DNA of 64,000 nucleotides from a virus: IMG/VR virus record IMGVR_UViG_3300045988_176782, positions 96,001 to 160,000 of that record. One strand, given 5' to 3'. Positions 1 through 64,000 of the stretch are shown piece after piece; position 1 is the first letter of the stretch; each line of letters begins with the position of its first letter. Made by a program: the position numbers and the translations under genes. The notes under the pieces are model-generated. The model ran no database searches. It was not told where the DNA came from and was given only the letters and a program-made list of their open reading frames with translations.

Positions 1-272
1 TCTTCCGCGGTTTCATCAACAAAATCACTAACAAATTGCTTGAAAGTGTTTTGCATTTCTTTTAACTGTTTCTCCGTTGCCTTTGGCAGCTTCAACAGCC
101 AATCATCCAAGCAACAATCTTTGTGTTCGCCTAAATACTCATTGAAATAATACATAATATCGTCGTTGCACAAATATTTTTCCGGGTCTTTTGCCCAAGT
201 CATAGCTAAAAATTCTTTTGCATTTTCCCGAACAAAGAACTTATTGCCATCAATATTCCAAATCTTTTCCAT
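1..272 (-). CDS. hypothetical protein, partial (C-terminus beyond left edge)
   Basis: Open minus-strand frame from ATG at 272..270 (MEKIWNIDGNKFFVRENAKEF...) runs off the window; absent from ORF track because no stop is in the window. Confidence 0.5.
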   Translation of the reverse strand, partial: MEKIWNIDGNKFFVRENAKEFLAMTWAKDPEKYLCNDDIMYYFNEYLGEHKDCCLDDWLLKLPKATEKQLKEMQNTFKQFVSDFVDETAE

Positions 273-408
273 ATCCCTCAACTTCCTTTCTGCTCTCTTG
301 AGCATCTATAGAATATCACACTCCACCTAAAAAGTCAAACCAAAATTCCTTATGTTTAACATAACGAAAATCCACTCCTGTCCCTTTTGTCCATCCTTCT
401 TCCCATTT

Positions 409-437
409 TTGACAAATTCAAAATTTTCCTTTATAAT
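409..437 (+). promoter_or_regulatory. sigma70/SigA-type promoter
   Basis: TTGACA 409-414, 17-nt spacer, TATAAT 432-437; no credible ORF for ~190 nt downstream. Confidence 0.55.
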
Positions 438-630
438 AGAACCATCTTCTCCACCGAAGATAATCCTTTCCCCAACCCCCTTCTATACAACACCACGCGG
501 CGCGCAGCAATTTCCTAAATAAGCTGCAACTTCCCGCGCAAAAAGCTGGAATGAGCTGCATTTTCTTCCCGCCGCAAATTCTTTTCCCCAAAAATTTTCC
601 AACGAGCTGCAAATTTTCCTCTAAAAAAAT

Positions 631-659
631 TTGCCAAACACCAAAATTTCCTCTATAAT
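631..659 (+). promoter_or_regulatory. sigma70/SigA-type promoter
   Basis: TTGCCA-17-TATAAT followed by the conserved leader ACAAAGTGAGGGA, which can pair with TCCCTCGCTTT ~35 nt downstream. Confidence 0.6.
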
Positions 660-795
660 ATATCTACAAAGTGAGGGAACAAATCACCTCCTCAATTGCT
701 CTCCCTCGCTTTATAAATAAGAGAAGGAAAACTCTAAATCAAACCGGCCCCGCAATAAGCTGGGCGGGCGCATTAAGCGCCGCAAGGAGAATTAA

Positions 796-1308
796 ATGTC
801 TGTATCTGTTCGTGATGCTCTACGCGCTGAAGTCGTAGAGAAGCTAATGGGTTGCTACGAAAACGCTCAAAAGGTTGCCGGCGGCTTTGCCTTTATGTCT
901 GACAAGATGGACGAGGAAACTGGTCTATTCATTCCTGTGGTTGTAACCGTAACCGCAAAGAATACCGCTCCTACTGCTCGCAGTGAAGCTTATGACATTG
1001 ACAAAGCCGTAGCCGAATACGCCGCCAAGCCTGGTCGTCGTGTTGCTGACCCTGCTAAGATTGCTGAACGCGCTGCCGCTAAGGAAGCTGCTGCTTCCCG
1101 CAAGCAAGCTAATCTAAGCATTCTACGCAGCTGGGTTGCTGCCAATCCTGTTGATGGTCTGGCTGCCAAGGAAATCTATGACCAGATTCCTGAGCTGCAA
1201 CATATTCAGCTAATGCAAGTTGGTACTCTACTAACCTCTCTAGTTGAGGATGGTACACTAACTGTAAGTCTGAATGATAAGCGTAAGAAGATTTACCATA
1301 AGGCTTAA
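796..1308 (+). CDS. hypothetical protein (abundant early protein?)
   Basis: ORF track; AAGGAGA SD upstream; 10 of 13 Leu codons are CTA and none TTA/TTG, unlike most neighbours; terminator follows. Confidence 0.8.
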   Translation: MSVSVRDALRAEVVEKLMGCYENAQKVAGGFAFMSDKMDEETGLFIPVVVTVTAKNTAPTARSEAYDIDKAVAEYAAKPGRRVADPAKIAERAAAKEAAASRKQANLSILRSWVAANPVDGLAAKEIYDQIPELQHIQLMQVGTLLTSLVEDGTLTVSLNDKRKKIYHKA

Positions 1309-1321
1309 GACACAATGGAAG

Positions 1322-1348
1322 AGAAGCGCGAAAGCGCTTCTTTTTTTG
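1322..1348 (+). terminator. intrinsic terminator
   Basis: AGAAGCGC-GAAA-GCGCTTCT hairpin followed by T7. Confidence 0.8.
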
Positions 1349-1405
1349 TATTTTTATAATTTTTATATTATAATATAAAAAAATAAAAGGAGAAAAAAAT
1401 ACTAC

Positions 1406-1600
1406 ATGACAAACATAAATCGTAAAGTAATTTTTTCTCGTTGGATTAGAAACGCACTTCTTTTCCAGGGAGAAGAACTAATAGAGACTCAAATTAATCG
1501 CGACAATCCTTCGTTCCATGTATATATTTTTAAATATAGCGATACCTTAGATGAATCAATTAAGTACGCTCTTGCGCATAAAAAAGAATTTCAACTTTAA
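1406..1600 (+). CDS. hypothetical protein
   Basis: ORF track; AAAGGAG SD upstream. Confidence 0.6.
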   Translation: MTNINRKVIFSRWIRNALLFQGEELIETQINRDNPSFHVYIFKYSDTLDESIKYALAHKKEFQL

Positions 1601-1614
1601 GGAGCGAAACACAC

Positions 1615-1959
1615 ATGGCACAAACACAAACCGCTCCTATTTTAAAACATAACATAGATAAAAAACAATTCTTGGTTGCGCCCTACAATATGAATTTCTA
1701 CCAAATTCCGCAAGCTATTGCAGACAAGCTGAATCAAAAGCTGGGAAATTCATCCGCACAATTACGGCTAATGTATGTTCTTATCGGAACTAAAGAAGGT
1801 TTTGGTTTATCCTTAGAATGGTTATCACAGCGAACAAGTTTAGCCAAAACCAATATTGTGCGCACCAAGAAAGCTTTAATTGACGCGGGCCTACTATTGG
1901 AAAGCACAGATGGAACACACAATTTTTTAACAATTAATTATCAAAAAATTATGGAATAA
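1615..1959 (+). CDS. winged-helix/HTH DNA-binding protein (initiator or repressor candidate)
   Basis: ORF track; AAGGAG SD; C-terminal LSLEWLSQRTSLAKTNIVRTKKALIDAGLL looks like an HTH; lies directly upstream of the TATCAC-N2-TGATA array. Confidence 0.65.
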   Translation: MAQTQTAPILKHNIDKKQFLVAPYNMNFYQIPQAIADKLNQKLGNSSAQLRLMYVLIGTKEGFGLSLEWLSQRTSLAKTNIVRTKKALIDAGLLLESTDGTHNFLTINYQKIME

Positions 1960-1975
1960 AATTTGAAATTTCCAT

Positions 1976-2117
1976 TATCACCATGATTATAATCCTTTTC
2001 CGTTTTTATGAGAATATGATTATCACTGTGATACGGACTCGTATCACCATGATATTCTTATTATCACCATGATAACGTGCTCGTATCACAGTGATAATGG
2101 GAATTATCACCATGATA
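1976..2117. repeat. array of six 13-bp palindromic sites TATCAC-NN-TGATA (operator/iteron array)
   Basis: Sites start at 1976 (imperfect), 2021, 2042, 2062, 2084, 2105; the last five are spaced ~21 bp apart; each is an inverted repeat TATCA/TGATA. Confidence 0.8.
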
Positions 2118-2210
2118 TACGTAATATATAATATATATATAAACAAAGAGAGGATATATAATCTAACAAATATGTAATATATAATTATTTCGCGCTTGCG
2201 CGCGAAATTT

Positions 2211-2522
2211 ATGATTAATATTTCTGGAGAGAGCATAACAAAGATGAGATATGTTGAAGAAAAGTTGAAATTTATTAATAATATTATTGATGAGATTCTT
2301 CCAGCTGAAGCCGCTATAGAATACAAACTAGAAGTAAAAAAATGGATACGTAAAATGGCAAGCCTTGATTGGAACACAAATAATACTTTTAGTTATAAAA
2401 CTTTTATCGCGCCGCAAGTAAAAACTGAGCTTTATCCATATAAAGACGAGAATAGCGCGCTACAAGATATTATCACTGTTCTTGGCGGCAGAGTGTTTGA
2501 TTATTATCATAAGTGTAAATAA
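2211..2522 (+). CDS. hypothetical protein
   Basis: ORF track frame 2196..2522; first ATG at 2211. Confidence 0.55.
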   Translation: MINISGESITKMRYVEEKLKFINNIIDEILPAEAAIEYKLEVKKWIRKMASLDWNTNNTFSYKTFIAPQVKTELYPYKDENSALQDIITVLGGRVFDYYHKCK

Positions 2523-2528
2523 AAAAGA

Positions 2529-2562
2529 GGGAATTTCATTTTGAAATTCCCTTTTCTTTTTT
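2529..2562 (+). terminator. intrinsic terminator
   Basis: GGGAATTTCA / TGAAATTCCC 10-bp stem followed by a T-rich run. Confidence 0.8.
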
Positions 2563-2991
2563 CTTTTCTAATTTCATTTTGTTTCTTCCCGATAATACTC
2601 CGCGTTTAATTTCATTTTTGCTTTCCCTATAAGGTAGGCGGCGAGATTTTAATTTTATGTTTCCCTAAAAGTGGCTGTGAAGCTGCGAAAAGGTTCTTTC
2701 CCACCATTAATAGTATATAATAAATTTGTCAAATTTTCAAATTTTTATTTAACAAATTTTGAAATCCAAATATGAAAATCTCCACACCTTCGGTTGTGCA
2801 AAAAAAGGACACTATGAACATTGTTTCCAAGGAAAAAAAGGACACTATGGTAAATGAATTTTTATATTATATATAATGATATTTTTTTCTCATTTCCAAA
2901 GAAAAAATTTTTTAGTCTCATAAAAACTCCATAATAAAATAATCTCATTTTCTTACTTAATAATGAAGTAAGAAATAAATAGGAGGCTAAT

Positions 2992-3339
2992 ATGCTTATT
3001 TCAAAAGCACTTTATGAAAAATTACAAACAATAAATTCTATGTATGGCGCCGCGGCAACAGTGCAATTTTTATTTGCTTTAAACGAATATTATTTTAATA
3101 ACATTAAAACCACAGACAAAGTAATAATTGCATTAGGAATAGAAGAATTTTATGTTTCGCCTCAACAATTTACTAAAACAAACATAACAAATGAACAACT
3201 TTTATCTTTACTTTACGAAGGCAAAACTATGAAAGAAATTATAGAAGAAACAGGCTTGCCGCGCTCTACCGCCTACAGACGAATTAATAAAGTTAAGGAG
3301 ATGTTAAAACTTGACAATACCAATGGTAGTCTTGACTGA
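2992..3339 (+). CDS. HTH DNA-binding protein
   Basis: ORF track; TAGGAGG SD; C-terminal GKTMKEIIEETGLPRSTAYRRINKVK is HTH-like. Confidence 0.7.
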   Translation: MLISKALYEKLQTINSMYGAAATVQFLFALNEYYFNNIKTTDKVIIALGIEEFYVSPQQFTKTNITNEQLLSLLYEGKTMKEIIEETGLPRSTAYRRINKVKEMLKLDNTNGSLD

Positions 3340-3964
3340 TTATTTTTTAGAAAAAATTAATAAAGTAGCAAGTTATTATGGAGCAGAGAAAGCTTTATAT
3401 TACCTTAATGAGCTATATAATTATGCTTACTATGATATTTATCCACAAGATGTTTTTCTAAAAAATTAGTTAAATTTTAGAAAAGATTCTCTAATCATTG
3501 ACTCCTATAAAAAAGATGCTTTTACTAAACCCACCATTCCAACTGGCCGCATATTAGAATATAAAATTAAAGGTCTAACTCCCCAGGAAATTGCAGGTAA
3601 AGTTGGTTTATCATCATCTACTGTGCGTAAGCGGCTGAATGACTTTATGAATGAAAGTGCCATTAATAGAGTTATTATAGAGAAAAAACCCAATCCCATA
3701 GAAGAACCAGTTGAATCATTACCTGATGATTTTGTTTTTCCAGAAAACGAAGACCCGCGAATTACGACTGCGAAAGAAGCACTTTGGCTAAAACAACTAG
3801 GATACCGCTATCTCATTGCAAGTGAAGTAGAAGATTACTATGACCGTGGTTATACACCAATAGAAAATCTTAGAAAGTTTGGCTGGTATTACTTAAAACA
3901 AAATGGCTATGATGTAGATTGGCCAACAGAAAAGGATGATGAGGATTGGGCAAGTTTGACTTAA
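3323..3964 (+). CDS. HTH DNA-binding protein, paralog of 2992..3339 (1 in-frame TAG)
   Basis: ATG 3323; the frame stays open through TAG 3467 into ORF 3623..3964; HTH-like GLTPQEIAGKVGLSSSTVRKRL. Confidence 0.6.
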
Positions 3965-4701
3965 AGTAGATAGAAAAGGATAAAGAGCGCACGCGCCTAA
4001 TCCCGCAAGAAGAAGCATTTCTACATTATTCTACTGATGATTTACTATATGGGCTGCTTGCCTATAAAGCAAATTATGACATTGAAACAAAGACTCTTTT
4101 TCTTAAACAAGAAGACTTACCTGCCATTAAAAAAATGGTTGCAGGTTGGTTAGACTGTACAATTAGAACAATGGGCAATCACTTACACGATTTAATGGAT
4201 AAGGGCTATATAGAATATGACTAGTTAAATAAGAGATATATAATAAAAAACTACCACGAAAAATATTAGTAGGTTAATAATCATATGCTTTTTGTTTTAT
4301 TACAAAATATGCGGCCAAATACAATTAAAATATACAGTTATTTATTAAATAAATATATTTGGAAAAAATCAGAAGGGAAAGTTTTTTATTTTTCTATTAG
4401 TTCCTTATTAAAAGATTTGGGTTATGTAAATATCTATAATCGTCTTGAACGCGAATCAATAAAAGATATATTGTTTTTCTTAAATTTAATGGGCTTTATT
4501 ACAATTTCTCGTGTATATAAAATTACTAACGATGTATATATACCATACTATTCTTTAGATTTTGCTACAATAAATGCGGATGAACTCCAACATAAACATC
4601 TATCAGAAATTGACCCCAATTTGAATTTAGAGCAAAGAGTACGCATCTATGAGCTGCCAGAAGATGTCGCTGTGGTTGATGACGATGGTCTTATTGAATG
4701 A
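3946..4701 (+). CDS. winged-helix-like protein (4 in-frame TAG; start uncertain)
   Basis: Frame of ORF 4285..4701 is open upstream through TAG 3967, 4222, 4267, 4270; candidate starts are TTG 3946 or ATG 4135. Confidence 0.5.
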
Positions 4702-4768
4702 GACTTTGAGATTTTTTCTGTCATTTTTTGAAATTCTAATAATATCGCAACTCGGATTTTGTATATGA

Positions 4769-4869
4769 GAAATTCTGGAAGATAGATAAGAAATCTGAGA
4801 AGCGCCACACTAATGGAAAATGAAACATTAGCGGAAATCTGAGAAGCGCGCTAAGGAAATTCTGGAAGA
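4769..4869. repeat. interleaved short direct repeats
   Basis: GAAATTCTGGAAGAT at 4769 and 4855; GAAATCTGAGAAGCGC at 4790 and 4834; further GAAATTCT copies nearby. Confidence 0.7.
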
Positions 4870-5140
4870 TTAATCGGAAATTCTATCATAAACTCTTAAT
4901 AGAATAAATAGAAGAATTAAGAGAGTATATTTATAATAGTTCTTACGAGACGGCCGCCATTAAAATGGCGCCCGCTTTAAAAATGATGATTGATTGATTG
5001 AAGACACGATAAAACTAAATTTCATAGCTGCGGCCGCAGGAATTTTTCTGCCTTCTCCACCATCCCTATTATAATTCAAATTTGTCCATTTTTAAAATTT
5101 ATATTCCAATCTATTTTTTTCGGGAAAAGGTATCCCTGTA

Positions 5141-5500
5141 ATTTTTGAAATTCTAACCTTTCTGGAACACAGGAAAAAATCCGATGCAAAATTTTGAAGA
5201 AAAAAAGTAGCATCGTAGCTCCTTACAATCATACAGCAAAATTTTTTCTGGCCTCTCCCTACAAAAACGGAAATACTTACCATAATAAAATAACGGTATT
5301 TTTTCTCCTACTATGAGTTTGGCCGCGAAAGTTTGAAGTTCTCCAATTTTATTATGATTGAGGTATTTTCTCTTGGAAATGGTGTTGCGTGGATTTTTGA
5401 AATTTGAATGTTTCTAGAACACGGAAAAATATCCGATGCGGATTTTTGAAGAAAAAAATTTACTTCGGGGAGCTTAACAACCATACATAGGAATTTTGTT
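5141..5500. repeat. two ~110-bp imperfect direct repeats in non-coding DNA
   Basis: 5141-5248 and 5392-5500 share ATTTTTGAAATT..TTTCT.GAACAC.GGAAAAA.ATCCGATGC...TTTTGAAGAAAAAAA. Confidence 0.7.
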
Positions 5501-5875
5501 CAGTGATGGTCGTGAGGGAACGAGAGGTTAGAATATAAAAAGTATAGTGTAGAAAATTTTGATTAGAATGAAAATTTTATTTACACACCATCATTTTTCA
5601 AGACTTAGAATTGGAGACACAAATGAAAAAACACGGAAAAAATAAAGGGTTTCGCGCCTATGCTGCGATTTCAACTCCTCCCCTTCACTTCTCCCCTCCT
5701 CTCCCCTCCCCGTGTGAAAAAATCCAATCCCAATTTCAAAACGCACGGAACTCCGGTCGGACATCCGAATATAAATATATTATATCCTTTTTAATTCGTG
5801 TAAGAAGTACCTATCATCAAAATAAGTATGAGGGCCTCTCATATTTTTTTTATATTATAATTTCGGAGGCTTACT

Positions 5876-6262
5876 ATGGCTGTTAGTTTTACGCTACAAG
5901 ATATAAAAACCACTTTAGAATCTGTGCCATTGCTAAAAGTTGAAGAGCTTGGCCGTCAATATAAATGTAAAGAAGGCATTACCACTATCTTGTGTGGCCA
6001 TATGCCTCGTTATCTTTCTTTAGAAAAATTAGTTATTATTTGTAAAAAGATTAATCCTTATATAAATTGGTCTTTTCCTACAATGAAAGAAATTAATGAT
6101 TTTTTTTATACAATAAATACAGATGAATTAAACTATGAAGATAGAAAAACCATCTTGAAAATTCGCACTAATCCCAATCTTTCAACATATTTTGAACTTT
6201 GGGACTTATATGATACATTAAAAAATAAAAAAACGGAGTGTGATACCCAATGTTCCGTATAA
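5876..6262 (+). CDS. hypothetical protein
   Basis: ORF track; GGAGG SD upstream. Confidence 0.6.
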   Translation: MAVSFTLQDIKTTLESVPLLKVEELGRQYKCKEGITTILCGHMPRYLSLEKLVIICKKINPYINWSFPTMKEINDFFYTINTDELNYEDRKTILKIRTNPNLSTYFELWDLYDTLKNKKTECDTQCSV

Positions 6263-6441
6263 TTTCCGCCCCTTCTGATCCCGTTCCAACTTATGTTTGT
6301 GATACGAAAAATGATTTACCTCTTATACTTAAAGAACAATTTGATGGTAATATGATTGGTATAACGGTTTTGTGTTTAGAAGATAAAAATGTTTATATGA
6401 TGAATGGGGACAAAGAAAATCCAACTTGGATAGTATTGTGA
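6250..6441 (+). CDS. hypothetical protein
   Basis: ORF track; overlaps the previous stop (coupled). Confidence 0.55.
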   Translation: MFRIISAPSDPVPTYVCDTKNDLPLILKEQFDGNMIGITVLCLEDKNVYMMNGDKENPTWIVL

Positions 6442-6453
6442 GGTGCAAAATAA

Positions 6454-7035
6454 ATGTTAGATTTAATTACATATGCACTTCTAAAAGCAAAACAAGTTGA
6501 GGCCGCAACAGGCATACAAGGTGCAGAAATAAAGAAAGGAGAACTTATCTTTACTTTGTCTGATGGTTCGATTGTTTCTGCAGGCAAACTTTGGGATGAA
6601 AACTCCTCTCCTATTACCAATGTAAAATTTGAAGATTCTACTCTTATTGTAGAACATCTAAGCGGCGAAAAAGAAACCCTTAATTTACCCCAAAACGAAA
6701 TTAAGGGTGTAGAGTTGTAGGGCACAAATCTTATTTTTACTTTCTTTGATAATACGTAGTTGGTTGCGCCACTTTCTGGAAAACAAATTACCGCCGCAGA
6801 AATTAAAGACAACCACCTAATTTTTACTTTTTCAGATTCTTCAACCTTAGATGCTGGAGAACTTTTAGTTTCTTCTGTGGGTATTGACGATACAAAAATT
6901 TCTCCTTCAACTACCTATAGTAGCGAAAAAATTTAGGATATTATAAATTTTGAACTTATTTGTTGCGGCGACAGTATAGATGTAAATTCTTCTTTGGAAA
7001 ATCTTATTCCTGATGCAACTTCACGTCAATGGTGA
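6454..7035 (+). CDS. structural repeat protein (3 in-frame TAG)
   Basis: ORF 6454..6720 continues in frame through TAG 6718, 6757, 6934 to TGA 7033; internal repeats xLIFTxSDxS..AGxL occur three times. Confidence 0.65.
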
Positions 7036-7038
7036 TTT

Positions 7039-8169
7039 ATGTATTATAAGATAAAAGATGAATTTCTTTCTAACATCGCCGCAGCAATTAGAGAAAAATT
7101 AAACCTGCAAAAATAGCTAGAAATACAAGAATTTTCTCCTCTTATTCATTCTATTGGAGGAGAAACCTTTTTTGAAGTAGAAGGTCAAACTACATTTTTA
7201 GGCTGGGATGGTCTATAGAGGTATCGGCAAAATGCCACTTCTCCTTTCCCTTCTTCTCCCACTCCAAATTTTCTTCTCGTGGAAAAAGAAGTAGGAGATA
7301 ATTTTCTTCGTAGTAAAATCTATACTACAACCTCCGGAAAACACCTACTTTTTATTAAACTTCTCGCCGCCGCAACAATTACACTAAACATTAATGCTTC
7401 TTTTGTTGATTGGGGCGACGGCACACAAAGTACTACTCTATCCCATACCTATTCTACTGCCGGCGCATACACTATAAAATGTGATGGTACAACACTAAAG
7501 GCAAACTTCATTTCTCCTAACAGCATTTTATATGAGGCGCATTTTGCAAAAGGCTTAACCACCATACAACAAAATGCCTTTTCCAATCAAACTTTTCTCC
7601 AAATTCTAACGCTGCCTTCTTCTTGCACCAATATCGCTGCGGAAAATGTATTTAACGGTTGCGTTAGTTTAAATGCGTTAGTGTTTCCAGCTAATTGTTC
7701 TATTACAAAGTTAAATGCTGTAAAAGTTTAGAATATAATTTTGCCTTCTACAATTTCTGAACTACCTTCTTCCTACAACAATAGTAATCCCTCTCTAAAA
7801 CAAATTACTTTGCCTGAAGGTATAAAGGAAATTCCCGCCGCGTCCTTTTTGTATAATTATGGTTTGGAGCAAATTCATTTACCTTCTTCTTTGGTTTCTA
7901 TTGGCTCCAATGCCTTTAAAGGATGCGCGAATTTACAAAAATTGGAAATCCCGCAATCAATTACTACCTTAAGTGTTGATTGTTTTAGGGATTGCACTGG
8001 CTTACTTTCTATTAAATTAAAGTCTCCTACGCCTCCTATTCTCCAAAATGGGCTTGTGTTTGATAAGTCAGCTTGTCCCATTGTTGTGCCTAAAGGGACA
8101 CTTACTACCTACAAAAACGCAACAAATTGGATATTACTCCAAGACCGCTTAAAGGAGGCCGTGCAATGA
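7039..8169 (+). CDS. leucine-rich-repeat (BspA-like) protein (3 in-frame TAG)
   Basis: ATG 7039; TAG 7114, 7216, 7729 join ORFs 7279..7731 and 7741..8169; repeated motif I-P-x-S-[VI]-x-x-I-G-x-x-A-F-x-x-C. Confidence 0.7.
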
Positions 8170-8339
8170 TACAACAAAAAATATATTCAACAATTCCACT
8201 TATTTACGAAACTAAAAGTGACCGTAATATGTGGATTAAAAGCGAACTTTCTGGCGCACTTTATGTTATTGCCTATGACCCTATTCCAAAAAAATATAGC
8301 GAAACGGAGGAACCAATAAATGAGTCAACGAGTGATTGA
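8166..8339 (+). CDS. hypothetical protein
   Basis: ATGA overlap with the preceding stop; ORF track frame 8127..8339. Confidence 0.5.
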   Translation: MIQQKIYSTIPLIYETKSDRNMWIKSELSGALYVIAYDPIPKKYSETEEPINESTSD

Positions 8340-8985
8340 CCTTGCTAAAAAGATTTCTCCTCCTCTCCCTTGGGGTAATTAGGGTGAGGCAGGAGCGACA
8401 GATTTATTCTTAGATATAAGTGAATTTTATATGGCCGATCCGAATGGGAAAGCCATTGTTACTTTTACCCGTCAAGATGGACATACTTACATACACAAAT
8501 TTTAGTTAGAAAATAAAAACCTATTCATAACCTTAACTGCTACCGATACACAATTAGTGGGGAAATGTGAAGTTTAGATTAATTGGCTTTCTAAAGGGAA
8601 CCGATTAACTAAATCTTATAATTATAAAAGTTTTATTCTCCCCGCTGCGTCAGAAAAGCCCTTCCCATTAACAGAAGAAAGTGTTGCTGCTTTAGATAAT
8701 TTGCAATCTTATATTGAAGATGCCAAAAAAATTCTTGAAGAAGCTAAACTTAAAAAACAAATTATCTTCTGTGATGAACTTCCATTGGAAGGTTTGAGTG
8801 AGTTTGTCTATTTACTATCAAAAGATAAAGGATTATATTATTGGTCTGATGGCTGGTATTTGCTTAATCCTAAAAGTTCTGGCGGCGGTTTAGGAGATTA
8901 TGATTTTGTTTTTGGCGGCAATGCTGAAGGTCCCACAAATGAAAGTCAGTGGATTGGAGGTACTGCTAGCCAAGTAGACCCTTAA
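8320..8985 (+). CDS. structural protein (3 in-frame TAG)
   Basis: ATG 8320; TAG 8380, 8503, 8575 lead in frame into ORF 8701..8985. Confidence 0.6.
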
Positions 8986-9005
8986 TTCTTCATTGAGGTG
9001 ATATT

Positions 9006-10265
9006 ATGGCAATAAGTCTTAACACCAGAATTTGCCTACGCAATGATACGGCAGCTCGCTGGGTTGAAGTAAACCCTATTCTTAAAAAGGGCGAAATTGG
9101 CGTAGAAAATGATACTGGTAAGTTTAAAATTGGTAATGATGAAAGTAATTGGAACGACTTAGATTATGCCAATAGCGGCTCTGATGTATCTGTTGCCGCG
9201 CACTATGAAGGTGAAGCCGCAGAAGGCGAAACCGATGAAGCTGTTATTGCTCGTGTTATGGGCGCAACTGCCCCTGCAAATGACGACATTTTTGTTGTAA
9301 AACGTGTAATTAACGGCGAAAAGAAATCTTACACTTCTTACGTTTACAATGGCACTGCTTGGGCTGCGATGGATGGCAATTATAATGCTAATAATGTGTA
9401 TTTTGATGCTGATTTTGTCGCAACAGAAAAAGTTGGTACTATTACCATTCCCGCTTCTGGCAGCGCCACTGTAACAGCAGCAGGCAAAAATGTAAAAGAA
9501 GTATTGGCTTCTATTCTTGCGCAAGAAAAGAATCCTACTGTTACCCAACCCTCTGTTTCTGTTAATATAACTAATTCTACCAAAGCATTAGAAGTAGGCT
9601 CTAAAGTAATTCCTACCTATAAAGCTACTTTTAATGCTGGTTCTTATTCTTATGGCCCTGCTACTGGCATTACTGCAAAGACTTGGGAAATTACCAACTC
9701 TGTAACTGATGAAACATTAAATACTGCCGAAGGTTCTTTTGCAGAACTAACTGTGGCAGACAACACCAACTTCTCTATCACTGCTAAAGCAACCTATGAA
9801 GGTGGCGCAGTTCCCAAAACCAATATCGGCAATGAAAAACCCAATTTAGCTATCGCGGCTGGTTCCAAGAGCGCCGTTAGTTCTGCTAAAATTACTGGCT
9901 ATCGTAATTTCTTCTACGGTTTTGTAGCCTCTAGTTCTGCCGATGTCCCTGTTGATAGCGCGCTAGTTCGTAGTTTAACTGCTGGCGGCGCTTATAATGC
10001 AAAAAAATCCTTTACGATTAAAGCTGCAAACACTGCTGGCGCAAAGCGTATTGTTGTTGCGATTCCTGCTAACTCTACTCGTAGCGGCTTAATTTCTGTT
10101 TCTCTTGATAGCACTATGAATCTTGACATTACTGCTGAATATAATCAAATCGCTAATGTTAATGTTGAAGGCGCTAATGGTGCTACCGCAATTCCTTATA
10201 AGGTTTGGGTATATGAACCTGCTGAATTAGGCAGCGACCAAATTCAAACCATTACTTTAGGTTAA
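9006..10265 (+). CDS. tail-fibre-like protein
   Basis: ORF track; N-terminal motif TRIxLRNDT..W..NP.L.KGE.G.E.DTGKFKIGND...WNDL shared with four downstream genes; no TAG. Confidence 0.8.
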   Translation: MAISLNTRICLRNDTAARWVEVNPILKKGEIGVENDTGKFKIGNDESNWNDLDYANSGSDVSVAAHYEGEAAEGETDEAVIARVMGATAPANDDIFVVKRVINGEKKSYTSYVYNGTAWAAMDGNYNANNVYFDADFVATEKVGTITIPASGSATVTAAGKNVKEVLASILAQEKNPTVTQPSVSVNITNSTKALEVGSKVIPTYKATFNAGSYSYGPATGITAKTWEITNSVTDETLNTAEGSFAELTVADNTNFSITAKATYEGGAVPKTNIGNEKPNLAIAAGSKSAVSSAKITGYRNFFYGFVASSSADVPVDSALVRSLTAGGAYNAKKSFTIKAANTAGAKRIVVAIPANSTRSGLISVSLDSTMNLDITAEYNQIANVNVEGANGATAIPYKVWVYEPAELGSDQIQTITLG

Positions 10266-10279
10266 GGAGGTAAGTGAAA

Positions 10280-11881
10280 ATGGCTGAAATTAAAAAGGTA
10301 TTTAATGCGTCTTCCTTACCTATTGCGTTTTCTCGTGGTAATCCTATTCCAATTGACAAGAGTTCTGTATGGTACTCTAAAACGGATATGGAAAATTACG
10401 CTAAAACTGGCGCAACCGCTTATGTTGGTCAAATTTTAGCATTAGTTGATGACGTAAATAACACTTCCACTGCATACATTATCACCGATACTACTGGCAC
10501 TTTAAAGGAAGTAGGCAGTGCAACTATAGGTGATAATAAAACTATTGTATTAAACGAAGGTGCGCTTTCTTTAAAAAACTGGGGCGTTGAATATTACCGT
10601 TGGGTAGATGCAGTAGGAGAAGAAGGGCAAGAAGGCTATGTTGCTGGGCATCATGAAAAGCAAATCGTTGATGAAACTCACCCTTGGATTGCTGGCTTAG
10701 AGCCTAAAGCAATCGCAGGCATTGATGGCACTTTTGAAATTGCTTGGTATCAGCCTTCTACTACAACTGTTGAAGGTTTAAATTCTGCTATTGGTTCTTT
10801 GCAAACTTCTGTAAATGAAATTAATAGTGCATTAGGTAATGCTGAAACTGCAGGCACCATTCGCGGTGATATTAAAGCTAATAATGATGCTTTAACCACT
10901 AAGCTCGCTCTCGCCGGTGGCACTATGACTGGTGATATTATCCTAACCGACGGCGGTAAAGCTATTTCTGATACTGCTGTTGCTGGTTTAATCGCATCTG
11001 CTGGTCATATTAAGCGCACAATTGTAGAAGTTTTACCTGAAGCCTCTACGGCTAATGCCAATACCATTTATATGGTTAAGGATGCTACAGTTACTTCTGG
11101 CGACGCATATAATGATTATATGCTTATTGACGGGGCACTAGTCCAAGTCGGCGGCACAAGCGTTGATTTAAGTGGCTATGCTACTACAGAAGCAGTAAGT
11201 GAAGTTCAAACTGCTTTAAACAACCATAAAGCTGACACAACTCTACACATTACTAATGAGGAACGTTCTGCTTGGAATAATAAGGTTGATAAGGCAGAGG
11301 GAAAATCTCTTGTTGCAGATGAGCAAATCACCAAGTTATTTGGTCTTGCTAACATCAAAACGATTGGGAAGAACCTTTCTCTTTCTGAAGATGGTGTTCT
11401 TGCTGCATTAGCAGAACAATATACTCTTCCTGCTGCAACCGCTAGCGACCTTGGTGGTGTCAAGAAGGGTGATGGCCTTTCTATTACCACTGAAGGTGTT
11501 TTAGCCGTTCAACTTAACACAGAAAAAGCCAACGGTCTAACTGTCAGTGCGGATGGCCTTGAATTAGCTCTAGCTTCCAATACTACCGCGGGTGCAATGA
11601 GTGCTGCCGAACATGTAAAGTTAGCCAATTTGGTAGAAAATGCACAAGCAAATATCATTGAGGGTGCTTTATTAGGTACTGTTGCCGCAACAATTGATGA
11701 GAATAAGAATCTTGTTATTCCTGTTGCAACAGAAACCGCGCTTGGCCTTGTTAAAGGTAGTAAGGAAGATAATGAAATTACAATCCAAGGAAATGGCGAA
11801 ATGGAAGTTAATCGTCTTTCTGTTGGTAAGTTATTTGTTCCAGAAAATGAAGAGTTCATTATTAATGGTGGGAATGCTTAA
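10280..11881 (+). CDS. tail-fibre protein
   Basis: ORF track frame 10274..11881; AAGGAGG SD ~10 nt before ATG 10280; no TAG. Confidence 0.8.
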   Translation: MAEIKKVFNASSLPIAFSRGNPIPIDKSSVWYSKTDMENYAKTGATAYVGQILALVDDVNNTSTAYIITDTTGTLKEVGSATIGDNKTIVLNEGALSLKNWGVEYYRWVDAVGEEGQEGYVAGHHEKQIVDETHPWIAGLEPKAIAGIDGTFEIAWYQPSTTTVEGLNSAIGSLQTSVNEINSALGNAETAGTIRGDIKANNDALTTKLALAGGTMTGDIILTDGGKAISDTAVAGLIASAGHIKRTIVEVLPEASTANANTIYMVKDATVTSGDAYNDYMLIDGALVQVGGTSVDLSGYATTEAVSEVQTALNNHKADTTLHITNEERSAWNNKVDKAEGKSLVADEQITKLFGLANIKTIGKNLSLSEDGVLAALAEQYTLPAATASDLGGVKKGDGLSITTEGVLAVQLNTEKANGLTVSADGLELALASNTTAGAMSAAEHVKLANLVENAQANIIEGALLGTVAATIDENKNLVIPVATETALGLVKGSKEDNEITIQGNGEMEVNRLSVGKLFVPENEEFIINGGNA

Positions 11882-11944
11882 TTATTAAATTAATTATTCT
11901 CTTTTATAAAATACTTGCACATACACAACGAGGTGTAATTATTT

Positions 11945-13801
11945 ATGGCTGAACACATTTTAAATACACGGATTACTCTAAAGTATGATACTTATGAAAA
12001 TTGGCAAAAATCTACTTTAGTTCTGAAAGCTGGCGAAGTTGCAATCTGCGCAGTTCCAAGTGGTGTAACTGTTGAAGGCATCGCTAAGCCACCCGCCGTT
12101 CTTCAAAAAATTGGCGATGGTGTAAATGTCTTCAAAGATTTACCCTGGCTTCAAGCCGTTGCTTCTGATGTTCATACTTGGGCAAAAGCAGCGAGCAAAC
12201 CTACCTATAAAGCAGATGAAATTACTGGCTTAGACACTTACATTACTGGTCAGATTCAAGATACTGATACTCAATATACAATTGTTAAAGGCGACAACGA
12301 TTATACATATAAGTTAATGTCTCGTGCTAAGGGCGCAGAGAATTACTCTACTGAGGTCGCTACTTTATCCATTCCCGACCCCAGCGCGGATATTAATGTT
12401 CTTAAGGCCCTAGTTGGTGATACCGCAGTCGCTACTCAAATTAGCGAGGCTATTGCTGCTTTAAAACTAAGCGATACTTATGAGCAAAAGGGTGCTGCCG
12501 CAGCTGTAAAGACTGCTTTATTAGGCGACGCCGCGGAATCTTATAATACTTTAGGTAAGTTAGAAGATGCTGTAATTGCTGCGAAGGCCTCTGCCGATGA
12601 AAAAACTACTATGGCTGCCGTAGAAGCCAAAGACTATGCCACTAAGACAGAAGCCCAAGGCTACGCTACTGCTGTAGTTGGCGCGGCTGCAGATACCGTA
12701 GATAAGGACACTGTAAAGGGTGCCAAAGCTTATGCTAAGGGCCTTAATGATGCCACCAACACTCGCGTAGAAGCTCTAGAAACTGCCATTGGCGAAGGCG
12801 GCTCTGTTGATTCTCAAATTGATGCTAAGATTGCAGAACTGGATGCGGCAGAGGTTGCTGTTGGCACAGGTGAAATTATTGAGAAGATTTCTCAAACCGA
12901 CGGTAAGATTTCTGTAAGTAAGCGCGCTTTGGCTGCAGGCGATATTCCCACAATTGAACAGAATCAAGTGAATGGCCTTGCTGGCGCTCTGGCCGCAAAA
13001 CAAGATACCTTGGCCTTCCAAAGCGACAACTATGATAAAGAAACAAATAAGGCCATCACTAAGAGCGACTTAGACACAGCTATTGCGGGCTTGACAGGCG
13101 TAACTCACTTCAAGGGCGTAGTAGAGAATCTACCTGTTTCTGCTGAAAACGGCGATATTTACATCAAGACTGATGGCACTGAGCATATTTATGTAAAGCC
13201 TGATGCCGCGACAGAAGGCCGTTTTGAAGAACTGGGCGATCAAAATTCCCATATCAAGCACGGCACTGTTGTAGATAGCGATATTGCCGCTAATGCTGCT
13301 ATTGCTCAATCCAAGATTGCCGGTCTAACCGATGCCTTAGCCGCAAAGGCTAACACTGCTGACCTTGGTACCATGGCCGTAGAAACCGCCACAAATTATA
13401 TCAAGAAAACCGAAGCTTCTGGTTATGATGATATTCTAACCACTGCTGTTGCTGGCACAACTTACGAAACCAAGAAAGATGCTACAGCTAAGCTAACCGA
13501 AGCTAAGGGCTATGTTGATACTGAGCTTGGTAAGCTAGACCTTACAGAAGTTACTGCTGGCCAAGGCACAATCATTGGAGCGATTTCTCAAACCGATGGT
13601 CTTATTAGTGTATCTACTCGTGAATTAACTGCTGATGACATCCCTGTTTTAGCACAAAGCAAAATCACTGGTTTAGAGGCCGCTTTAAATGCGAAGGCAA
13701 ATGACGCTGATTTAGCAGCAATTGCAAAGAGCGGCTCTACTGATGATTTGATTCAAGGAACAGATACCTTAGTCTTTAATTGCGGCGGTGCGAATGCGTA
13801 A
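11945..13801 (+). CDS. tail-fibre protein (Ala/Thr-rich repetitive shaft)
   Basis: ORF track; N-terminal TRITLKYDTYENW...KIGDG motif; no TAG. Confidence 0.8.
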   Translation: MAEHILNTRITLKYDTYENWQKSTLVLKAGEVAICAVPSGVTVEGIAKPPAVLQKIGDGVNVFKDLPWLQAVASDVHTWAKAASKPTYKADEITGLDTYITGQIQDTDTQYTIVKGDNDYTYKLMSRAKGAENYSTEVATLSIPDPSADINVLKALVGDTAVATQISEAIAALKLSDTYEQKGAAAAVKTALLGDAAESYNTLGKLEDAVIAAKASADEKTTMAAVEAKDYATKTEAQGYATAVVGAAADTVDKDTVKGAKAYAKGLNDATNTRVEALETAIGEGGSVDSQIDAKIAELDAAEVAVGTGEIIEKISQTDGKISVSKRALAAGDIPTIEQNQVNGLAGALAAKQDTLAFQSDNYDKETNKAITKSDLDTAIAGLTGVTHFKGVVENLPVSAENGDIYIKTDGTEHIYVKPDAATEGRFEELGDQNSHIKHGTVVDSDIAANAAIAQSKIAGLTDALAAKANTADLGTMAVETATNYIKKTEASGYDDILTTAVAGTTYETKKDATAKLTEAKGYVDTELGKLDLTEVTAGQGTIIGAISQTDGLISVSTRELTADDIPVLAQSKITGLEAALNAKANDADLAAIAKSGSTDDLIQGTDTLVFNCGGANA

Positions 13802-13808
13802 TTAATAT

Positions 13809-13840
13809 GGGGAGGAATTTTCCTCCCCTTATTTTTTTTA
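13809..13840 (+). terminator. intrinsic terminator
   Basis: GGGGAGGAA / TTCCTCCCC hairpin followed by a T-run. Confidence 0.8.
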
Positions 13841-14292
13841 AAGTGAAGACTTATTGTTTATTTTTTATTATAATTATTAAAGTTTGAATTTAATAAAATT
13901 TGACTTTTATGGAAATTTAATATACACTAATTAAAAAAGAAAATGATAGACAATTGTAAATACAAATTTGATTTAAAAAAAATTTTCCCTTTGTAATTTA
14001 ATTAATTCTTTTGAGTCACTTAATAAGAAAATTAAATTCGTTAAATTAGTGAAGGAAAATATTTTAATCTTTAAAGTCTATCTTCTCCGTCAAAAACGGC
14101 AAATAAAGGATTTATAAAAAGTTTCTTTTATAGAAGAATTTATTAACAAACAAAATGTTCTATTAGAATGATTACTTATAAAATTTAATTAATTTTGGCT
14201 AGAAGAATTCTTCTTGCCGCATATTTGAGTTGAAAAAAGATACTCAAAACAAATACTCGTTCTGAAAGTGACGAACAAAAGGGGTAATTTGT

Positions 14293-15414
14293 ATGGCAGA
14301 AAAAATATTGCAAACAAGAATTTAGTTAAAATATGATACTGAAACCAACTGGAATAAAGCTACAAATTTTATTCCTAAAGCTGGCGAAATTATTTTATAT
14401 TCTGATGGCGGCGGTACTGGTATTCCTAAAATGAAAGTTGGGGATGGAAGTACAAAAGTTGGAAATTTAAAATTTCTTAAAGGAGATGGAGAATATCTAA
14501 CCTCTGTCCCTGCTGGGACTTGGACTTGGACTAATGGTACATCTGCAGGGCCTACTGCAAAATTAACTATTGACTCTAATGCAACAACTATCGGCGCAAT
14601 TCCAGCTGCTTCTTAGAGCCAAAGTGGTATAATTACAACAACTTCTCAAGTCATTTCTGGTAATAAAGCTATGTTAGGTAATTTTTCTGTTGGTAGCAGA
14701 ACTGATGCAAATTTATATACTTTAAATATTAGTCGTAAAAGTGCTTCTGATGCATCTTCTATGCTGTTTTAGGGCTATATTAATGAAACCGCAAACAATT
14801 TTCAAATGTGCATTTATCGTTATGGAATAGATAATACCGAAGCTTGGCGTTTAATTCTAAATTTTTTAAATGGAACAATTACAAGTGATTCTACTACTCC
14901 AATTACTCTTGGTTCTGCGGACATTCCTTGGACTGCTGTTTATGCTAAGAAATTTGTTGGTGGTGAAGCCACAACTTCCGTAGCAGGTTTGATGAGTGCA
15001 GAAGATAAAACTGCCCTTGATAGTTTAAGCGCTGTTTTTGGTGGCAGTTCTTCTAGTTCAGCTGGCACAAAAGGTCTTGTTCCTGCTCCTGCAAGTGGGC
15101 AACAAAATTATGTTTTACGTGGCAATGGCAGTTGGTCTCAATCTGTTGTTTCTACTACTGCGACACTAACTGCCAATGGCTGGTCTTCTTCTACACCACA
15201 CACTCAAATCATTAGTGTTAGCGGTATTACTACGAATTCTAAGGTAGTAATTGATGTTAATTTAAGCGGACAAAGTTCTGACAATATTTCTAGTATTCTT
15301 GAAAATTGGAGTAATGTTAATGATATTCAAACTAATAGTGGCGCATTAACAGCTTATTGCTATGGTGATGTTCCTACAGTTAATTTGCCAATTAATATTA
15401 TTGATATTAAGTGA
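14293..15414 (+). CDS. tail-fibre protein (3 in-frame TAG)
   Basis: ATG 14293 (MAEKILQTRI-TAG-LKYDT); TAG 14323, 14614, 14770 join ORFs 14431..14616 and 14806..15414. Confidence 0.7.
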
Positions 15415-15423
15415 GGTTAAGTT

Positions 15424-16539
15424 ATGGGACAATGTTTAATTACACGTCGTGGTGGAAAGACATCTGTAAATACTGACTTGCCTGCTTTAGATAATAATTA
15501 TCCTCAAGATGTTATAATTTGGGGAGGAGAAGCAAATGCTTCTTTTAAAGTTGTAATTAGTCGGGCCGGAACCGACACAAATTATGCCTATCAATGGTTT
15601 AAGGATGGTGCAGTAGTTGGGACTGCTGCAACATATTCAGAAACGACACCTACTGATTATGGTTCTCACACTATACAATGCGTTATAACTACCTCTTAGG
15701 GAATTATATCTTCTCGTATTGCCACTTATATTGTAAAGAATCCTAATTTCTTATATTCATACACTGGTAATATAACTACCGGTTCCAATAATACCTTCTA
15801 TCTTACTACAAGTGGCACCTTAAATATTGCTAATTATGGTAAAAATGAAGATGGAATGTTTGATATTTTTCTCCTTGGTGGCGGTGCAGGTGGAGCTGTT
15901 ACTGGCCTTGGTGGTGGCGGTTATTATACTATTACTTCAAAGAAGAAATTAGAAAAAAACACTAATTATCAGTTTATCATCGGTGCAGGCGGCGCGGCTG
16001 GTTCTTTAACTGCGGCAGGCGGTAATGGCGGCTCAACTACGACGACTATTAGCAATATTAATGAAGGAGCGGGCGGAAAAGCTGGCAACAGAGTTGACGC
16101 ATATATTAGTTGTACTTGCCAAAGTCCTAATGGCACAGCGGGTAATATTTACGAATATAGATATGGTTATAATCAAGATACAGGTGTTTATACTATTACA
16201 AATCGCAGTTCTGTAGGGAGCGGAAGTCGGACTTTAAATTTATTATACCCATTAAAACAAGTTTCTGCTTTATATAACGGCTCAGCTATTAATGTTTATC
16301 TCGCTCCAAATAAAATTGCTTATTGGTGTTATATTACAGAGCAAAAGACCATTTCTAGTAATAATGCAACTGCTGGTGCGGGCGGTTCAATAACATATAT
16401 ATTTGGAAGTAACTCTAATCTTCAGGTTAGCGGTCCAGGCGTGTTTAACAGCAATGCTGCTTTACGTTATGGCTAGGGCGGTAATAATAATATTTTAGCA
16501 GGTAAGAATGGACTAGCCGCGATTAGGTTTAGTTCATAA
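15424..16539 (+). CDS. Ig-like plus glycine-rich-domain structural protein (2 in-frame TAG)
   Basis: ORFs 15424..15699 and 15856..16476 are in one frame; TAG 15697 and 16474; stop TAA 16537. Confidence 0.7.
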
Positions 16540-16549
16540 GGAGTAAAAA

Positions 16550-17593
16550 ATGAGTTCTTGTTTATTAGTGCAAAGTCTTAAAGAAAAGAAAATCCCGCCT
16601 ACTTTATCACCTTATCAGCCTGCTAATGCCACAGCTTGGCAAGGTGATTCGGCAACTTTTTGGGTAGAAATCGCCACTCCTGGTGTCCCTGCGGAATATA
16701 CTTATCAATGGTACCGTGATGGAGCAAAATGGTCCGGAGCGACAAAAGCAAGCGTCAGTTGGAGTAGTGCATCTATTGGAGTGCATAGTATTTATTGTAT
16801 AATATCTAATGCCGCTGGAGAAGTAACAAGTCGTACAGCCACATTGACGGTAAAGAACCCCAATATGACTTACACCTACACTGGCGGCCATGAGAAGATC
16901 GACGACGGAAGCGGCAACTGGCGCATCAAGTTCAAAAGCAGCGGCACGTTGAAATTTACCAACCTTGGCAAGTGGGACGGCAAGCTGGACGTGTTCTGCG
17001 TGGGTGGAGGTTGCGCAGGTGGTAGCGGCTACTGGGACGCAGGCAACGGCTACGGTAAAGCTGGTAGTGGTGGGTACACCACAACCCAAAAAAGTGTCCA
17101 ATCAGCCGCAAATGTCTCTTATAACATTGTTATCGGTGCAGGTGGACAAAGTGCCTTTGCGTCTGGTGGAAACACTACCGCTTTTGGTGTGGCGGCTGGT
17201 GGCGGCACGAAGCTGGGAGGTGGCAGCGGCGGCGGCGCTTATGGTAACAGAGAAGTGAACAACGGCGGCTCGGACGGCGGCAATGGCGAACCGCAGAACG
17301 CCGCCAACATCGGCATTGACCATTGGGGTTCCCCCGGCAAGGGGCAGGGAACCACGACCCGCGAGTTCGGCGAATCCACCGGCACCCTCTACGCGGGCGG
17401 CGGCGGTGCTGGCGGAAACGGCTCCGCACAGGCCCATGGCGGCGCTGGCGGTGGCGGAAATGGCGCGTGGAATGGGCACCCACAAACAAGTGGCACGGAA
17501 AACACCGGTGGCGGTGGTGGTGGCATGTACTATGGCCTAACTGTCCTGGGCAAAGGTGGTAGTGGCATAGTCGTCATACGTAATCACCGATAA
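16550..17593 (+). CDS. Ig-like plus glycine-rich-domain structural protein, paralog of 15424..16539
   Basis: ORF track; the C-terminal ~240 codons are strikingly GC-rich compared with the rest of the window. Confidence 0.8.
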   Translation: MSSCLLVQSLKEKKIPPTLSPYQPANATAWQGDSATFWVEIATPGVPAEYTYQWYRDGAKWSGATKASVSWSSASIGVHSIYCIISNAAGEVTSRTATLTVKNPNMTYTYTGGHEKIDDGSGNWRIKFKSSGTLKFTNLGKWDGKLDVFCVGGGCAGGSGYWDAGNGYGKAGSGGYTTTQKSVQSAANVSYNIVIGAGGQSAFASGGNTTAFGVAAGGGTKLGGGSGGGAYGNREVNNGGSDGGNGEPQNAANIGIDHWGSPGKGQGTTTREFGESTGTLYAGGGGAGGNGSAQAHGGAGGGGNGAWNGHPQTSGTENTGGGGGGMYYGLTVLGKGGSGIVVIRNHR

Positions 17594-17617
17594 ATGGTGG
17601 TAAAGGAGTGTTTGTTT

Positions 17618-17890
17618 ATGAATTATAATTATGCTTTAATTTCTGACGGTGTTGTGCAAAATGTTATTTCGCTTTATCCAGGAAATGCGAAAGAATTTCC
17701 CACTGCAGTTCCTTTAGATGATTATCCAGTTGCAATTGGAGATACTTATGATGGAACTTATTTTTATCGTAATAATGAGCAATTAAAAACTGAAAAGCAA
17801 TGTTTTCAAGAAGAAAATACAAAACTTGTCGCGGCTTTTTCAGCTTTAGGCTTAGATTTTAATTCTATGGAGGAAACAACAAATGAGTGA
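17618..17890 (+). CDS. hypothetical protein
   Basis: ORF track frame 17594..17890; AAAGGAG SD precedes ATG 17618. Confidence 0.6.
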   Translation: MNYNYALISDGVVQNVISLYPGNAKEFPTAVPLDDYPVAIGDTYDGTYFYRNNEQLKTEKQCFQEENTKLVAAFSALGLDFNSMEETTNE

Positions 17891-18290
17891 TAATCGTTAT
17901 CTTGATGCTATTTTAGAATTATGCGAAGCTATGAAAAAAGCGGGTTTTTTCTTAACTGATGAGCAAGCATTAGAAGTACAAATTATCTATCCAATTTGGA
18001 CTTCTACTGGTACTTACGCAGTAGGGGATAGAGTGCGATATAATAACGCCCTTTATCGTTGCCTTATCGCTCATACCGCTCAAGAATCTTGGACTCCTGA
18101 AGCCGCAGCTAGTTTGTGGGCAAAAATCTTAACTGACCCAAGTGGTGGGATTTTACCTTGGGAGCAACCCGACAGCACTAATCCATACAAGAAGGGTGAT
18201 AAGGTTACTCATAATGGTAAAACTTGGATAAGCACAATTGATAATAATGTATGGGAACCAGGCGTTTATGGTTGGGAAGAAGTTCAATAA
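17883..18290 (+). CDS. carbohydrate-binding (CBM5/12-like) protein
   Basis: ORF track; YAVGDRVRYNNALYRCLIAHTAQESWTPEAAASLW resembles chitin-binding-type modules (recalled motif). Confidence 0.6.
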   Translation: MSDNRYLDAILELCEAMKKAGFFLTDEQALEVQIIYPIWTSTGTYAVGDRVRYNNALYRCLIAHTAQESWTPEAAASLWAKILTDPSGGILPWEQPDSTNPYKKGDKVTHNGKTWISTIDNNVWEPGVYGWEEVQ

Positions 18291-18292
18291 AT

Positions 18293-18321
18293 TTGATTTT
18301 TTATAAAATTTTCTTTATAAT
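18293..18321 (+). promoter_or_regulatory. sigma70/SigA-type promoter
   Basis: TTGATT-17-TATAAT. Confidence 0.6.
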
Positions 18322-18375
18322 ATAATTAAAGAAAAATGAAATTTATTAGCATTATTTACTTATTTTATTAAGTCA

Positions 18376-18410
18376 AACGCCGCAGCGTCTTGTTCATTCT
18401 GCGGCGTTTT
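18376..18410 (+). terminator. intrinsic terminator/attenuator in a 5' leader
   Basis: AACGCCGCAG / CTGCGGCGTT 10-bp stem then TTTT; lies between promoter 18293 and the tail-fibre gene start at 18486. Confidence 0.6.
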
Positions 18411-18485
18411 GGCATCTTTATTCTGAAAAGATGAATAAAGAAATTACCAATCGTCTGAAAAGACGACGATTAGGAGGTAATAATT

Positions 18486-20681
18486 ATGGCAAAACAACTT
18501 AACGCTCGTGTTCAAACTAAACGAGACACAGAACAAAATTGGAATTAGGCAATTAACTTTATTCCTAAAGATGGCGAAATTATTATTTATAAAGCTGATA
18601 CAACCGCGGAAGAGCTTCAAACTTTTTATGAAGCATATTTGGCGGAAGTTGAAGCACTAAAATTAATTACCAATACTTCCTCAACCGAATATCAAGAACA
18701 ATCTGTAAAAGTTTCTGAAGCTCTCGCCACCTATAATAATCGCTCTACACGAATTGTGCCGCGTTTTAAAGTAGGAAATGGAGAAAAATATTTAAAAGAT
18801 TTACCTTTTGTAAATGACCCATTTGTAATTAAGGAAGAAGGTAAAGGTCTTTCTGAATGTGATTATGATAAGCGTGCTCACGATATTATTGAGAACTTAA
18901 AGCAATTTGAAGATAATAATACCGGTGAAGTTTAGTATACTGACACAAAATATACTAACGGCGTCGGATTGGGGCTATTAGAGGATACAATTCCTTCAAC
19001 TTCTCAAACCCATACTTTCTACAATACTGGTATTGTTTCTATTCAAGAAAGCGCCATTAATGGTAACATTTCTGTAGCTCGTGGTAATTCCAGCACCGAT
19101 ACCACTGTAAGTGATATTGCAATTCACGGTTTAACTCAAACTGCTTATACTTTACCTGAAACTTTTGCTACAGCAAAAGCGGGCGAGCGCGCAATGACGG
19201 CATTGCAAAATGTCGCTACTCCTTTTGAACCAGTAAGCGTAAAAGATTTAACAATTCAAAAGTTGTTTGATTTAGGTTTCTTAAATACATCTTCTATTCC
19301 TGATTCTGCCGCATATTTACTTTCAGACGAAGGAAAAGCTAAAAAAATAGAAGAAATTCCAAGCTCCGAAAACGGTAGTATAAGTTATTTAATTTTTCTT
19401 GGCCTTTATCCATATGATGTCGCCGCACAAACAATGCTTCGTGGTACAGTTAATTTACAAAAAATGGATGAGGATGACAATCTAATTAACCTCTATGCGC
19501 CTGTAATTGGATTGGGCAAAATGGCTTATATTGATGAAGTTAATGCTTCCAATATTAACTTGGATACTTTGCCTATTATGACAGGTGTTAGGAAAGTTGA
19601 AACTACTGATGAAGATGGCAACATTACCGAAACAACTTATCTTTCTGGGCATAAAGGTTTGGTTCCGACTCCAACAGAAAACGATTATGGCAAAGTTCTA
19701 TTTAGCGATGGCTCTTGGCGACCAATTACAGATATTGCGATTAACATTGGTGATATTCCTTCTGGTTTAGCAACCGATAATGAAGGTAAAATTTATAATA
19801 ATGGTATATTAAATTTAAGTAGTGAAGAAAATATTATAAACTTTACTCAACTTCAATTAGATGAAGCTACTCAAAAATATCAATTAGTTTCCTATCAACT
19901 TGAAATTCCCGCAGCGGTATCTTGGACTTCAACACTTACGAGTGGAGAACAAATTGGCACTTTAACTATTAATAACGCTGAAAATATTTTATATGCTCCG
20001 GTTGCATCCGACAGAGTGGCAAAAGCAGGAGATACAATGACCGGACGATTAATTTCTCCTGCGATAGAAATTCGCAAAGACGCTTGGCCATAGCTTCTAT
20101 TAAGCAATGCTTCAGGTGGTCCTCGTGGAATGATGTATGTAGCAACCAGTGATGGTAGTGTGGGTAATTTATATCTTAGAGCATATTCTTCTGACACAGA
20201 ATATTCTCAAGCTTATTTAACAACTTCTGGAACTTTTTCCGCACCAAGTGTTGAAGGCGCAGTCTTTAACGATTACGCAGAATACCGTGCTTTAAAAGAC
20301 CCAATTGAATCCTACGAACCAGGTTATTGTATGACCTGCAATAGAGATGGAAAACTTTTCCGCACTTCTTCTCGTATGCAACATTGTGAAGGCATTACCT
20401 CTGATACTTTTGGTTTCTCTATTGGCCGCACAGATGAAGCTACTGTTCCTCTTGCAGTTGCAGGTCGCGTACTAGTATATACTTCTGAAGACCCCTCTAC
20501 TTACTATACTGGTCAAGCTGTTTGTGCTAGTAGGGGTGGCCGCGTTTCTAAAATGACAGATTCTGAAATTGCTCAAAATCCTGACCGTATTGTTGGAATA
20601 GTAAGTGAAGTTCCTACATATGAAACTTGGGGAACAAATAATGTTAAAGTTAATGGTAGAATTTGGATTACAGTAAAATAA
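18486..20681 (+). CDS. tail spike/appendage protein with C-terminal autoproteolytic-chaperone-like domain (3 in-frame TAG)
   Basis: ATG 18486; TAG 18546, 18933, 20091 join ORFs 18639.., 18969.., 20130..20681; C-terminus is shared with 20731..22188 (NDYAEYR...GIVSEVP...WG...GRIWI). Confidence 0.7.
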
Positions 20682-20730
20682 ATTTGCCTATAAACAAAAA
20701 TTATTGTAAAATAATTTTGGAGGATGAAAT

Positions 20731-22188
20731 ATGAAACAAGTAAATATTATTGTAAAGTCTTCTGTGCAAGAATAGGAAAAATTTATTGGAACTTATCCAG
20801 AAAAAAACCTATTAACAATTGATGCAGAAGGACAAATTATTCAAGATGATGTAATTACTCACGGTATAAAAATTGGTGATGGCGAAACCAAATGGGATGA
20901 TTTACCTTTCTTGAAGTTGCCGCCTGATATAGCGAATGATTGGAAAGTTTTAGCAGAAAGCGCGACCAATGGCCAACTTGTGACCTTACCTGATTTGAAT
21001 TTTGCATATTTATTAATTGACGCAGAAAAACTAGATAACGCACAGTATACTGAAATTGTAAATCAAATTGCTTCTCGTAATATTGGTTTATATTTAGCCG
21101 CGGCAGAATCAGAAAAATCATTATACCCTGATGGAAGTCAAATTCAAAATTATGCTCTCACAATCAACACAGACGAAGATAAACCATTCATAACTCAAGA
21201 CCCAAATGGTGCAACTGCCACAAATAGTATAGTAGATAGGTTTATTTTTAATACTTCAAATGAATCCAAGTATAATAAAATTGAAGTGAAATTAAAAGAT
21301 AGTGAAGCGCAAGAAAAAATTGAACAGCTTAAAGCTACGGTAGATGATAAATTTACTACTTTTTCTGAGCAAACTAAAAAAGATATTGAACAAGTAAAAA
21401 AAGATATTAAAGAATCCACCTATATTTTTGGTAGCAATAACATCCCCGAAGGAACCACAAGTGGCCTAATTCCTTTTCCTGAAGTAGAAAAACGAACAAA
21501 AGATTACTTCCTTTCTGGCGCAGGGACTTGGGAACAAATCATTCTTACCGCTGATAAAGTAAAATACACCACTCCGACTGGTAGCCAAACATATGTTAAA
21601 GATGTGTTAGATGATTTATTGAGCGGTGCTAGTCTAAGTTTTGCTCAAGGTAGCGCGACAGACCGTCAGGTATTTATTGTTGGCGCGACACAAGAAGGTT
21701 TGAATAATAAAAAAACTACATTAAAATATAGTCCAAGTGTGTATCTTGACTGTAAGGATAATGTACTATATGGCGGCGCTTGGAATGATATTGCTGAATT
21801 TAGGGAGTCTTTTGATTCTTATGTGGCAGGAAACTGTGTATATGAAACTGCACGAGGCAAATTGATGATTTCTGATAAGCGTATGATTCCAAATAGTTAT
21901 ATTGTATCTGACACTTATGGTTATGCTTTGGGTGAGAAAGATATTGATACAGTTCCTGTTACTATTGCCGGTAGAGTTTTGGCTTATTATTTAGAAGATA
22001 AAAATGAACTAAAAATTGGTGATGCTGTATGCAGCGGTCCAAATGGTGCAGTTTGTAAGATGAAGAAATGGGAAAAAATTTTACATCCTGAATGTATTAT
22101 TGGCTATGTAAGTGAAATTCCTCAATATGAGATTTGGGGCCAACATAATACTTCTGTGCGCAATCGTATTTGGATTAAGGTGAAGTAA
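20731..22188 (+). CDS. tail spike/appendage protein, paralogous C-terminal domain (1 in-frame TAG)
   Basis: ATG 20731 after GGAGGA SD; TAG 20773; continues into ORF 20911..22188. Confidence 0.7.
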
Positions 22189-22189
22189 T

Positions 22190-22882
22190 ATGGTAGAAAA
22201 AATTACAGCTTCTTGGTTTAATAGAATTATTGATGCCATTAAGCGTTTAAAGAATTTAGGATTTGCTTTTTCTACAGAAGGAGTCCCAAATAAAATTACC
22301 ATAAATTCAGATGGCACAACAGGAAAACTTTATACTCCTTCTGACTTTAGTGCGATTAATGCAATAATTCAACGAATGTCAACAGATGAATACTTACAGC
22401 AAACAAATAACGCTTCTTATCCTGCACAACAAATTTATTATAATACTGTTTCTGTCGGTAAGCGTGGGCAAAGACCGTTATTAGATTGGAAAAATCAATT
22501 AGATAGAACGGTTGATTCTTGGCAATATATTACTTGCTATCACGGAACTGCAAAAACGAATGGTGTAAATAGCGTTGCGTGCCAGCATGGGGCGAATAGT
22601 AATGGTGATAATACGAATGGTTATTGCCAAAGAGGATTAACTCCTTGTGACCATGGAACTAATCATGTTTGTAATACTAATTATAGTAGTCAAGGTAATA
22701 AAGGTTGGCATACTAAAACTTGCTCCAACGCCACCGTAAAAGATGGAAAAGGCAGCAACACCAATGGTATGTATTCCCCTAACGGCACAAATAGTAACGG
22801 TACTTTTGCTAACACTTGTCCTCACGGAGATTGTCAGCAAGGTATCGATATTAACATTCGTTATAAAACAACACAAGGATAA
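22190..22882 (+). CDS. Cys/His-repeat protein (candidate radical-SAM substrate)
   Basis: ORF track; starts 2 nt after the previous stop; C-terminal 110 aa carry 8 Cys in C-x-[HRQ]-G repeats (CYHG, CQHG, CQRG, CDHG, CPHG, CQQG) within N/S/T/G-rich spacers. Confidence 0.75.
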   Translation: MVEKITASWFNRIIDAIKRLKNLGFAFSTEGVPNKITINSDGTTGKLYTPSDFSAINAIIQRMSTDEYLQQTNNASYPAQQIYYNTVSVGKRGQRPLLDWKNQLDRTVDSWQYITCYHGTAKTNGVNSVACQHGANSNGDNTNGYCQRGLTPCDHGTNHVCNTNYSSQGNKGWHTKTCSNATVKDGKGSNTNGMYSPNGTNSNGTFANTCPHGDCQQGIDINIRYKTTQG

Positions 22883-22891
22883 AAGAAAAGA

Positions 22892-24232
22892 ATGAATAAA
22901 AATTTAAAGCATACTGTCTTAACTTTATTTCCTTCCGCAGTTTGTAATTTAAACTGTACATACTGCAACATTAGTAAAAATAAGGCTCTAATTGAAATTG
23001 ATAAAGAATTGAAAGATTTCTTTAACGACCCAGATTATATAATGCAACGAGTGCATAAGTATTTTGAACCTTGTGCTCTTACCACATTAGAAACCTGGGG
23101 CGGCGAACCTTTTCTCCATATGGATAGAATATATAAGGTATTGCCGCGACTTGTGGAAGATTATCCATATTTACAGAATTTCTTCAGTTCTACAAATTTT
23201 TCTTTTTCTACTTGGATAGAACAATTTTTTGGCCTGATGCACCAATTTAAGCAATGGCCAGACCGTCAATTTAATTACAAACTCCAAATTTCTTGTGATG
23301 GCCCAACTGAATTAAACGATTTGGGGCGCGGAAAAGGCACAACTTTAAAGTGCTTGGAAAATTATGCCAGATTGGTTGAGTCTTTAGAAAAGAGATTGCC
23401 TGCTAATATCAATCTTTCTATTGTTCCTAAGCCTACTTTAAATTTAGAAACAGTTCGTTTATTAAATACAAAAGAAAAAATTATAGAATATTACCAATTC
23501 TTTGAAGATTGTTTTATTAATTTAGTTAATAAGTTGGAATTTAATAATGTTCAAGCTTACACAAACACTCCGAATATGGGCGTTCCTTGTCCAGCAACAA
23601 AAGAGGACGGGTTATATTTTGCTAAGTTTGCGAAAAATTGTGCAGAAGTAAGCAAACACGCAAAGAAATACTTCAAATATTATACTAATGTGCGACCTTT
23701 TTCCATATATCAAAAACAAACGAAAAACCTAACTTTCTATCAATCCTGTATTGGTTGTGGTATGGGATATTCTAATATTGGACTTTTGCCGCAAGACAAA
23801 ATTTCAGTATGTAATGAAGGATTTGTTCAAACTGTAAAACAATATAATGAACTACGCTCTCAAGAGCAAGAAAGCGGCACAATTGAAAAGAAAACTCGTC
23901 AATCAAAAAATCAACATCATCTATGCTATAGTGATGATGAATATGAGAAGTTTGAAGAACAAATGTGTAATTTCTGTTATACTGCAAATACATCAGTTTT
24001 GGTTGGTTTATGCAATCAAATCACTCTTTTGGCTTTAAGCGGCCAGATTGATAAACAATATATACAGCAATCTAATGCTCTTCACGCCGCACAAGTTTTA
24101 GCAGGAGAATACTTTTGTTTAAAAGATAATTATGACATTACAGGATCTTTTTCTCTTGTTCCTGTAGGGTTAATTCGTTTATTATTAAATGGTGCTTTGC
24201 CATATTTGGAGAATAATGATGAAAACATTTAA
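22892..24232 (+). CDS. radical SAM enzyme with C-terminal Cys clusters (SPASM-like)
   Basis: ORF track; N-terminal CNLNCTYC (CxxxCxxC); later clusters CIGCG...C and CNFC...C. Confidence 0.85.
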   Translation: MNKNLKHTVLTLFPSAVCNLNCTYCNISKNKALIEIDKELKDFFNDPDYIMQRVHKYFEPCALTTLETWGGEPFLHMDRIYKVLPRLVEDYPYLQNFFSSTNFSFSTWIEQFFGLMHQFKQWPDRQFNYKLQISCDGPTELNDLGRGKGTTLKCLENYARLVESLEKRLPANINLSIVPKPTLNLETVRLLNTKEKIIEYYQFFEDCFINLVNKLEFNNVQAYTNTPNMGVPCPATKEDGLYFAKFAKNCAEVSKHAKKYFKYYTNVRPFSIYQKQTKNLTFYQSCIGCGMGYSNIGLLPQDKISVCNEGFVQTVKQYNELRSQEQESGTIEKKTRQSKNQHHLCYSDDEYEKFEEQMCNFCYTANTSVLVGLCNQITLLALSGQIDKQYIQQSNALHAAQVLAGEYFCLKDNYDITGSFSLVPVGLIRLLLNGALPYLENNDENI

Positions 24233-25616
24233 AGAAGAAAATAACGATTTTTTAAAGTTTTTGTTAAATGAAAGGTTTTTTAAGAATTGGAAGAAACCTT
24301 CAAATAATGGCAAAGACTTACATTCTATTTCTCAAATTGAGTTTTATATTACTAACCAGTGTAATCAACATTGTGAGTATTGTTATTTATATAATAATTA
24401 CAATATCTATCCAAAAGAAGCCACAGAAGCAAAAACAATTCTTAATAATCTAACTATGGTTTTTAATTGGCTTATTGAAAATAATTATTATATTCAAACT
24501 ATTGATTATTTTTCTGGCGAAATTTGGCATACTCAATTAGGATTGGACATTTTGGATTTGACCTTTAAAGCTTTACAAAATGGTTTGCAAGTTAAACGAA
24601 TAATGATTCCTACAAATGGCTCATTTATTATGAATGATGCGGTTAAACAGAAAATTCAAAACTATATCAATGCTTTCCAAGACCTTGGGACAAGTCTTCA
24701 ACTGTCTTTTTCCATTGATGGTAAAGTAATTGACAACTTGAATCGTCCACGTAATGACAGTTCTAAATTATATACTGACGAATTTTATAATAAAGTATTT
24801 GATTTTGCTTATCATAATGATTTTTTCTTCCATCCAATGGTTGCTGCTTATTCTATTGAAAAATGGAAAGAAAACTTCTATTGGTGGAAAGAAATGTGCC
24901 AAAAATATAATTGGTCAACTCATTATCGTGTAATGATGTTGGAAGTGCGCAATGATGACTGGACGGAAGAAAAGATTAAAACTTATTGTGATTTTCTTAC
25001 ATTTTTAATGGATGATTTTAGAGAAGAAAATCCTCAATATGCTTCAATAGAAAATTTTTCTGAATTTATCTTTGGTAAATATATAACACTAGAAGAAAAC
25101 TATACTTACCTTCCTTGGGTACTTGCGCTAACTTCCGATGTTTTTTCTTGTACAATACCGTGTCAATTATGTATTCGTTTAGGCGATTTAGCTTTGGCAC
25201 CTTGCCATAGAACAGCATACGATAAATTTATCTATGGCTATTTTCAAACTCAAAATGGTCGCATCGTAGACATTAAGGAAAATAATTTTTATCTTGCTGA
25301 ACGATTTCTTTATATGAGCAATATTTACGCTACTCCTCATTGCGATACTTGTGTGTATAATAAGTTCTGTATAAAGGGATGCGCAGGTTCACAGTATGAA
25401 AATACTGGAGATTTATTCTTCCCTATTCCCTCTGTATGCAAATTAGAAAAAGCAAAAATTAATACAGCAATTAACTATTATCAAAAGAATGGCATAATTG
25501 ATTACTACAAAAATCTTCCTATTGACCATTTTATGTATTCAAGTGCCTCAAGACTTTTAGGAGAAATTTATGCTATTCAAAAAGAAACCGAAACTTATTC
25601 AATCTCTAACTCTTGA
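24216..25616 (+). CDS. radical SAM/SPASM enzyme
   Basis: ORF track frame 24189..; GGAG SD before ATG 24216; CNQHCEYC (CxxxCxxC); C-terminal CDTCVYNKFCIKGCAG is SPASM-like. Confidence 0.85.
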   Translation: MMKTFKEENNDFLKFLLNERFFKNWKKPSNNGKDLHSISQIEFYITNQCNQHCEYCYLYNNYNIYPKEATEAKTILNNLTMVFNWLIENNYYIQTIDYFSGEIWHTQLGLDILDLTFKALQNGLQVKRIMIPTNGSFIMNDAVKQKIQNYINAFQDLGTSLQLSFSIDGKVIDNLNRPRNDSSKLYTDEFYNKVFDFAYHNDFFFHPMVAAYSIEKWKENFYWWKEMCQKYNWSTHYRVMMLEVRNDDWTEEKIKTYCDFLTFLMDDFREENPQYASIENFSEFIFGKYITLEENYTYLPWVLALTSDVFSCTIPCQLCIRLGDLALAPCHRTAYDKFIYGYFQTQNGRIVDIKENNFYLAERFLYMSNIYATPHCDTCVYNKFCIKGCAGSQYENTGDLFFPIPSVCKLEKAKINTAINYYQKNGIIDYYKNLPIDHFMYSSASRLLGEIYAIQKETETYSISNS

Positions 25617-25809
25617 ACAATCTTGTCAAGGACAATTAACTACTACGGCGGAAAAAGTAGATATATATAGTGATGATACTGTTGTTCGTTATTATACATA
25701 TTCTATTCGTCATTTTGATAATATTGATGGCATTACGCCGCTTAATTATGTAGGACAAAAAATTTATAATCAGTTAACTGGGTATAAAGAGGAATTGACG
25801 AATTCCTAA
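25570..25809 (+). CDS. hypothetical protein
   Basis: ORF track; overlaps the end of the rSAM gene. Confidence 0.45.
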   Translation: MLFKKKPKLIQSLTLEQSCQGQLTTTAEKVDIYSDDTVVRYYTYSIRHFDNIDGITPLNYVGQKIYNQLTGYKEELTNS

Positions 25810-25970
25810 AATCAAAATAGATGAGACGATATTATAGCAGTTAAGTTTATTATCCAATTCACGGGAAAGCGCTTAACAGTCGCAGAAGAAAAAATAAAAC
25901 TTCTCTTCTAGTGTCGGCTCAATTGATTTATCTACGGCGATTTTAACAGGTGGTAATTCCATTACGAATT

Positions 25971-26001
25971 AAGAGGACAATTTTGTCCTCTTATTTTTTT
26001 T
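25971..26001 (+). terminator. intrinsic terminator
   Basis: AAGAGGACAA / TTGTCCTCTT hairpin then T8. Confidence 0.85.
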
Positions 26002-26054
26002 ACAAAAAAGAAAATTTCGTGTATAATACAATTAACAAAGAAAGGAGCAAAGAT

Positions 26055-26369
26055 ATGAGACAAAAACATATAATTGAATTAGAACACGAAGATTTTCAAT
26101 ATTTATTAGAACATTGCGCAGAAAAGCTCTGGATATCTAAATCAAATAAAACATATTATCTTGTTATTCGCGGCTCTGAGCTGTGTCCGCATTGTCATCA
26201 AAGGACAGGTTATGGTGTTGTAGGAGAATATAATAAAATTGTTTGTCCGCAATGTGGTTTTGAGAGAACATTAATTGTATTAGATGATGGGAATGCAAAC
26301 GTAAATTTAGACCACATAAAGGCAAGTTCTTTGCTTATTTTCAAAGACAAAGGAGTACGTCATGAATGA
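26055..26369 (+). CDS. zinc-ribbon protein
   Basis: ORF track frame; AAAGGAG SD before ATG 26055; CPHC...CPQC. Confidence 0.6.
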   Translation: MRQKHIIELEHEDFQYLLEHCAEKLWISKSNKTYYLVIRGSELCPHCHQRTGYGVVGEYNKIVCPQCGFERTLIVLDDGNANVNLDHIKASSLLIFKDKGVRHE

Positions 26370-26817
26370 TTACCATATTACATTAAAACACGAAGATTTT
26401 ATGTATCTTCTTAAACATTGTACTTATCATCCAAAAGACAACTTGCAGCCTATAGTCGTCCTTGATAGTAATATTTGTCCAAATTGTGGGACTGAAGATG
26501 CCTGGCATTATGATAATAAGTCATTAACTGTCTCTTGCGCTTCTTGTGGGCATAACCGTACTAATATGTATCTTTCTGGAAGTGCGGTTCCCAGTAAAGA
26601 GGGCGGTGGCGGTGAAGTTGGATGGATGATTCCATCGGTAATTTTTCTTGATGAAAACGATGAAAAATATTTTAAGAAAATTTGTAAAAAAGCACGAAGG
26701 GAAGTATTTGTATGGAAAATCAAAAACCAACCCTCATTGTTATGGTCGGAGTTCCGGGAAGTGGTAAAGATTACCAAATTGAAAATAGTGAATTTCTTTA
26801 CGCAGATGGAGAAGTAA
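26362..26817 (+). CDS. zinc-ribbon protein, paralog of 26055..26369
   Basis: ORF track; shares the N-terminal HEDFxYLLxHC motif and CPNC...CASC; the 3' end overlaps the next gene by ~100 nt, so the true end is uncertain. Confidence 0.5.
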   Translation: MNDYHITLKHEDFMYLLKHCTYHPKDNLQPIVVLDSNICPNCGTEDAWHYDNKSLTVSCASCGHNRTNMYLSGSAVPSKEGGGGEVGWMIPSVIFLDENDEKYFKKICKKARREVFVWKIKNQPSLLWSEFREVVKITKLKIVNFFTQMEK

Positions 26818-27245
26818 AAAGAGAGGTCATAAGTCGCGACCTCGTGCGGTATGGGATGGTAAGGGAAGATGAAGAATATTTTTGTCGTGAAAAGGAAGTT
26901 TTTGAACAATATATTCTTCAAATTTCTAATGCTCTTTCAAATAATAAAATTGTAATTGCAAATGCCACTCAAGCTAATTATGGTAGCCGCAAAAAGCTTC
27001 TCCACGCTGTTGATGAAAAGTTTGGTCGCGATTACAATATTGTTATGTATTGTATTATTTGCGATTATGAAACTGCAGACCGTCGTAATAAGCAACGTGA
27101 AGGTAGAGCTGTTGTACCAAGCAAGGCTATGATGGAAATGTTTAATAATTTTTCTGTGCCAAATCTTAAAGAAGATGATAGGATTGAAAAAATTATCATT
27201 GAATGTTATGGTGCGTGTAGCATTATGCGGCGACAGAAAATTTAA
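26712..27245 (+). CDS. P-loop polynucleotide-kinase-like protein
   Basis: ORF track; GVPGSGKD Walker A, ISRDLVR, lid-like RRNKQREGRAVVP (resembles the T4 Pnk kinase domain, recalled). Confidence 0.7.
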   Translation: MENQKPTLIVMVGVPGSGKDYQIENSEFLYADGEVKREVISRDLVRYGMVREDEEYFCREKEVFEQYILQISNALSNNKIVIANATQANYGSRKKLLHAVDEKFGRDYNIVMYCIICDYETADRRNKQREGRAVVPSKAMMEMFNNFSVPNLKEDDRIEKIIIECYGACSIMRRQKI

Positions 27246-27263
27246 GGAAAGGAGAAAGAAGAT

Positions 27264-28055
27264 ATGAATCAAGTGTATTTTTCCTCGGATTTTCATCTGG
27301 GGCATTTGCGCGAATTTCTGTTTAAGCCTCGTGGTTTTTCTTGTATCGAAGAACACGACCGCAATATTATTGCAAATATCAATAAGGTTGTCGCAGAAGA
27401 CGATATTCTTTATATTCTTGGCGACCTTATGTTAAACGATAACGACAAGGGAATAGAATATCTAAAGCAAATTAAATGCCAAGATGTCCGTGTTGTGCTT
27501 GGCAATCACGATACGGATAATCGTAAGACTTTGTATGAATCGCTTCCTAACTTTACTATTCTTGGTTATGCTCATCCATTTAAATATAAGAAGTGGCGTT
27601 TTATGCTTTCTCATTATCCAATGGCTACAGCAAATTATGATGATGATGAAAAGCCTTATTTGAAGGTGCATAATATTTGCGGCCATAGCCATACCAAGAA
27701 TCGCTTTGACGATAAGACTGGCTCTTATCATGTGGAGTTGGATGCGCACGAAAATTTCCCTGTGAGTATTGATGAAATTATTTCTGATATTAAAAATCGT
27801 AAAGAAATTCAAAAAGTAGATACAATTATCCCTTACGAATGTTATACTACACACGAACACAGCCCTTTCCGTTTTGATGGTAATTGTCCTCATTGTGGCC
27901 AGCCACTTATGATTAATAGATTAAATCTACACGATATGGAAGTATGCCTTGACTCTTATAAGGGATATTCTTATCGTTTTAATGGACATTTTGTATGTGA
28001 AAATTGCGGAAAAGAAGTTAATGAATTTCAAACTTATTGGGGTGAGTTAAAGTGA
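27264..28055 (+). CDS. calcineurin-like metallophosphoesterase with C-terminal zinc ribbon
   Basis: ORF track; DFHLGH, GDL, GNHD, GHSH motifs in order; CPHC...CENC tail. Confidence 0.85.
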   Translation: MNQVYFSSDFHLGHLREFLFKPRGFSCIEEHDRNIIANINKVVAEDDILYILGDLMLNDNDKGIEYLKQIKCQDVRVVLGNHDTDNRKTLYESLPNFTILGYAHPFKYKKWRFMLSHYPMATANYDDDEKPYLKVHNICGHSHTKNRFDDKTGSYHVELDAHENFPVSIDEIISDIKNRKEIQKVDTIIPYECYTTHEHSPFRFDGNCPHCGQPLMINRLNLHDMEVCLDSYKGYSYRFNGHFVCENCGKEVNEFQTYWGELK

Positions 28056-28342
28056 AGCGGCGAAAGAAAACGGTTGGAACAAAAGTTTCTTCAGAAATTA
28101 AAACGCTATATAATAATATTATTAGAACCCATATTGTTTTATTGCACAAAACGAATAAATATGAATATTATTTTAGTCAAATATTTAATGATGCGCAATT
28201 ATTAGAACTATTAAGCTTATTTAACAAGCATGGATTCCAATCCACCGCGACTCGTATTGCGTCAGTTCAAGGAACAAGTTGTAATAATTGGTTATTTCAC
28301 ATTACTTGGGAGAAAGGAAAAATTGATTTATGCTTAGAATGA
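28052..28342 (+). CDS. small protein, tandem paralog family member 1
   Basis: ORF track; shares the C-terminal L..L...GF/Y motif. Confidence 0.55.
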   Translation: MKRRKKTVGTKVSSEIKTLYNNIIRTHIVLLHKTNKYEYYFSQIFNDAQLLELLSLFNKHGFQSTATRIASVQGTSCNNWLFHITWEKGKIDLCLE

Positions 28343-28623
28343 CTGCACATGACGCTTATAATGAAGCAACGAGACAAGAAGATGGTTTTTTCTCTACTTT
28401 ATATGAAGCTATTCAAGACAAAATTCTTGAAGCTACAAAAAAGAAGCAATTGCAAATGACTACACCTATTTATGCTTCTTTGGAAGAACTTTTTGAAGCT
28501 TTAAATATGCTTGAAAATGATGGATTTCAAACAACTGTTAGAATTATTAAATACGATGAAAAGCAACTTCCATATGTTGAAACAAGTGTTAGCGTTAATT
28601 GGTGTAATGAATTCCGTGATTAA
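28330..28623 (+). CDS. small protein, tandem paralog family member 2
   Basis: ORF track; TAHDAYNEA...LEELFEALNMLENDGFQTTV. Confidence 0.55.
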   Translation: MLRMTAHDAYNEATRQEDGFFSTLYEAIQDKILEATKKKQLQMTTPIYASLEELFEALNMLENDGFQTTVRIIKYDEKQLPYVETSVSVNWCNEFRD

Positions 28624-28643
28624 AACAAATTGGAGATTAATCT

Positions 28644-28916
28644 ATGAAACTACCAACAGCACAAGAAGCACGGGCGTGGAGTAATTATAAGTATGACGAC
28701 CCGTTTATGTATATCTTAACAAAAATTTATGATGCGATTTCTAAACATCAGACTTCTACATTAATTATTTTTTCAAATAAATACGCAAATGATGAATTAA
28801 TGACACTTTATGTTGCTAATTTAGAACACAATGGTTATTCTGCATTTTACAGTAAATGGGAAGGTTTATATCACTTATATATTAATTGGTATGGAGAAGA
28901 AAATGATACAATTTAA
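28644..28916 (+). CDS. small protein, tandem paralog family member 3
   Basis: ORF track; PTAQEARAWS...LMTLYVANLEHNGYSAF. Confidence 0.55.
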   Translation: MKLPTAQEARAWSNYKYDDPFMYILTKIYDAISKHQTSTLIIFSNKYANDELMTLYVANLEHNGYSAFYSKWEGLYHLYINWYGEENDTI

Positions 28917-29169
28917 ACCAGCGATATATGCTCGTCAAGCAACATTAGAAGCCTTAAAAGTTGAAGAACTTGCAAAAGAAATTCAAAACAATATTAGTGC
29001 TGCTGCGAAAGCGGGCCAATGGAAAACCTGTTGTATTAATCCTAATTTTGGAACTGAAGTATGGATTTATCTAAGACGCTGTTTAGAGGCCCAAGATTAC
29101 ATTGTTGGTGAAATTGCAAAAGATTATGAACTTGTTGGTCTTGAAATTAAATGGATGGTATATAAATGA
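28903..29169 (+). CDS. small protein, tandem paralog family member 4
   Basis: ORF track frame 28831..; GGAGAAG SD before ATG 28903. Confidence 0.5.
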   Translation: MIQFKPAIYARQATLEALKVEELAKEIQNNISAAAKAGQWKTCCINPNFGTEVWIYLRRCLEAQDYIVGEIAKDYELVGLEIKWMVYK

Positions 29170-29474
29170 ATTGCATTGAAGAAATTTTGGGCCACGATTT
29201 AATGACTGCCGATGAGGCTTATCATTCCACAATATTTGATTGTAGTTTAGAAACATTAATATCCATTGTAGATAAACAAATTCGCGCAGCAGTAGAAATG
29301 CGGTTAGATCATGTTAAAATTGATATGTCAAACTTTTATAGCTGTGAAATTGAAAGGATGTATTATATACTTAATGAATATGGTTATGAAGTAAAAACAG
29401 ATAGTTCTTACAATCTTATTATTACTTGGAATAATAAACATTTTGACAAGGATTATGGTGAAGATGATGATTAA
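29166..29474 (+). CDS. small protein, tandem paralog family member 5
   Basis: ORF track; MTADEAYHS...IERMYYILNEYGYEV. Confidence 0.55.
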   Translation: MNCIEEILGHDLMTADEAYHSTIFDCSLETLISIVDKQIRAAVEMRLDHVKIDMSNFYSCEIERMYYILNEYGYEVKTDSSYNLIITWNNKHFDKDYGEDDD

Positions 29475-29718
29475 TGCAGACCAAGCAAGAGAATTAACCA
29501 AAGAAAGAAAAACTGTAGAACTTGACCGCTTTTTAAAAGCAGTAGAGGAAGCAGTTATCGCTACTGCAAACATAGGCGGACATATCTGTTATGTGGATAT
29601 TAATAAATATGAGTATAATCTTATTAGTTATGCGCCAGAAGTATTGCAAAATTTAGGTTATGAAGCAAATTTTGAATCTGATCATCAACAAACGACTTGC
29701 TTGGTGGTGAAGTGGTAA
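29464..29718 (+). CDS. small protein, tandem paralog family member 6
   Basis: ORF track frame 29443..; ATGATG at 29464; INADQAREL...VLQNLGYEA. Confidence 0.5.
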   Translation: MMINADQARELTKERKTVELDRFLKAVEEAVIATANIGGHICYVDINKYEYNLISYAPEVLQNLGYEANFESDHQQTTCLVVKW

Positions 29719-29924
29719 TGGATAGCTTAGATAAGCGCTTTTCTAAAGAAGAATTGAATTATCTTGATGTTTTTCTTTCAGACAAAAATAGTCCTGAAGA
29801 AATTCTTCAGAAACTTAAAGAACTTAGCATTTCTCCCCTAAATCCTAATGGTACTTTTAAAACTTTTTTCACTCTCACTGAAGAAATTATTAATGCTTTT
29901 CATCATAATAAAATTGACAATTAA
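29718..29924 (+). CDS. hypothetical protein
   Basis: ORF track frame 29697..; ATG 29718 overlaps the previous stop. Confidence 0.5.
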   Translation: MDSLDKRFSKEELNYLDVFLSDKNSPEEILQKLKELSISPLNPNGTFKTFFTLTEEIINAFHHNKIDN

Positions 29925-29942
29925 TAAATTTTCATATATAAT
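29914..29942 (+). promoter_or_regulatory. sigma70/SigA-type promoter
   Basis: TTGACA-17-TATAAT. Confidence 0.65.
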
Positions 29943-29965
29943 TTTCTTGTAAGGAGTTGAGAGTT

Positions 29966-30124
29966 ATGACTTATGAAGAATTTGTCTTATGTAAAGTGCC
30001 AAATATTATTTCTTGTGAAAATTGCCCATATTATTCAAGTATGTGTCCACCTGTTAATTGTTTAAATGATTTTGAAAGTGAAGGCATAATTTGTGAAAGG
30101 TGGCTTGCTTTAAATGAAAAATGA
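29966..30124 (+). CDS. small Cys-rich protein (52 aa)
   Basis: AAGGAG SD then ATG 29966; below the ORF-track size cut-off. Confidence 0.4.
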   Translation: MTYEEFVLCKVPNIISCENCPYYSSMCPPVNCLNDFESEGIICERWLALNEK

Positions 30125-30264
30125 AAAACTACCTGTAAAGCCCTGGGAAGAAGTTTATCAAAAAATGCGGCGGCAATGGCCAGAAGGTTTTAAGCCCGCT
30201 ACAAAAATTGAAACCGATAAACGCAAAAAGCCACCCAAGCACAAGAAAAGAGAGGAAGAAAATT

Positions 30265-30624
30265 ATGAAGGATGATAAATTTTGGTGGGATTTATCTGGA
30301 TTAGCAAAGCGGCAATATAAGCAGGAACGCCTTAAGGAAGGCATTAGTGAATATGATTGTTGGGATTTGGATGATTATTTAATTCATATTATTATTGTTG
30401 GGTTAAAAAAACTTGCAAATACAACTATTAGCTATCCTGGATTCGCGCCATATGAGACTCATGAAAAATGGGTAGAATATCTTCAAGACTTAAGCAAAAG
30501 ATTCCAAGAGTATTCTGAAATTGATTCTTTTGACTATTATCCTGACCGTGCAGACGAGTTAGTTGAAAAGCGTAATCAACTCTTTTTGGAGTTAAGTAAA
30601 GTTTTTCCTATGTTATGGAATTAA
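30265..30624 (+). CDS. hypothetical protein
   Basis: ORF track frame 30208..; internal ATG 30265 is preceded by GAGAGGAAG. Confidence 0.55.
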   Translation: MKDDKFWWDLSGLAKRQYKQERLKEGISEYDCWDLDDYLIHIIIVGLKKLANTTISYPGFAPYETHEKWVEYLQDLSKRFQEYSEIDSFDYYPDRADELVEKRNQLFLELSKVFPMLWN

Positions 30625-30639
30625 AAGGAGAATTGAATA

Positions 30640-31548
30640 ATGATTTGGTTTATTTTAGCAGTATTGGCATTAATTGCGGCGATTATTATTGCTATTCTAC
30701 GATATCAAGGAGCGAGCATCATTACTTTTGGGGCAGCGTTCCTATTCGGGATTTTATCAATTATTGCAAGTGTGCCTGCGGGTCATGTAGGTGTTGTATC
30801 TACTTTTGGTAAAGTAGATGAAAATGCTCGTGAAGCTGGTTTGTATGTAAAGGCGCCTTGGAGCTTTGTTACTCAAATGAGTATTCAAGAACAGCGTTAT
30901 GCTTTTGATACTGTAGCTTATAGCTCTGATATTCAAGAGGCCGCGGTTAAGGGCAGTGTTAATTATATCATTGATAAAACTGCCGCCGTCAATCTATATC
31001 GCACAGTTGGTGTAAATTATCTTGAGAAATTAATTGCTCCTCGTGTTGCGGAAAGTTTGAAAGACGTATTTTCTCATTATCGGGCGGAAGAGTTAATTAG
31101 TCAACGTGATTCTATCTCTAAAGCTATTTGCGAAAAAATGAATAAAGAATTAGAAGTATATGGTATCACAATTGTTGGATTACAAATTGAAGACATTGAT
31201 TATTCCGATCTTTTTACTTCTGCGATTGAAGCTAAACAGGTTGCGACTCAAGAGAAGTTGCGCGCTCAAACTGAGCAAGAACGTGTAACGATGGAAAAGG
31301 AAGCTCAACTTGCTCGTGATAAAGCACAAGCCGAGACTGATGCAGAGATTAAGCGTATTAATGCCCAAGCAGAAGCAGACCGTGTAAAGATGCTTGCAGA
31401 TGCAGAGGCAGAAGCTAATAAGAAAATTAGTGAATCTTTAACTGAAGACCTTATTAAGTATACCCAAATTTCCAATTGGAATGGTGTTATGCCTACGACA
31501 GTTGTTAATGGTAATAATACTATGCCTTTACTGTCTATTGGTGAATAA
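30640..31548 (+). CDS. SPFH/band-7 (prohibitin-like) membrane protein
   Basis: ORF track; N-terminal TM helix then VPAGHVGVVSTFGKV...; coiled-coil Ala/Glu-rich tail. Confidence 0.8.
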   Translation: MIWFILAVLALIAAIIIAILRYQGASIITFGAAFLFGILSIIASVPAGHVGVVSTFGKVDENAREAGLYVKAPWSFVTQMSIQEQRYAFDTVAYSSDIQEAAVKGSVNYIIDKTAAVNLYRTVGVNYLEKLIAPRVAESLKDVFSHYRAEELISQRDSISKAICEKMNKELEVYGITIVGLQIEDIDYSDLFTSAIEAKQVATQEKLRAQTEQERVTMEKEAQLARDKAQAETDAEIKRINAQAEADRVKMLADAEAEANKKISESLTEDLIKYTQISNWNGVMPTTVVNGNNTMPLLSIGE

Positions 31549-31555
31549 AAATTTT

Positions 31556-31584
31556 GGAGTGCGAAAGCACTCTTCTTTTTTTTT
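31556..31584 (+). terminator. intrinsic terminator
   Basis: GAGTGC-GAAA-GCACTC hairpin followed by a T-run. Confidence 0.8.
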
Positions 31585-31611
31585 GACAAAAATAAAAAAT
31601 TTTTATATAAT
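31583..31611 (+). promoter_or_regulatory. sigma70/SigA-type promoter
   Basis: TTGACA-17-TATAAT. Confidence 0.7.
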
Positions 31612-31637
31612 ATAATTATCAAGAAAGGAGAGAAACT

Positions 31638-31943
31638 ATGATAACGGTTCAAACAGGCAAAGAATACTTTAAACATATTCAAGGAAAACAACTTCAAATT
31701 TGTGAATGTTGGACTTGCCGCAATTTTGAAGGCGAAAACAAATGGTGTGGCCATAAAGGTATTGAAGTGAATTATAATACTGTTAAGGCCGATTGTGAAT
31801 ATTTTGACATAAAGGAATATTGCGGCGATTGTAAATTTTTCTTAAAGCGCTTTTCTTGTATTAAATATCCACATTGCACCATTCAAACTACCGATCACGC
31901 TTGTAAAAAATTTAAACCTAAGGATAAGGAGATTTATGTTTAA
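31638..31943 (+). CDS. Cys-rich protein
   Basis: ORF track; AAAGGAG SD. Confidence 0.55.
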   Translation: MITVQTGKEYFKHIQGKQLQICECWTCRNFEGENKWCGHKGIEVNYNTVKADCEYFDIKEYCGDCKFFLKRFSCIKYPHCTIQTTDHACKKFKPKDKEIYV

Positions 31944-32133
31944 CTACGAAACGGAAGAAGCTATTCCACTAACAGATTATACCAATTATGATTCTGAAAC
32001 TACCAATAATATATGCTCTTGTTGTCTCCAATATGACCAATGTTCTGGTGATATAGATTATGGTTGGTGTGATAAGGAAGAAATCTTAACCAGATGGGAC
32101 GCAAAAGCTTGTAAGTCTTATAGAAAATTGTGA
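31936..32133 (+). CDS. Cys-rich protein
   Basis: ORF track; overlapping start. Confidence 0.5.
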   Translation: MFNYETEEAIPLTDYTNYDSETTNNICSCCLQYDQCSGDIDYGWCDKEEILTRWDAKACKSYRKL

Positions 32134-32142
32134 GTTGATACT

Positions 32143-32355
32143 ATGCGCGCCGATTTTAAAGACCGTAATAGTCATATGCGTTTTTATTCTGACATTATGA
32201 ATAAACAACGCACATATTTATTAGATTCTCATTTTGAAAATGTAAATGGTTCTCGTTTTGTTTTACTAACACGAGACAAAAAACAATTAAAAGATTTTTT
32301 TCATAGATGTATTGAAATTATAGAAAAGGATGAAGCAAATGACAAAATTCTTTAA
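32143..32355 (+). CDS. hypothetical protein
   Basis: ORF track. Confidence 0.5.
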   Translation: MRADFKDRNSHMRFYSDIMNKQRTYLLDSHFENVNGSRFVLLTRDKKQLKDFFHRCIEIIEKDEANDKIL

Positions 32356-32803
32356 AACTTGGTGGAAAGTTATTGTATGGGTTTTTGTTGCAGTTCTTTT
32401 GCTAATTCTTTCCTCCTCTGCTAAAGGTGAAACGTTATATTGTACCGCTTCTTCACTCAATGGTCGCGCCTCGCCGTCAATAAATGCACGAGTAGAAGCC
32501 CATTTTGAATATGGAGACAAGTTAGAGGTTATCGGATATAATGTTAATTGGATTGAAGTTGAAGGCGGCGAAACAGGAACTGTTTTTGTGAATGCCAAAT
32601 ATGTTGCTTCTTCTTTAGAAAAAGTAAAATACCAAAATACTTCTGGCGGTCGTGTTATTATTCGTGAAGAGCCAGACGGAAAGAAAACAAATGATTGGAT
32701 TAAAGCGGGAAAGAAAATTACCATTTCTGTCGAATTAGATGGATGGGGTTATATTGCTGACCGAGGATGGGTTAATTTGAGTTATTTTAGTGAGGTGGAA
32801 TAA
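32330..32803 (+). CDS. membrane-anchored protein with two SH3b-like domains
   Basis: ORF track; N-terminal TM helix; LNGRASPSINARVEAHFEYGDKLEV and GGRVIIREEPDGKK...GWGYI repeats. Confidence 0.65.
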   Translation: MKQMTKFFKTWWKVIVWVFVAVLLLILSSSAKGETLYCTASSLNGRASPSINARVEAHFEYGDKLEVIGYNVNWIEVEGGETGTVFVNAKYVASSLEKVKYQNTSGGRVIIREEPDGKKTNDWIKAGKKITISVELDGWGYIADRGWVNLSYFSEVE

Positions 32804-32904
32804 TGGGTAATTTTGGGTGGATTTTGTGTGCTGGTTTTATTTTATTGTTTATTGCCTATTTATTTATTGATGATAATGATAGTAGGAGGCCGCCGAAGAT
32901 TTAA
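32803..32904 (+). CDS. small membrane peptide (33 aa)
   Basis: ATG overlaps the previous stop; hydrophobic MGNFGWILCAGFILLFIAYLFI; below the ORF-track cut-off. Confidence 0.35.
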   Translation: MGNFGWILCAGFILLFIAYLFIDDNDSRRPPKI

Positions 32905-33324
32905 ATGTTTTGGTATATTATTGGTAGTTTGATTATAATTTATGTGGGTTTTACAATTTTTTCTGATAAATATTCAGGCTGGGTAACGAATACTGCTTTA
33001 TTTGCTTTTGCTATTATTGGGATAGTTGCGCTATGTTCGTTTTGGTCTTTAATTAGTTCAGCAATTCATGAAGAAACTCATCCTGATTTAAATACATACA
33101 CTATTTCAATAATTGAAAAAATTCCTGTTTATGCTACAGATGGTTTATTGGTTTATCGTACAGCTAATGACACAAAAGATGTTTCTGCAGATAGTTATAT
33201 ATTTGCAGATGTAGAAAAACCTTATTTAGAAAAGACAATTTATTCTTATAACTCTTTTTTCGTTATGTCTTGGATGAGCACAATAACTAAAACTGTTTGC
33301 TATTTGCCAGAGAAAGGAATTTAA
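32905..33324 (+). CDS. membrane protein
   Basis: ORF track; two N-terminal TM helices. Confidence 0.55.
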   Translation: MFWYIIGSLIIIYVGFTIFSDKYSGWVTNTALFAFAIIGIVALCSFWSLISSAIHEETHPDLNTYTISIIEKIPVYATDGLLVYRTANDTKDVSADSYIFADVEKPYLEKTIYSYNSFFVMSWMSTITKTVCYLPEKGI

Positions 33325-33325
33325 T

Positions 33326-33736
33326 ATGTTCTGGATTATTCTTTTTGTATGTTTAACTATTGCGTTAATTACAATAGATATTTGCACTCATGGACGTAGT
33401 GAGGATTTTTTACAATTCTGTTTTCTAGTGTTTTCTTTACTTATTGGAACTCTTGCAATAATGTATAGCCTTGAAGTGCATCCACCCGCAGGCCAATGCG
33501 AAATTGCAGAAATTACTAGAATTAAAGTCATTAGTGTTGAAGGCGCAATTTTAGCTGAAGATGGCAATATTTATAAAGAAATTGATCGTTGGGAATATAC
33601 CAATGAAGCGAAGCCATATGTAATTAATTATAAATACAAATTTAGCGATTTCTGGCATTTACCGTGGTATAGTGATTGGAGCGAAATGGTTTTATATGTG
33701 CCGATGCAAACAACAGAAGATAGTTTAGCTGTGTAA
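33326..33736 (+). CDS. membrane protein, similar layout to 32905..33324
   Basis: ORF track; two N-terminal TM helices. Confidence 0.55.
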   Translation: MFWIILFVCLTIALITIDICTHGRSEDFLQFCFLVFSLLIGTLAIMYSLEVHPPAGQCEIAEITRIKVISVEGAILAEDGNIYKEIDRWEYTNEAKPYVINYKYKFSDFWHLPWYSDWSEMVLYVPMQTTEDSLAV

Positions 33737-33758
33737 TTATTACACAGCTTATTTTTTT
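33727..33758 (+). terminator. intrinsic terminator
   Basis: AGCTGTGTAAT / ATTACACAGCT hairpin then T-run. Confidence 0.8.
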
Positions 33759-33785
33759 GACAAAAAGAAAAAATTTATATATAAT
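33757..33785 (+). promoter_or_regulatory. sigma70/SigA-type promoter
   Basis: TTGACA-17-TATAAT then ATATACAGAAAGTGAGG. Confidence 0.7.
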
Positions 33786-33804
33786 ATATACAGAAAGTGA
33801 GGTT

Positions 33805-34062
33805 ATGAAAGATATGAAGTATTATTGTGTTGATGAAAATTCTTTGGAGTATTTACAGAGTGGCCTGGGAATTTTAGTAAAGATTACTGATGCTAATAAT
33901 CAAAAGACTTGTAATTATGGATACGGGGTTTTTGATGTTCAAACACACAATGTATTTATGTTTAAGGAAGTTTTCAGGAAAAACCACAAGAGTTTTATTC
34001 AACTAAATTTGAAGAAGAGGACTAAGCTATGGAACGAATTATTACAGCGGCAGTTAAATTAA
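33805..34062 (+). CDS. hypothetical protein
   Basis: ORF track frame 33757..; GTGAGG SD before ATG 33805. Confidence 0.5.
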   Translation: MKDMKYYCVDENSLEYLQSGLGILVKITDANNQKTCNYGYGVFDVQTHNVFMFKEVFRKNHKSFIQLNLKKRTKLWNELLQRQLN

Positions 34063-34331
34063 GTGTAAAAGGTGAAGAAAAATTCGTTCCTTGCCATCGT
34101 CATAGTGATGCCTACTTTATTTGTAAAGAATTTGGTATTAAATATGATGCTGATTCTACTGTTGAGGGTTTTATAGCTTATGACGAAGAATTTGATAAAC
34201 CTACTCGTTTTGTTAATAGAGTAGAAGCGCTCCTAATTGCTGAAAAAGCAAATCAACTACGAAAAGATGATTTAGATTATTTTGGTTATAAAAGAAATGG
34301 TAATGCACTGTTTTCGGAGGATTTGTGGTAA
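34029..34331 (+). CDS. hypothetical protein
   Basis: ORF track. Confidence 0.55.
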   Translation: MERIITAAVKLSVKGEEKFVPCHRHSDAYFICKEFGIKYDADSTVEGFIAYDEEFDKPTRFVNRVEALLIAEKANQLRKDDLDYFGYKRNGNALFSEDLW

Positions 34332-34759
34332 TGGGAGAAGAAGTAATTCATTTACCTTTAAAGGAAATTGACCCATTATGTCGTAGAGCTATAATTTTAT
34401 TTAACTTACTTGGACTAAAAACTCAATATTGTTGTTCTGGACATACAGATAAAGAATATTTAAATCGTTGGTATATTATTTTTGATGAATGTGTAACTGA
34501 TGACCAAATTTCCGCGTTTCAAATGGATATGTTTCATTATACTCATAAAAGTTTTCCTTTAATAAAAACTTGGACAGTAAATAGTAATACCAATCAGCCT
34601 TGTATGCGTTGGATGTGGACAGAAAATACGAATAAATTCGCGATAGAAAACCAACGGATAGCTTATTGGAAAATAAAGAACTTACAATTATTAGTTGTTT
34701 TAAGAAATAGACTTGGCGGCTTAAAACATATGGATAAACTTAAAATATTTTGTGATTAA
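34331..34759 (+). CDS. hypothetical protein
   Basis: ORF track frame 34325..; TAATG overlap with the previous stop. Confidence 0.55.
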   Translation: MGEEVIHLPLKEIDPLCRRAIILFNLLGLKTQYCCSGHTDKEYLNRWYIIFDECVTDDQISAFQMDMFHYTHKSFPLIKTWTVNSNTNQPCMRWMWTENTNKFAIENQRIAYWKIKNLQLLVVLRNRLGGLKHMDKLKIFCD

Positions 34760-34771
34760 GAGAAGAGAGCT

Positions 34772-34981
34772 ATGGATAATGAAATTAAAACAACTTGTCC
34801 AATTTGCGGTCAAGCCGCGGGACAACCATTAGTGCTTTTAAAGAATCTTCATCATACTCAAGTTTTATATACAATAGATTGCCAACCTCTTTGTTCTTGT
34901 AAGTGGTGCGGCGCCATTTTTGTCGGAACAAATGATATGAATGAAAAATTAAAAACTATGATAAAAATTGACGTAAATTAA
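34772..34981 (+). CDS. zinc-ribbon protein
   Basis: ORF track; CPICG...CKWCG. Confidence 0.5.
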   Translation: MDNEIKTTCPICGQAAGQPLVLLKNLHHTQVLYTIDCQPLCSCKWCGAIFVGTNDMNEKLKTMIKIDVN

Positions 34982-34996
34982 AATTTAATATATAAT
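34968..34996 (+). promoter_or_regulatory. sigma70/SigA-type promoter
   Basis: TTGACG-17-TATAAT. Confidence 0.65.
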
Positions 34997-35026
34997 ATAT
35001 CCATAAGCTAATAAAGGAGTGGTGTT

Positions 35027-35227
35027 ATGGACTTAATCGGAAATGAAGGAATTGCCTATTTCCATAAAATAAAAGACCCAAATAATCATCATGGAGAATT
35101 AATTCGTTGTGATTTTTGTGGTGAAGTGTCCGAAATTTACACTGAAATTTGTCCATTTTGCCACAGACGATTTGTAAATAAGAAAGATAAAACACTTTAT
35201 ATTTTTGGAGAGGAAAAGGAGAAATAA
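35027..35227 (+). CDS. zinc-ribbon protein
   Basis: ORF track; AAAGGAG SD; CDFCG...CPFCH. Confidence 0.5.
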   Translation: MDLIGNEGIAYFHKIKDPNNHHGELIRCDFCGEVSEIYTEICPFCHRRFVNKKDKTLYIFGEEKEK

Positions 35228-35228
35228 T

Positions 35229-35816
35229 ATGAATTTCAATACTACTAATATGTTTAACGGAATGTTCGGTAAGATTGCTTCTGGTATGTGCCGGCTTAGT
35301 ATGAGCGGCGAGATGGCAATCAAGACTTCTCAGGGTTATAAGACTTATGATGTAGAAACTGGTCATCTAACTAATTGTGATAGCTTTGTTTTTGATATTG
35401 GTGAAGATTTTTTCTTTCTAATTCCTACTAACCATCTTGAAAAGGGCGATGTTATTCTTGCTGGTGGCAAGCCGCGTTGTGTAATTGAGGTAAAGAATAA
35501 CGAAATTAAGACCTTCTGCTATGAAGATTCTACTATTTCTACCATTGTTCCTGAGCATCATGTGTTTATGGGCAAGACTTATTTCTATGGTAAAATTGTT
35601 TCTCTCTTTAATCTTGGTGGCAAGGATAAGGGTATGAAGAATATGATGAAGTATTATATGATGTCTAAAATGTTTAGGGGTGACAATCCTTCTTCTGACC
35701 CTATGAGTAATATGTTGCCTATGATGATGTTTATGAATAGTAATATGGGTGATATGTTTGATGGCATTGGAGAAATGTTTGACTTCTCTAATGATTCTAC
35801 CGAAGAAGATAAGTAA
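35229..35816 (+). CDS. hypothetical protein with Met-rich C-terminus
   Basis: ORF track frame 35205..; AAAGGAG SD before ATG 35229. Confidence 0.6.
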   Translation: MNFNTTNMFNGMFGKIASGMCRLSMSGEMAIKTSQGYKTYDVETGHLTNCDSFVFDIGEDFFFLIPTNHLEKGDVILAGGKPRCVIEVKNNEIKTFCYEDSTISTIVPEHHVFMGKTYFYGKIVSLFNLGGKDKGMKNMMKYYMMSKMFRGDNPSSDPMSNMLPMMMFMNSNMGDMFDGIGEMFDFSNDSTEEDK

Positions 35817-35827
35817 GGAGTGATATT

Positions 35828-36706
35828 GTGGGAAGCGGAAATTGGACCTCAATGGCTTATACCTCTAAAATGGCAGAGAGAGGTATTAAGACTACACTTA
35901 ATTCTGCAACTATGTCTGCCGTTGCTGACCTTAGTAGTATATCAACTTTACAATATTATACTCAACGCACTATTAGCGACAGACTTAATCCATATCAAGT
36001 AATGCGTGAATGTGTAGATTCAAGTGAGCATCCTAATACAATTCCGGTGCTCCTTGCACTTGACGTAACTGGGTCAATGGGCCAAACAGCAAATGCTTGC
36101 GCCGCCAAGCTAAACGAAATTATGGAACTACTTTATCGTCAAATTACAGATGTTGAATTTATGATTTGTGCTCTTGGCGACCTTTCTTATGATTCTGCAC
36201 CTTTTCAAGCAGGTCAGTTTGAAAGTGATATTCGTATTTCTGACCAATTAGACTTAGTTTATTTTGAAGCTGGTGGCGGTGGTAATCGCTTTGAGAGTTA
36301 TACATTGCCTTGGTATTTTGGGCTACATAATACTTCTCTTGATTGTTGGAAACGCAATAAGAAGGGTATTATTATTACGATGGGCGATGAACCTTTGAAT
36401 CCATACATGCCTCATCTAGAGTTAAATGTTTGCCTTGGTTGCCATGAGCAATCAGATATTAATACTAAAGAATTGTATCAAGCCGCACGAGAAAAGTTTG
36501 ATATTTATCATCTTTCCATTGACGAAAGAACTAGCTCTTATAATTATCATAAAAATGATGCAGATAAGATTTGGCGGCAAGTTTTAGGTGAAAATTATCG
36601 TGTAACTAATCTTGATAACCTATCTCAAACTATTTCTGATATTATTATTAATGCAAAAACCGATATGAATACTGTCGTATCTTCCGCTGACGGTATTAGT
36701 TGGTAA
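35828..36706 (+). CDS. von Willebrand factor A (vWA) domain protein
   Basis: ORF track (GTG start after AAGGAG); MIDAS-like LALDVTGSMG. Confidence 0.7.
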   Translation: MGSGNWTSMAYTSKMAERGIKTTLNSATMSAVADLSSISTLQYYTQRTISDRLNPYQVMRECVDSSEHPNTIPVLLALDVTGSMGQTANACAAKLNEIMELLYRQITDVEFMICALGDLSYDSAPFQAGQFESDIRISDQLDLVYFEAGGGGNRFESYTLPWYFGLHNTSLDCWKRNKKGIIITMGDEPLNPYMPHLELNVCLGCHEQSDINTKELYQAAREKFDIYHLSIDERTSSYNYHKNDADKIWRQVLGENYRVTNLDNLSQTISDIIINAKTDMNTVVSSADGISW

Positions 36707-36719
36707 GAAAGGAGAAAGT

Positions 36720-37853
36720 ATGAAGCGTTTTCAGGCAGTAATAGATTGCGGTTTTGGTGACGCAGGAAAAGGCTTAGTTTCTCGTTGGCTTGCAAAGCAA
36801 GCATTTGAGCGTAAAGAAAAAACTTTAACTGTATTTTTTAGTGGCGGTTGCCAACGCGCCCATACCACTATTGAAGGCGTTTTTCATACTTTACCTGCTG
36901 GGTTATTTTTTGACAGTGATATTCTATATAGCGAAATGTTTGTCATTGACCCTATCGCTATTTATTTAGAATATGAAAGTTGGAAGCAAAGTTTCGGGCC
37001 ATTTATTGAACCAAAACTTTATGTAAGCCCACATTGTCGTGTGGTTACTCCTTTTGATGTCTGGAATAATCGTCTAAAAGAAACTCGTCGTGGCGCGCAA
37101 AAACATGGCAGTTGCGGTATGGGCATTTTTGAAACCGTATTTAGAGATAAGAGTTTATTTGAATTAAAAGCCAGAGACCTTTCCAACCCTTGGAAACTTT
37201 GGGAACAACTAAAGAAAATTGAAGAACTTTATAGCAATTCTTGCAGTGATATGGTCTATAATGCCCACAACTTTATGAAGGCCGCGGAATGGTTTACTAA
37301 AAATGTAGAGCAATTTGAAACATATGAAGTATTAAAAAAATATGATACCATTATTTTTGAAGGAAGCCAAGGTTTGTTGCTTTCTCAAACTAATGTGGAT
37401 TTCTTTCCATACTTAACTCCTGCCTCTACCGGTGTTGATAATATTGAACATTGGTTCAATTTAGGCGCGGCGGAAGAAAAAGAAATCTACTATGTTTCTC
37501 GCTCTTATATGACACGACACGGTGCTGGGCCTTTTCCAACAGAATGTAAGAAGAAAGATATTAATCCCACAATTGTTGATTCTACTAATATTCCTAATAA
37601 ATGGCAAAATAATTTGCGTTTTGGATACTATGATGTAAAACTTATTGGTGATGCTATTGTTAAGGATACTTGTAGAATTACGAACAATAAGGTAAAATTT
37701 AATATGGTATTTACGCAACTTAACTATACTAATGGCAAAGTAAGATGCGGCAAGAATGACGATTTGGATATTAATAATGATTTATTTTTCTTTCTCAATT
37801 TTGACCATCTATATGGTTCTTGGGATAAAGAAAATGTAGAAAGGATTATGTAA
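36720..37853 (+). CDS. divergent adenylosuccinate-synthetase (PurA) family protein
   Basis: ORF track; GFGDAGKG and GGCQRAHT line up with PurA GDEGKGK and GGHNAGHT (recalled). Confidence 0.7.
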   Translation: MKRFQAVIDCGFGDAGKGLVSRWLAKQAFERKEKTLTVFFSGGCQRAHTTIEGVFHTLPAGLFFDSDILYSEMFVIDPIAIYLEYESWKQSFGPFIEPKLYVSPHCRVVTPFDVWNNRLKETRRGAQKHGSCGMGIFETVFRDKSLFELKARDLSNPWKLWEQLKKIEELYSNSCSDMVYNAHNFMKAAEWFTKNVEQFETYEVLKKYDTIIFEGSQGLLLSQTNVDFFPYLTPASTGVDNIEHWFNLGAAEEKEIYYVSRSYMTRHGAGPFPTECKKKDINPTIVDSTNIPNKWQNNLRFGYYDVKLIGDAIVKDTCRITNNKVKFNMVFTQLNYTNGKVRCGKNDDLDINNDLFFFLNFDHLYGSWDKENVERIM

Positions 37854-37855
37854 TT

Positions 37856-37987
37856 ATGATTTATTCTAAGGAAACTCGTATTGGTATGCTACAATATCGT
37901 ATTTCTCTTCTAATGCGTGATGAAGTAAAGAACTTCAATCTTCTGCGTAAGACACGTCGTGAATTGCGCAAGCTACAAGAGTCGTAA
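37856..37987 (+). CDS. small protein (43 aa)
   Basis: ATG 3 nt after the previous stop; below the ORF-track cut-off. Confidence 0.35.
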   Translation: MIYSKETRIGMLQYRISLLMRDEVKNFNLLRKTRRELRKLQES

Positions 37988-37994
37988 ATATTTG

Positions 37995-38019
37995 CCTCCT
38001 ACTATCGTAGGAGGTTTTT
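37995..38019 (+). terminator. intrinsic terminator
   Basis: CCTCCTAC-TATC-GTAGGAGG then T5. Confidence 0.85.
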
Positions 38020-38046
38020 GACTTTTTAGAAAAAATTTTATATAAT
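38018..38046 (+). promoter_or_regulatory. sigma70/SigA-type promoter
   Basis: TTGACT-17-TATAAT. Confidence 0.65.
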
Positions 38047-38068
38047 ATATTAGTAAGGAGTTGAGATA

Positions 38069-38203
38069 ATGATTTGGTTTCTATGCGGTTTAGTATGTGG
38101 AATTTTTGTTGGGATAAAAATGTCAGGAGATGTGATTGCAAATTATTATCCTGATATTTACGATGATTTATACAATAGAATGACGAGGGATACAAAGAAA
38201 TGA
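38069..38203 (+). CDS. small membrane protein (44 aa)
   Basis: AAGGAG SD; MIWFLCGLVCGIFVGI hydrophobic start; below the ORF-track cut-off. Confidence 0.4.
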   Translation: MIWFLCGLVCGIFVGIKMSGDVIANYYPDIYDDLYNRMTRDTKK

Positions 38204-38391
38204 CAATTAGAAGTCGCGAAGAAATGCTTGGTGAAGTTGATATGCTTAGAGGAAATATTAATCGTATTTGTGTTAGTGATAATGTAGAAGAAATTTCCCA
38301 AATGTATCATTATGCTTTAATGCGTCTTGAAGAAATTATGAAATATAATGTACGGCGAGTTGTAGAAAGGAAGAAGAATATTGAAGACTAA
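38200..38391 (+). CDS. hypothetical protein
   Basis: ORF track; ATGA overlap. Confidence 0.5.
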   Translation: MTIRSREEMLGEVDMLRGNINRICVSDNVEEISQMYHYALMRLEEIMKYNVRRVVERKKNIED

Positions 38392-38824
38392 GAAAATTTA
38401 TCTTGCCACTCCTGTTGGTGACCCTACAGAAATAAATATTCGCAGGAATGCAGAACAAGTTAAAAAAATTCTTGAATCTAAAGGGTTTGAGGTATATGCC
38501 CCCTGGCAGATGCATATACCGCGGGCGTGGGATTATCCAAATCAGGAATGGGGTTTAATGGTATTTACGGCTGATTTACAGCATTTGCAAGAATGCGATA
38601 TTGTAGTTGTATTGTCCTATGGTCGTATTGGCACAGCAGGGACGGCTTGGGAACAAGGCTTTGCTTATGCAAAGGGCAAAAAGATTCTTGTTGTAGAGAT
38701 AACTAATCATATTCAAAGTCTTATGGTTATTAATGGCGCTAATGCTGTGATTAAATTCAAAGACCTTAATTCTTATGATTTTGAAAAATTCCCCTACTGC
38801 CGCACTTTAACGGAGCAAAAATAA
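38381..38824 (+). CDS. nucleoside 2-deoxyribosyltransferase-like protein
   Basis: ORF track; KIYLATP...YAPW...GTAWEQGFAYAKGKKILVV resembles the NDT fold (recalled). Confidence 0.6.
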   Translation: MKTKKIYLATPVGDPTEINIRRNAEQVKKILESKGFEVYAPWQMHIPRAWDYPNQEWGLMVFTADLQHLQECDIVVVLSYGRIGTAGTAWEQGFAYAKGKKILVVEITNHIQSLMVINGANAVIKFKDLNSYDFEKFPYCRTLTEQK

Positions 38825-39462
38825 TGAATACAAAAATTACTTTAAAGAAAATTATTGGTCACCTCAGAACTATCCATCTCCATCGCAAATGGGTTAGGTA
38901 TTTCTGTTTTAAATTTGGCTTATACAAACAAGGGTTATTGCACGATTTAAGCAAATATTCTCCAACTGAATTTTGGGAAAGTATTCGTTACTATTCTGGC
39001 ACTGATAGCCCGATTAATGCCGCTAAGAAAGATAAAGGATATTCTGATGCTTGGCTTCATCATCGTGGTCGCAATATGCATCACTATGTTGCGTGGATTG
39101 ATAACTTTGATAAAGGCGGAACTCCAATTCCTATGCCATATAAGTATATGATGGAGTTAATTGCTGACTATCTTGGTGCGGGCGCAGCATATAACAAGAT
39201 TAAGTCTAAAAAGGATATTAATGAAATTTTCTATCGTAATGAGTATAAATGGTGGGAGCGAAATAAAGAGGGCCAAGTTATTAATCTAGTTACTAAAGAT
39301 TGGATTGAATACTATTTAAAAAACTTTTGTATGAATTCTACTTTCCTGCAAGAGGAGCGTTGGCAAGCTTATCGTAAAACTGGTCGCGTAGCAGATGAAA
39401 TTATATATGAAAATCGTTGTACGGAAGAATTTCATAAACTAAAAGAAATCCTTAACGCCTGA
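38824..39462 (+). CDS. His-rich protein with HD-like motifs
   Basis: ORF track; LLHDLSKY...WLHHRGRNMHHY. Confidence 0.55.
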   Translation: MNTKITLKKIIGHLRTIHLHRKWVRYFCFKFGLYKQGLLHDLSKYSPTEFWESIRYYSGTDSPINAAKKDKGYSDAWLHHRGRNMHHYVAWIDNFDKGGTPIPMPYKYMMELIADYLGAGAAYNKIKSKKDINEIFYRNEYKWWERNKEGQVINLVTKDWIEYYLKNFCMNSTFLQEERWQAYRKTGRVADEIIYENRCTEEFHKLKEILNA

Positions 39463-39482
39463 AATAGGGCGTTTTATTTTTT
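39454..39482 (+). terminator. intrinsic terminator
   Basis: AACGCC / GGCGTT hairpin then T-run. Confidence 0.65.
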
Positions 39483-39535
39483 ACTTTTTTAAAAAATCTT
39501 GTTATAATAACTTATAAATGAAAGGAAGTAAGAGA

Positions 39536-39967
39536 ATGAATAAACGCGATACGCATATGTTTGAGTTGGCAAAATCGGAGAGCTTGTTGTCGGATTATAA
39601 GGGTTATAGTAATGTAAAAATTGGTTGTGTTGTAAGTTATAATGGCTCCATTATCGCACGAGGCCACAACACCGATAAGACCTCAACAATTCAATCTCGT
39701 TACAACTGTTTAAGATACGCTGAAAGTCCTACCCGATATTTTGCCGCAAAGGGACACGCGGAAATTCTTGCTCTTACTAAAATTAAGTATTTAGATATTG
39801 ATTTTTCTAAAGTAAAGGTATTTGTATACCGAGAAACTAAAAATGGAAAGCCAGCTATGGCGCGACCTTGTCCTTCGTGTATGGGTTTTATTAAAGAATT
39901 GGGCATTAAAAAGATTTACTACACTACTGATTGTGGCTTTGCCTATGAAGAGCTTAAATATGATTGA
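39536..39967 (+). CDS. dCMP/cytidine deaminase family protein
   Basis: ORF track frame 39518..; HAEILAL and PCPSCMGFI zinc motifs. Confidence 0.85.
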   Translation: MNKRDTHMFELAKSESLLSDYKGYSNVKIGCVVSYNGSIIARGHNTDKTSTIQSRYNCLRYAESPTRYFAAKGHAEILALTKIKYLDIDFSKVKVFVYRETKNGKPAMARPCPSCMGFIKELGIKKIYYTTDCGFAYEELKYD

Positions 39968-40322
39968 TAGAGAAGATTTTAAAAATTATATTGATGGATT
40001 AGAAAGATATTATCGCAAAACAGAACCAGTTCTTGACTTACTGCGCAACACAGAAGATTTTGATGAACTATATTCTTCTGCCATTCAGTTACTGGCTCAA
40101 TTGGTGGCATATGGTTCTTCCATTAATCCTAAATGGGTTTTAGATGATTTAGAGTATTTTATCTACGAATTAGATTACGGTCGAGAGTATGAGCCGGGCA
40201 TGATTACAGACGAACAATATCCAGGCAATATTGTTGATTTTTCCGATGCTGACCATTTATATGACTATTTAGTTTGGAGAGAACAAAATGCAAGTCTTTA
40301 TATCCCTTCCAATGAAAGATAA
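39960..40322 (+). CDS. hypothetical protein
   Basis: ORF track frame 39822..; ATG 39960 overlaps the deaminase stop. Confidence 0.55.
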   Translation: MIDREDFKNYIDGLERYYRKTEPVLDLLRNTEDFDELYSSAIQLLAQLVAYGSSINPKWVLDDLEYFIYELDYGREYEPGMITDEQYPGNIVDFSDADHLYDYLVWREQNASLYIPSNER

Positions 40323-40587
40323 AACGGAAGAAGAAATTAAAAATAATTTAAAAAATGCATTAGAAGAAGTGCGCTCTCTTACTTCTTCTTCTATGGAGCT
40401 ATTAGATACTTATATTAATTTAGGGCCAGAAGCAGACGGCTTTGATTATATTGCAGAAAGCATTAAACTTATGAAAAAGGCAGATGCAATATATTTTTAT
40501 GATAATTGGAAAGAAAGCAAGGGCTGTTTAATTGAACGAGTAGTTGCGGAACTTTATTGTCCAGATAAAATTATTCAAAAAAAATAA
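40288..40587 (+). CDS. DUF4406-like protein (nucleoside deoxyribosyltransferase-like fold)
   Basis: ORF track; ADAIYFYDNWKESKGCLIE motif (recalled). Confidence 0.5.
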   Translation: MQVFISLPMKDKTEEEIKNNLKNALEEVRSLTSSSMELLDTYINLGPEADGFDYIAESIKLMKKADAIYFYDNWKESKGCLIERVVAELYCPDKIIQKK

Positions 40588-40605
40588 GAGGGCCGAAGCC
40601 CTCTT
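40586..40605. terminator. bidirectional intrinsic terminator between convergent genes
   Basis: AAGAGGGC-CGAA-GCCCTCTT flanked by A-run and T-run. Confidence 0.8.
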
Positions 40606-40606
40606 A

Positions 40607-40897
40607 TTAAAGTTTTTCTATTCTATGAATTAGTGAATTTTTCCAGTCTTCTAATTCTTCAAGTGCAATAGATGCAATAGAATCTGGTTCTTCTTTTGTT
40701 TTTTCCATAATTGCTTCAATTACAGCCTTTGTTTCTTTATAGTCTTTAGTTAGTCTGCCCGCTGCAGTTGTTATAAAGAACTTCATAATATCAGCCATTT
40801 CTGGTTCATTTTTTAGTTCTTCTGCATAATCTAATAACATAGCCGCGTCTTTAGTGTGGTCATTTAATATTTTATACAAATGTCCTAAAACTTTCAT
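40607..40897 (-). CDS. hypothetical helical protein
   Basis: ORF track. Confidence 0.6.
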   Translation of the reverse strand: MKVLGHLYKILNDHTKDAAMLLDYAEELKNEPEMADIMKFFITTAAGRLTKDYKETKAVIEAIMEKTKEEPDSIASIALEELEDWKNSLIHRIEKL

Positions 40898-41325
40898 AAT
40901 TGTGCCCTCACTCTATAAACAGTTAATGCAGCATTAGTATATGTCGCAGCCAAGCCAGTATTTACAACTGTGAGAGTCTTTGGCATATTATTAGAAACAG
41001 CGCAGCAATTAGGCTGAACTTTAACTAAGGTAGCAAAAGAAAGATTTCCAATATCTGTTGCGGCGGTAGAATAAAATGTTGCCTCTGCTCCAGGATAAAC
41101 CGTGCCATCAACTTCTAATTGAGCAGTAACGTTGCCAGCAGTAGAGCCTGTTATGGCAGCATCAGCGTTAAAAATTACAAGATAATAGCCAGTTCCAGTT
41201 AAAGCAGTAGATGCGCTACCAGCAGTATGACGAACAAACTGACAAGCAGAAATAGCAGTATTATTGAAAGTTAGGGTTTCATTAACTGCAACTGCTTGGG
41301 AGGTATTGGTGTAGGTATTTAACAT
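40894..41325 (-). CDS. jelly-roll protein (BclA C-terminal / C1q-like?)
   Basis: ORF track; the pattern GYYLVIFNADA...AQLEVDGTVYPGAE...LTVVNTG...NAALTVYRV resembles BclA-CTD/C1q folds (recalled). Confidence 0.55.
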   Translation of the reverse strand: MLNTYTNTSQAVAVNETLTFNNTAISACQFVRHTAGSASTALTGTGYYLVIFNADAAITGSTAGNVTAQLEVDGTVYPGAEATFYSTAATDIGNLSFATLVKVQPNCCAVSNNMPKTLTVVNTGLAATYTNAALTVYRVRAQL

Positions 41326-41339
41326 TTTACCTCACCTCG

Positions 41340-42107
41340 TTAACCATTATAAGTATTATAGGTTCCACCGCAGCCGCCTTGAGAGTTGCATACACCGTAA
41401 GAAGGAATTGCACGAGGTTTAAGGATATTAACAAGATACTGAGTTTGGTTATATTGACTGATTTGGTTATTAGCTTCAACAAGGTCACGGTCACGGTCAG
41501 CAAGACGGTCGCGCAGGTCTTGGATAGTGTTTTGAGTAATTAAGCCACGAGTAAGTTCGCCTTCTTGGTGAATTGCGGTAGTAATTTCACAAGTATTGCG
41601 ATAGTCTTCGGCGGCGAGGTTAGAGATTAGCTGTTTATTTTCACAGCAGCATTGAGCCTGTTGCGCGGCGAGCTGAGCAATAGAGCCTTGAATGCCATTA
41701 AAGCCAGAACATAAATCACGGCCAACTTGATTAAAGCCTTGTAGGCTAGCAATGTTAGCACTATTAAAGCCTTGAAGCATATTGGTATTGGTGGTATTAA
41801 AGCTCTGGAGATTGCTGGTATTTACAGTGCTAAAGCCTTGGCACAGAGACTGTGCGATGTCATTTAGCTGATTGTCTAAAGACTGATAGTTTAGGCCATC
41901 ATACAGTTCTCCGCGAGTTAACGCGCCTTGAAGTGCGGCGTTTCCGTCGCCCCAGCCATTTCCAAACATACGGAAAGCATACATCCAAATAAGATAAACG
42001 AAAGGGTTATTCCAGAGTCCATTCATACCGTAATCATCGCAATTACGATTTCCCATCATTGCTGCGATGTCAGCAGGAGACATACCGTTTTCTAACATAT
42101 AGAACAC
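41340..42107 (-). CDS. Asn/Gln-rich repeat protein with Cys cluster
   Basis: ORF track; repeats LQ[GS]FN..N; CCC motif; C-terminal CNSQGGCGG. Confidence 0.6.
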   Translation of the reverse strand: MFYMLENGMSPADIAAMMGNRNCDDYGMNGLWNNPFVYLIWMYAFRMFGNGWGDGNAALQGALTRGELYDGLNYQSLDNQLNDIAQSLCQGFSTVNTSNLQSFNTTNTNMLQGFNSANIASLQGFNQVGRDLCSGFNGIQGSIAQLAAQQAQCCCENKQLISNLAAEDYRNTCEITTAIHQEGELTRGLITQNTIQDLRDRLADRDRDLVEANNQISQYNQTQYLVNILKPRAIPSYGVCNSQGGCGGTYNTYNG

Positions 42108-42120
42108 CTCTTATAATATA

Positions 42121-42339
42121 TTAAAAGCCTGAGCGTAAGCTATTAATGAAACTCATACCTTGATTAATTTCTTCCTCACTAATTCCTTGCGCACGAGCTT
42201 GCTATTGAAGTTGGGATAACATATTATTGTTCAGTTTGGGAAGCCAAGCTTTAAATTGTTCTGGATTTATTTTAGGTTTCCCATTCTGTGGGAGTTGGTT
42301 TGCGGGCACTGGCATTGGATATTGGCTATACTGCATCAT
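42121..42339 (-). CDS. small protein (1 in-frame TAG)
   Basis: AGGAGG SD, ATGATG at 42339; TAG at 42204..42202; TAA at 42123..42121; 73 codons. Confidence 0.55.
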
Positions 42340-42691
42340 TATTATTATTGCCTCCTAATAAAGTTTTTAACTTCTGTTCCAGCGCATTAACGCGAGCTTC
42401 TAAGTCAGAAGTTTCATTGTTGGTAGTTTGTGTTTGTGTTTGTGTTTGCGGTCCTTCATTGTAGGGCGCAATTCTGTATGCTAAAAAGCTTGGAACGCCA
42501 TTCTACATGGATTTAATATAAAGTAAGTTTTCACCTAAACAAAGTGCTAATGTGATTCCTGCACCGGCGGGAATATTCGCAACCTCAAGACTATTTTGGA
42601 TTACATATACATTTCCATTAGGTTGCGGGAACATTGGTTGTTGCTATGGAGCATAATAGGGTGCGTTATTGCCAACATAAGGATAACCCAT
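42272..42691 (-). CDS. small protein (2-3 in-frame TAG; 3' end ambiguous)
   Basis: GGGAGG SD, ATG 42691; TAG at 42646..42644 and 42505..42503; a third TAG at 42328..42326 coincides with the next gene start; first TAA ends at 42272. Confidence 0.5.
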
Positions 42692-42824
42692 TATACCACC
42701 TCCCTTCATAGTATAAGTGAAAATAACGATGGGAAAACAAAAACTAATGATAAAATCGCATATTACATTAAAATATCTGAAATTATTACAAAATTATTGT
42801 AAATATGAAGATTTTGTAATAAAT

Positions 42825-42853
42825 TTGATTTATTTAAAATTTTTATCTATAAT
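42825..42853 (+). promoter_or_regulatory. sigma70/SigA-type promoter
   Basis: TTGATT-17-TATAAT. Confidence 0.6.
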
Positions 42854-42886
42854 ATCAATATTAGAAATACGCGAGGTGAAATTTAT

Positions 42887-43228
42887 ATGGTGACGCGAGC
42901 AATTTTAGTATGGCCCAATGATAGTGGTATTACAAGTACAAAATCACGAATATTTGACCATTCAGACCCAGAAAACTTTTCATATAGTGCGGCTTTGGTG
43001 GCTTTTGTTTTAACTCGTAAAAAGGATATTAAAGGTGGCACGATGTTTTTAGATGATGCGCCTTCTTTTGAAGGGGCAAAAGCGATTGTTGAGGCTGAAC
43101 TTAAAAAAGTTGTTTATGCCAAGCAGGCGCTAACAGCAGATCAAATTTCTGCAATTCAACTTTTAGAACAATTTGGAATTGAAACTTATTACAATCCCGG
43201 AATTGTGTTAGCAGGAGAGGAATTATAA
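42887..43228 (+). CDS. hypothetical protein
   Basis: ORF track; GAGGTG SD. Confidence 0.55.
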   Translation: MVTRAILVWPNDSGITSTKSRIFDHSDPENFSYSAALVAFVLTRKKDIKGGTMFLDDAPSFEGAKAIVEAELKKVVYAKQALTADQISAIQLLEQFGIETYYNPGIVLAGEEL

Positions 43229-43656
43229 TGGATTATCAACAAATTATTATTCTTGTTATTGGTGCGCTCTTTTTGGGCGGTTTAGGTGTTTGTTTTTATT
43301 TAGGGAAGGATTATTTAAAGTATCATAATATCTTTGCCCCTGTTCTTAAAGGTTTAGTTTCTGCCGCAAAAGCTTTAAGCGGCGCTGTTCCTGATAACCA
43401 GACTTTAAAAATCATTGCTTTTGTTATGAATGCAGCACTGGATGGCGCGCAAAGGGCGGAAGAACTGTGGCTAAATGGTGAGCTTGATAAAGAACAGCGT
43501 AATCATTATGCAAAACTTTATATTGCTGATATGTTGGAAAAGGCTGGTATTGACGTTAATGATAATATAAGTGCAATGATTGATGGTTTTATCGCAGTTG
43601 CTTGTGCAATTTTCCCACACGGTCAGACACCAAAGACCAAAGAAGAAGAAAAGTAA
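43228..43656 (+). CDS. holin-like membrane protein (LL-H-type?)
   Basis: ORF track; one N-terminal TM helix then an amphipathic region; sits at the head of the lysis cassette. Confidence 0.55.
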   Translation: MDYQQIIILVIGALFLGGLGVCFYLGKDYLKYHNIFAPVLKGLVSAAKALSGAVPDNQTLKIIAFVMNAALDGAQRAEELWLNGELDKEQRNHYAKLYIADMLEKAGIDVNDNISAMIDGFIAVACAIFPHGQTPKTKEEEK

Positions 43657-43683
43657 GAGGCATTAGTGCCTCTTATTTTTTTT
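43655..43683 (+). terminator. intrinsic terminator
   Basis: AAGAGGCA-TTAG-TGCCTCTT then T-run. Confidence 0.85.
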
Positions 43684-43743
43684 ATAAAAAACCAAAGCAT
43701 AATAATTTTCTCTCTTCACTTACAAAATGAAGGAGGGATAAAT

Positions 43744-44397
43744 ATGTCTAAACAGCAAATCCCAATCAATGACCTTTTACAATATTTGGATGAACAAGAA
43801 GAAAATAATACTATTTCTTGTGGCTGGACAATTATTGATTATATTTATGGCCATTATAATTTATTAAGTAAAAGAAATATACACACTCCAACGGCCTGGA
43901 TTTTTTCTAACTGGTGTTTTGGAAACCATGGAACAATTTCAGAATACACTATCTTTATGCCCGGTATGTTAGTAAGAAAGCCAGGTTTATTTGGCGTTAT
44001 ACACGAAGGGAAAAATCTTCATAAACGAGAACAAACTTCCAATCTTTGGGTCTATTATACAGATACAAAATTTGGAACAATTCTTGATGTTCCTTTTTAC
44101 GCGCCGGAATGGGAACAATGGGGAACAATGAGCCAGATTTATGATTATTCTATTTATAAGCCTCAAAAGAATTTTTATATGTTAGGTAAGCGCAAACTCT
44201 CCATTGGAGACCATGGACTGGATGTTTTAATTTTGCAAATTGCACTTTTAAATTTTGGAGAATAGGTAAAGGTAAATGATGATTATGATTTTGCCACTAA
44301 AACCGCTATTGAAAATATTTAGAAGTGTTTTTCTTTACCTGTTAATGGTATTGTGGATATTGATGATAATTTATTATCTTACTTACATAAGGAGTAA
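43744..44397 (+). CDS. protein with C-terminal peptidoglycan-binding (PG_binding_1-like) domain (2 in-frame TAG)
   Basis: GGAGGG SD, ATG 43744; TAG 44263 and 44320; C-terminus GDHGLDVLILQIALLNFGE-TAG-VKVNDDYDFATKTAIENI-TAG-KCFSLPVNGIVD. Confidence 0.65.
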
Positions 44398-44399
44398 AT

Positions 44400-45032
44400 A
44401 TGAATATAACAGTTAAGTTATATAATGATAAAAATATTAAATTCTATGGCTCTAATCAAATTACAATAGATTTAGAGGAATATTTGGTTGGATGTGTCGC
44501 GGCAGAAATAGGAAATGCACCACTTGAAGCTTGTAAGTCTTAGGCTGTGGCAAGCAGAACTTTTGCTCTAAATGCAATTAAAAGTAAAGGTTATATCACA
44601 GATAAAAGTTCTTCTGACCAAGCTTTCAGAAGTGAGCGTTTAACGGGTTATCCTAATGTAATTTAGGCCGTTAAAGATACCGAAGGAGAAGTTTTATATT
44701 ACAATGATAAACTCGCTAAAGCCTATTACTCTGCTTCTAATGGCGGCTATATGATTAGTGCAAAAACACGATGGGGTGGCGACCTGCCTTATTCTGTAAG
44801 TGGCGTTGATAAATACGATGATGGTAAAGGCAATGGCCACGGAGTTTAGTTGAGTTAGATTGGCGCGAAAAATCGTGCAAAAGCCGGTTTTGAATATAAG
44901 TAGATTTTAAGTTTTTATTATCCTGGGACAAATATTCATAAAATTGAAGAACAATCATATGAAATTAAAATCCCAATAACTTCTGAATTATATAAAAATC
45001 TCTCAACTGCTGAGGTTGAAATGAGGAGGTGA
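44400..45032 (+). CDS. SpoIID/LytB-domain protein (5 in-frame TAG)
   Basis: ATG 44400; one open frame to TGA 45030 with TAG at 44541, 44664, 44847, 44856, 44901; motifs EACKS-x-AVASRTFAL and GHGV-x-LS-x-IGA. Confidence 0.8.
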
Positions 45033-45040
45033 TGCCTCTT

Positions 45041-45840
45041 ATGACTACAAACGAACAAAAAATTATAAATTGGGCAGAGTCCAAAGTCGGTTGTGGTTAT
45101 GTATCGTTTGGGGAGCAACAGGATATGTATTAACAAAAACGAAGTTGCAAGAGTTAATCGCTCAGTACCCTCAATATGTTTCTGAATCAAAAAATAGTAA
45201 GTATCTTGGAAAGGCTGTATATGATTGCGCGTCGCTGGTTCGTTATGCTATGAAACAAATTGGCATTTCTATGGTAAGCGGCGCAACCAGCCAATGGAAG
45301 AAAACCAAATGGGCTCGTAAAGGCACAATTGATTAGCTTCCTAAAGATTAGGTTGCTTGCCTGTATCGTTGGACAGGCTCAGTTATGCAACATACTGGCA
45401 TCTATCTTGGCAATGGCTATGTAATTGACGCCCGTGGTAGTAGTGCTGGAGTTATTAAGTCTAAGCTTTCTTCTTATCCTTGGACCCACTTTGGGCAGCC
45501 GCAAGGACTAATTAAAAAAAAACAAACTAACGAGGTGATAAGCGTGAATTATCAAGCAAAAGTAGTAGCAGACAGTGGCTCAACAGTTCGTATGCGTTCT
45601 GCTCCTTCTAAAGAAGCTAGTGTTTCTGCCACCATTGCTCTTGGGGCAATTGTTGATGTTGTTGAAGAAGCAGAAGGTTGGTGCGGCATTGTATATAATG
45701 GGCAGAAAGGCTATATGATGAGCCAATTCCTTGAAAAAACTAAAAGCGAGGAGGGGTTATATTATGTCCGAATTAAATGCGGAAGTCAAAGTGAAGCAGA
45801 ACAATTAGCAAACCTCTTACGACAAGCAACAACAAACTGA
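45041..45840 (+). CDS. NlpC/P60 endopeptidase with C-terminal SH3b (endolysin); needs a -1 frame change near 45107-45110; 2 in-frame TAG
   Basis: ATG 45041 gives MTTNEQKIINWAESKVGCGYV (frame 2), and the motif continues as WGATGYV in ORF 45070..45336 (frame 1); TAG 45334 and 45349 join ORF 45385..45840. Confidence 0.65.
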
Positions 45841-46150
45841 AGAAGGAAAGCATTTCTGGCGTAATTTGTTCGCACGAGCAAACGAATTTAGTAAAAAAAT
45901 TGCATTAATAGATACTTTTTCTTACATTGCTTTAATTATTTTGCTATTAATTATAATGTGGATTAGACCTGATTTGGCGATGTATTGTGTTCAAATTGTG
46001 CCTTATCTTACAACCACAGTAGTATCTTTGCGTCTTGCTTATGCGGGAAAAGCTTCTGTGGAAAACTGGAAGAAAATTTCTGCATCTGTTCAAACCCTTG
46101 ATACTTCCGCCGATTTTAACGCGGAAGCAAAGGACGAAGAAAATACTTAG
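45764..46150 (+). CDS. membrane protein (second holin-like candidate; 1 in-frame TAG)
   Basis: GAGGAGGGG SD, ATG 45764, TAG 45806, continues into ORF 45866..46150; two TM helices. Confidence 0.55.
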
Positions 46151-46158
46151 GGCTAAAA

Positions 46159-46188
46159 TTTGATTTTTTTAAAAATTTAATCTATAAT
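46159..46188 (+). promoter_or_regulatory. sigma70/SigA-type promoter
   Basis: TTGATT-18-TATAAT then a leader hairpin TTTACAAAG...CTTTGTAAA and a T-run. Confidence 0.6.
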
Positions 46189-46257
46189 ATATTTACAAAG
46201 TGAGGGAAGGAATTCTCTCCTTTGTAAATGTTTTTTTATGAAAGAAGGATATAATAT

Positions 46258-46557
46258 ATGAAGTATTATTCTGAACAACTATCTAAGTTCTATGACACTG
46301 CCGAAGCCTGTGAGGCCGCAGAAGTAGAAGCTAAGTCTGCTCAAGAAGCCAAGAAGGCGGCGGAAAATGATGCTAAGGCCCAATTACAGATTCAACAAGA
46401 TACTGTAAATGCAATTCGTGAGCAATATAATGCTCTTGGCAAGCACTATAATGAAGAATACACTAAGCTAAGTAAGATGCTAAGTGCCTATTCTCGTAAG
46501 TATGGCTATGTGCCTAAGGGTTTTAGTACCTTAGATATGTTGTTTGATTTGCTGTAA
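46258..46557 (+). CDS. coiled-coil protein
   Basis: ORF track; GAAGGA SD; CTA/AAG-rich codon style. Confidence 0.6.
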   Translation: MKYYSEQLSKFYDTAEACEAAEVEAKSAQEAKKAAENDAKAQLQIQQDTVNAIREQYNALGKHYNEEYTKLSKMLSAYSRKYGYVPKGFSTLDMLFDLL

Positions 46558-46579
46558 GAAAATTTTATAGAATTAAATT

Positions 46580-46608
46580 TTGACAAAAATAAAAATTTAA
46601 TCTATAAT
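46580..46608 (+). promoter_or_regulatory. sigma70/SigA-type promoter driving the suppressor-tRNA transcript
   Basis: TTGACA-17-TATAAT then ATATACAGAAAGTGAGAG. Confidence 0.7.
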
Positions 46609-46741
46609 ATATACAGAAAGTGAGAGAGAAATCTTTCACCAGACTGGCGATAGGAGTGGTGCTTATGAAACACGCTTTTACTCTGACTGGAGATAAAACT
46701 CCACCTCGCTATAAAGGGGAGAAGTAATTCTCCCCATACGA

Positions 46742-46831
46742 TGGCCCTTAGTTGAATGGTGACAACAGCTGACTCTAAATCAGTAAGTGGGGTTGACCCC
46801 GCAGGTCTTGGTTCGAATCCAAGAGGGCTAA
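46742..46831 (+). tRNA. suppressor tRNA, anticodon CTA (reads UAG)
   Basis: Hand fold: acceptor TGGCCCT/AGGGCTA (U1:A72, G2:U71), D arm GTTG-AATGGTGA-CAAC, anticodon arm GCTGA-CTCTAAA-TCAGT, 22-nt variable arm with GGGG/CCCC stem, T arm CTTGG-TTCGAAT-CCAAG; no encoded CCA. Confidence 0.8.
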
Positions 46832-46978
46832 GGTATCAAATGGTCTGCCTTCTCGTGGCGATACTGACTGAAATAACGAAAGGCCTTTACAATGAAAGGG
46901 AGCATTAGAGTAATTAACTAATGAGTAATGTGCCCCATACACAAGCTTTCATATTGTTTATAATATGGGGTGAATTTT

Positions 46979-47815
46979 ATGGGATATATTTATAAAATTA
47001 CTAATGATATTAATGGAAAAGTTTATATTGGTAAAACATTAAATACGGTTGAAGCAAGATGGAAAGAACATTGTTATGATAAAGACCGGAGAAAAGTAGA
47101 AAATCGTCCGCTTTATTAGGCAATGAATAAATATGGTCTTCAGCATTTTTCTATTGAGACTGTAGAAGAATGTAAAACTAATTTAGAAGAACGAGAAGTT
47201 TATTGGATTAAATATTATAATTCTTATATTGGTTGGCCAAATAGCAATGGTTATAACGCTACTTTAGGTGGAGATGGAAAACAATATATTAATTATGATA
47301 TGATTCGTGAATTAGCAAATACAGAAAAAACTTAGGTTGAAATTGCTGCTATTGTTGGATGTAATGTTGATACTGTGGCAAAAGTTTATTTATAGGATAA
47401 TCAAGAAAATTATAATTATAATAAACGGATTAGTATCGCTGTTTATCAGAAAGATAAAGATGGTAATATTATTGCAGAGTATCCAACAATAAAATCCGCC
47501 GCAGAAGCAACCTTAACTAGTCCAAGTCATATTGGACAATGTTGTGCTGGGAAACGAAAAACTTGTGGTGGTTATTATTGGGAATATGTTAATACTAAAG
47601 AAGGTTAGACACGGCGAGCAATTAGTAATTAGCCTAAAGTAAATATCCCGCGTGAAATATTAAAATCATTAATAAGAGAACATCCTATGGAAGAAATTGG
47701 CCGTATATATGAATGTTCTGCAGCATCAATTAGACGATGTTGCGAACGGCTAAATCTTCCACGAACTAAAAAAGAAATCAATTCTTATTCTGATGAAGAA
47801 TGGTTTAAAATATAA
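46979..47815 (+). mobile_element. free-standing GIY-YIG homing endonuclease gene (5 in-frame TAG)
   Basis: MGYIYKITNDINGKVYIGKT...RWKEH...YWIKYYNS (GIY-YIG motifs); TAG 47117, 47333 and three more join the frame to TAA 47813; C-terminal HTH-like region. Confidence 0.8.
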
Positions 47816-47888
47816 AGTTGTTATGGTGTGAAAATCCAACCCATCAAGCCTCTTAATAATGCTCAAACCGATGGGAGTTTCATAGCTT

Positions 47889-47958
47889 AAGACGCATACA
47901 GCCAATTATTAATGTAAGTTTTTATTAGAAATAAAATAATACAAATAATTCGCGTCTT
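47889..47958 (+). repeat. hairpin-family element c
   Basis: AAGACGC ... GCGTCTT closing stem; 5' box CATACAGCCAA. Confidence 0.6.
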
Positions 47959-47986
47959 GTATTCATTTTCTTCTTTTCTTTTTTAA

Positions 47987-48050
47987 AAGACATATACAGC
48001 AAAAGATTTTACATCGCATAATAGTTGGCTGATTACCTACAATGTGTCTT
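47987..48050 (+). repeat. hairpin-family element h
   Basis: AAGACA ... TGTCTT closing stem; 5' box ATATACAGCAAAA. Confidence 0.55.
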
Positions 48051-48059
48051 GAAAAAAAT

Positions 48060-48088
48060 TTGACAAAAATAAAAAATTAAATTATAAT
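48060..48088 (+). promoter_or_regulatory. sigma70/SigA-type promoter driving the ~600-nt RNA
   Basis: TTGACA-17-TATAAT. Confidence 0.7.
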
Positions 48089-48100
48089 AAATCCATAATA

Positions 48101-56170: not shown

Positions 56171-56245
56171 TGCTCAATAGCTTAACGGTAGAGCAGCGAT
56201 TTCATAAGTCGTTAGATATAGGTTCAAATCCTATTTGAGCAACCA
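56171..56245 (+). tRNA. tRNA with CAT anticodon (Met or Ile2)
   Basis: Acceptor TGCTCAA/TTGAGCA, anticodon loop TTCATAA, T arm ATAGG-TTCAAAT-CCTAT, encoded CCA. Confidence 0.8.
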
Positions 56246-56372
56246 AGCGCTACACAGATTCCCACTAAACTACCACTGGCGTCTCAGACCCAATAGGAGA
56301 GCGGCGATATGTAGCTTGCGGAAGCGCTATATAAGAAGCGAAGTAAGTGGTGGGCGGTTTACCGCCCGATAT

Positions 56373-56446
56373 GCGGGTGTAGCTCAATGGTAGAATTCTA
56401 GCCTTCCAAGCTGGTTACGTGGGTTCGATTCCCATTACTCGCTCCA
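56373..56446 (+). tRNA. tRNA-Gly (TCC)
   Basis: Anticodon arm CTAGC-CTTCCAA-GCTGG, T arm GTGGG-TTCGATT-CCCAT, encoded CCA. Confidence 0.8.
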
Positions 56447-56709
56447 ATTGATTTCAAGTAGAACAAGTTAGCTTCTTGTGAAAGAAATCTGCGCTATGAC
56501 TACGGAAGACAGCGAGTCAGGGTTTGTAGAATTTTCCATACAATTCTACCGTGAACCAGTTCAATTACTGTTGCTCTGCTCTGCGACTGCGTGAAGGTCG
56601 GTTAAAAAGGTGAAGCGGGTTATTACTGCTTCCAAGAGGAGTAAGCGGGAGATGGGCGCAAAGTCTGCGGTGAGTCTAAATCCGTGCTAGCAAAATAGAC
56701 CAATATTAT
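56447..56709 (+). ncRNA. structured spacer RNA (~260 nt), unassigned
   Basis: No ORF; richer in G+C than surrounding DNA; hairpins incl. GTAGAATT/AATTCTAC (8 bp). Confidence 0.4.
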
Positions 56710-56784
56710 GGCTCCGTAGTCAAGCGGTTAAGACGCTGGGTTTTCATCCCAGAGACGCGAGTTCGACTCTCGCCGGAGCTACCA
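56710..56784 (+). tRNA. tRNA-Glu (TTC)
   Basis: Acceptor GGCTCCG/CGGAGCT, anticodon arm CTGGG-TTTTCAT-CCCAG, encoded CCA. Confidence 0.9.
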
Positions 56785-56789
56785 TAGTA

Positions 56790-56888
56790 AAGACACAGGT
56801 TAAACAGCAATACTTATAGTGGTTAATAAAATTTTTGTTGTATAAAATTTTTAATGGGTTCAAATCCCACAAAAGAACCCTGCGTCTT
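56790..56888 (+). repeat. hairpin-family element d (contains a T-arm-like GGGTTCAAATCCC)
   Basis: AAGAC ... GTCTT closing stem; box AAACAGCAATA; followed by GTTTTTT. Confidence 0.5.
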
Positions 56889-56895
56889 GTTTTTT

Positions 56896-56986
56896 GGAAA
56901 GGTGGCTGAGTTGGTTTAAAGTGACAGATTGCTAATCTGTTGAGGGATTTTCCCCTCCGGAGGTTCAAATCCTCTCCTTTCCGCCA
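56896..56986 (+). tRNA. tRNA-Ser (GCT), class II
   Basis: Acceptor GGAAAGG/CCTTTCC, anticodon arm ACAGA-TTGCTAA-TCTGT, long variable arm, encoded CCA. Confidence 0.9.
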
Positions 56987-56989
56987 TAT

Positions 56990-57068
56990 GTGCGCGAGTA
57001 ACCGAATTGGCATAGGTACTGGTCTAAGAAGCCAGGTTTTATGAGTTTAAGTCTCACCTTGCACACCA
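56990..57068 (+). tRNA. tRNA-like gene, apparent anticodon AAG, class-I body
   Basis: Acceptor GTGCGCG/CTTGCAC (one mismatch), anticodon arm CTGGT-CTAAGAA-GCCAG, atypical T loop TTTAAGT, A73, encoded CCA. Confidence 0.5.
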
Positions 57069-57071
57069 TTT

Positions 57072-57130
57072 AAGATACTAATAACGATTATTATTTTCTT
57101 TACAGTTTTTAAAGAACAAGAATGTGTCTT
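57072..57130 (+). repeat. hairpin-family element g
   Basis: AAGATAC ... GTGTCTT closing stem (one G:U). Confidence 0.45.
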
Positions 57131-57136
57131 GATTAT

Positions 57137-57211
57137 GGGGCAGTGACGCAATGGTAGCGTGTTAGCTTTGCAAGCTGAAAGTTGAGGGTTCAAATCCCTT
57201 CTGCTCCACCA
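57137..57211 (+). tRNA. tRNA-Ala (TGC)
   Basis: Acceptor GGGGCAG/CTGCTCC with G3:U70, anticodon arm TTAGC-TTTGCAA-GCTGA, A73, encoded CCA. Confidence 0.9.
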
Positions 57212-57331
57212 GACGTGCCAGTTTCTCCGATGGCCGTATAACTTAGAAATAAGTGAAGCAGAAAGTAGCTATTTTGCATCGGAAAGCAAGTCTCCTTATT
57301 CCTTGCCATACATAAAAGAATAAGGACGCGT

Positions 57332-57408
57332 GCGCTGATAGCCCAATTGGCAGAGGCAATAGACTTAGGATCTATTCAGTGAGAGTTCAAATCTCTCTTG
57401 GCGTACCA
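57332..57408 (+). tRNA. tRNA with anticodon TAG (reads CUA/CUG Leu codons) on a class-I body
   Basis: Anticodon arm ATAGA-CTTAGGA-TCTAT (perfect), 5-nt variable loop TCAGT, T arm GAGAG-TTCAAAT-CTCTC, A73, encoded CCA. Confidence 0.7.
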
Positions 57409-57411
57409 TTT

Positions 57412-57475
57412 AAGACAGTTACAGCAAATCCTCAAAAGATGCGATTGTTAAAATTACGTTATTATTTACTGTCTT
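57412..57475 (+). repeat. hairpin-family element e
   Basis: AAGACAGT ... ACTGTCTT 8-bp closing stem; box TTACAGCAAAT. Confidence 0.6.
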
Positions 57476-57482
57476 GCTATTT

Positions 57483-57546
57483 CGGGATATAGTGCGATGT
57501 GCTGATAACATGCAAGTCGCGGATTCAAATCCCGCCCCTGTAACCA
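57483..57546 (+). other. tRNA-like 3' fragment / long hairpin ending in CCA
   Basis: T-arm-like GCGGA-TTCAAAT-CCCGC and ...CCCTGTA-A-CCA, but no matching 5' acceptor strand; alternative long hairpin CGGGAT...ATCCCG with CTGATAA loop. Confidence 0.3.
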
Positions 57547-57547
57547 T

Positions 57548-57623
57548 CGGGGAATACGTCAATTGGCAGACGGCTTGCTTTGGGAGCAAGCAGCTCTCAG
57601 TTCAAATCTGAGTTCTCCGACCA
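57548..57623 (+). tRNA. tRNA-Pro (TGG)
   Basis: Acceptor CGGGGAA/TTCTCCG, anticodon arm CTTGC-TTTGGGA-GCAAG, encoded CCA. Confidence 0.9.
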
Positions 57624-57676
57624 GAGGAATTTATAATCCTTTTTCATAACAAATGGGAGAATTTCTCCCATCTCCT

Positions 57677-57747
57677 TGGCCGCAAGTAGAGAAATGTTAT
57701 CTCACCGTTTTAACGGAGTAGGCGGTTCAATTCCGCCCTCGGCCATT
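57677..57747 (+). other. tRNA-shaped RNA with a mini-hairpin in place of the anticodon arm
   Basis: D arm GAGA-AATGTTA-TCTC and T arm GGCGG-TTCAATT-CCGCC are clear; acceptor pairs 5 of 7; the anticodon position is CCGT-TTTA-ACGG (4-nt loop). Confidence 0.35.
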
Positions 57748-57876
57748 AGTCGCCCTGGCACAGGGAGAAATGTGTTGCTCGGTAGGAGGGCATCCGCGGA
57801 GAATATACTATCCTACACAAAACAAAATGGGACTGATGCAGGTCCCACTTATAAGGGGAAGTTCCCCTTTTAATAT

Positions 57877-57962
57877 GGAGGAGTGGCGGAATGACGAGAC
57901 GCAGTTGACTCAAAATCAACCACGAAGAAACACTGAGAGTTCAAATCTCTTCTCCTCTACCA
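57877..57962 (+). tRNA. tRNA-Leu (CAA), class II
   Basis: Acceptor GGAGGAG/CTCCTCT, anticodon arm GTTGA-CTCAAAA-TCAAC, long variable arm, A73, encoded CCA. Confidence 0.9.
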
Positions 57963-57968
57963 GGCCTT

Positions 57969-58042
57969 AAGACAGATCAGCAATTTATTTAGATGAATGC
58001 ATTTTTCACCTCCAAGGTAGGCTCTTGGTTGTATCCTGTCTT
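57969..58042 (+). repeat. hairpin-family element f
   Basis: AAGACAG ... CTGTCTT closing stem; box ATCAGCAATTT; followed by GTTTTT. Confidence 0.6.
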
Positions 58043-58071
58043 GTTTTTATTTCATATGAAAGGAACTAATT

Positions 58072-58311
58072 ATGATTAGAGCAAATATTGAATTAATTAC
58101 TGCTACTGACATGCGAAGTTTTATTTCTTGTGTTAATAGCGATGGCACCGCAGACAAGTATACTCTTGAGAATTTTGATGGCAGTTATCGTGCTGATGCA
58201 CGTTCTATGTTAGGTGTTGCCTACGCGACCGCGGAATTTGATAGTTTATTTCTTGTTAATAGAATTCATGATGGTGTTTTTCCAAAAGGTATTGATAAAT
58301 TTCGTAAGTGA
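58072..58311 (+). CDS. hypothetical protein
   Basis: ORF track; AAAGGAA SD. Confidence 0.5.
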   Translation: MIRANIELITATDMRSFISCVNSDGTADKYTLENFDGSYRADARSMLGVAYATAEFDSLFLVNRIHDGVFPKGIDKFRK

Positions 58312-58341
58312 AGTCGTAATGTAATATTACGACTTTATTTT
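58312..58341 (+). terminator. intrinsic terminator
   Basis: AGTCGTAAT / ATTACGACT hairpin then T-run. Confidence 0.8.
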
Positions 58342-58370
58342 TTGACAAAAGTAAATTTTTCTTTTATAAT
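58342..58370 (+). promoter_or_regulatory. sigma70/SigA-type promoter
   Basis: TTGACA-17-TATAAT. Confidence 0.7.
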
Positions 58371-58391
58371 AAAAGAAAAGGAGATAAAAAC

Positions 58392-58664
58392 ATGATAAAA
58401 AGTGTGCCTATTAAATATGAAGAAAGTATTGAAGTGCAACGTTTATTTCATAAGTATAATGCATTGCTTGCAGTTTTGGCTTATATGAATGATAATAGTT
58501 CTAAATATACAGATTTTTTAGATAAAAAAGTGAATGAAGCTACCGAGTTATATATTGAATTAGAACAAGCAAAAGATAAATATGGCATGCGATATAAGCC
58601 ACAAGGTGATTGGCAACATTATACTTTTGACTTTGATAATAATGTTATTATATATGAGGATTAA
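58392..58664 (+). CDS. hypothetical protein
   Basis: ORF track; AAGGAG SD. Confidence 0.5.
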   Translation: MIKSVPIKYEESIEVQRLFHKYNALLAVLAYMNDNSSKYTDFLDKKVNEATELYIELEQAKDKYGMRYKPQGDWQHYTFDFDNNVIIYED

Positions 58665-59969
58665 ATGAAAAAGTCTTATTTAGATTTAATTGCAACTTTA
58701 TATTCAGAACCTGATTTACGAAGTTGTAGAAACATTACCTTATAGGTTTGCGATGATTGCTGTTTAAAATGTTCATATTGCTATCAAATTCATAAAAGCC
58801 ACAATTATATGACAAAAGAGACTGCAAAAGCCATTATTGATTTACTATTTAGAATGTATGATGAAGATAAGCCAGACGCATTTATCAATCATACAACTCA
58901 TGGTATAATTCTTGATTTTATCGGTGGCGAGCCTCTAATGAACGTTGAAATTATGGAATTTGCTACTGAATACTTTATTGACCAATGTTTGCAAAAAAAT
59001 CACGAGTGGCTTTATAATTTTCGCACAAGTTTTGCAACAAATGGTATTCTTTATTTTGAACCAAAAGTATAGGCATATTTACAAAAATTTCACAATTTTA
59101 TTTCTATGACCGTTAGTATTGATGGCCCAAAAGAAATTCATGATATTTGCCGTCTTGACCGTGATGGTAATGGTAGTTTTGAACGAGCAAGTACCGCGGC
59201 GCACCATTATTGGGAATATTATGGAAAAGATGTCGGGGGACGAGATGAAACTAAAGTTACCATTGCTCCAGACAATTTATCTCAATTAAATAAAATTGTA
59301 GATTATTTCTTAAATGAAGGCGTTACAGTGATTAATGCCAATCCAGTTTATGAAGTAGAATGGACAGTAGAATAGGCAAAAATATATTATAATGAATTAA
59401 AAAAATTAGCAAATAAATTGTTATTAAATTTAGAAATTAAATGTAGTATTTTTGATAGCCATTAGAACGTCCCCTTGCCTATTAGTGATAATACGAACTG
59501 GTGCGGCGGTGATGGACATATGTTAGCTTTTGACCCGCACGGAAATGCTTATCCTTGTTTGAGATATATGGAAAGCTCTTTAGGTGGAGAAGTTGAGCCT
59601 TTAATTATTGGTGATACTAATGGTATTTATAATACGCCAGAAAGTCAAGAAATTAGGTGTAAACTTTGTACATTAACTCGTAGTAATTAGTCTACGGAAG
59701 AATGTACGCATTGTTCAATCGCCGCGGGCTGCTCTTGGTGCAGTGCTTGGAATTATCAGCAATTTAAAAAGATCGGTAAGCGTAGCACGAATATTTGTTG
59801 GATGCACCGAGCCGCAGCATTGGCCAATGTCTATTATTGGAATCTTAAATACCGTTTAGAAGAAAATGAAAAAAGATTCCCAATTTATCTTGAACAAAAA
59901 TATGCTTTGTAGATAATACCCTCTGAAGAATATGATTTGTTGCTTTCACTTTCTCAATGGGGAGAGTGA
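58665..59969 (+). CDS. radical SAM/SPASM enzyme (6 in-frame TAG)
   Basis: ATG 58665; one frame through TAG 58743, 59070, 59373, 59463, 59688, 59910 to TGA 59967, joining ORFs 58809.., 59106.., 59475..; CCLKCSYC (CxxxCxxC); C-terminal CTHCSIAAGCSWC. Confidence 0.75.
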
Positions 59970-59974
59970 TATTT

Positions 59975-60517
59975 ATGAGCTGGCTAAAAGGAGATAAAAT
60001 TACAGCAGAGGATTTCATTGCTATTAAAGAAAAAGTTAAAAACGAATTAGCTCGGCGAAATGCAGAAGGAAGTGTAGCAAACTATGCAACGAGCTATACT
60101 GATATGCCTGTATAGAAAGGGAAAATAAAAGTTAGCCATATTACAGAAATTGTTGAACCATTGAGTCATATTAATAATGTAGATTATGATTTAAATAAAC
60201 CAATTACAATAAAATCTTTAACTACAATTCAAACAATGTTAAATAGTTTAACCACAGCAGAAAAGGCTGCATCAACATTAGAAGCAACCGGGTGTAAAGC
60301 TTCCTGCACTGGTTTATGTTATACATCTTGTTCAGAAACGTGTCGTTCTTGTGGAGATAGTTGCAGTCAAAATTGTGATACTGGATGCAATTGGACTTGT
60401 AAAGGGTCATGCCGCAATACTTGTTCTGGACGCTGCAAAGGTAGCTGTGGAACTACTTGCCAATTGGGCTGTTCTAACAATTGCAAAGGAAGCAGTGTAG
60501 GTGGCTGTTCTGCATAA
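59975..60517 (+). CDS. protein with C-terminal CxxxC-repeat domain (1 in-frame TAG)
   Basis: ATG 59975, TAG 60113, continues into ORF 60161..60517; the last ~75 aa have Cys at nearly every 4th residue (CKASCTGLCYTSCSETCRSCGDSCSQNCDTGCNWTCKGSC...). Confidence 0.7.
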
Positions 60518-60754
60518 AATATACAGTAAATTAAATAAATATTAAGTGCTATAATGATCGAACAAAAATTTATTCCTTTAATAATTCAATATAATATATT
60601 CAATATATTAAATACTAAATTGCTTGTATTATTAGATTTGATTTTCCTAACCACAAAACCGTTGCTTTAGAATCTATTATAAAATAAGGCATAGAATAAT
60701 TTCCTAATTTTAACCTAAAACAAATTTAATCTAGGAGCTTCGTTGCTCCTACTT

Positions 60755-60828
60755 GCCGAAATAGCATAATGGTAGTGCAAGGCTCTTGTAAAGCTTAGAT
60801 TTCAGTTCAATTCTGAATTTCGGCTCCA
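60755..60828 (+). tRNA. tRNA-Thr (TGT)
   Basis: Acceptor GCCGAAA/TTTCGGC, anticodon arm AGGCT-CTTGTAA-AGCTT, T arm TTCAG-TTCAATT-CTGAA, encoded CCA. Confidence 0.9.
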
Positions 60829-61270
60829 TTTAACCAGACTGAGAGTTAGAGGTAAATACCTGCTCGTGATGATTTTAAATGTAATCATGAAAACCTCATA
60901 AAATATGGCACGCAGAGAGCTAGGCTCTACAATGGAAACGCTATACGAGATAGGAGACCCCTTACAGACGTAACAGTGTATGCCAAGATGCCGCGGCATA
61001 AGGTGCAATTCCTGAGTAATTGGTGTCGGCAAGTCCGAGCTGTTTTAAAGGAGCGGGCAGAGCGCAAAAATATGATGGGACAACTGCTTACCTCATATTT
61101 TGCTCAGTAGGCGGTCGTGCCGCAGGAAGGCCCACAGGTATGTGGAGTATAGCAAGTCGGGGAGTTAGATGCAAGCCAGAATTGGGTTAGAACCGACAGG
61201 GAGAATAATTCTCTAACAGAGTAAAGGTATGGATGCGGCAATGAGACGCGACCTTTACTCTTTTTATTTT
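60829..61270 (+). ncRNA. structured non-coding RNA (~440 nt), unassigned
   Basis: No ORF on the + strand; G+C-enriched; long-range pair GTTAGAG (60845) / CTCTAAC (61213); ends in terminator AGAGTAAAGGT...ACCTTTACTCT plus T-run; directly follows tRNA-Thr. Confidence 0.55.
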
Positions 61271-61275
61271 AAAAT

Positions 61276-61304
61276 TTGACTTTTCTAAAATTTTCTCCTA
61301 TAAT
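61276..61304 (+). promoter_or_regulatory. sigma70/SigA-type promoter
   Basis: TTGACT-17-TATAAT. Confidence 0.65.
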
Positions 61305-61365
61305 ATGTCTATAAAAGATAAGCAATAGCTCTATTGCTTCCAAAATGAAAAGGAGAAAAGAAAAC

Positions 61366-62853
61366 ATGAATAATCTACTAAATTCCCTAAAGCAAGAAAC
61401 CAACTATACCTACACCACCAATGGCGCAGTAGCGCACAAATCTACCCTAAACAAAGTCCTTGATCTATTTGCCCTTGGCGGCGCTTATCGTGTAAAGAGT
61501 GACAATGACGTTATTCTTCTCTTTAAAGAAGCATATGACGAGAATCCTGAACTCGCGCTAAAGTGCTTGTTCTTTATTCGTGATATTCGCGGCAATGGTT
61601 ATGGTGAACGTCGCTTTTTCCGTGTATGCCTTCATTGGCTTGCTACACAACATCCCGAAGTTGTGAAGCGAAATATTAACTATATTCCATTTGTTGGCCG
61701 TTATGACGACCTCTATGCTATAATGGATACTCCTTGTATGCTGGATGCTTTTACTTTCTTTGATCGCCAACTGCGACTTGATATGGAATGCCAAACTCCC
61801 AGTTTATGTGCAAAGTGGATTTGGTCAATGAATTGTTCTTCTGCCGAACATAAGAAATATGGTAAGGCACTTGCAGATTATATGCGTTTAACTCCTAAGC
61901 AATATCGTAAGATGCTTACTGGTTTGCGCGCGAAGATTAAGATTGTTGAAACTCTAATGTCTCAGAATCGTTGGGATGAAATTCAATTTGATAAATTACC
62001 TTCTAAGGCCGGCTTTAAGTATCGTAATGCTTTTGCAAAGAACGATTACACTAAAGAACGCTATGAAGCCTTTATGAAGTCTAAGACCACTAAGGTAAAT
62101 GCAAAAACCTTATTCCCCTATGAAGTCGTAAAGCAAGCTATTAACGCTGATTGGCAAGATGAACTAACCTGCAATACTCTTGAGAAGTATTGGGAGAATC
62201 TTGCTGACTATTTCAATAATGCTACTTTTAATGCTCTGGCCATTGTTGATACTTCTGGTTCTATGCGTAGTGGTGCTGCTTCCGCCGCGCCTATTGATGT
62301 GGCAATTTCTCTTGGTATGTATTGTGCGGAAAAAGCTAATGGTCCTTTTAAGAATCATTATATCAGTTTTTCCTCTAAGCCTCAATTGATTGAAATTAAG
62401 GGTGTCAATTTTGTTGACAAGGTTCAGCGTATTTACCAAACTAATCTTTGTGAAAATACTAACATTGAAGCTACTTTTGATCTTCTTTTAAATAATATTG
62501 TGAAGTATAATTTAAATGAAGAAGATATTCCAGAGTATCTTGTAATTATTTCCGATATGCAGTGGGACGAAGGGGTTTGTGAAATTCGCGGGCGATACTA
62601 TATGCCTGCGGCGAATCCTCAAACTTTAATTGACCAAATTAAAGAAAAGTGGAAAAGTGTCGGAATAAGGATGCCTAAATTAATTTTCTGGAATGTCAAC
62701 GCAAAACATCCTGTCATCCCTGCTCTTGATGGAAATTACAGTTATATCAGCGGCTTTAGCCCCGCGATTTTTGAACAAATTATGACCGGTAAAACCGGCG
62801 TAGAACTAATGCTTGAAGCACTAAGTTCTGAACGTTATAAAGACATTCATTAA
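61366..62853 (+). CDS. helical N-domain plus vWA protein (DUF2828-like; TROVE/Ro60-like layout?)
   Basis: ORF track frame 61345..; AAGGAG SD before ATG 61366; N-terminus TTNGAVAHKSTLNKVLDLFALGG; MIDAS-like VDTSGSM. Confidence 0.7.
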   Translation: MNNLLNSLKQETNYTYTTNGAVAHKSTLNKVLDLFALGGAYRVKSDNDVILLFKEAYDENPELALKCLFFIRDIRGNGYGERRFFRVCLHWLATQHPEVVKRNINYIPFVGRYDDLYAIMDTPCMLDAFTFFDRQLRLDMECQTPSLCAKWIWSMNCSSAEHKKYGKALADYMRLTPKQYRKMLTGLRAKIKIVETLMSQNRWDEIQFDKLPSKAGFKYRNAFAKNDYTKERYEAFMKSKTTKVNAKTLFPYEVVKQAINADWQDELTCNTLEKYWENLADYFNNATFNALAIVDTSGSMRSGAASAAPIDVAISLGMYCAEKANGPFKNHYISFSSKPQLIEIKGVNFVDKVQRIYQTNLCENTNIEATFDLLLNNIVKYNLNEEDIPEYLVIISDMQWDEGVCEIRGRYYMPAANPQTLIDQIKEKWKSVGIRMPKLIFWNVNAKHPVIPALDGNYSYISGFSPAIFEQIMTGKTGVELMLEALSSERYKDIH

Positions 62854-62879
62854 GAGAGCTTAGGCTCTCTTATTTTTTT
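62852..62879 (+). terminator. intrinsic terminator
   Basis: AAGAGAGC-TTAG-GCTCTCTT then T-run. Confidence 0.85.
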
Positions 62880-62894
62880 AGGTGGTGAAACTTT

Positions 62895-64000
62895 ATGAGT
62901 GGAGGATTTTCTGGCGTTGGCGGCTATGCTGTTATTCTAACTCCAGAAGGCGCATCGCTATATGGCGGCGGAAATGCAAGTTTTGAAGCACTTGTCACTG
63001 CTGCAACAGGCCAAATAGATATTGAGGCAACAACATAGGAAATTCTTGCTATTTTATATTAGCAATATGAAGAACAAACAATAATAGAAAGGAATATACG
63101 GGCAGCTTATGGCAATGAAACTATTGAAAATATTATAAAATCCTTACGCGGAGAAACTTCTAAAGTAATGAGCGGCACACCAGAAATGATACAAAATCTT
63201 AAGCAAAATTTGGCCGACTGGCAGAACAAAGAAAAGAGTCGTAAAGAAACAATCGCCCAAATTCGTGGAGATTCTGAACATTATTATCAAGTTTATAATA
63301 CTTTAGTAGACGGATTAGTTGCCTTAGCTAATCAATTAACTAATATGGATGAAAAAGCATTACGAACTGGTCCTGGTATCATTGAAACATTAATTCATAA
63401 ATGGGAAAATTCTTCCAGTCAATTAGAGCAAGAAGCCGCGAAAATGGCGCAATCTTTTTCCAAATTAGATTTAGATAATGAATCATTTATTAAAGATATG
63501 AATAGTACCTTTGACAAAATTAGAGAGACAATTAACAAAGAAGACATGGCCTATTCTTATGACCCTACTTCTAATACCACTGAACTTAAAAATCCAGAAT
63601 TAACCGCGGCTATTTAGGAATTACTTGCCTTTCAAGAAAAAATCCGCAGTGATATAGATAAAAAAAGTAAACGCAGTAAAAAGAAAAAACAAAGACTTCT
63701 TGCTATGTGGAATAATATTAAATTTGCCAATTGGAATGCAAGAACCAGTAAACTTGGTCAGGCATTAAATCAAAAAGGTAAAAACGACCCAATGATAATT
63801 TTAAATAGTTTAAGGCAAAAAGTCTATGATGTGGCTAAATAGCAATTAGAGGAAAACACTGGACGAAAAGCCACAGATAAAGAGCAACAAAAACTTCGTT
63901 CTTCAATTACAGAAATTCAAACTAAAGCTGTCAATGAGCTAAGTGAACAAACTAAAGACTATGCAGTACGGCAACTTATTTCACTTGTATTTGGCGACCA
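62895..64000 (+). CDS. large coiled-coil protein, partial (at least 4 in-frame TAG)
   Basis: ATG 62895 after GGTGGTGA; the frame stays open through TAG 63036, 63060, 63615, 63840 to the window edge and includes ORF 63168..63617. Confidence 0.6.

What the first reader, a model, noticed from the sequence alone, without database searches (positions are those of the whole stretch)
60755..62853. tRNA-Thr, a ~440-nt structured RNA and a vWA/DUF2828-like protein: possibly a Ro60-Y-RNA-like module
tRNA-Thr (60755-60828) runs directly into ~440 nt of G+C-enriched non-coding sequence. That sequence has a long-range pair (GTTAGAG at 60845 with CTCTAAC at 61213), an AAGTCCGAGC segment and a strong terminator at 61218-61270. 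The next gene, with its own promoter, encodes a helical N-domain (TTNGAVAHKSTLNKVLDLF...) followed by a vWA domain with a MIDAS motif (DTSGSM). That is the domain order of Ro60/TROVE proteins. Bacterial and phage Ro60 orthologs are known to sit next to their Y RNAs, some of which carry tRNA-like modules. This protein-RNA pairing is only an inference from adjacency and architecture.
Basis: inference. Interest (0 to 1): 0.7.

Follow-up and report, generated by a model that had tools for sequence, protein, structure and literature searches.

The report
Phage Ro60-like protein beside unclassified RNAs
A gut phage encodes a Ro60-like RNA-binding ring protein at the end of its tRNA gene cluster, but the large RNA next to it is an unclassified pair of RNA cassettes, and the likelier Y-RNA-type partners are small stem-enclosed RNAs elsewhere in the cluster.

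Summary
The sequence features are mostly real: tRNA-Thr, about 435 nt of G+C-rich non-coding sequence, a terminator hairpin, a promoter, and a DUF2828/DUF7788 protein with a DxSxS MIDAS motif. The protein's AlphaFold model matches only Ro60/Rsr over its full length (top 8 PDB hits). Databases already call this family "Ro-like RNA-binding protein".

The RNA is not a Y RNA. It has no Rfam match, including YrlA, although a positive control worked. It consists of two independent cassettes (about 105 nt and 330 nt) that occur separately in related phages. The 7-nt long-range pair is no more than chance and is not conserved. GTCCGA mutates in sister phages. A 4.1-kb insertion separates the RNA from the gene in sister phages, and neither cassette occurs in about 80 other DUF2828 loci. 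The cassettes are under purifying selection (5% divergence against 16-17% at synonymous sites), so they are probably functional RNAs of unknown role.

DUF2828 genes sit just downstream of tRNA arrays (64 of 80 loci, same strand). Many loci carry YrlA-like RNAs or a related stem-enclosed "AAGAC…AUACAGCAAA…GUCUU" RNA. This window has three copies of that RNA. Verdict: right concept, wrong RNA.

The parts
60755..60828 (+). tRNA-Thr (anticodon UGU), CCA encoded
   Evidence: ARAGORN; Rfam tRNA 66.4 bits. It is 98.6% identical in the sister phage and nearly identical in L016.
60829..60933 (+). 5' RNA cassette (about 105 nt), unclassified
   Evidence: No Rfam hit. Found at 79% identity in L002 and 74% in L108/L109, where tRNA-Asn follows it rather than the 3' cassette. 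Its 3' hairpin shows two compensatory pairs (AGAG/CUCU <-> GGUG/CACC). It is 94.3% identical between window and L022, against 83-84% at third codon positions.
60934..61262 (+). 3' RNA cassette (about 330 nt), unclassified. It includes the terminal 11-bp hairpin 61218-61261, which here is followed by a U-run (61262-61270) and acts as an intrinsic terminator.
   Evidence: No Rfam hit. Present at 95% identity in L016, flush between tRNA-Thr and tRNA-Ser, without the 5' cassette and without the U-run. Divergence is 17/328 against 84/496 at third codon positions, Fisher p 2e-7. The + strand folds at -102 kcal/mol against -83 for the - strand. In 8 variants there is one compensatory pair and 12 further pair types, with 99.7% of cells paired.
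61276..61304 (+). sigma-70-type promoter-like site for the DUF2828 gene
   Evidence: TTGACT-17-TATAAT, 11 of 12 matches. The stretch 61261-61399 is duplicated on both sides of the 4.1-kb insertion in sister phages.
61320..61339 (+). 5'-UTR hairpin, 15 nt upstream of the RBS
   Evidence: A hairpin lies at the same distance (about 15-18 nt from the RBS) in roughly 40 of 69 distinct DUF2828 loci. Stems covary and the apex is often CUUGUCCAAG.
61366..62853 (+). Ro60-like protein gene (Pfam DUF2828 + DUF7788; 495 aa; an alternative upstream ATG lies at 61345)
   Evidence: Pfam; PHROG 850 'RNA-binding protein'. AF2 pLDDT 87. Foldseek top 8 are Ro60/Rsr over the full length. MIDAS DTSGSM is invariant.
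62851..62872 (+). terminator-like hairpin after the gene
55161..55222 (+). W1: stem-enclosed AUACAGCAAA element, a candidate short Y-like RNA just upstream of tRNA-Trp
   Evidence: Motif plus 7-bp closing stem. Fold z -2.4.
55308..55385 (+). W2: AAGACGCAU…AUACAGCUAA…AUGCGUCUU element between tRNA-Trp and tRNA-Asn
   Evidence: Motif plus 9-bp closing stem. Fold z -4.5, with 0 of 200 shuffles as good.
47987..48050 (+). W3: AAGACAUAU…AUACAGCAAA…AUGUGUCUU element between the abiF RNA and the ROOL RNA
   Evidence: Conserved in the IMG/VR relative L173. The fold alone is not significant (z -0.65).
55229..57962 (+). tRNA array (at least 14 tRNAs, same strand) with conserved non-tRNA spacers
49515..50843 (+). 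RNA ligase (PF09414) in the same RNA-centred region. A YqeY-like gene lies at 49028-49498.

Best explanation
The stretch is the distal end of the tRNA/non-coding-RNA island of a roughly 165-kb, TAG-recoded gut phage.

tRNA-Thr is followed by two independent, selectively constrained structured-RNA cassettes of about 105 nt and about 330 nt. They behave like shuffled gene cassettes. I infer that they are transcribed with the tRNA and cut out by the host tRNA-processing enzymes as stable RNAs. In this phage the terminal hairpin of the 3' cassette doubles as the terminator. Their molecular role is unknown.

The downstream gene encodes a divergent Ro60-like ring protein (helical toroid plus vWA/MIDAS). 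This family is anchored immediately downstream of tRNA arrays in many unrelated phages. I infer that it acts on tRNA-type RNAs (quality control, repair or protection of tRNAs during infection), like bacterial Rsr with RtcB.

Its most likely Y-RNA-type partners are not the adjacent 435-nt RNA. They are small RNAs closed by an AAGAC…/…GUCUU stem and carrying AUACAGCAAA. Their long forms contain a YrlA-like permuted tRNA-like domain. Three short copies (W1-W3) lie in this window's RNA island.
For: Shown:
- Modularity and cassette behaviour.
- No known RNA family, with a working YrlA positive control.
- Purifying selection on both cassettes.
- Strand asymmetry of folding.
- Flush packing between tRNAs in L016.
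- Ro60-like fold and existing Ro-like annotation in 704 phage records.
- tRNAs within 6 kb in 64 of 80 IMG/VR DUF2828 loci, nearly all upstream. All 388 tRNAs are on the gene's strand, and gaps are as small as 71-79 nt.
- The same linkage in Felixounavirus, Bacillus, Listeria, Enterococcus, Campylobacter and Vibrio phages.
- RtcB and an RNA ligase beside the gene in Listeria phage P61, and an RNA ligase in this window.
- YrlA hits in DUF2828 loci: Porthos 47.8 bits, E 1e-7, in the unannotated gap upstream of the gene; L051 40 bits.
- Permuted tRNA-like elements in at least 22 of about 85 loci.
- ATACAGCNAA occurs 54 times on the + strand and 6 on the - strand, against about 4 expected.
- In IMG/VR, 40 of 122 motif instances have the closing stem. 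Of these, 33 have same-strand tRNAs nearby and 14 have a same-strand DUF2828 in the locus. Of the 82 without a stem, 1 has tRNAs nearby and 0 have DUF2828.

Inferred: processing into stable RNAs, the protein's action on tRNAs, and binding of W1-W3 by the protein.
Against: - No expression or binding data exist.
- The cassettes are known only from about 12 contigs that are at least 93% identical (plus L002-type copies of the 5' cassette). Covariation support for the 3' cassette is therefore thin: one compensatory pair, and 13 of 500 shuffles reach the observed score.
- The near-identity between L016 and the window could reflect recent transfer rather than constraint.
- The AUACAGCAAA elements could be processing or terminator stems of the island rather than protein ligands. 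I could not separate their link to DUF2828 from their link to tRNA arrays, because no set of tRNA arrays lacking DUF2828 was examined.
- Sequence-level homology of DUF2828 to TROVE was not shown (hhalign probability 5%).
- Because this phage lacks a YrlA-type RNA, the adjacent RNA remains a possible substitute partner.
Confidence: 0.55

Rival explanations
1. One reading: the adjacent 435-nt RNA (or one of its cassettes) is the dedicated Y-RNA-like partner of the Ro60-like protein. It binds the ring and gates or tethers it.
For: - The RNA lies 100 nt upstream on the same strand. This is the arrangement seen for Yrl1/Yrl2 and phiRo60 in Thermus phage phiLo (PMC12135203) and for YrlA and rsr (PMC4201824).
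- This phage has no YrlA-type RNA in the 19 kb scanned, although about a quarter of DUF2828 loci do. A substitute would be plausible.
- The RNA is under selection.
- Every contig that carries a cassette and extends far enough has DUF2828 within 0.1-4.7 kb downstream.
Against: - No YrlA or Y_RNA similarity, no GNCGAA, and GUCCGA is not conserved.
- No terminal Ro-binding stem is conserved.
- The cassettes shuffle independently of the gene.
- A 4.1-kb insertion lies between RNA and gene in sister phages.
- Neither cassette occurs in about 80 other DUF2828 loci.
- Many DUF2828 genes have only 71-79 nt between the last tRNA and the gene.
Confidence: 0.15
2. The cassettes have no function of their own as RNAs. 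They would be decayed tRNA-island sequence, recombination scars or a DNA-level element carried along with tRNA-Thr, and their conservation would reflect recent horizontal transfer.
For: - Distribution is very narrow: 6 metagenome contigs, 2 IMG/VR contigs and no GTDB genome.
- tRNA-Thr and the 3' cassette are 95-99% identical between phages whose neighbouring genes are about 65% identical, which indicates recent exchange.
- Covariation is weak.
Against: - Within the clade the cassettes diverge three times more slowly than synonymous sites, and more slowly than the neighbouring AT-rich spacer (94.8% against 83-84% and 91.5%).
- Substitutions in predicted stems mostly keep pairing.
- The + strand folds 19 kcal/mol better than the - strand.
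- The 5' cassette persists at 74-79% identity with compensatory changes.
Confidence: 0.1
3. The 330-nt cassette is an autonomous large structured RNA of the GOLLD/ROOL kind (an RNA-only assembly or decoy) with no relation to the neighbouring protein.
For: - GOLLD and ROOL are phage RNAs that lie near tRNA islands and have no known protein partner (PMC12286853 and PMC5737381).
- This window carries a ROOL RNA (295.8 bits).
- Listeria phage P61 has a ROOL-like RNA inside the array upstream of its DUF2828 gene (89 bits).
Against: - No similarity to either family.
- It is smaller (330 nt against 580-800 nt).
- There is no evidence of multistem junctions or pseudoknots supported by covariation.
Confidence: 0.15

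Closest known systems
Ro60/Rsr with Y RNAs (YrlA/YrlB): the bacterial RYPER system and the rsr-rtcBA RNA-repair operon
   Same: - The predicted fold is a ring-shaped helical domain plus vWA/MIDAS.
- The gene neighbours tRNA-like RNAs on the same strand.
- RtcB or an RNA ligase lies nearby in some phages.
- YrlA-like permuted tRNA-like RNAs occur in part of the family's loci.
   Different: - No TROVE sequence signature.
- The adjacent RNA in this window is not YrlA-like.
- The candidate partners carry AUACAGCAAA instead of GNCGAA.
- The gene is anchored to full tRNA arrays rather than to one or two Y RNAs.
phiRo60 with Yrl1/Yrl2 of Thermus phage phiLo, and TROVE-type Ro of actinophages
   Same: A phage-encoded Ro-type protein with small RNAs encoded just upstream (PMC12135203; McWolfish control).
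   Different: Those proteins are canonical TROVE proteins, found in 357 phage records that are almost all actinophages. The DUF2828 type is a separate sequence family with 704 records across Proteobacteria, Firmicutes, Actinobacteria and cyanophages.
GOLLD and ROOL RNAs
   Same: Large structured phage RNAs embedded in or next to tRNA islands, with unknown function. A ROOL copy lies 12 kb upstream in this window.
   Different: No sequence or structure match. The RNA here is smaller, much rarer, and its structure is not established.
Phage T4 'species 1' and 'species 2' stable RNAs of the tRNA cluster (from my own knowledge, not checked here)
   Same: Non-tRNA stable RNAs encoded between tRNA genes and released by tRNA-processing enzymes. 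Their function is still unknown.
   Different: No homology was tested. The T4 RNAs are shorter.

Membership tests
Ro60/TROVE proteins | TROVE domain sequence signature (Pfam PF05731) plus vWA_Ro60 (PF25045) | tested here: not met
   The window protein hits only DUF2828, DUF7788 and a weak VWA_2. Human Ro60 run the same way gives TROVE and vWA_Ro60. A profile search of PDB sequences finds no Ro60.
Ro60/TROVE proteins | Ring of helical repeats closed by a vWA domain (fold) | tested here: met
   Foldseek ranks 1-8 are 1yvr, 2nvo, 9nfa, 9nf8, 1yvp, 9nep and 9nen, with 554-593 aligned columns, probability 1.00 and TM 0.37-0.53. The model has pLDDT 87 and pTM 0.88. Ring closure itself was not inspected.
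Ro60/TROVE proteins | MIDAS motif DxSxS in the vWA domain | tested here: met
   DTSGSM at residues 302-307 of the 502-aa ORF. D, S and S are invariant in 82 homologs. Compare DVSASM in human Ro60 and DVSGSM in Rsr.
Ro60/TROVE proteins | Detectable sequence homology to Ro60 by profile-profile comparison | tested here: inconclusive
   hhalign of A5 against a 3-sequence Ro60 alignment gives probability 5%. Only 47 C-terminal columns align. Both profiles are shallow.
Ro60/TROVE proteins | Binds Y RNAs or misfolded RNAs | not testable with these tools
   Needs RIP, CLIP or EMSA.
Y RNA / YrlA (for the RNA at 60829-61262) | Match to the Rfam Y_RNA or YrlA covariance models | tested here: not met
   No hit at E<=10 in 60700-61400, nor at E<=1 in 45000-64000. 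Positive control: YrlA at 36 bits next to the McWolfish Ro gene.
Y RNA / YrlA (for the RNA at 60829-61262) | 5'/3' terminal stem carrying the Ro-binding motif (GGUCCGA or GNCGAAN0-1G) | tested here: not met
   GNCGAA and CGAA are absent. The single GTCCGA at 61033 becomes GACCGA in sister phages and is internal. The proposed terminal pair is at chance level and not conserved.
Y RNA / YrlA (for the RNA at 60829-61262) | tRNA-like domain (T arm, closed acceptor-like hairpin, D arm) | tested here: not met
   The descriptor scan and CM R2 give no hit in 60829-61262. The best hit anywhere in the window is 26 bits at a tRNA junction. ARAGORN with introns and tmRNA finds nothing.
Y RNA / YrlA (for the RNA at 60829-61262) | Encoded within about 4 kb of the Ro gene on the same strand | tested here: met
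   The RNA lies 100 nt upstream here. The distance is 1.2-1.3 kb in L016 and L002 and 4.2-4.7 kb in sister phages. The whole tRNA array meets this criterion too, so it does not discriminate.
GOLLD / ROOL large phage RNAs | Match to the family covariance model | tested here: not met
   ROOL is found elsewhere in the window at 48109-48684.
GOLLD / ROOL large phage RNAs | Location in a phage next to tRNA genes | tested here: met
Stem-enclosed AUACAGCAAA RNAs (family defined here; applies to W1-W3, not to the flagged RNA) | 7-9-bp closing stem (AAGACNN / NNGUCUU), AUACAGCNAA directly 3' of the 5' arm, same strand as the tRNAs | tested here: met
   W1, W2 and W3 meet it. The motif is absent from 60829-61262.

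The most novel reading that the evidence does not exclude
DUF2828 proteins are the Ro60 equivalent of most large tailed phages. Together with a hitherto undescribed family of Y-like RNAs they would form a widespread phage Ro-Y ribonucleoprotein system that is physically anchored to tRNA islands and serves tRNA surveillance or repair. These RNAs have an AAGAC/GUCUU closing stem plus AUACAGCAAA. Short forms resemble W1-W3 here, and long forms carry a YrlA-type tRNA-like domain. In this lineage the 105-nt and 330-nt cassettes would be additional lineage-specific clients or substitutes that dock on the same ring.
Probability: 0.35. Interest if true: 0.7.

Novelty: new variant of a known kind. Interest (0 to 1): 0.55.

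Why it matters
Ro60-Y RNA particles are known from animals, about 5% of bacteria and a few actinophages. The phage cases are barely studied.

If the DUF2828 family is a functional Ro60 with its own Y-like RNAs, Ro-type RNA surveillance would be a common accessory of phage tRNA arrays. The family has 704 cultured-phage records, twice as many as the TROVE type, and they include Felix O1-like, Listeria, Staphylococcus, Enterococcus and Bacillus phages. That would bear on why phages carry tRNA arrays at all, for example to counter host tRNA-cleaving defences, and it is testable in cultured phages.

The two RNA cassettes add to the small list of conserved non-tRNA RNAs embedded in phage tRNA islands (GOLLD, ROOL and the T4 stable RNAs). 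None of those has a known function.

Tried and rejected
- **RNase P RNA.** AAGUCCG and UAGAUG…AGAACC resemble CR-I, CR-IV and CR-V by eye. However, no Rfam RNase P hit appears at E<=10, the would-be bulged U is A in sister phages, and no complementary P4 strand exists.
- **tmRNA, intron-containing tRNA, permuted tRNA.** ARAGORN with -m and -i finds nothing.
- **Group I or II intron, riboswitch, 6S, SRP.** No Rfam hit.
- **Small ORF.** There is no ORF of at least 100 aa with TAG read as sense. A 10-codon micro-ORF in the 5' cassette is not conserved in L002 (read).
- **More distant homologs of the cassettes.** Tried: blastn against 50,697 phage records; four IMG/VR pattern scans; one metagenome scan; two GTDB scans; nhmmer and a CM over about 1 Mb of DUF2828 loci. 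Only relatives at least 93% identical turned up, plus L002/L108-type copies of the 5' cassette.
- **Module B as a paralog.** Module B (L016 4866-5190) shares only short motifs with the 3' cassette and is itself narrowly distributed.
- **Spacer clustering.** Single-linkage clustering of inter-tRNA spacers was uninformative, giving one giant cluster.
- **CM R2.** The model for the permuted tRNA-like core also scores ordinary tRNA-tRNA junctions. Hits had to be filtered against ARAGORN.
- **Profile-profile link to TROVE.** Inconclusive with the shallow alignments available.
Full report
**Context**

The window is part of a roughly 165-kb uncultured human-gut phage. IMG/VR contig 3300045988_170892 is collinear with it at 91% identity. 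Many genes carry in-frame TAG codons, which align with CAA or CAG in relatives. A tRNA with anticodon CUA lies at 46742.

The region 46-63 kb is RNA-centred, and everything in it is on the + strand:
- a GIY-YIG endonuclease;
- an abiF-motif RNA and a ROOL RNA (295.8 bits);
- a YqeY-like protein and an RNA ligase;
- a tRNA array of at least 14 genes at 55229-57962;
- small genes and a radical-SAM/Cys-rich-peptide cassette;
- then the flagged stretch.

**Observation check**

These features are real:
- tRNA-Thr(UGU) at 60755-60828.
- About 435 nt of G+C-enriched sequence without an ORF.
- A long terminal hairpin followed by a U-run.
- A strong promoter-like site at 61276-61304.
- A DUF2828 + DUF7788 gene whose DTSGSM motif is invariant in 82 homologs.

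Two details do not hold up:
- The 7-nt long-range pair is what chance gives: 8 such pairs against 4.2 +/- 2.5 in shuffles. Its 3' half also exists in another phage without the 5' half.
- AAGTCCGAGC is AAGACCGAGT in sister phages.

**The RNA is two cassettes**

- In L002, L108 and L109, whose DUF2828 is 63% identical, tRNA-Thr is followed by a 74-79% identical copy of 60832-60932 and then directly by tRNA-Asn.
- In L016, a relative of L002, a tRNA-Thr almost identical to the window's is followed after 3 nt by a 95% identical copy of 60934-61262. tRNA-Ser then starts right after the terminal hairpin, with no 5' cassette and no U-run.
- So the 5' cassette (about 105 nt) and the 3' cassette (about 330 nt) are separate units that recombine among phages.
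- Being flush between tRNAs argues that they are RNA genes released by tRNA-processing enzymes. This is an inference.

**Are the cassettes functional?**

- Between the window and its IMG/VR relative, the cassettes are 94.3% and 94.8% identical. The upstream AT-rich spacer is 91.5% identical, and third codon positions of flanking genes are 83-84% identical. The difference is significant (Fisher p 2e-7).
- The + strand of the 3' cassette folds 19 kcal/mol better than the - strand.
- In eight variants, 99.7% of predicted pair cells stay paired. There is one A-U to G-C compensatory pair and several wobble-preserving changes.
- With sequences at least 93% identical this is weak structural proof.
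- The 5' cassette has two compensatory pairs in its 3' hairpin.

**What the RNA is not**

- It matches no Rfam family at E<=10, including Y_RNA, YrlA, RNase P, tmRNA, introns, GOLLD and ROOL.
- ARAGORN finds no intron-containing tRNA and no tmRNA.
- GNCGAA is absent.
- The YrlA negative is meaningful. The same scan finds YrlA 190 nt upstream of the TROVE-type Ro gene of mycobacteriophage McWolfish.

**Distribution and linkage**

- Full copies were found only in 6 metagenome contigs and 2 IMG/VR contigs, all at least 93% identical, plus L016.
- No copy was found in GTDB genomes or in 50,697 phage records.
- In sister phages (L001, L005/L009, L010, L014) a 4.1-kb insertion lies between the RNA and the gene. 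It carries another radical-SAM/peptide cassette and is bounded by a duplicated promoter.
- In L003, L017 and L018 the gene is preceded by a 72-75-aa gene and no RNA.
- Neither cassette occurs in 80 further DUF2828 loci.

**The protein**

- The AF2 model is confident (pLDDT 87, pTM 0.88). It shows an N-terminal beta-hairpin, about 18 helices, and then an alpha/beta vWA domain.
- Foldseek against the PDB returns Ro60 or Rsr as the eight best hits, aligned over the full length (E 1e-7 to 7e-6, TM up to 0.53). From rank 9 onwards the hits cover the vWA domain only.
- At sequence level it is not a TROVE protein.
- PHROG 850 is annotated "RNA-binding protein".
- 704 phage records carry homologs, many annotated "Ro-like RNA binding protein". 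The fold assignment is therefore already in the databases.

**Family-level findings**

1. *Anchoring to tRNA arrays.*
   - 64 of 80 IMG/VR loci have tRNAs within 6 kb, almost always upstream.
   - All 388 tRNAs are on the gene's strand, and the gap can be only 71-79 nt.
   - The last tRNA is tRNA-Cys(GCA) in 37 of 61 loci.
   - The same arrangement holds in Salmonella phage Mushroom, Bacillus phage Thrax2, Listeria phage P61 (with RtcB and an RNA ligase just downstream), Enterococcus phage Porthos, Campylobacter phage F368 and Vibrio phage nt-1.
2. *YrlA-like RNAs.*
   - Porthos has three YrlA matches. The best scores 47.8 bits (E 1e-7, full model) and lies in the unannotated gap upstream of its DUF2828 gene. 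L051 has one.
   - I used a descriptor (T arm, closed hairpin, D arm) and a CM, and filtered the hits against tRNA-tRNA junctions. Such elements occur in at least 22 of about 85 DUF2828 loci. One lies 150 nt downstream of the DUF2828-type "Ro-like" gene of mycobacteriophage MkaliMitinis3.
3. *A shared frame.*
   - These RNAs share a 7-9-bp closing stem (AAGACNN / NNGUCUU, covarying) with AUACAGCNAA directly after the 5' arm.
   - In the DUF2828 loci the motif occurs 54 times on the + strand and 6 times on the - strand, against about 4 expected.
   - In an IMG/VR scan, 40 of 122 motif instances have the closing stem. Of these, 33 have same-strand tRNAs within 3 kb and 14 have a same-strand DUF2828 in the fetched locus, mostly 0.1-2.3 kb downstream. 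By contig name, at least 8 more lie on contigs known to encode DUF2828.
   - Of the 82 instances without a stem, 1 has tRNAs nearby and 0 have DUF2828.
   - Element lengths are bimodal: 54-80 nt, and 94-161 nt with the tRNA-like insert.
   - This parallels Salmonella YrlB and YrlA (my comparison).
   - I found no description of this association in the held literature.

**This window's copies**

The window has no YrlA-type RNA. It does have three short stem-enclosed elements:
- W3 at 47987-48050, between abiF and ROOL;
- W1 at 55161-55222;
- W2 at 55308-55385.

W1 and W2 flank the first tRNA of the array. W2 folds far better than shuffles (z -4.5). None of this motif lies in the flagged RNA.

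**Conclusion**

- The specific RNA it pointed to is most likely not the partner. It is a pair of unclassified, constrained RNA cassettes of unknown role.
The rest is split between an autonomous ROOL-like RNA and non-functional hitchhiking sequence.
- All functional statements are inference from fold, synteny and motif statistics. They cover processing, tRNA surveillance and binding of W1-W3.

Noticed in passing
window 47840-47876 and 48109-48684: An abiF-motif RNA (49.9 bits) and a full-length ROOL RNA (295.8 bits, E 6e-67) lie 12 kb upstream of the finding, on the same strand. A GIY-YIG endonuclease gene lies just before them.
   Followed up: partly
window 46742-46831 and many genes, e.g. 58665-59969 and 62895-64000: There is a 90-nt tRNA with anticodon CUA, and in-frame TAG codons occur in a subset of genes. 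In close relatives these TAGs align mainly with CAA or CAG, so TAG is read as Gln.
   Followed up: partly
window 58665-60517; L010 6079-9161: A radical-SAM/SPASM-type enzyme gene is followed by a gene for a Cys-rich repetitive peptide (CxxxC repeats). This looks like a RiPP-type cassette. Sister phages carry a second, different cassette of the same kind inserted between the RNA and the DUF2828 gene.
   Followed up: partly
window 61320-61339; homologous position in about 40 of 69 distinct DUF2828 loci: A hairpin lies 15-18 nt upstream of the ribosome-binding site of DUF2828 genes. The stems covary and the apex is often CUUGUCCAAG. It could be an autoregulatory operator or an mRNA-stabilising element.
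   Followed up: partly
L024-L101 (IMG/VR DUF2828 loci): The last tRNA before the DUF2828 gene is tRNA-Cys(GCA) in 37 of 61 loci, even though these tRNAs differ widely in sequence. Several have long variable arms (82-87 nt), which is unusual for tRNA-Cys.
   Followed up: no
window 55903-56018 and 56992-57065: One tRNA has a 43-nt insertion in the anticodon loop. ARAGORN with introns calls it Phe(AAA), and Rfam scores it at 48 bits. A second tRNA is seen only by Rfam (39.5 bits).
   Followed up: no
window 55469-55902, 56247-56349; L016 4866-5190, L002 4865-5187: Other long G+C-rich spacers lie between tRNAs. One shares the motif GAGGTAAATA with the 5' cassette. Another is homologous to the first 100 nt of a 320-nt inter-tRNA RNA ('module B') of L002 and L016. 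These are probably further unclassified RNAs.
   Followed up: partly
L102 (Listeria virus P61) 279-4363, 3454-4005, 5001-6521, 7852-9063, 10623-11497: The gene order is tRNA array with an embedded ROOL-like RNA (89 bits), then DUF2828, then RtcB ('tRNA-splicing ligase'), then NADAR, then an RNA ligase. This looks like an RNA-repair neighbourhood that parallels bacterial rsr-rtcBA.
   Followed up: partly
L104 (Enterococcus phage Porthos) 1118-1468 and 4267-4997: A phage tmRNA (143.7 bits) lies inside the tRNA array. The 730-nt unannotated gap upstream of the DUF2828 gene holds two tandem YrlA-like RNAs.
   Followed up: yes
window 5226-5360 and 47887-47905: There are two further ATACAGCNAA occurrences. 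One has a non-AAGAC closing stem and lies far from the RNA island. The other is a second 5' arm (TTAAGACGC) that competes for the 3' arm of W3.
   Followed up: no
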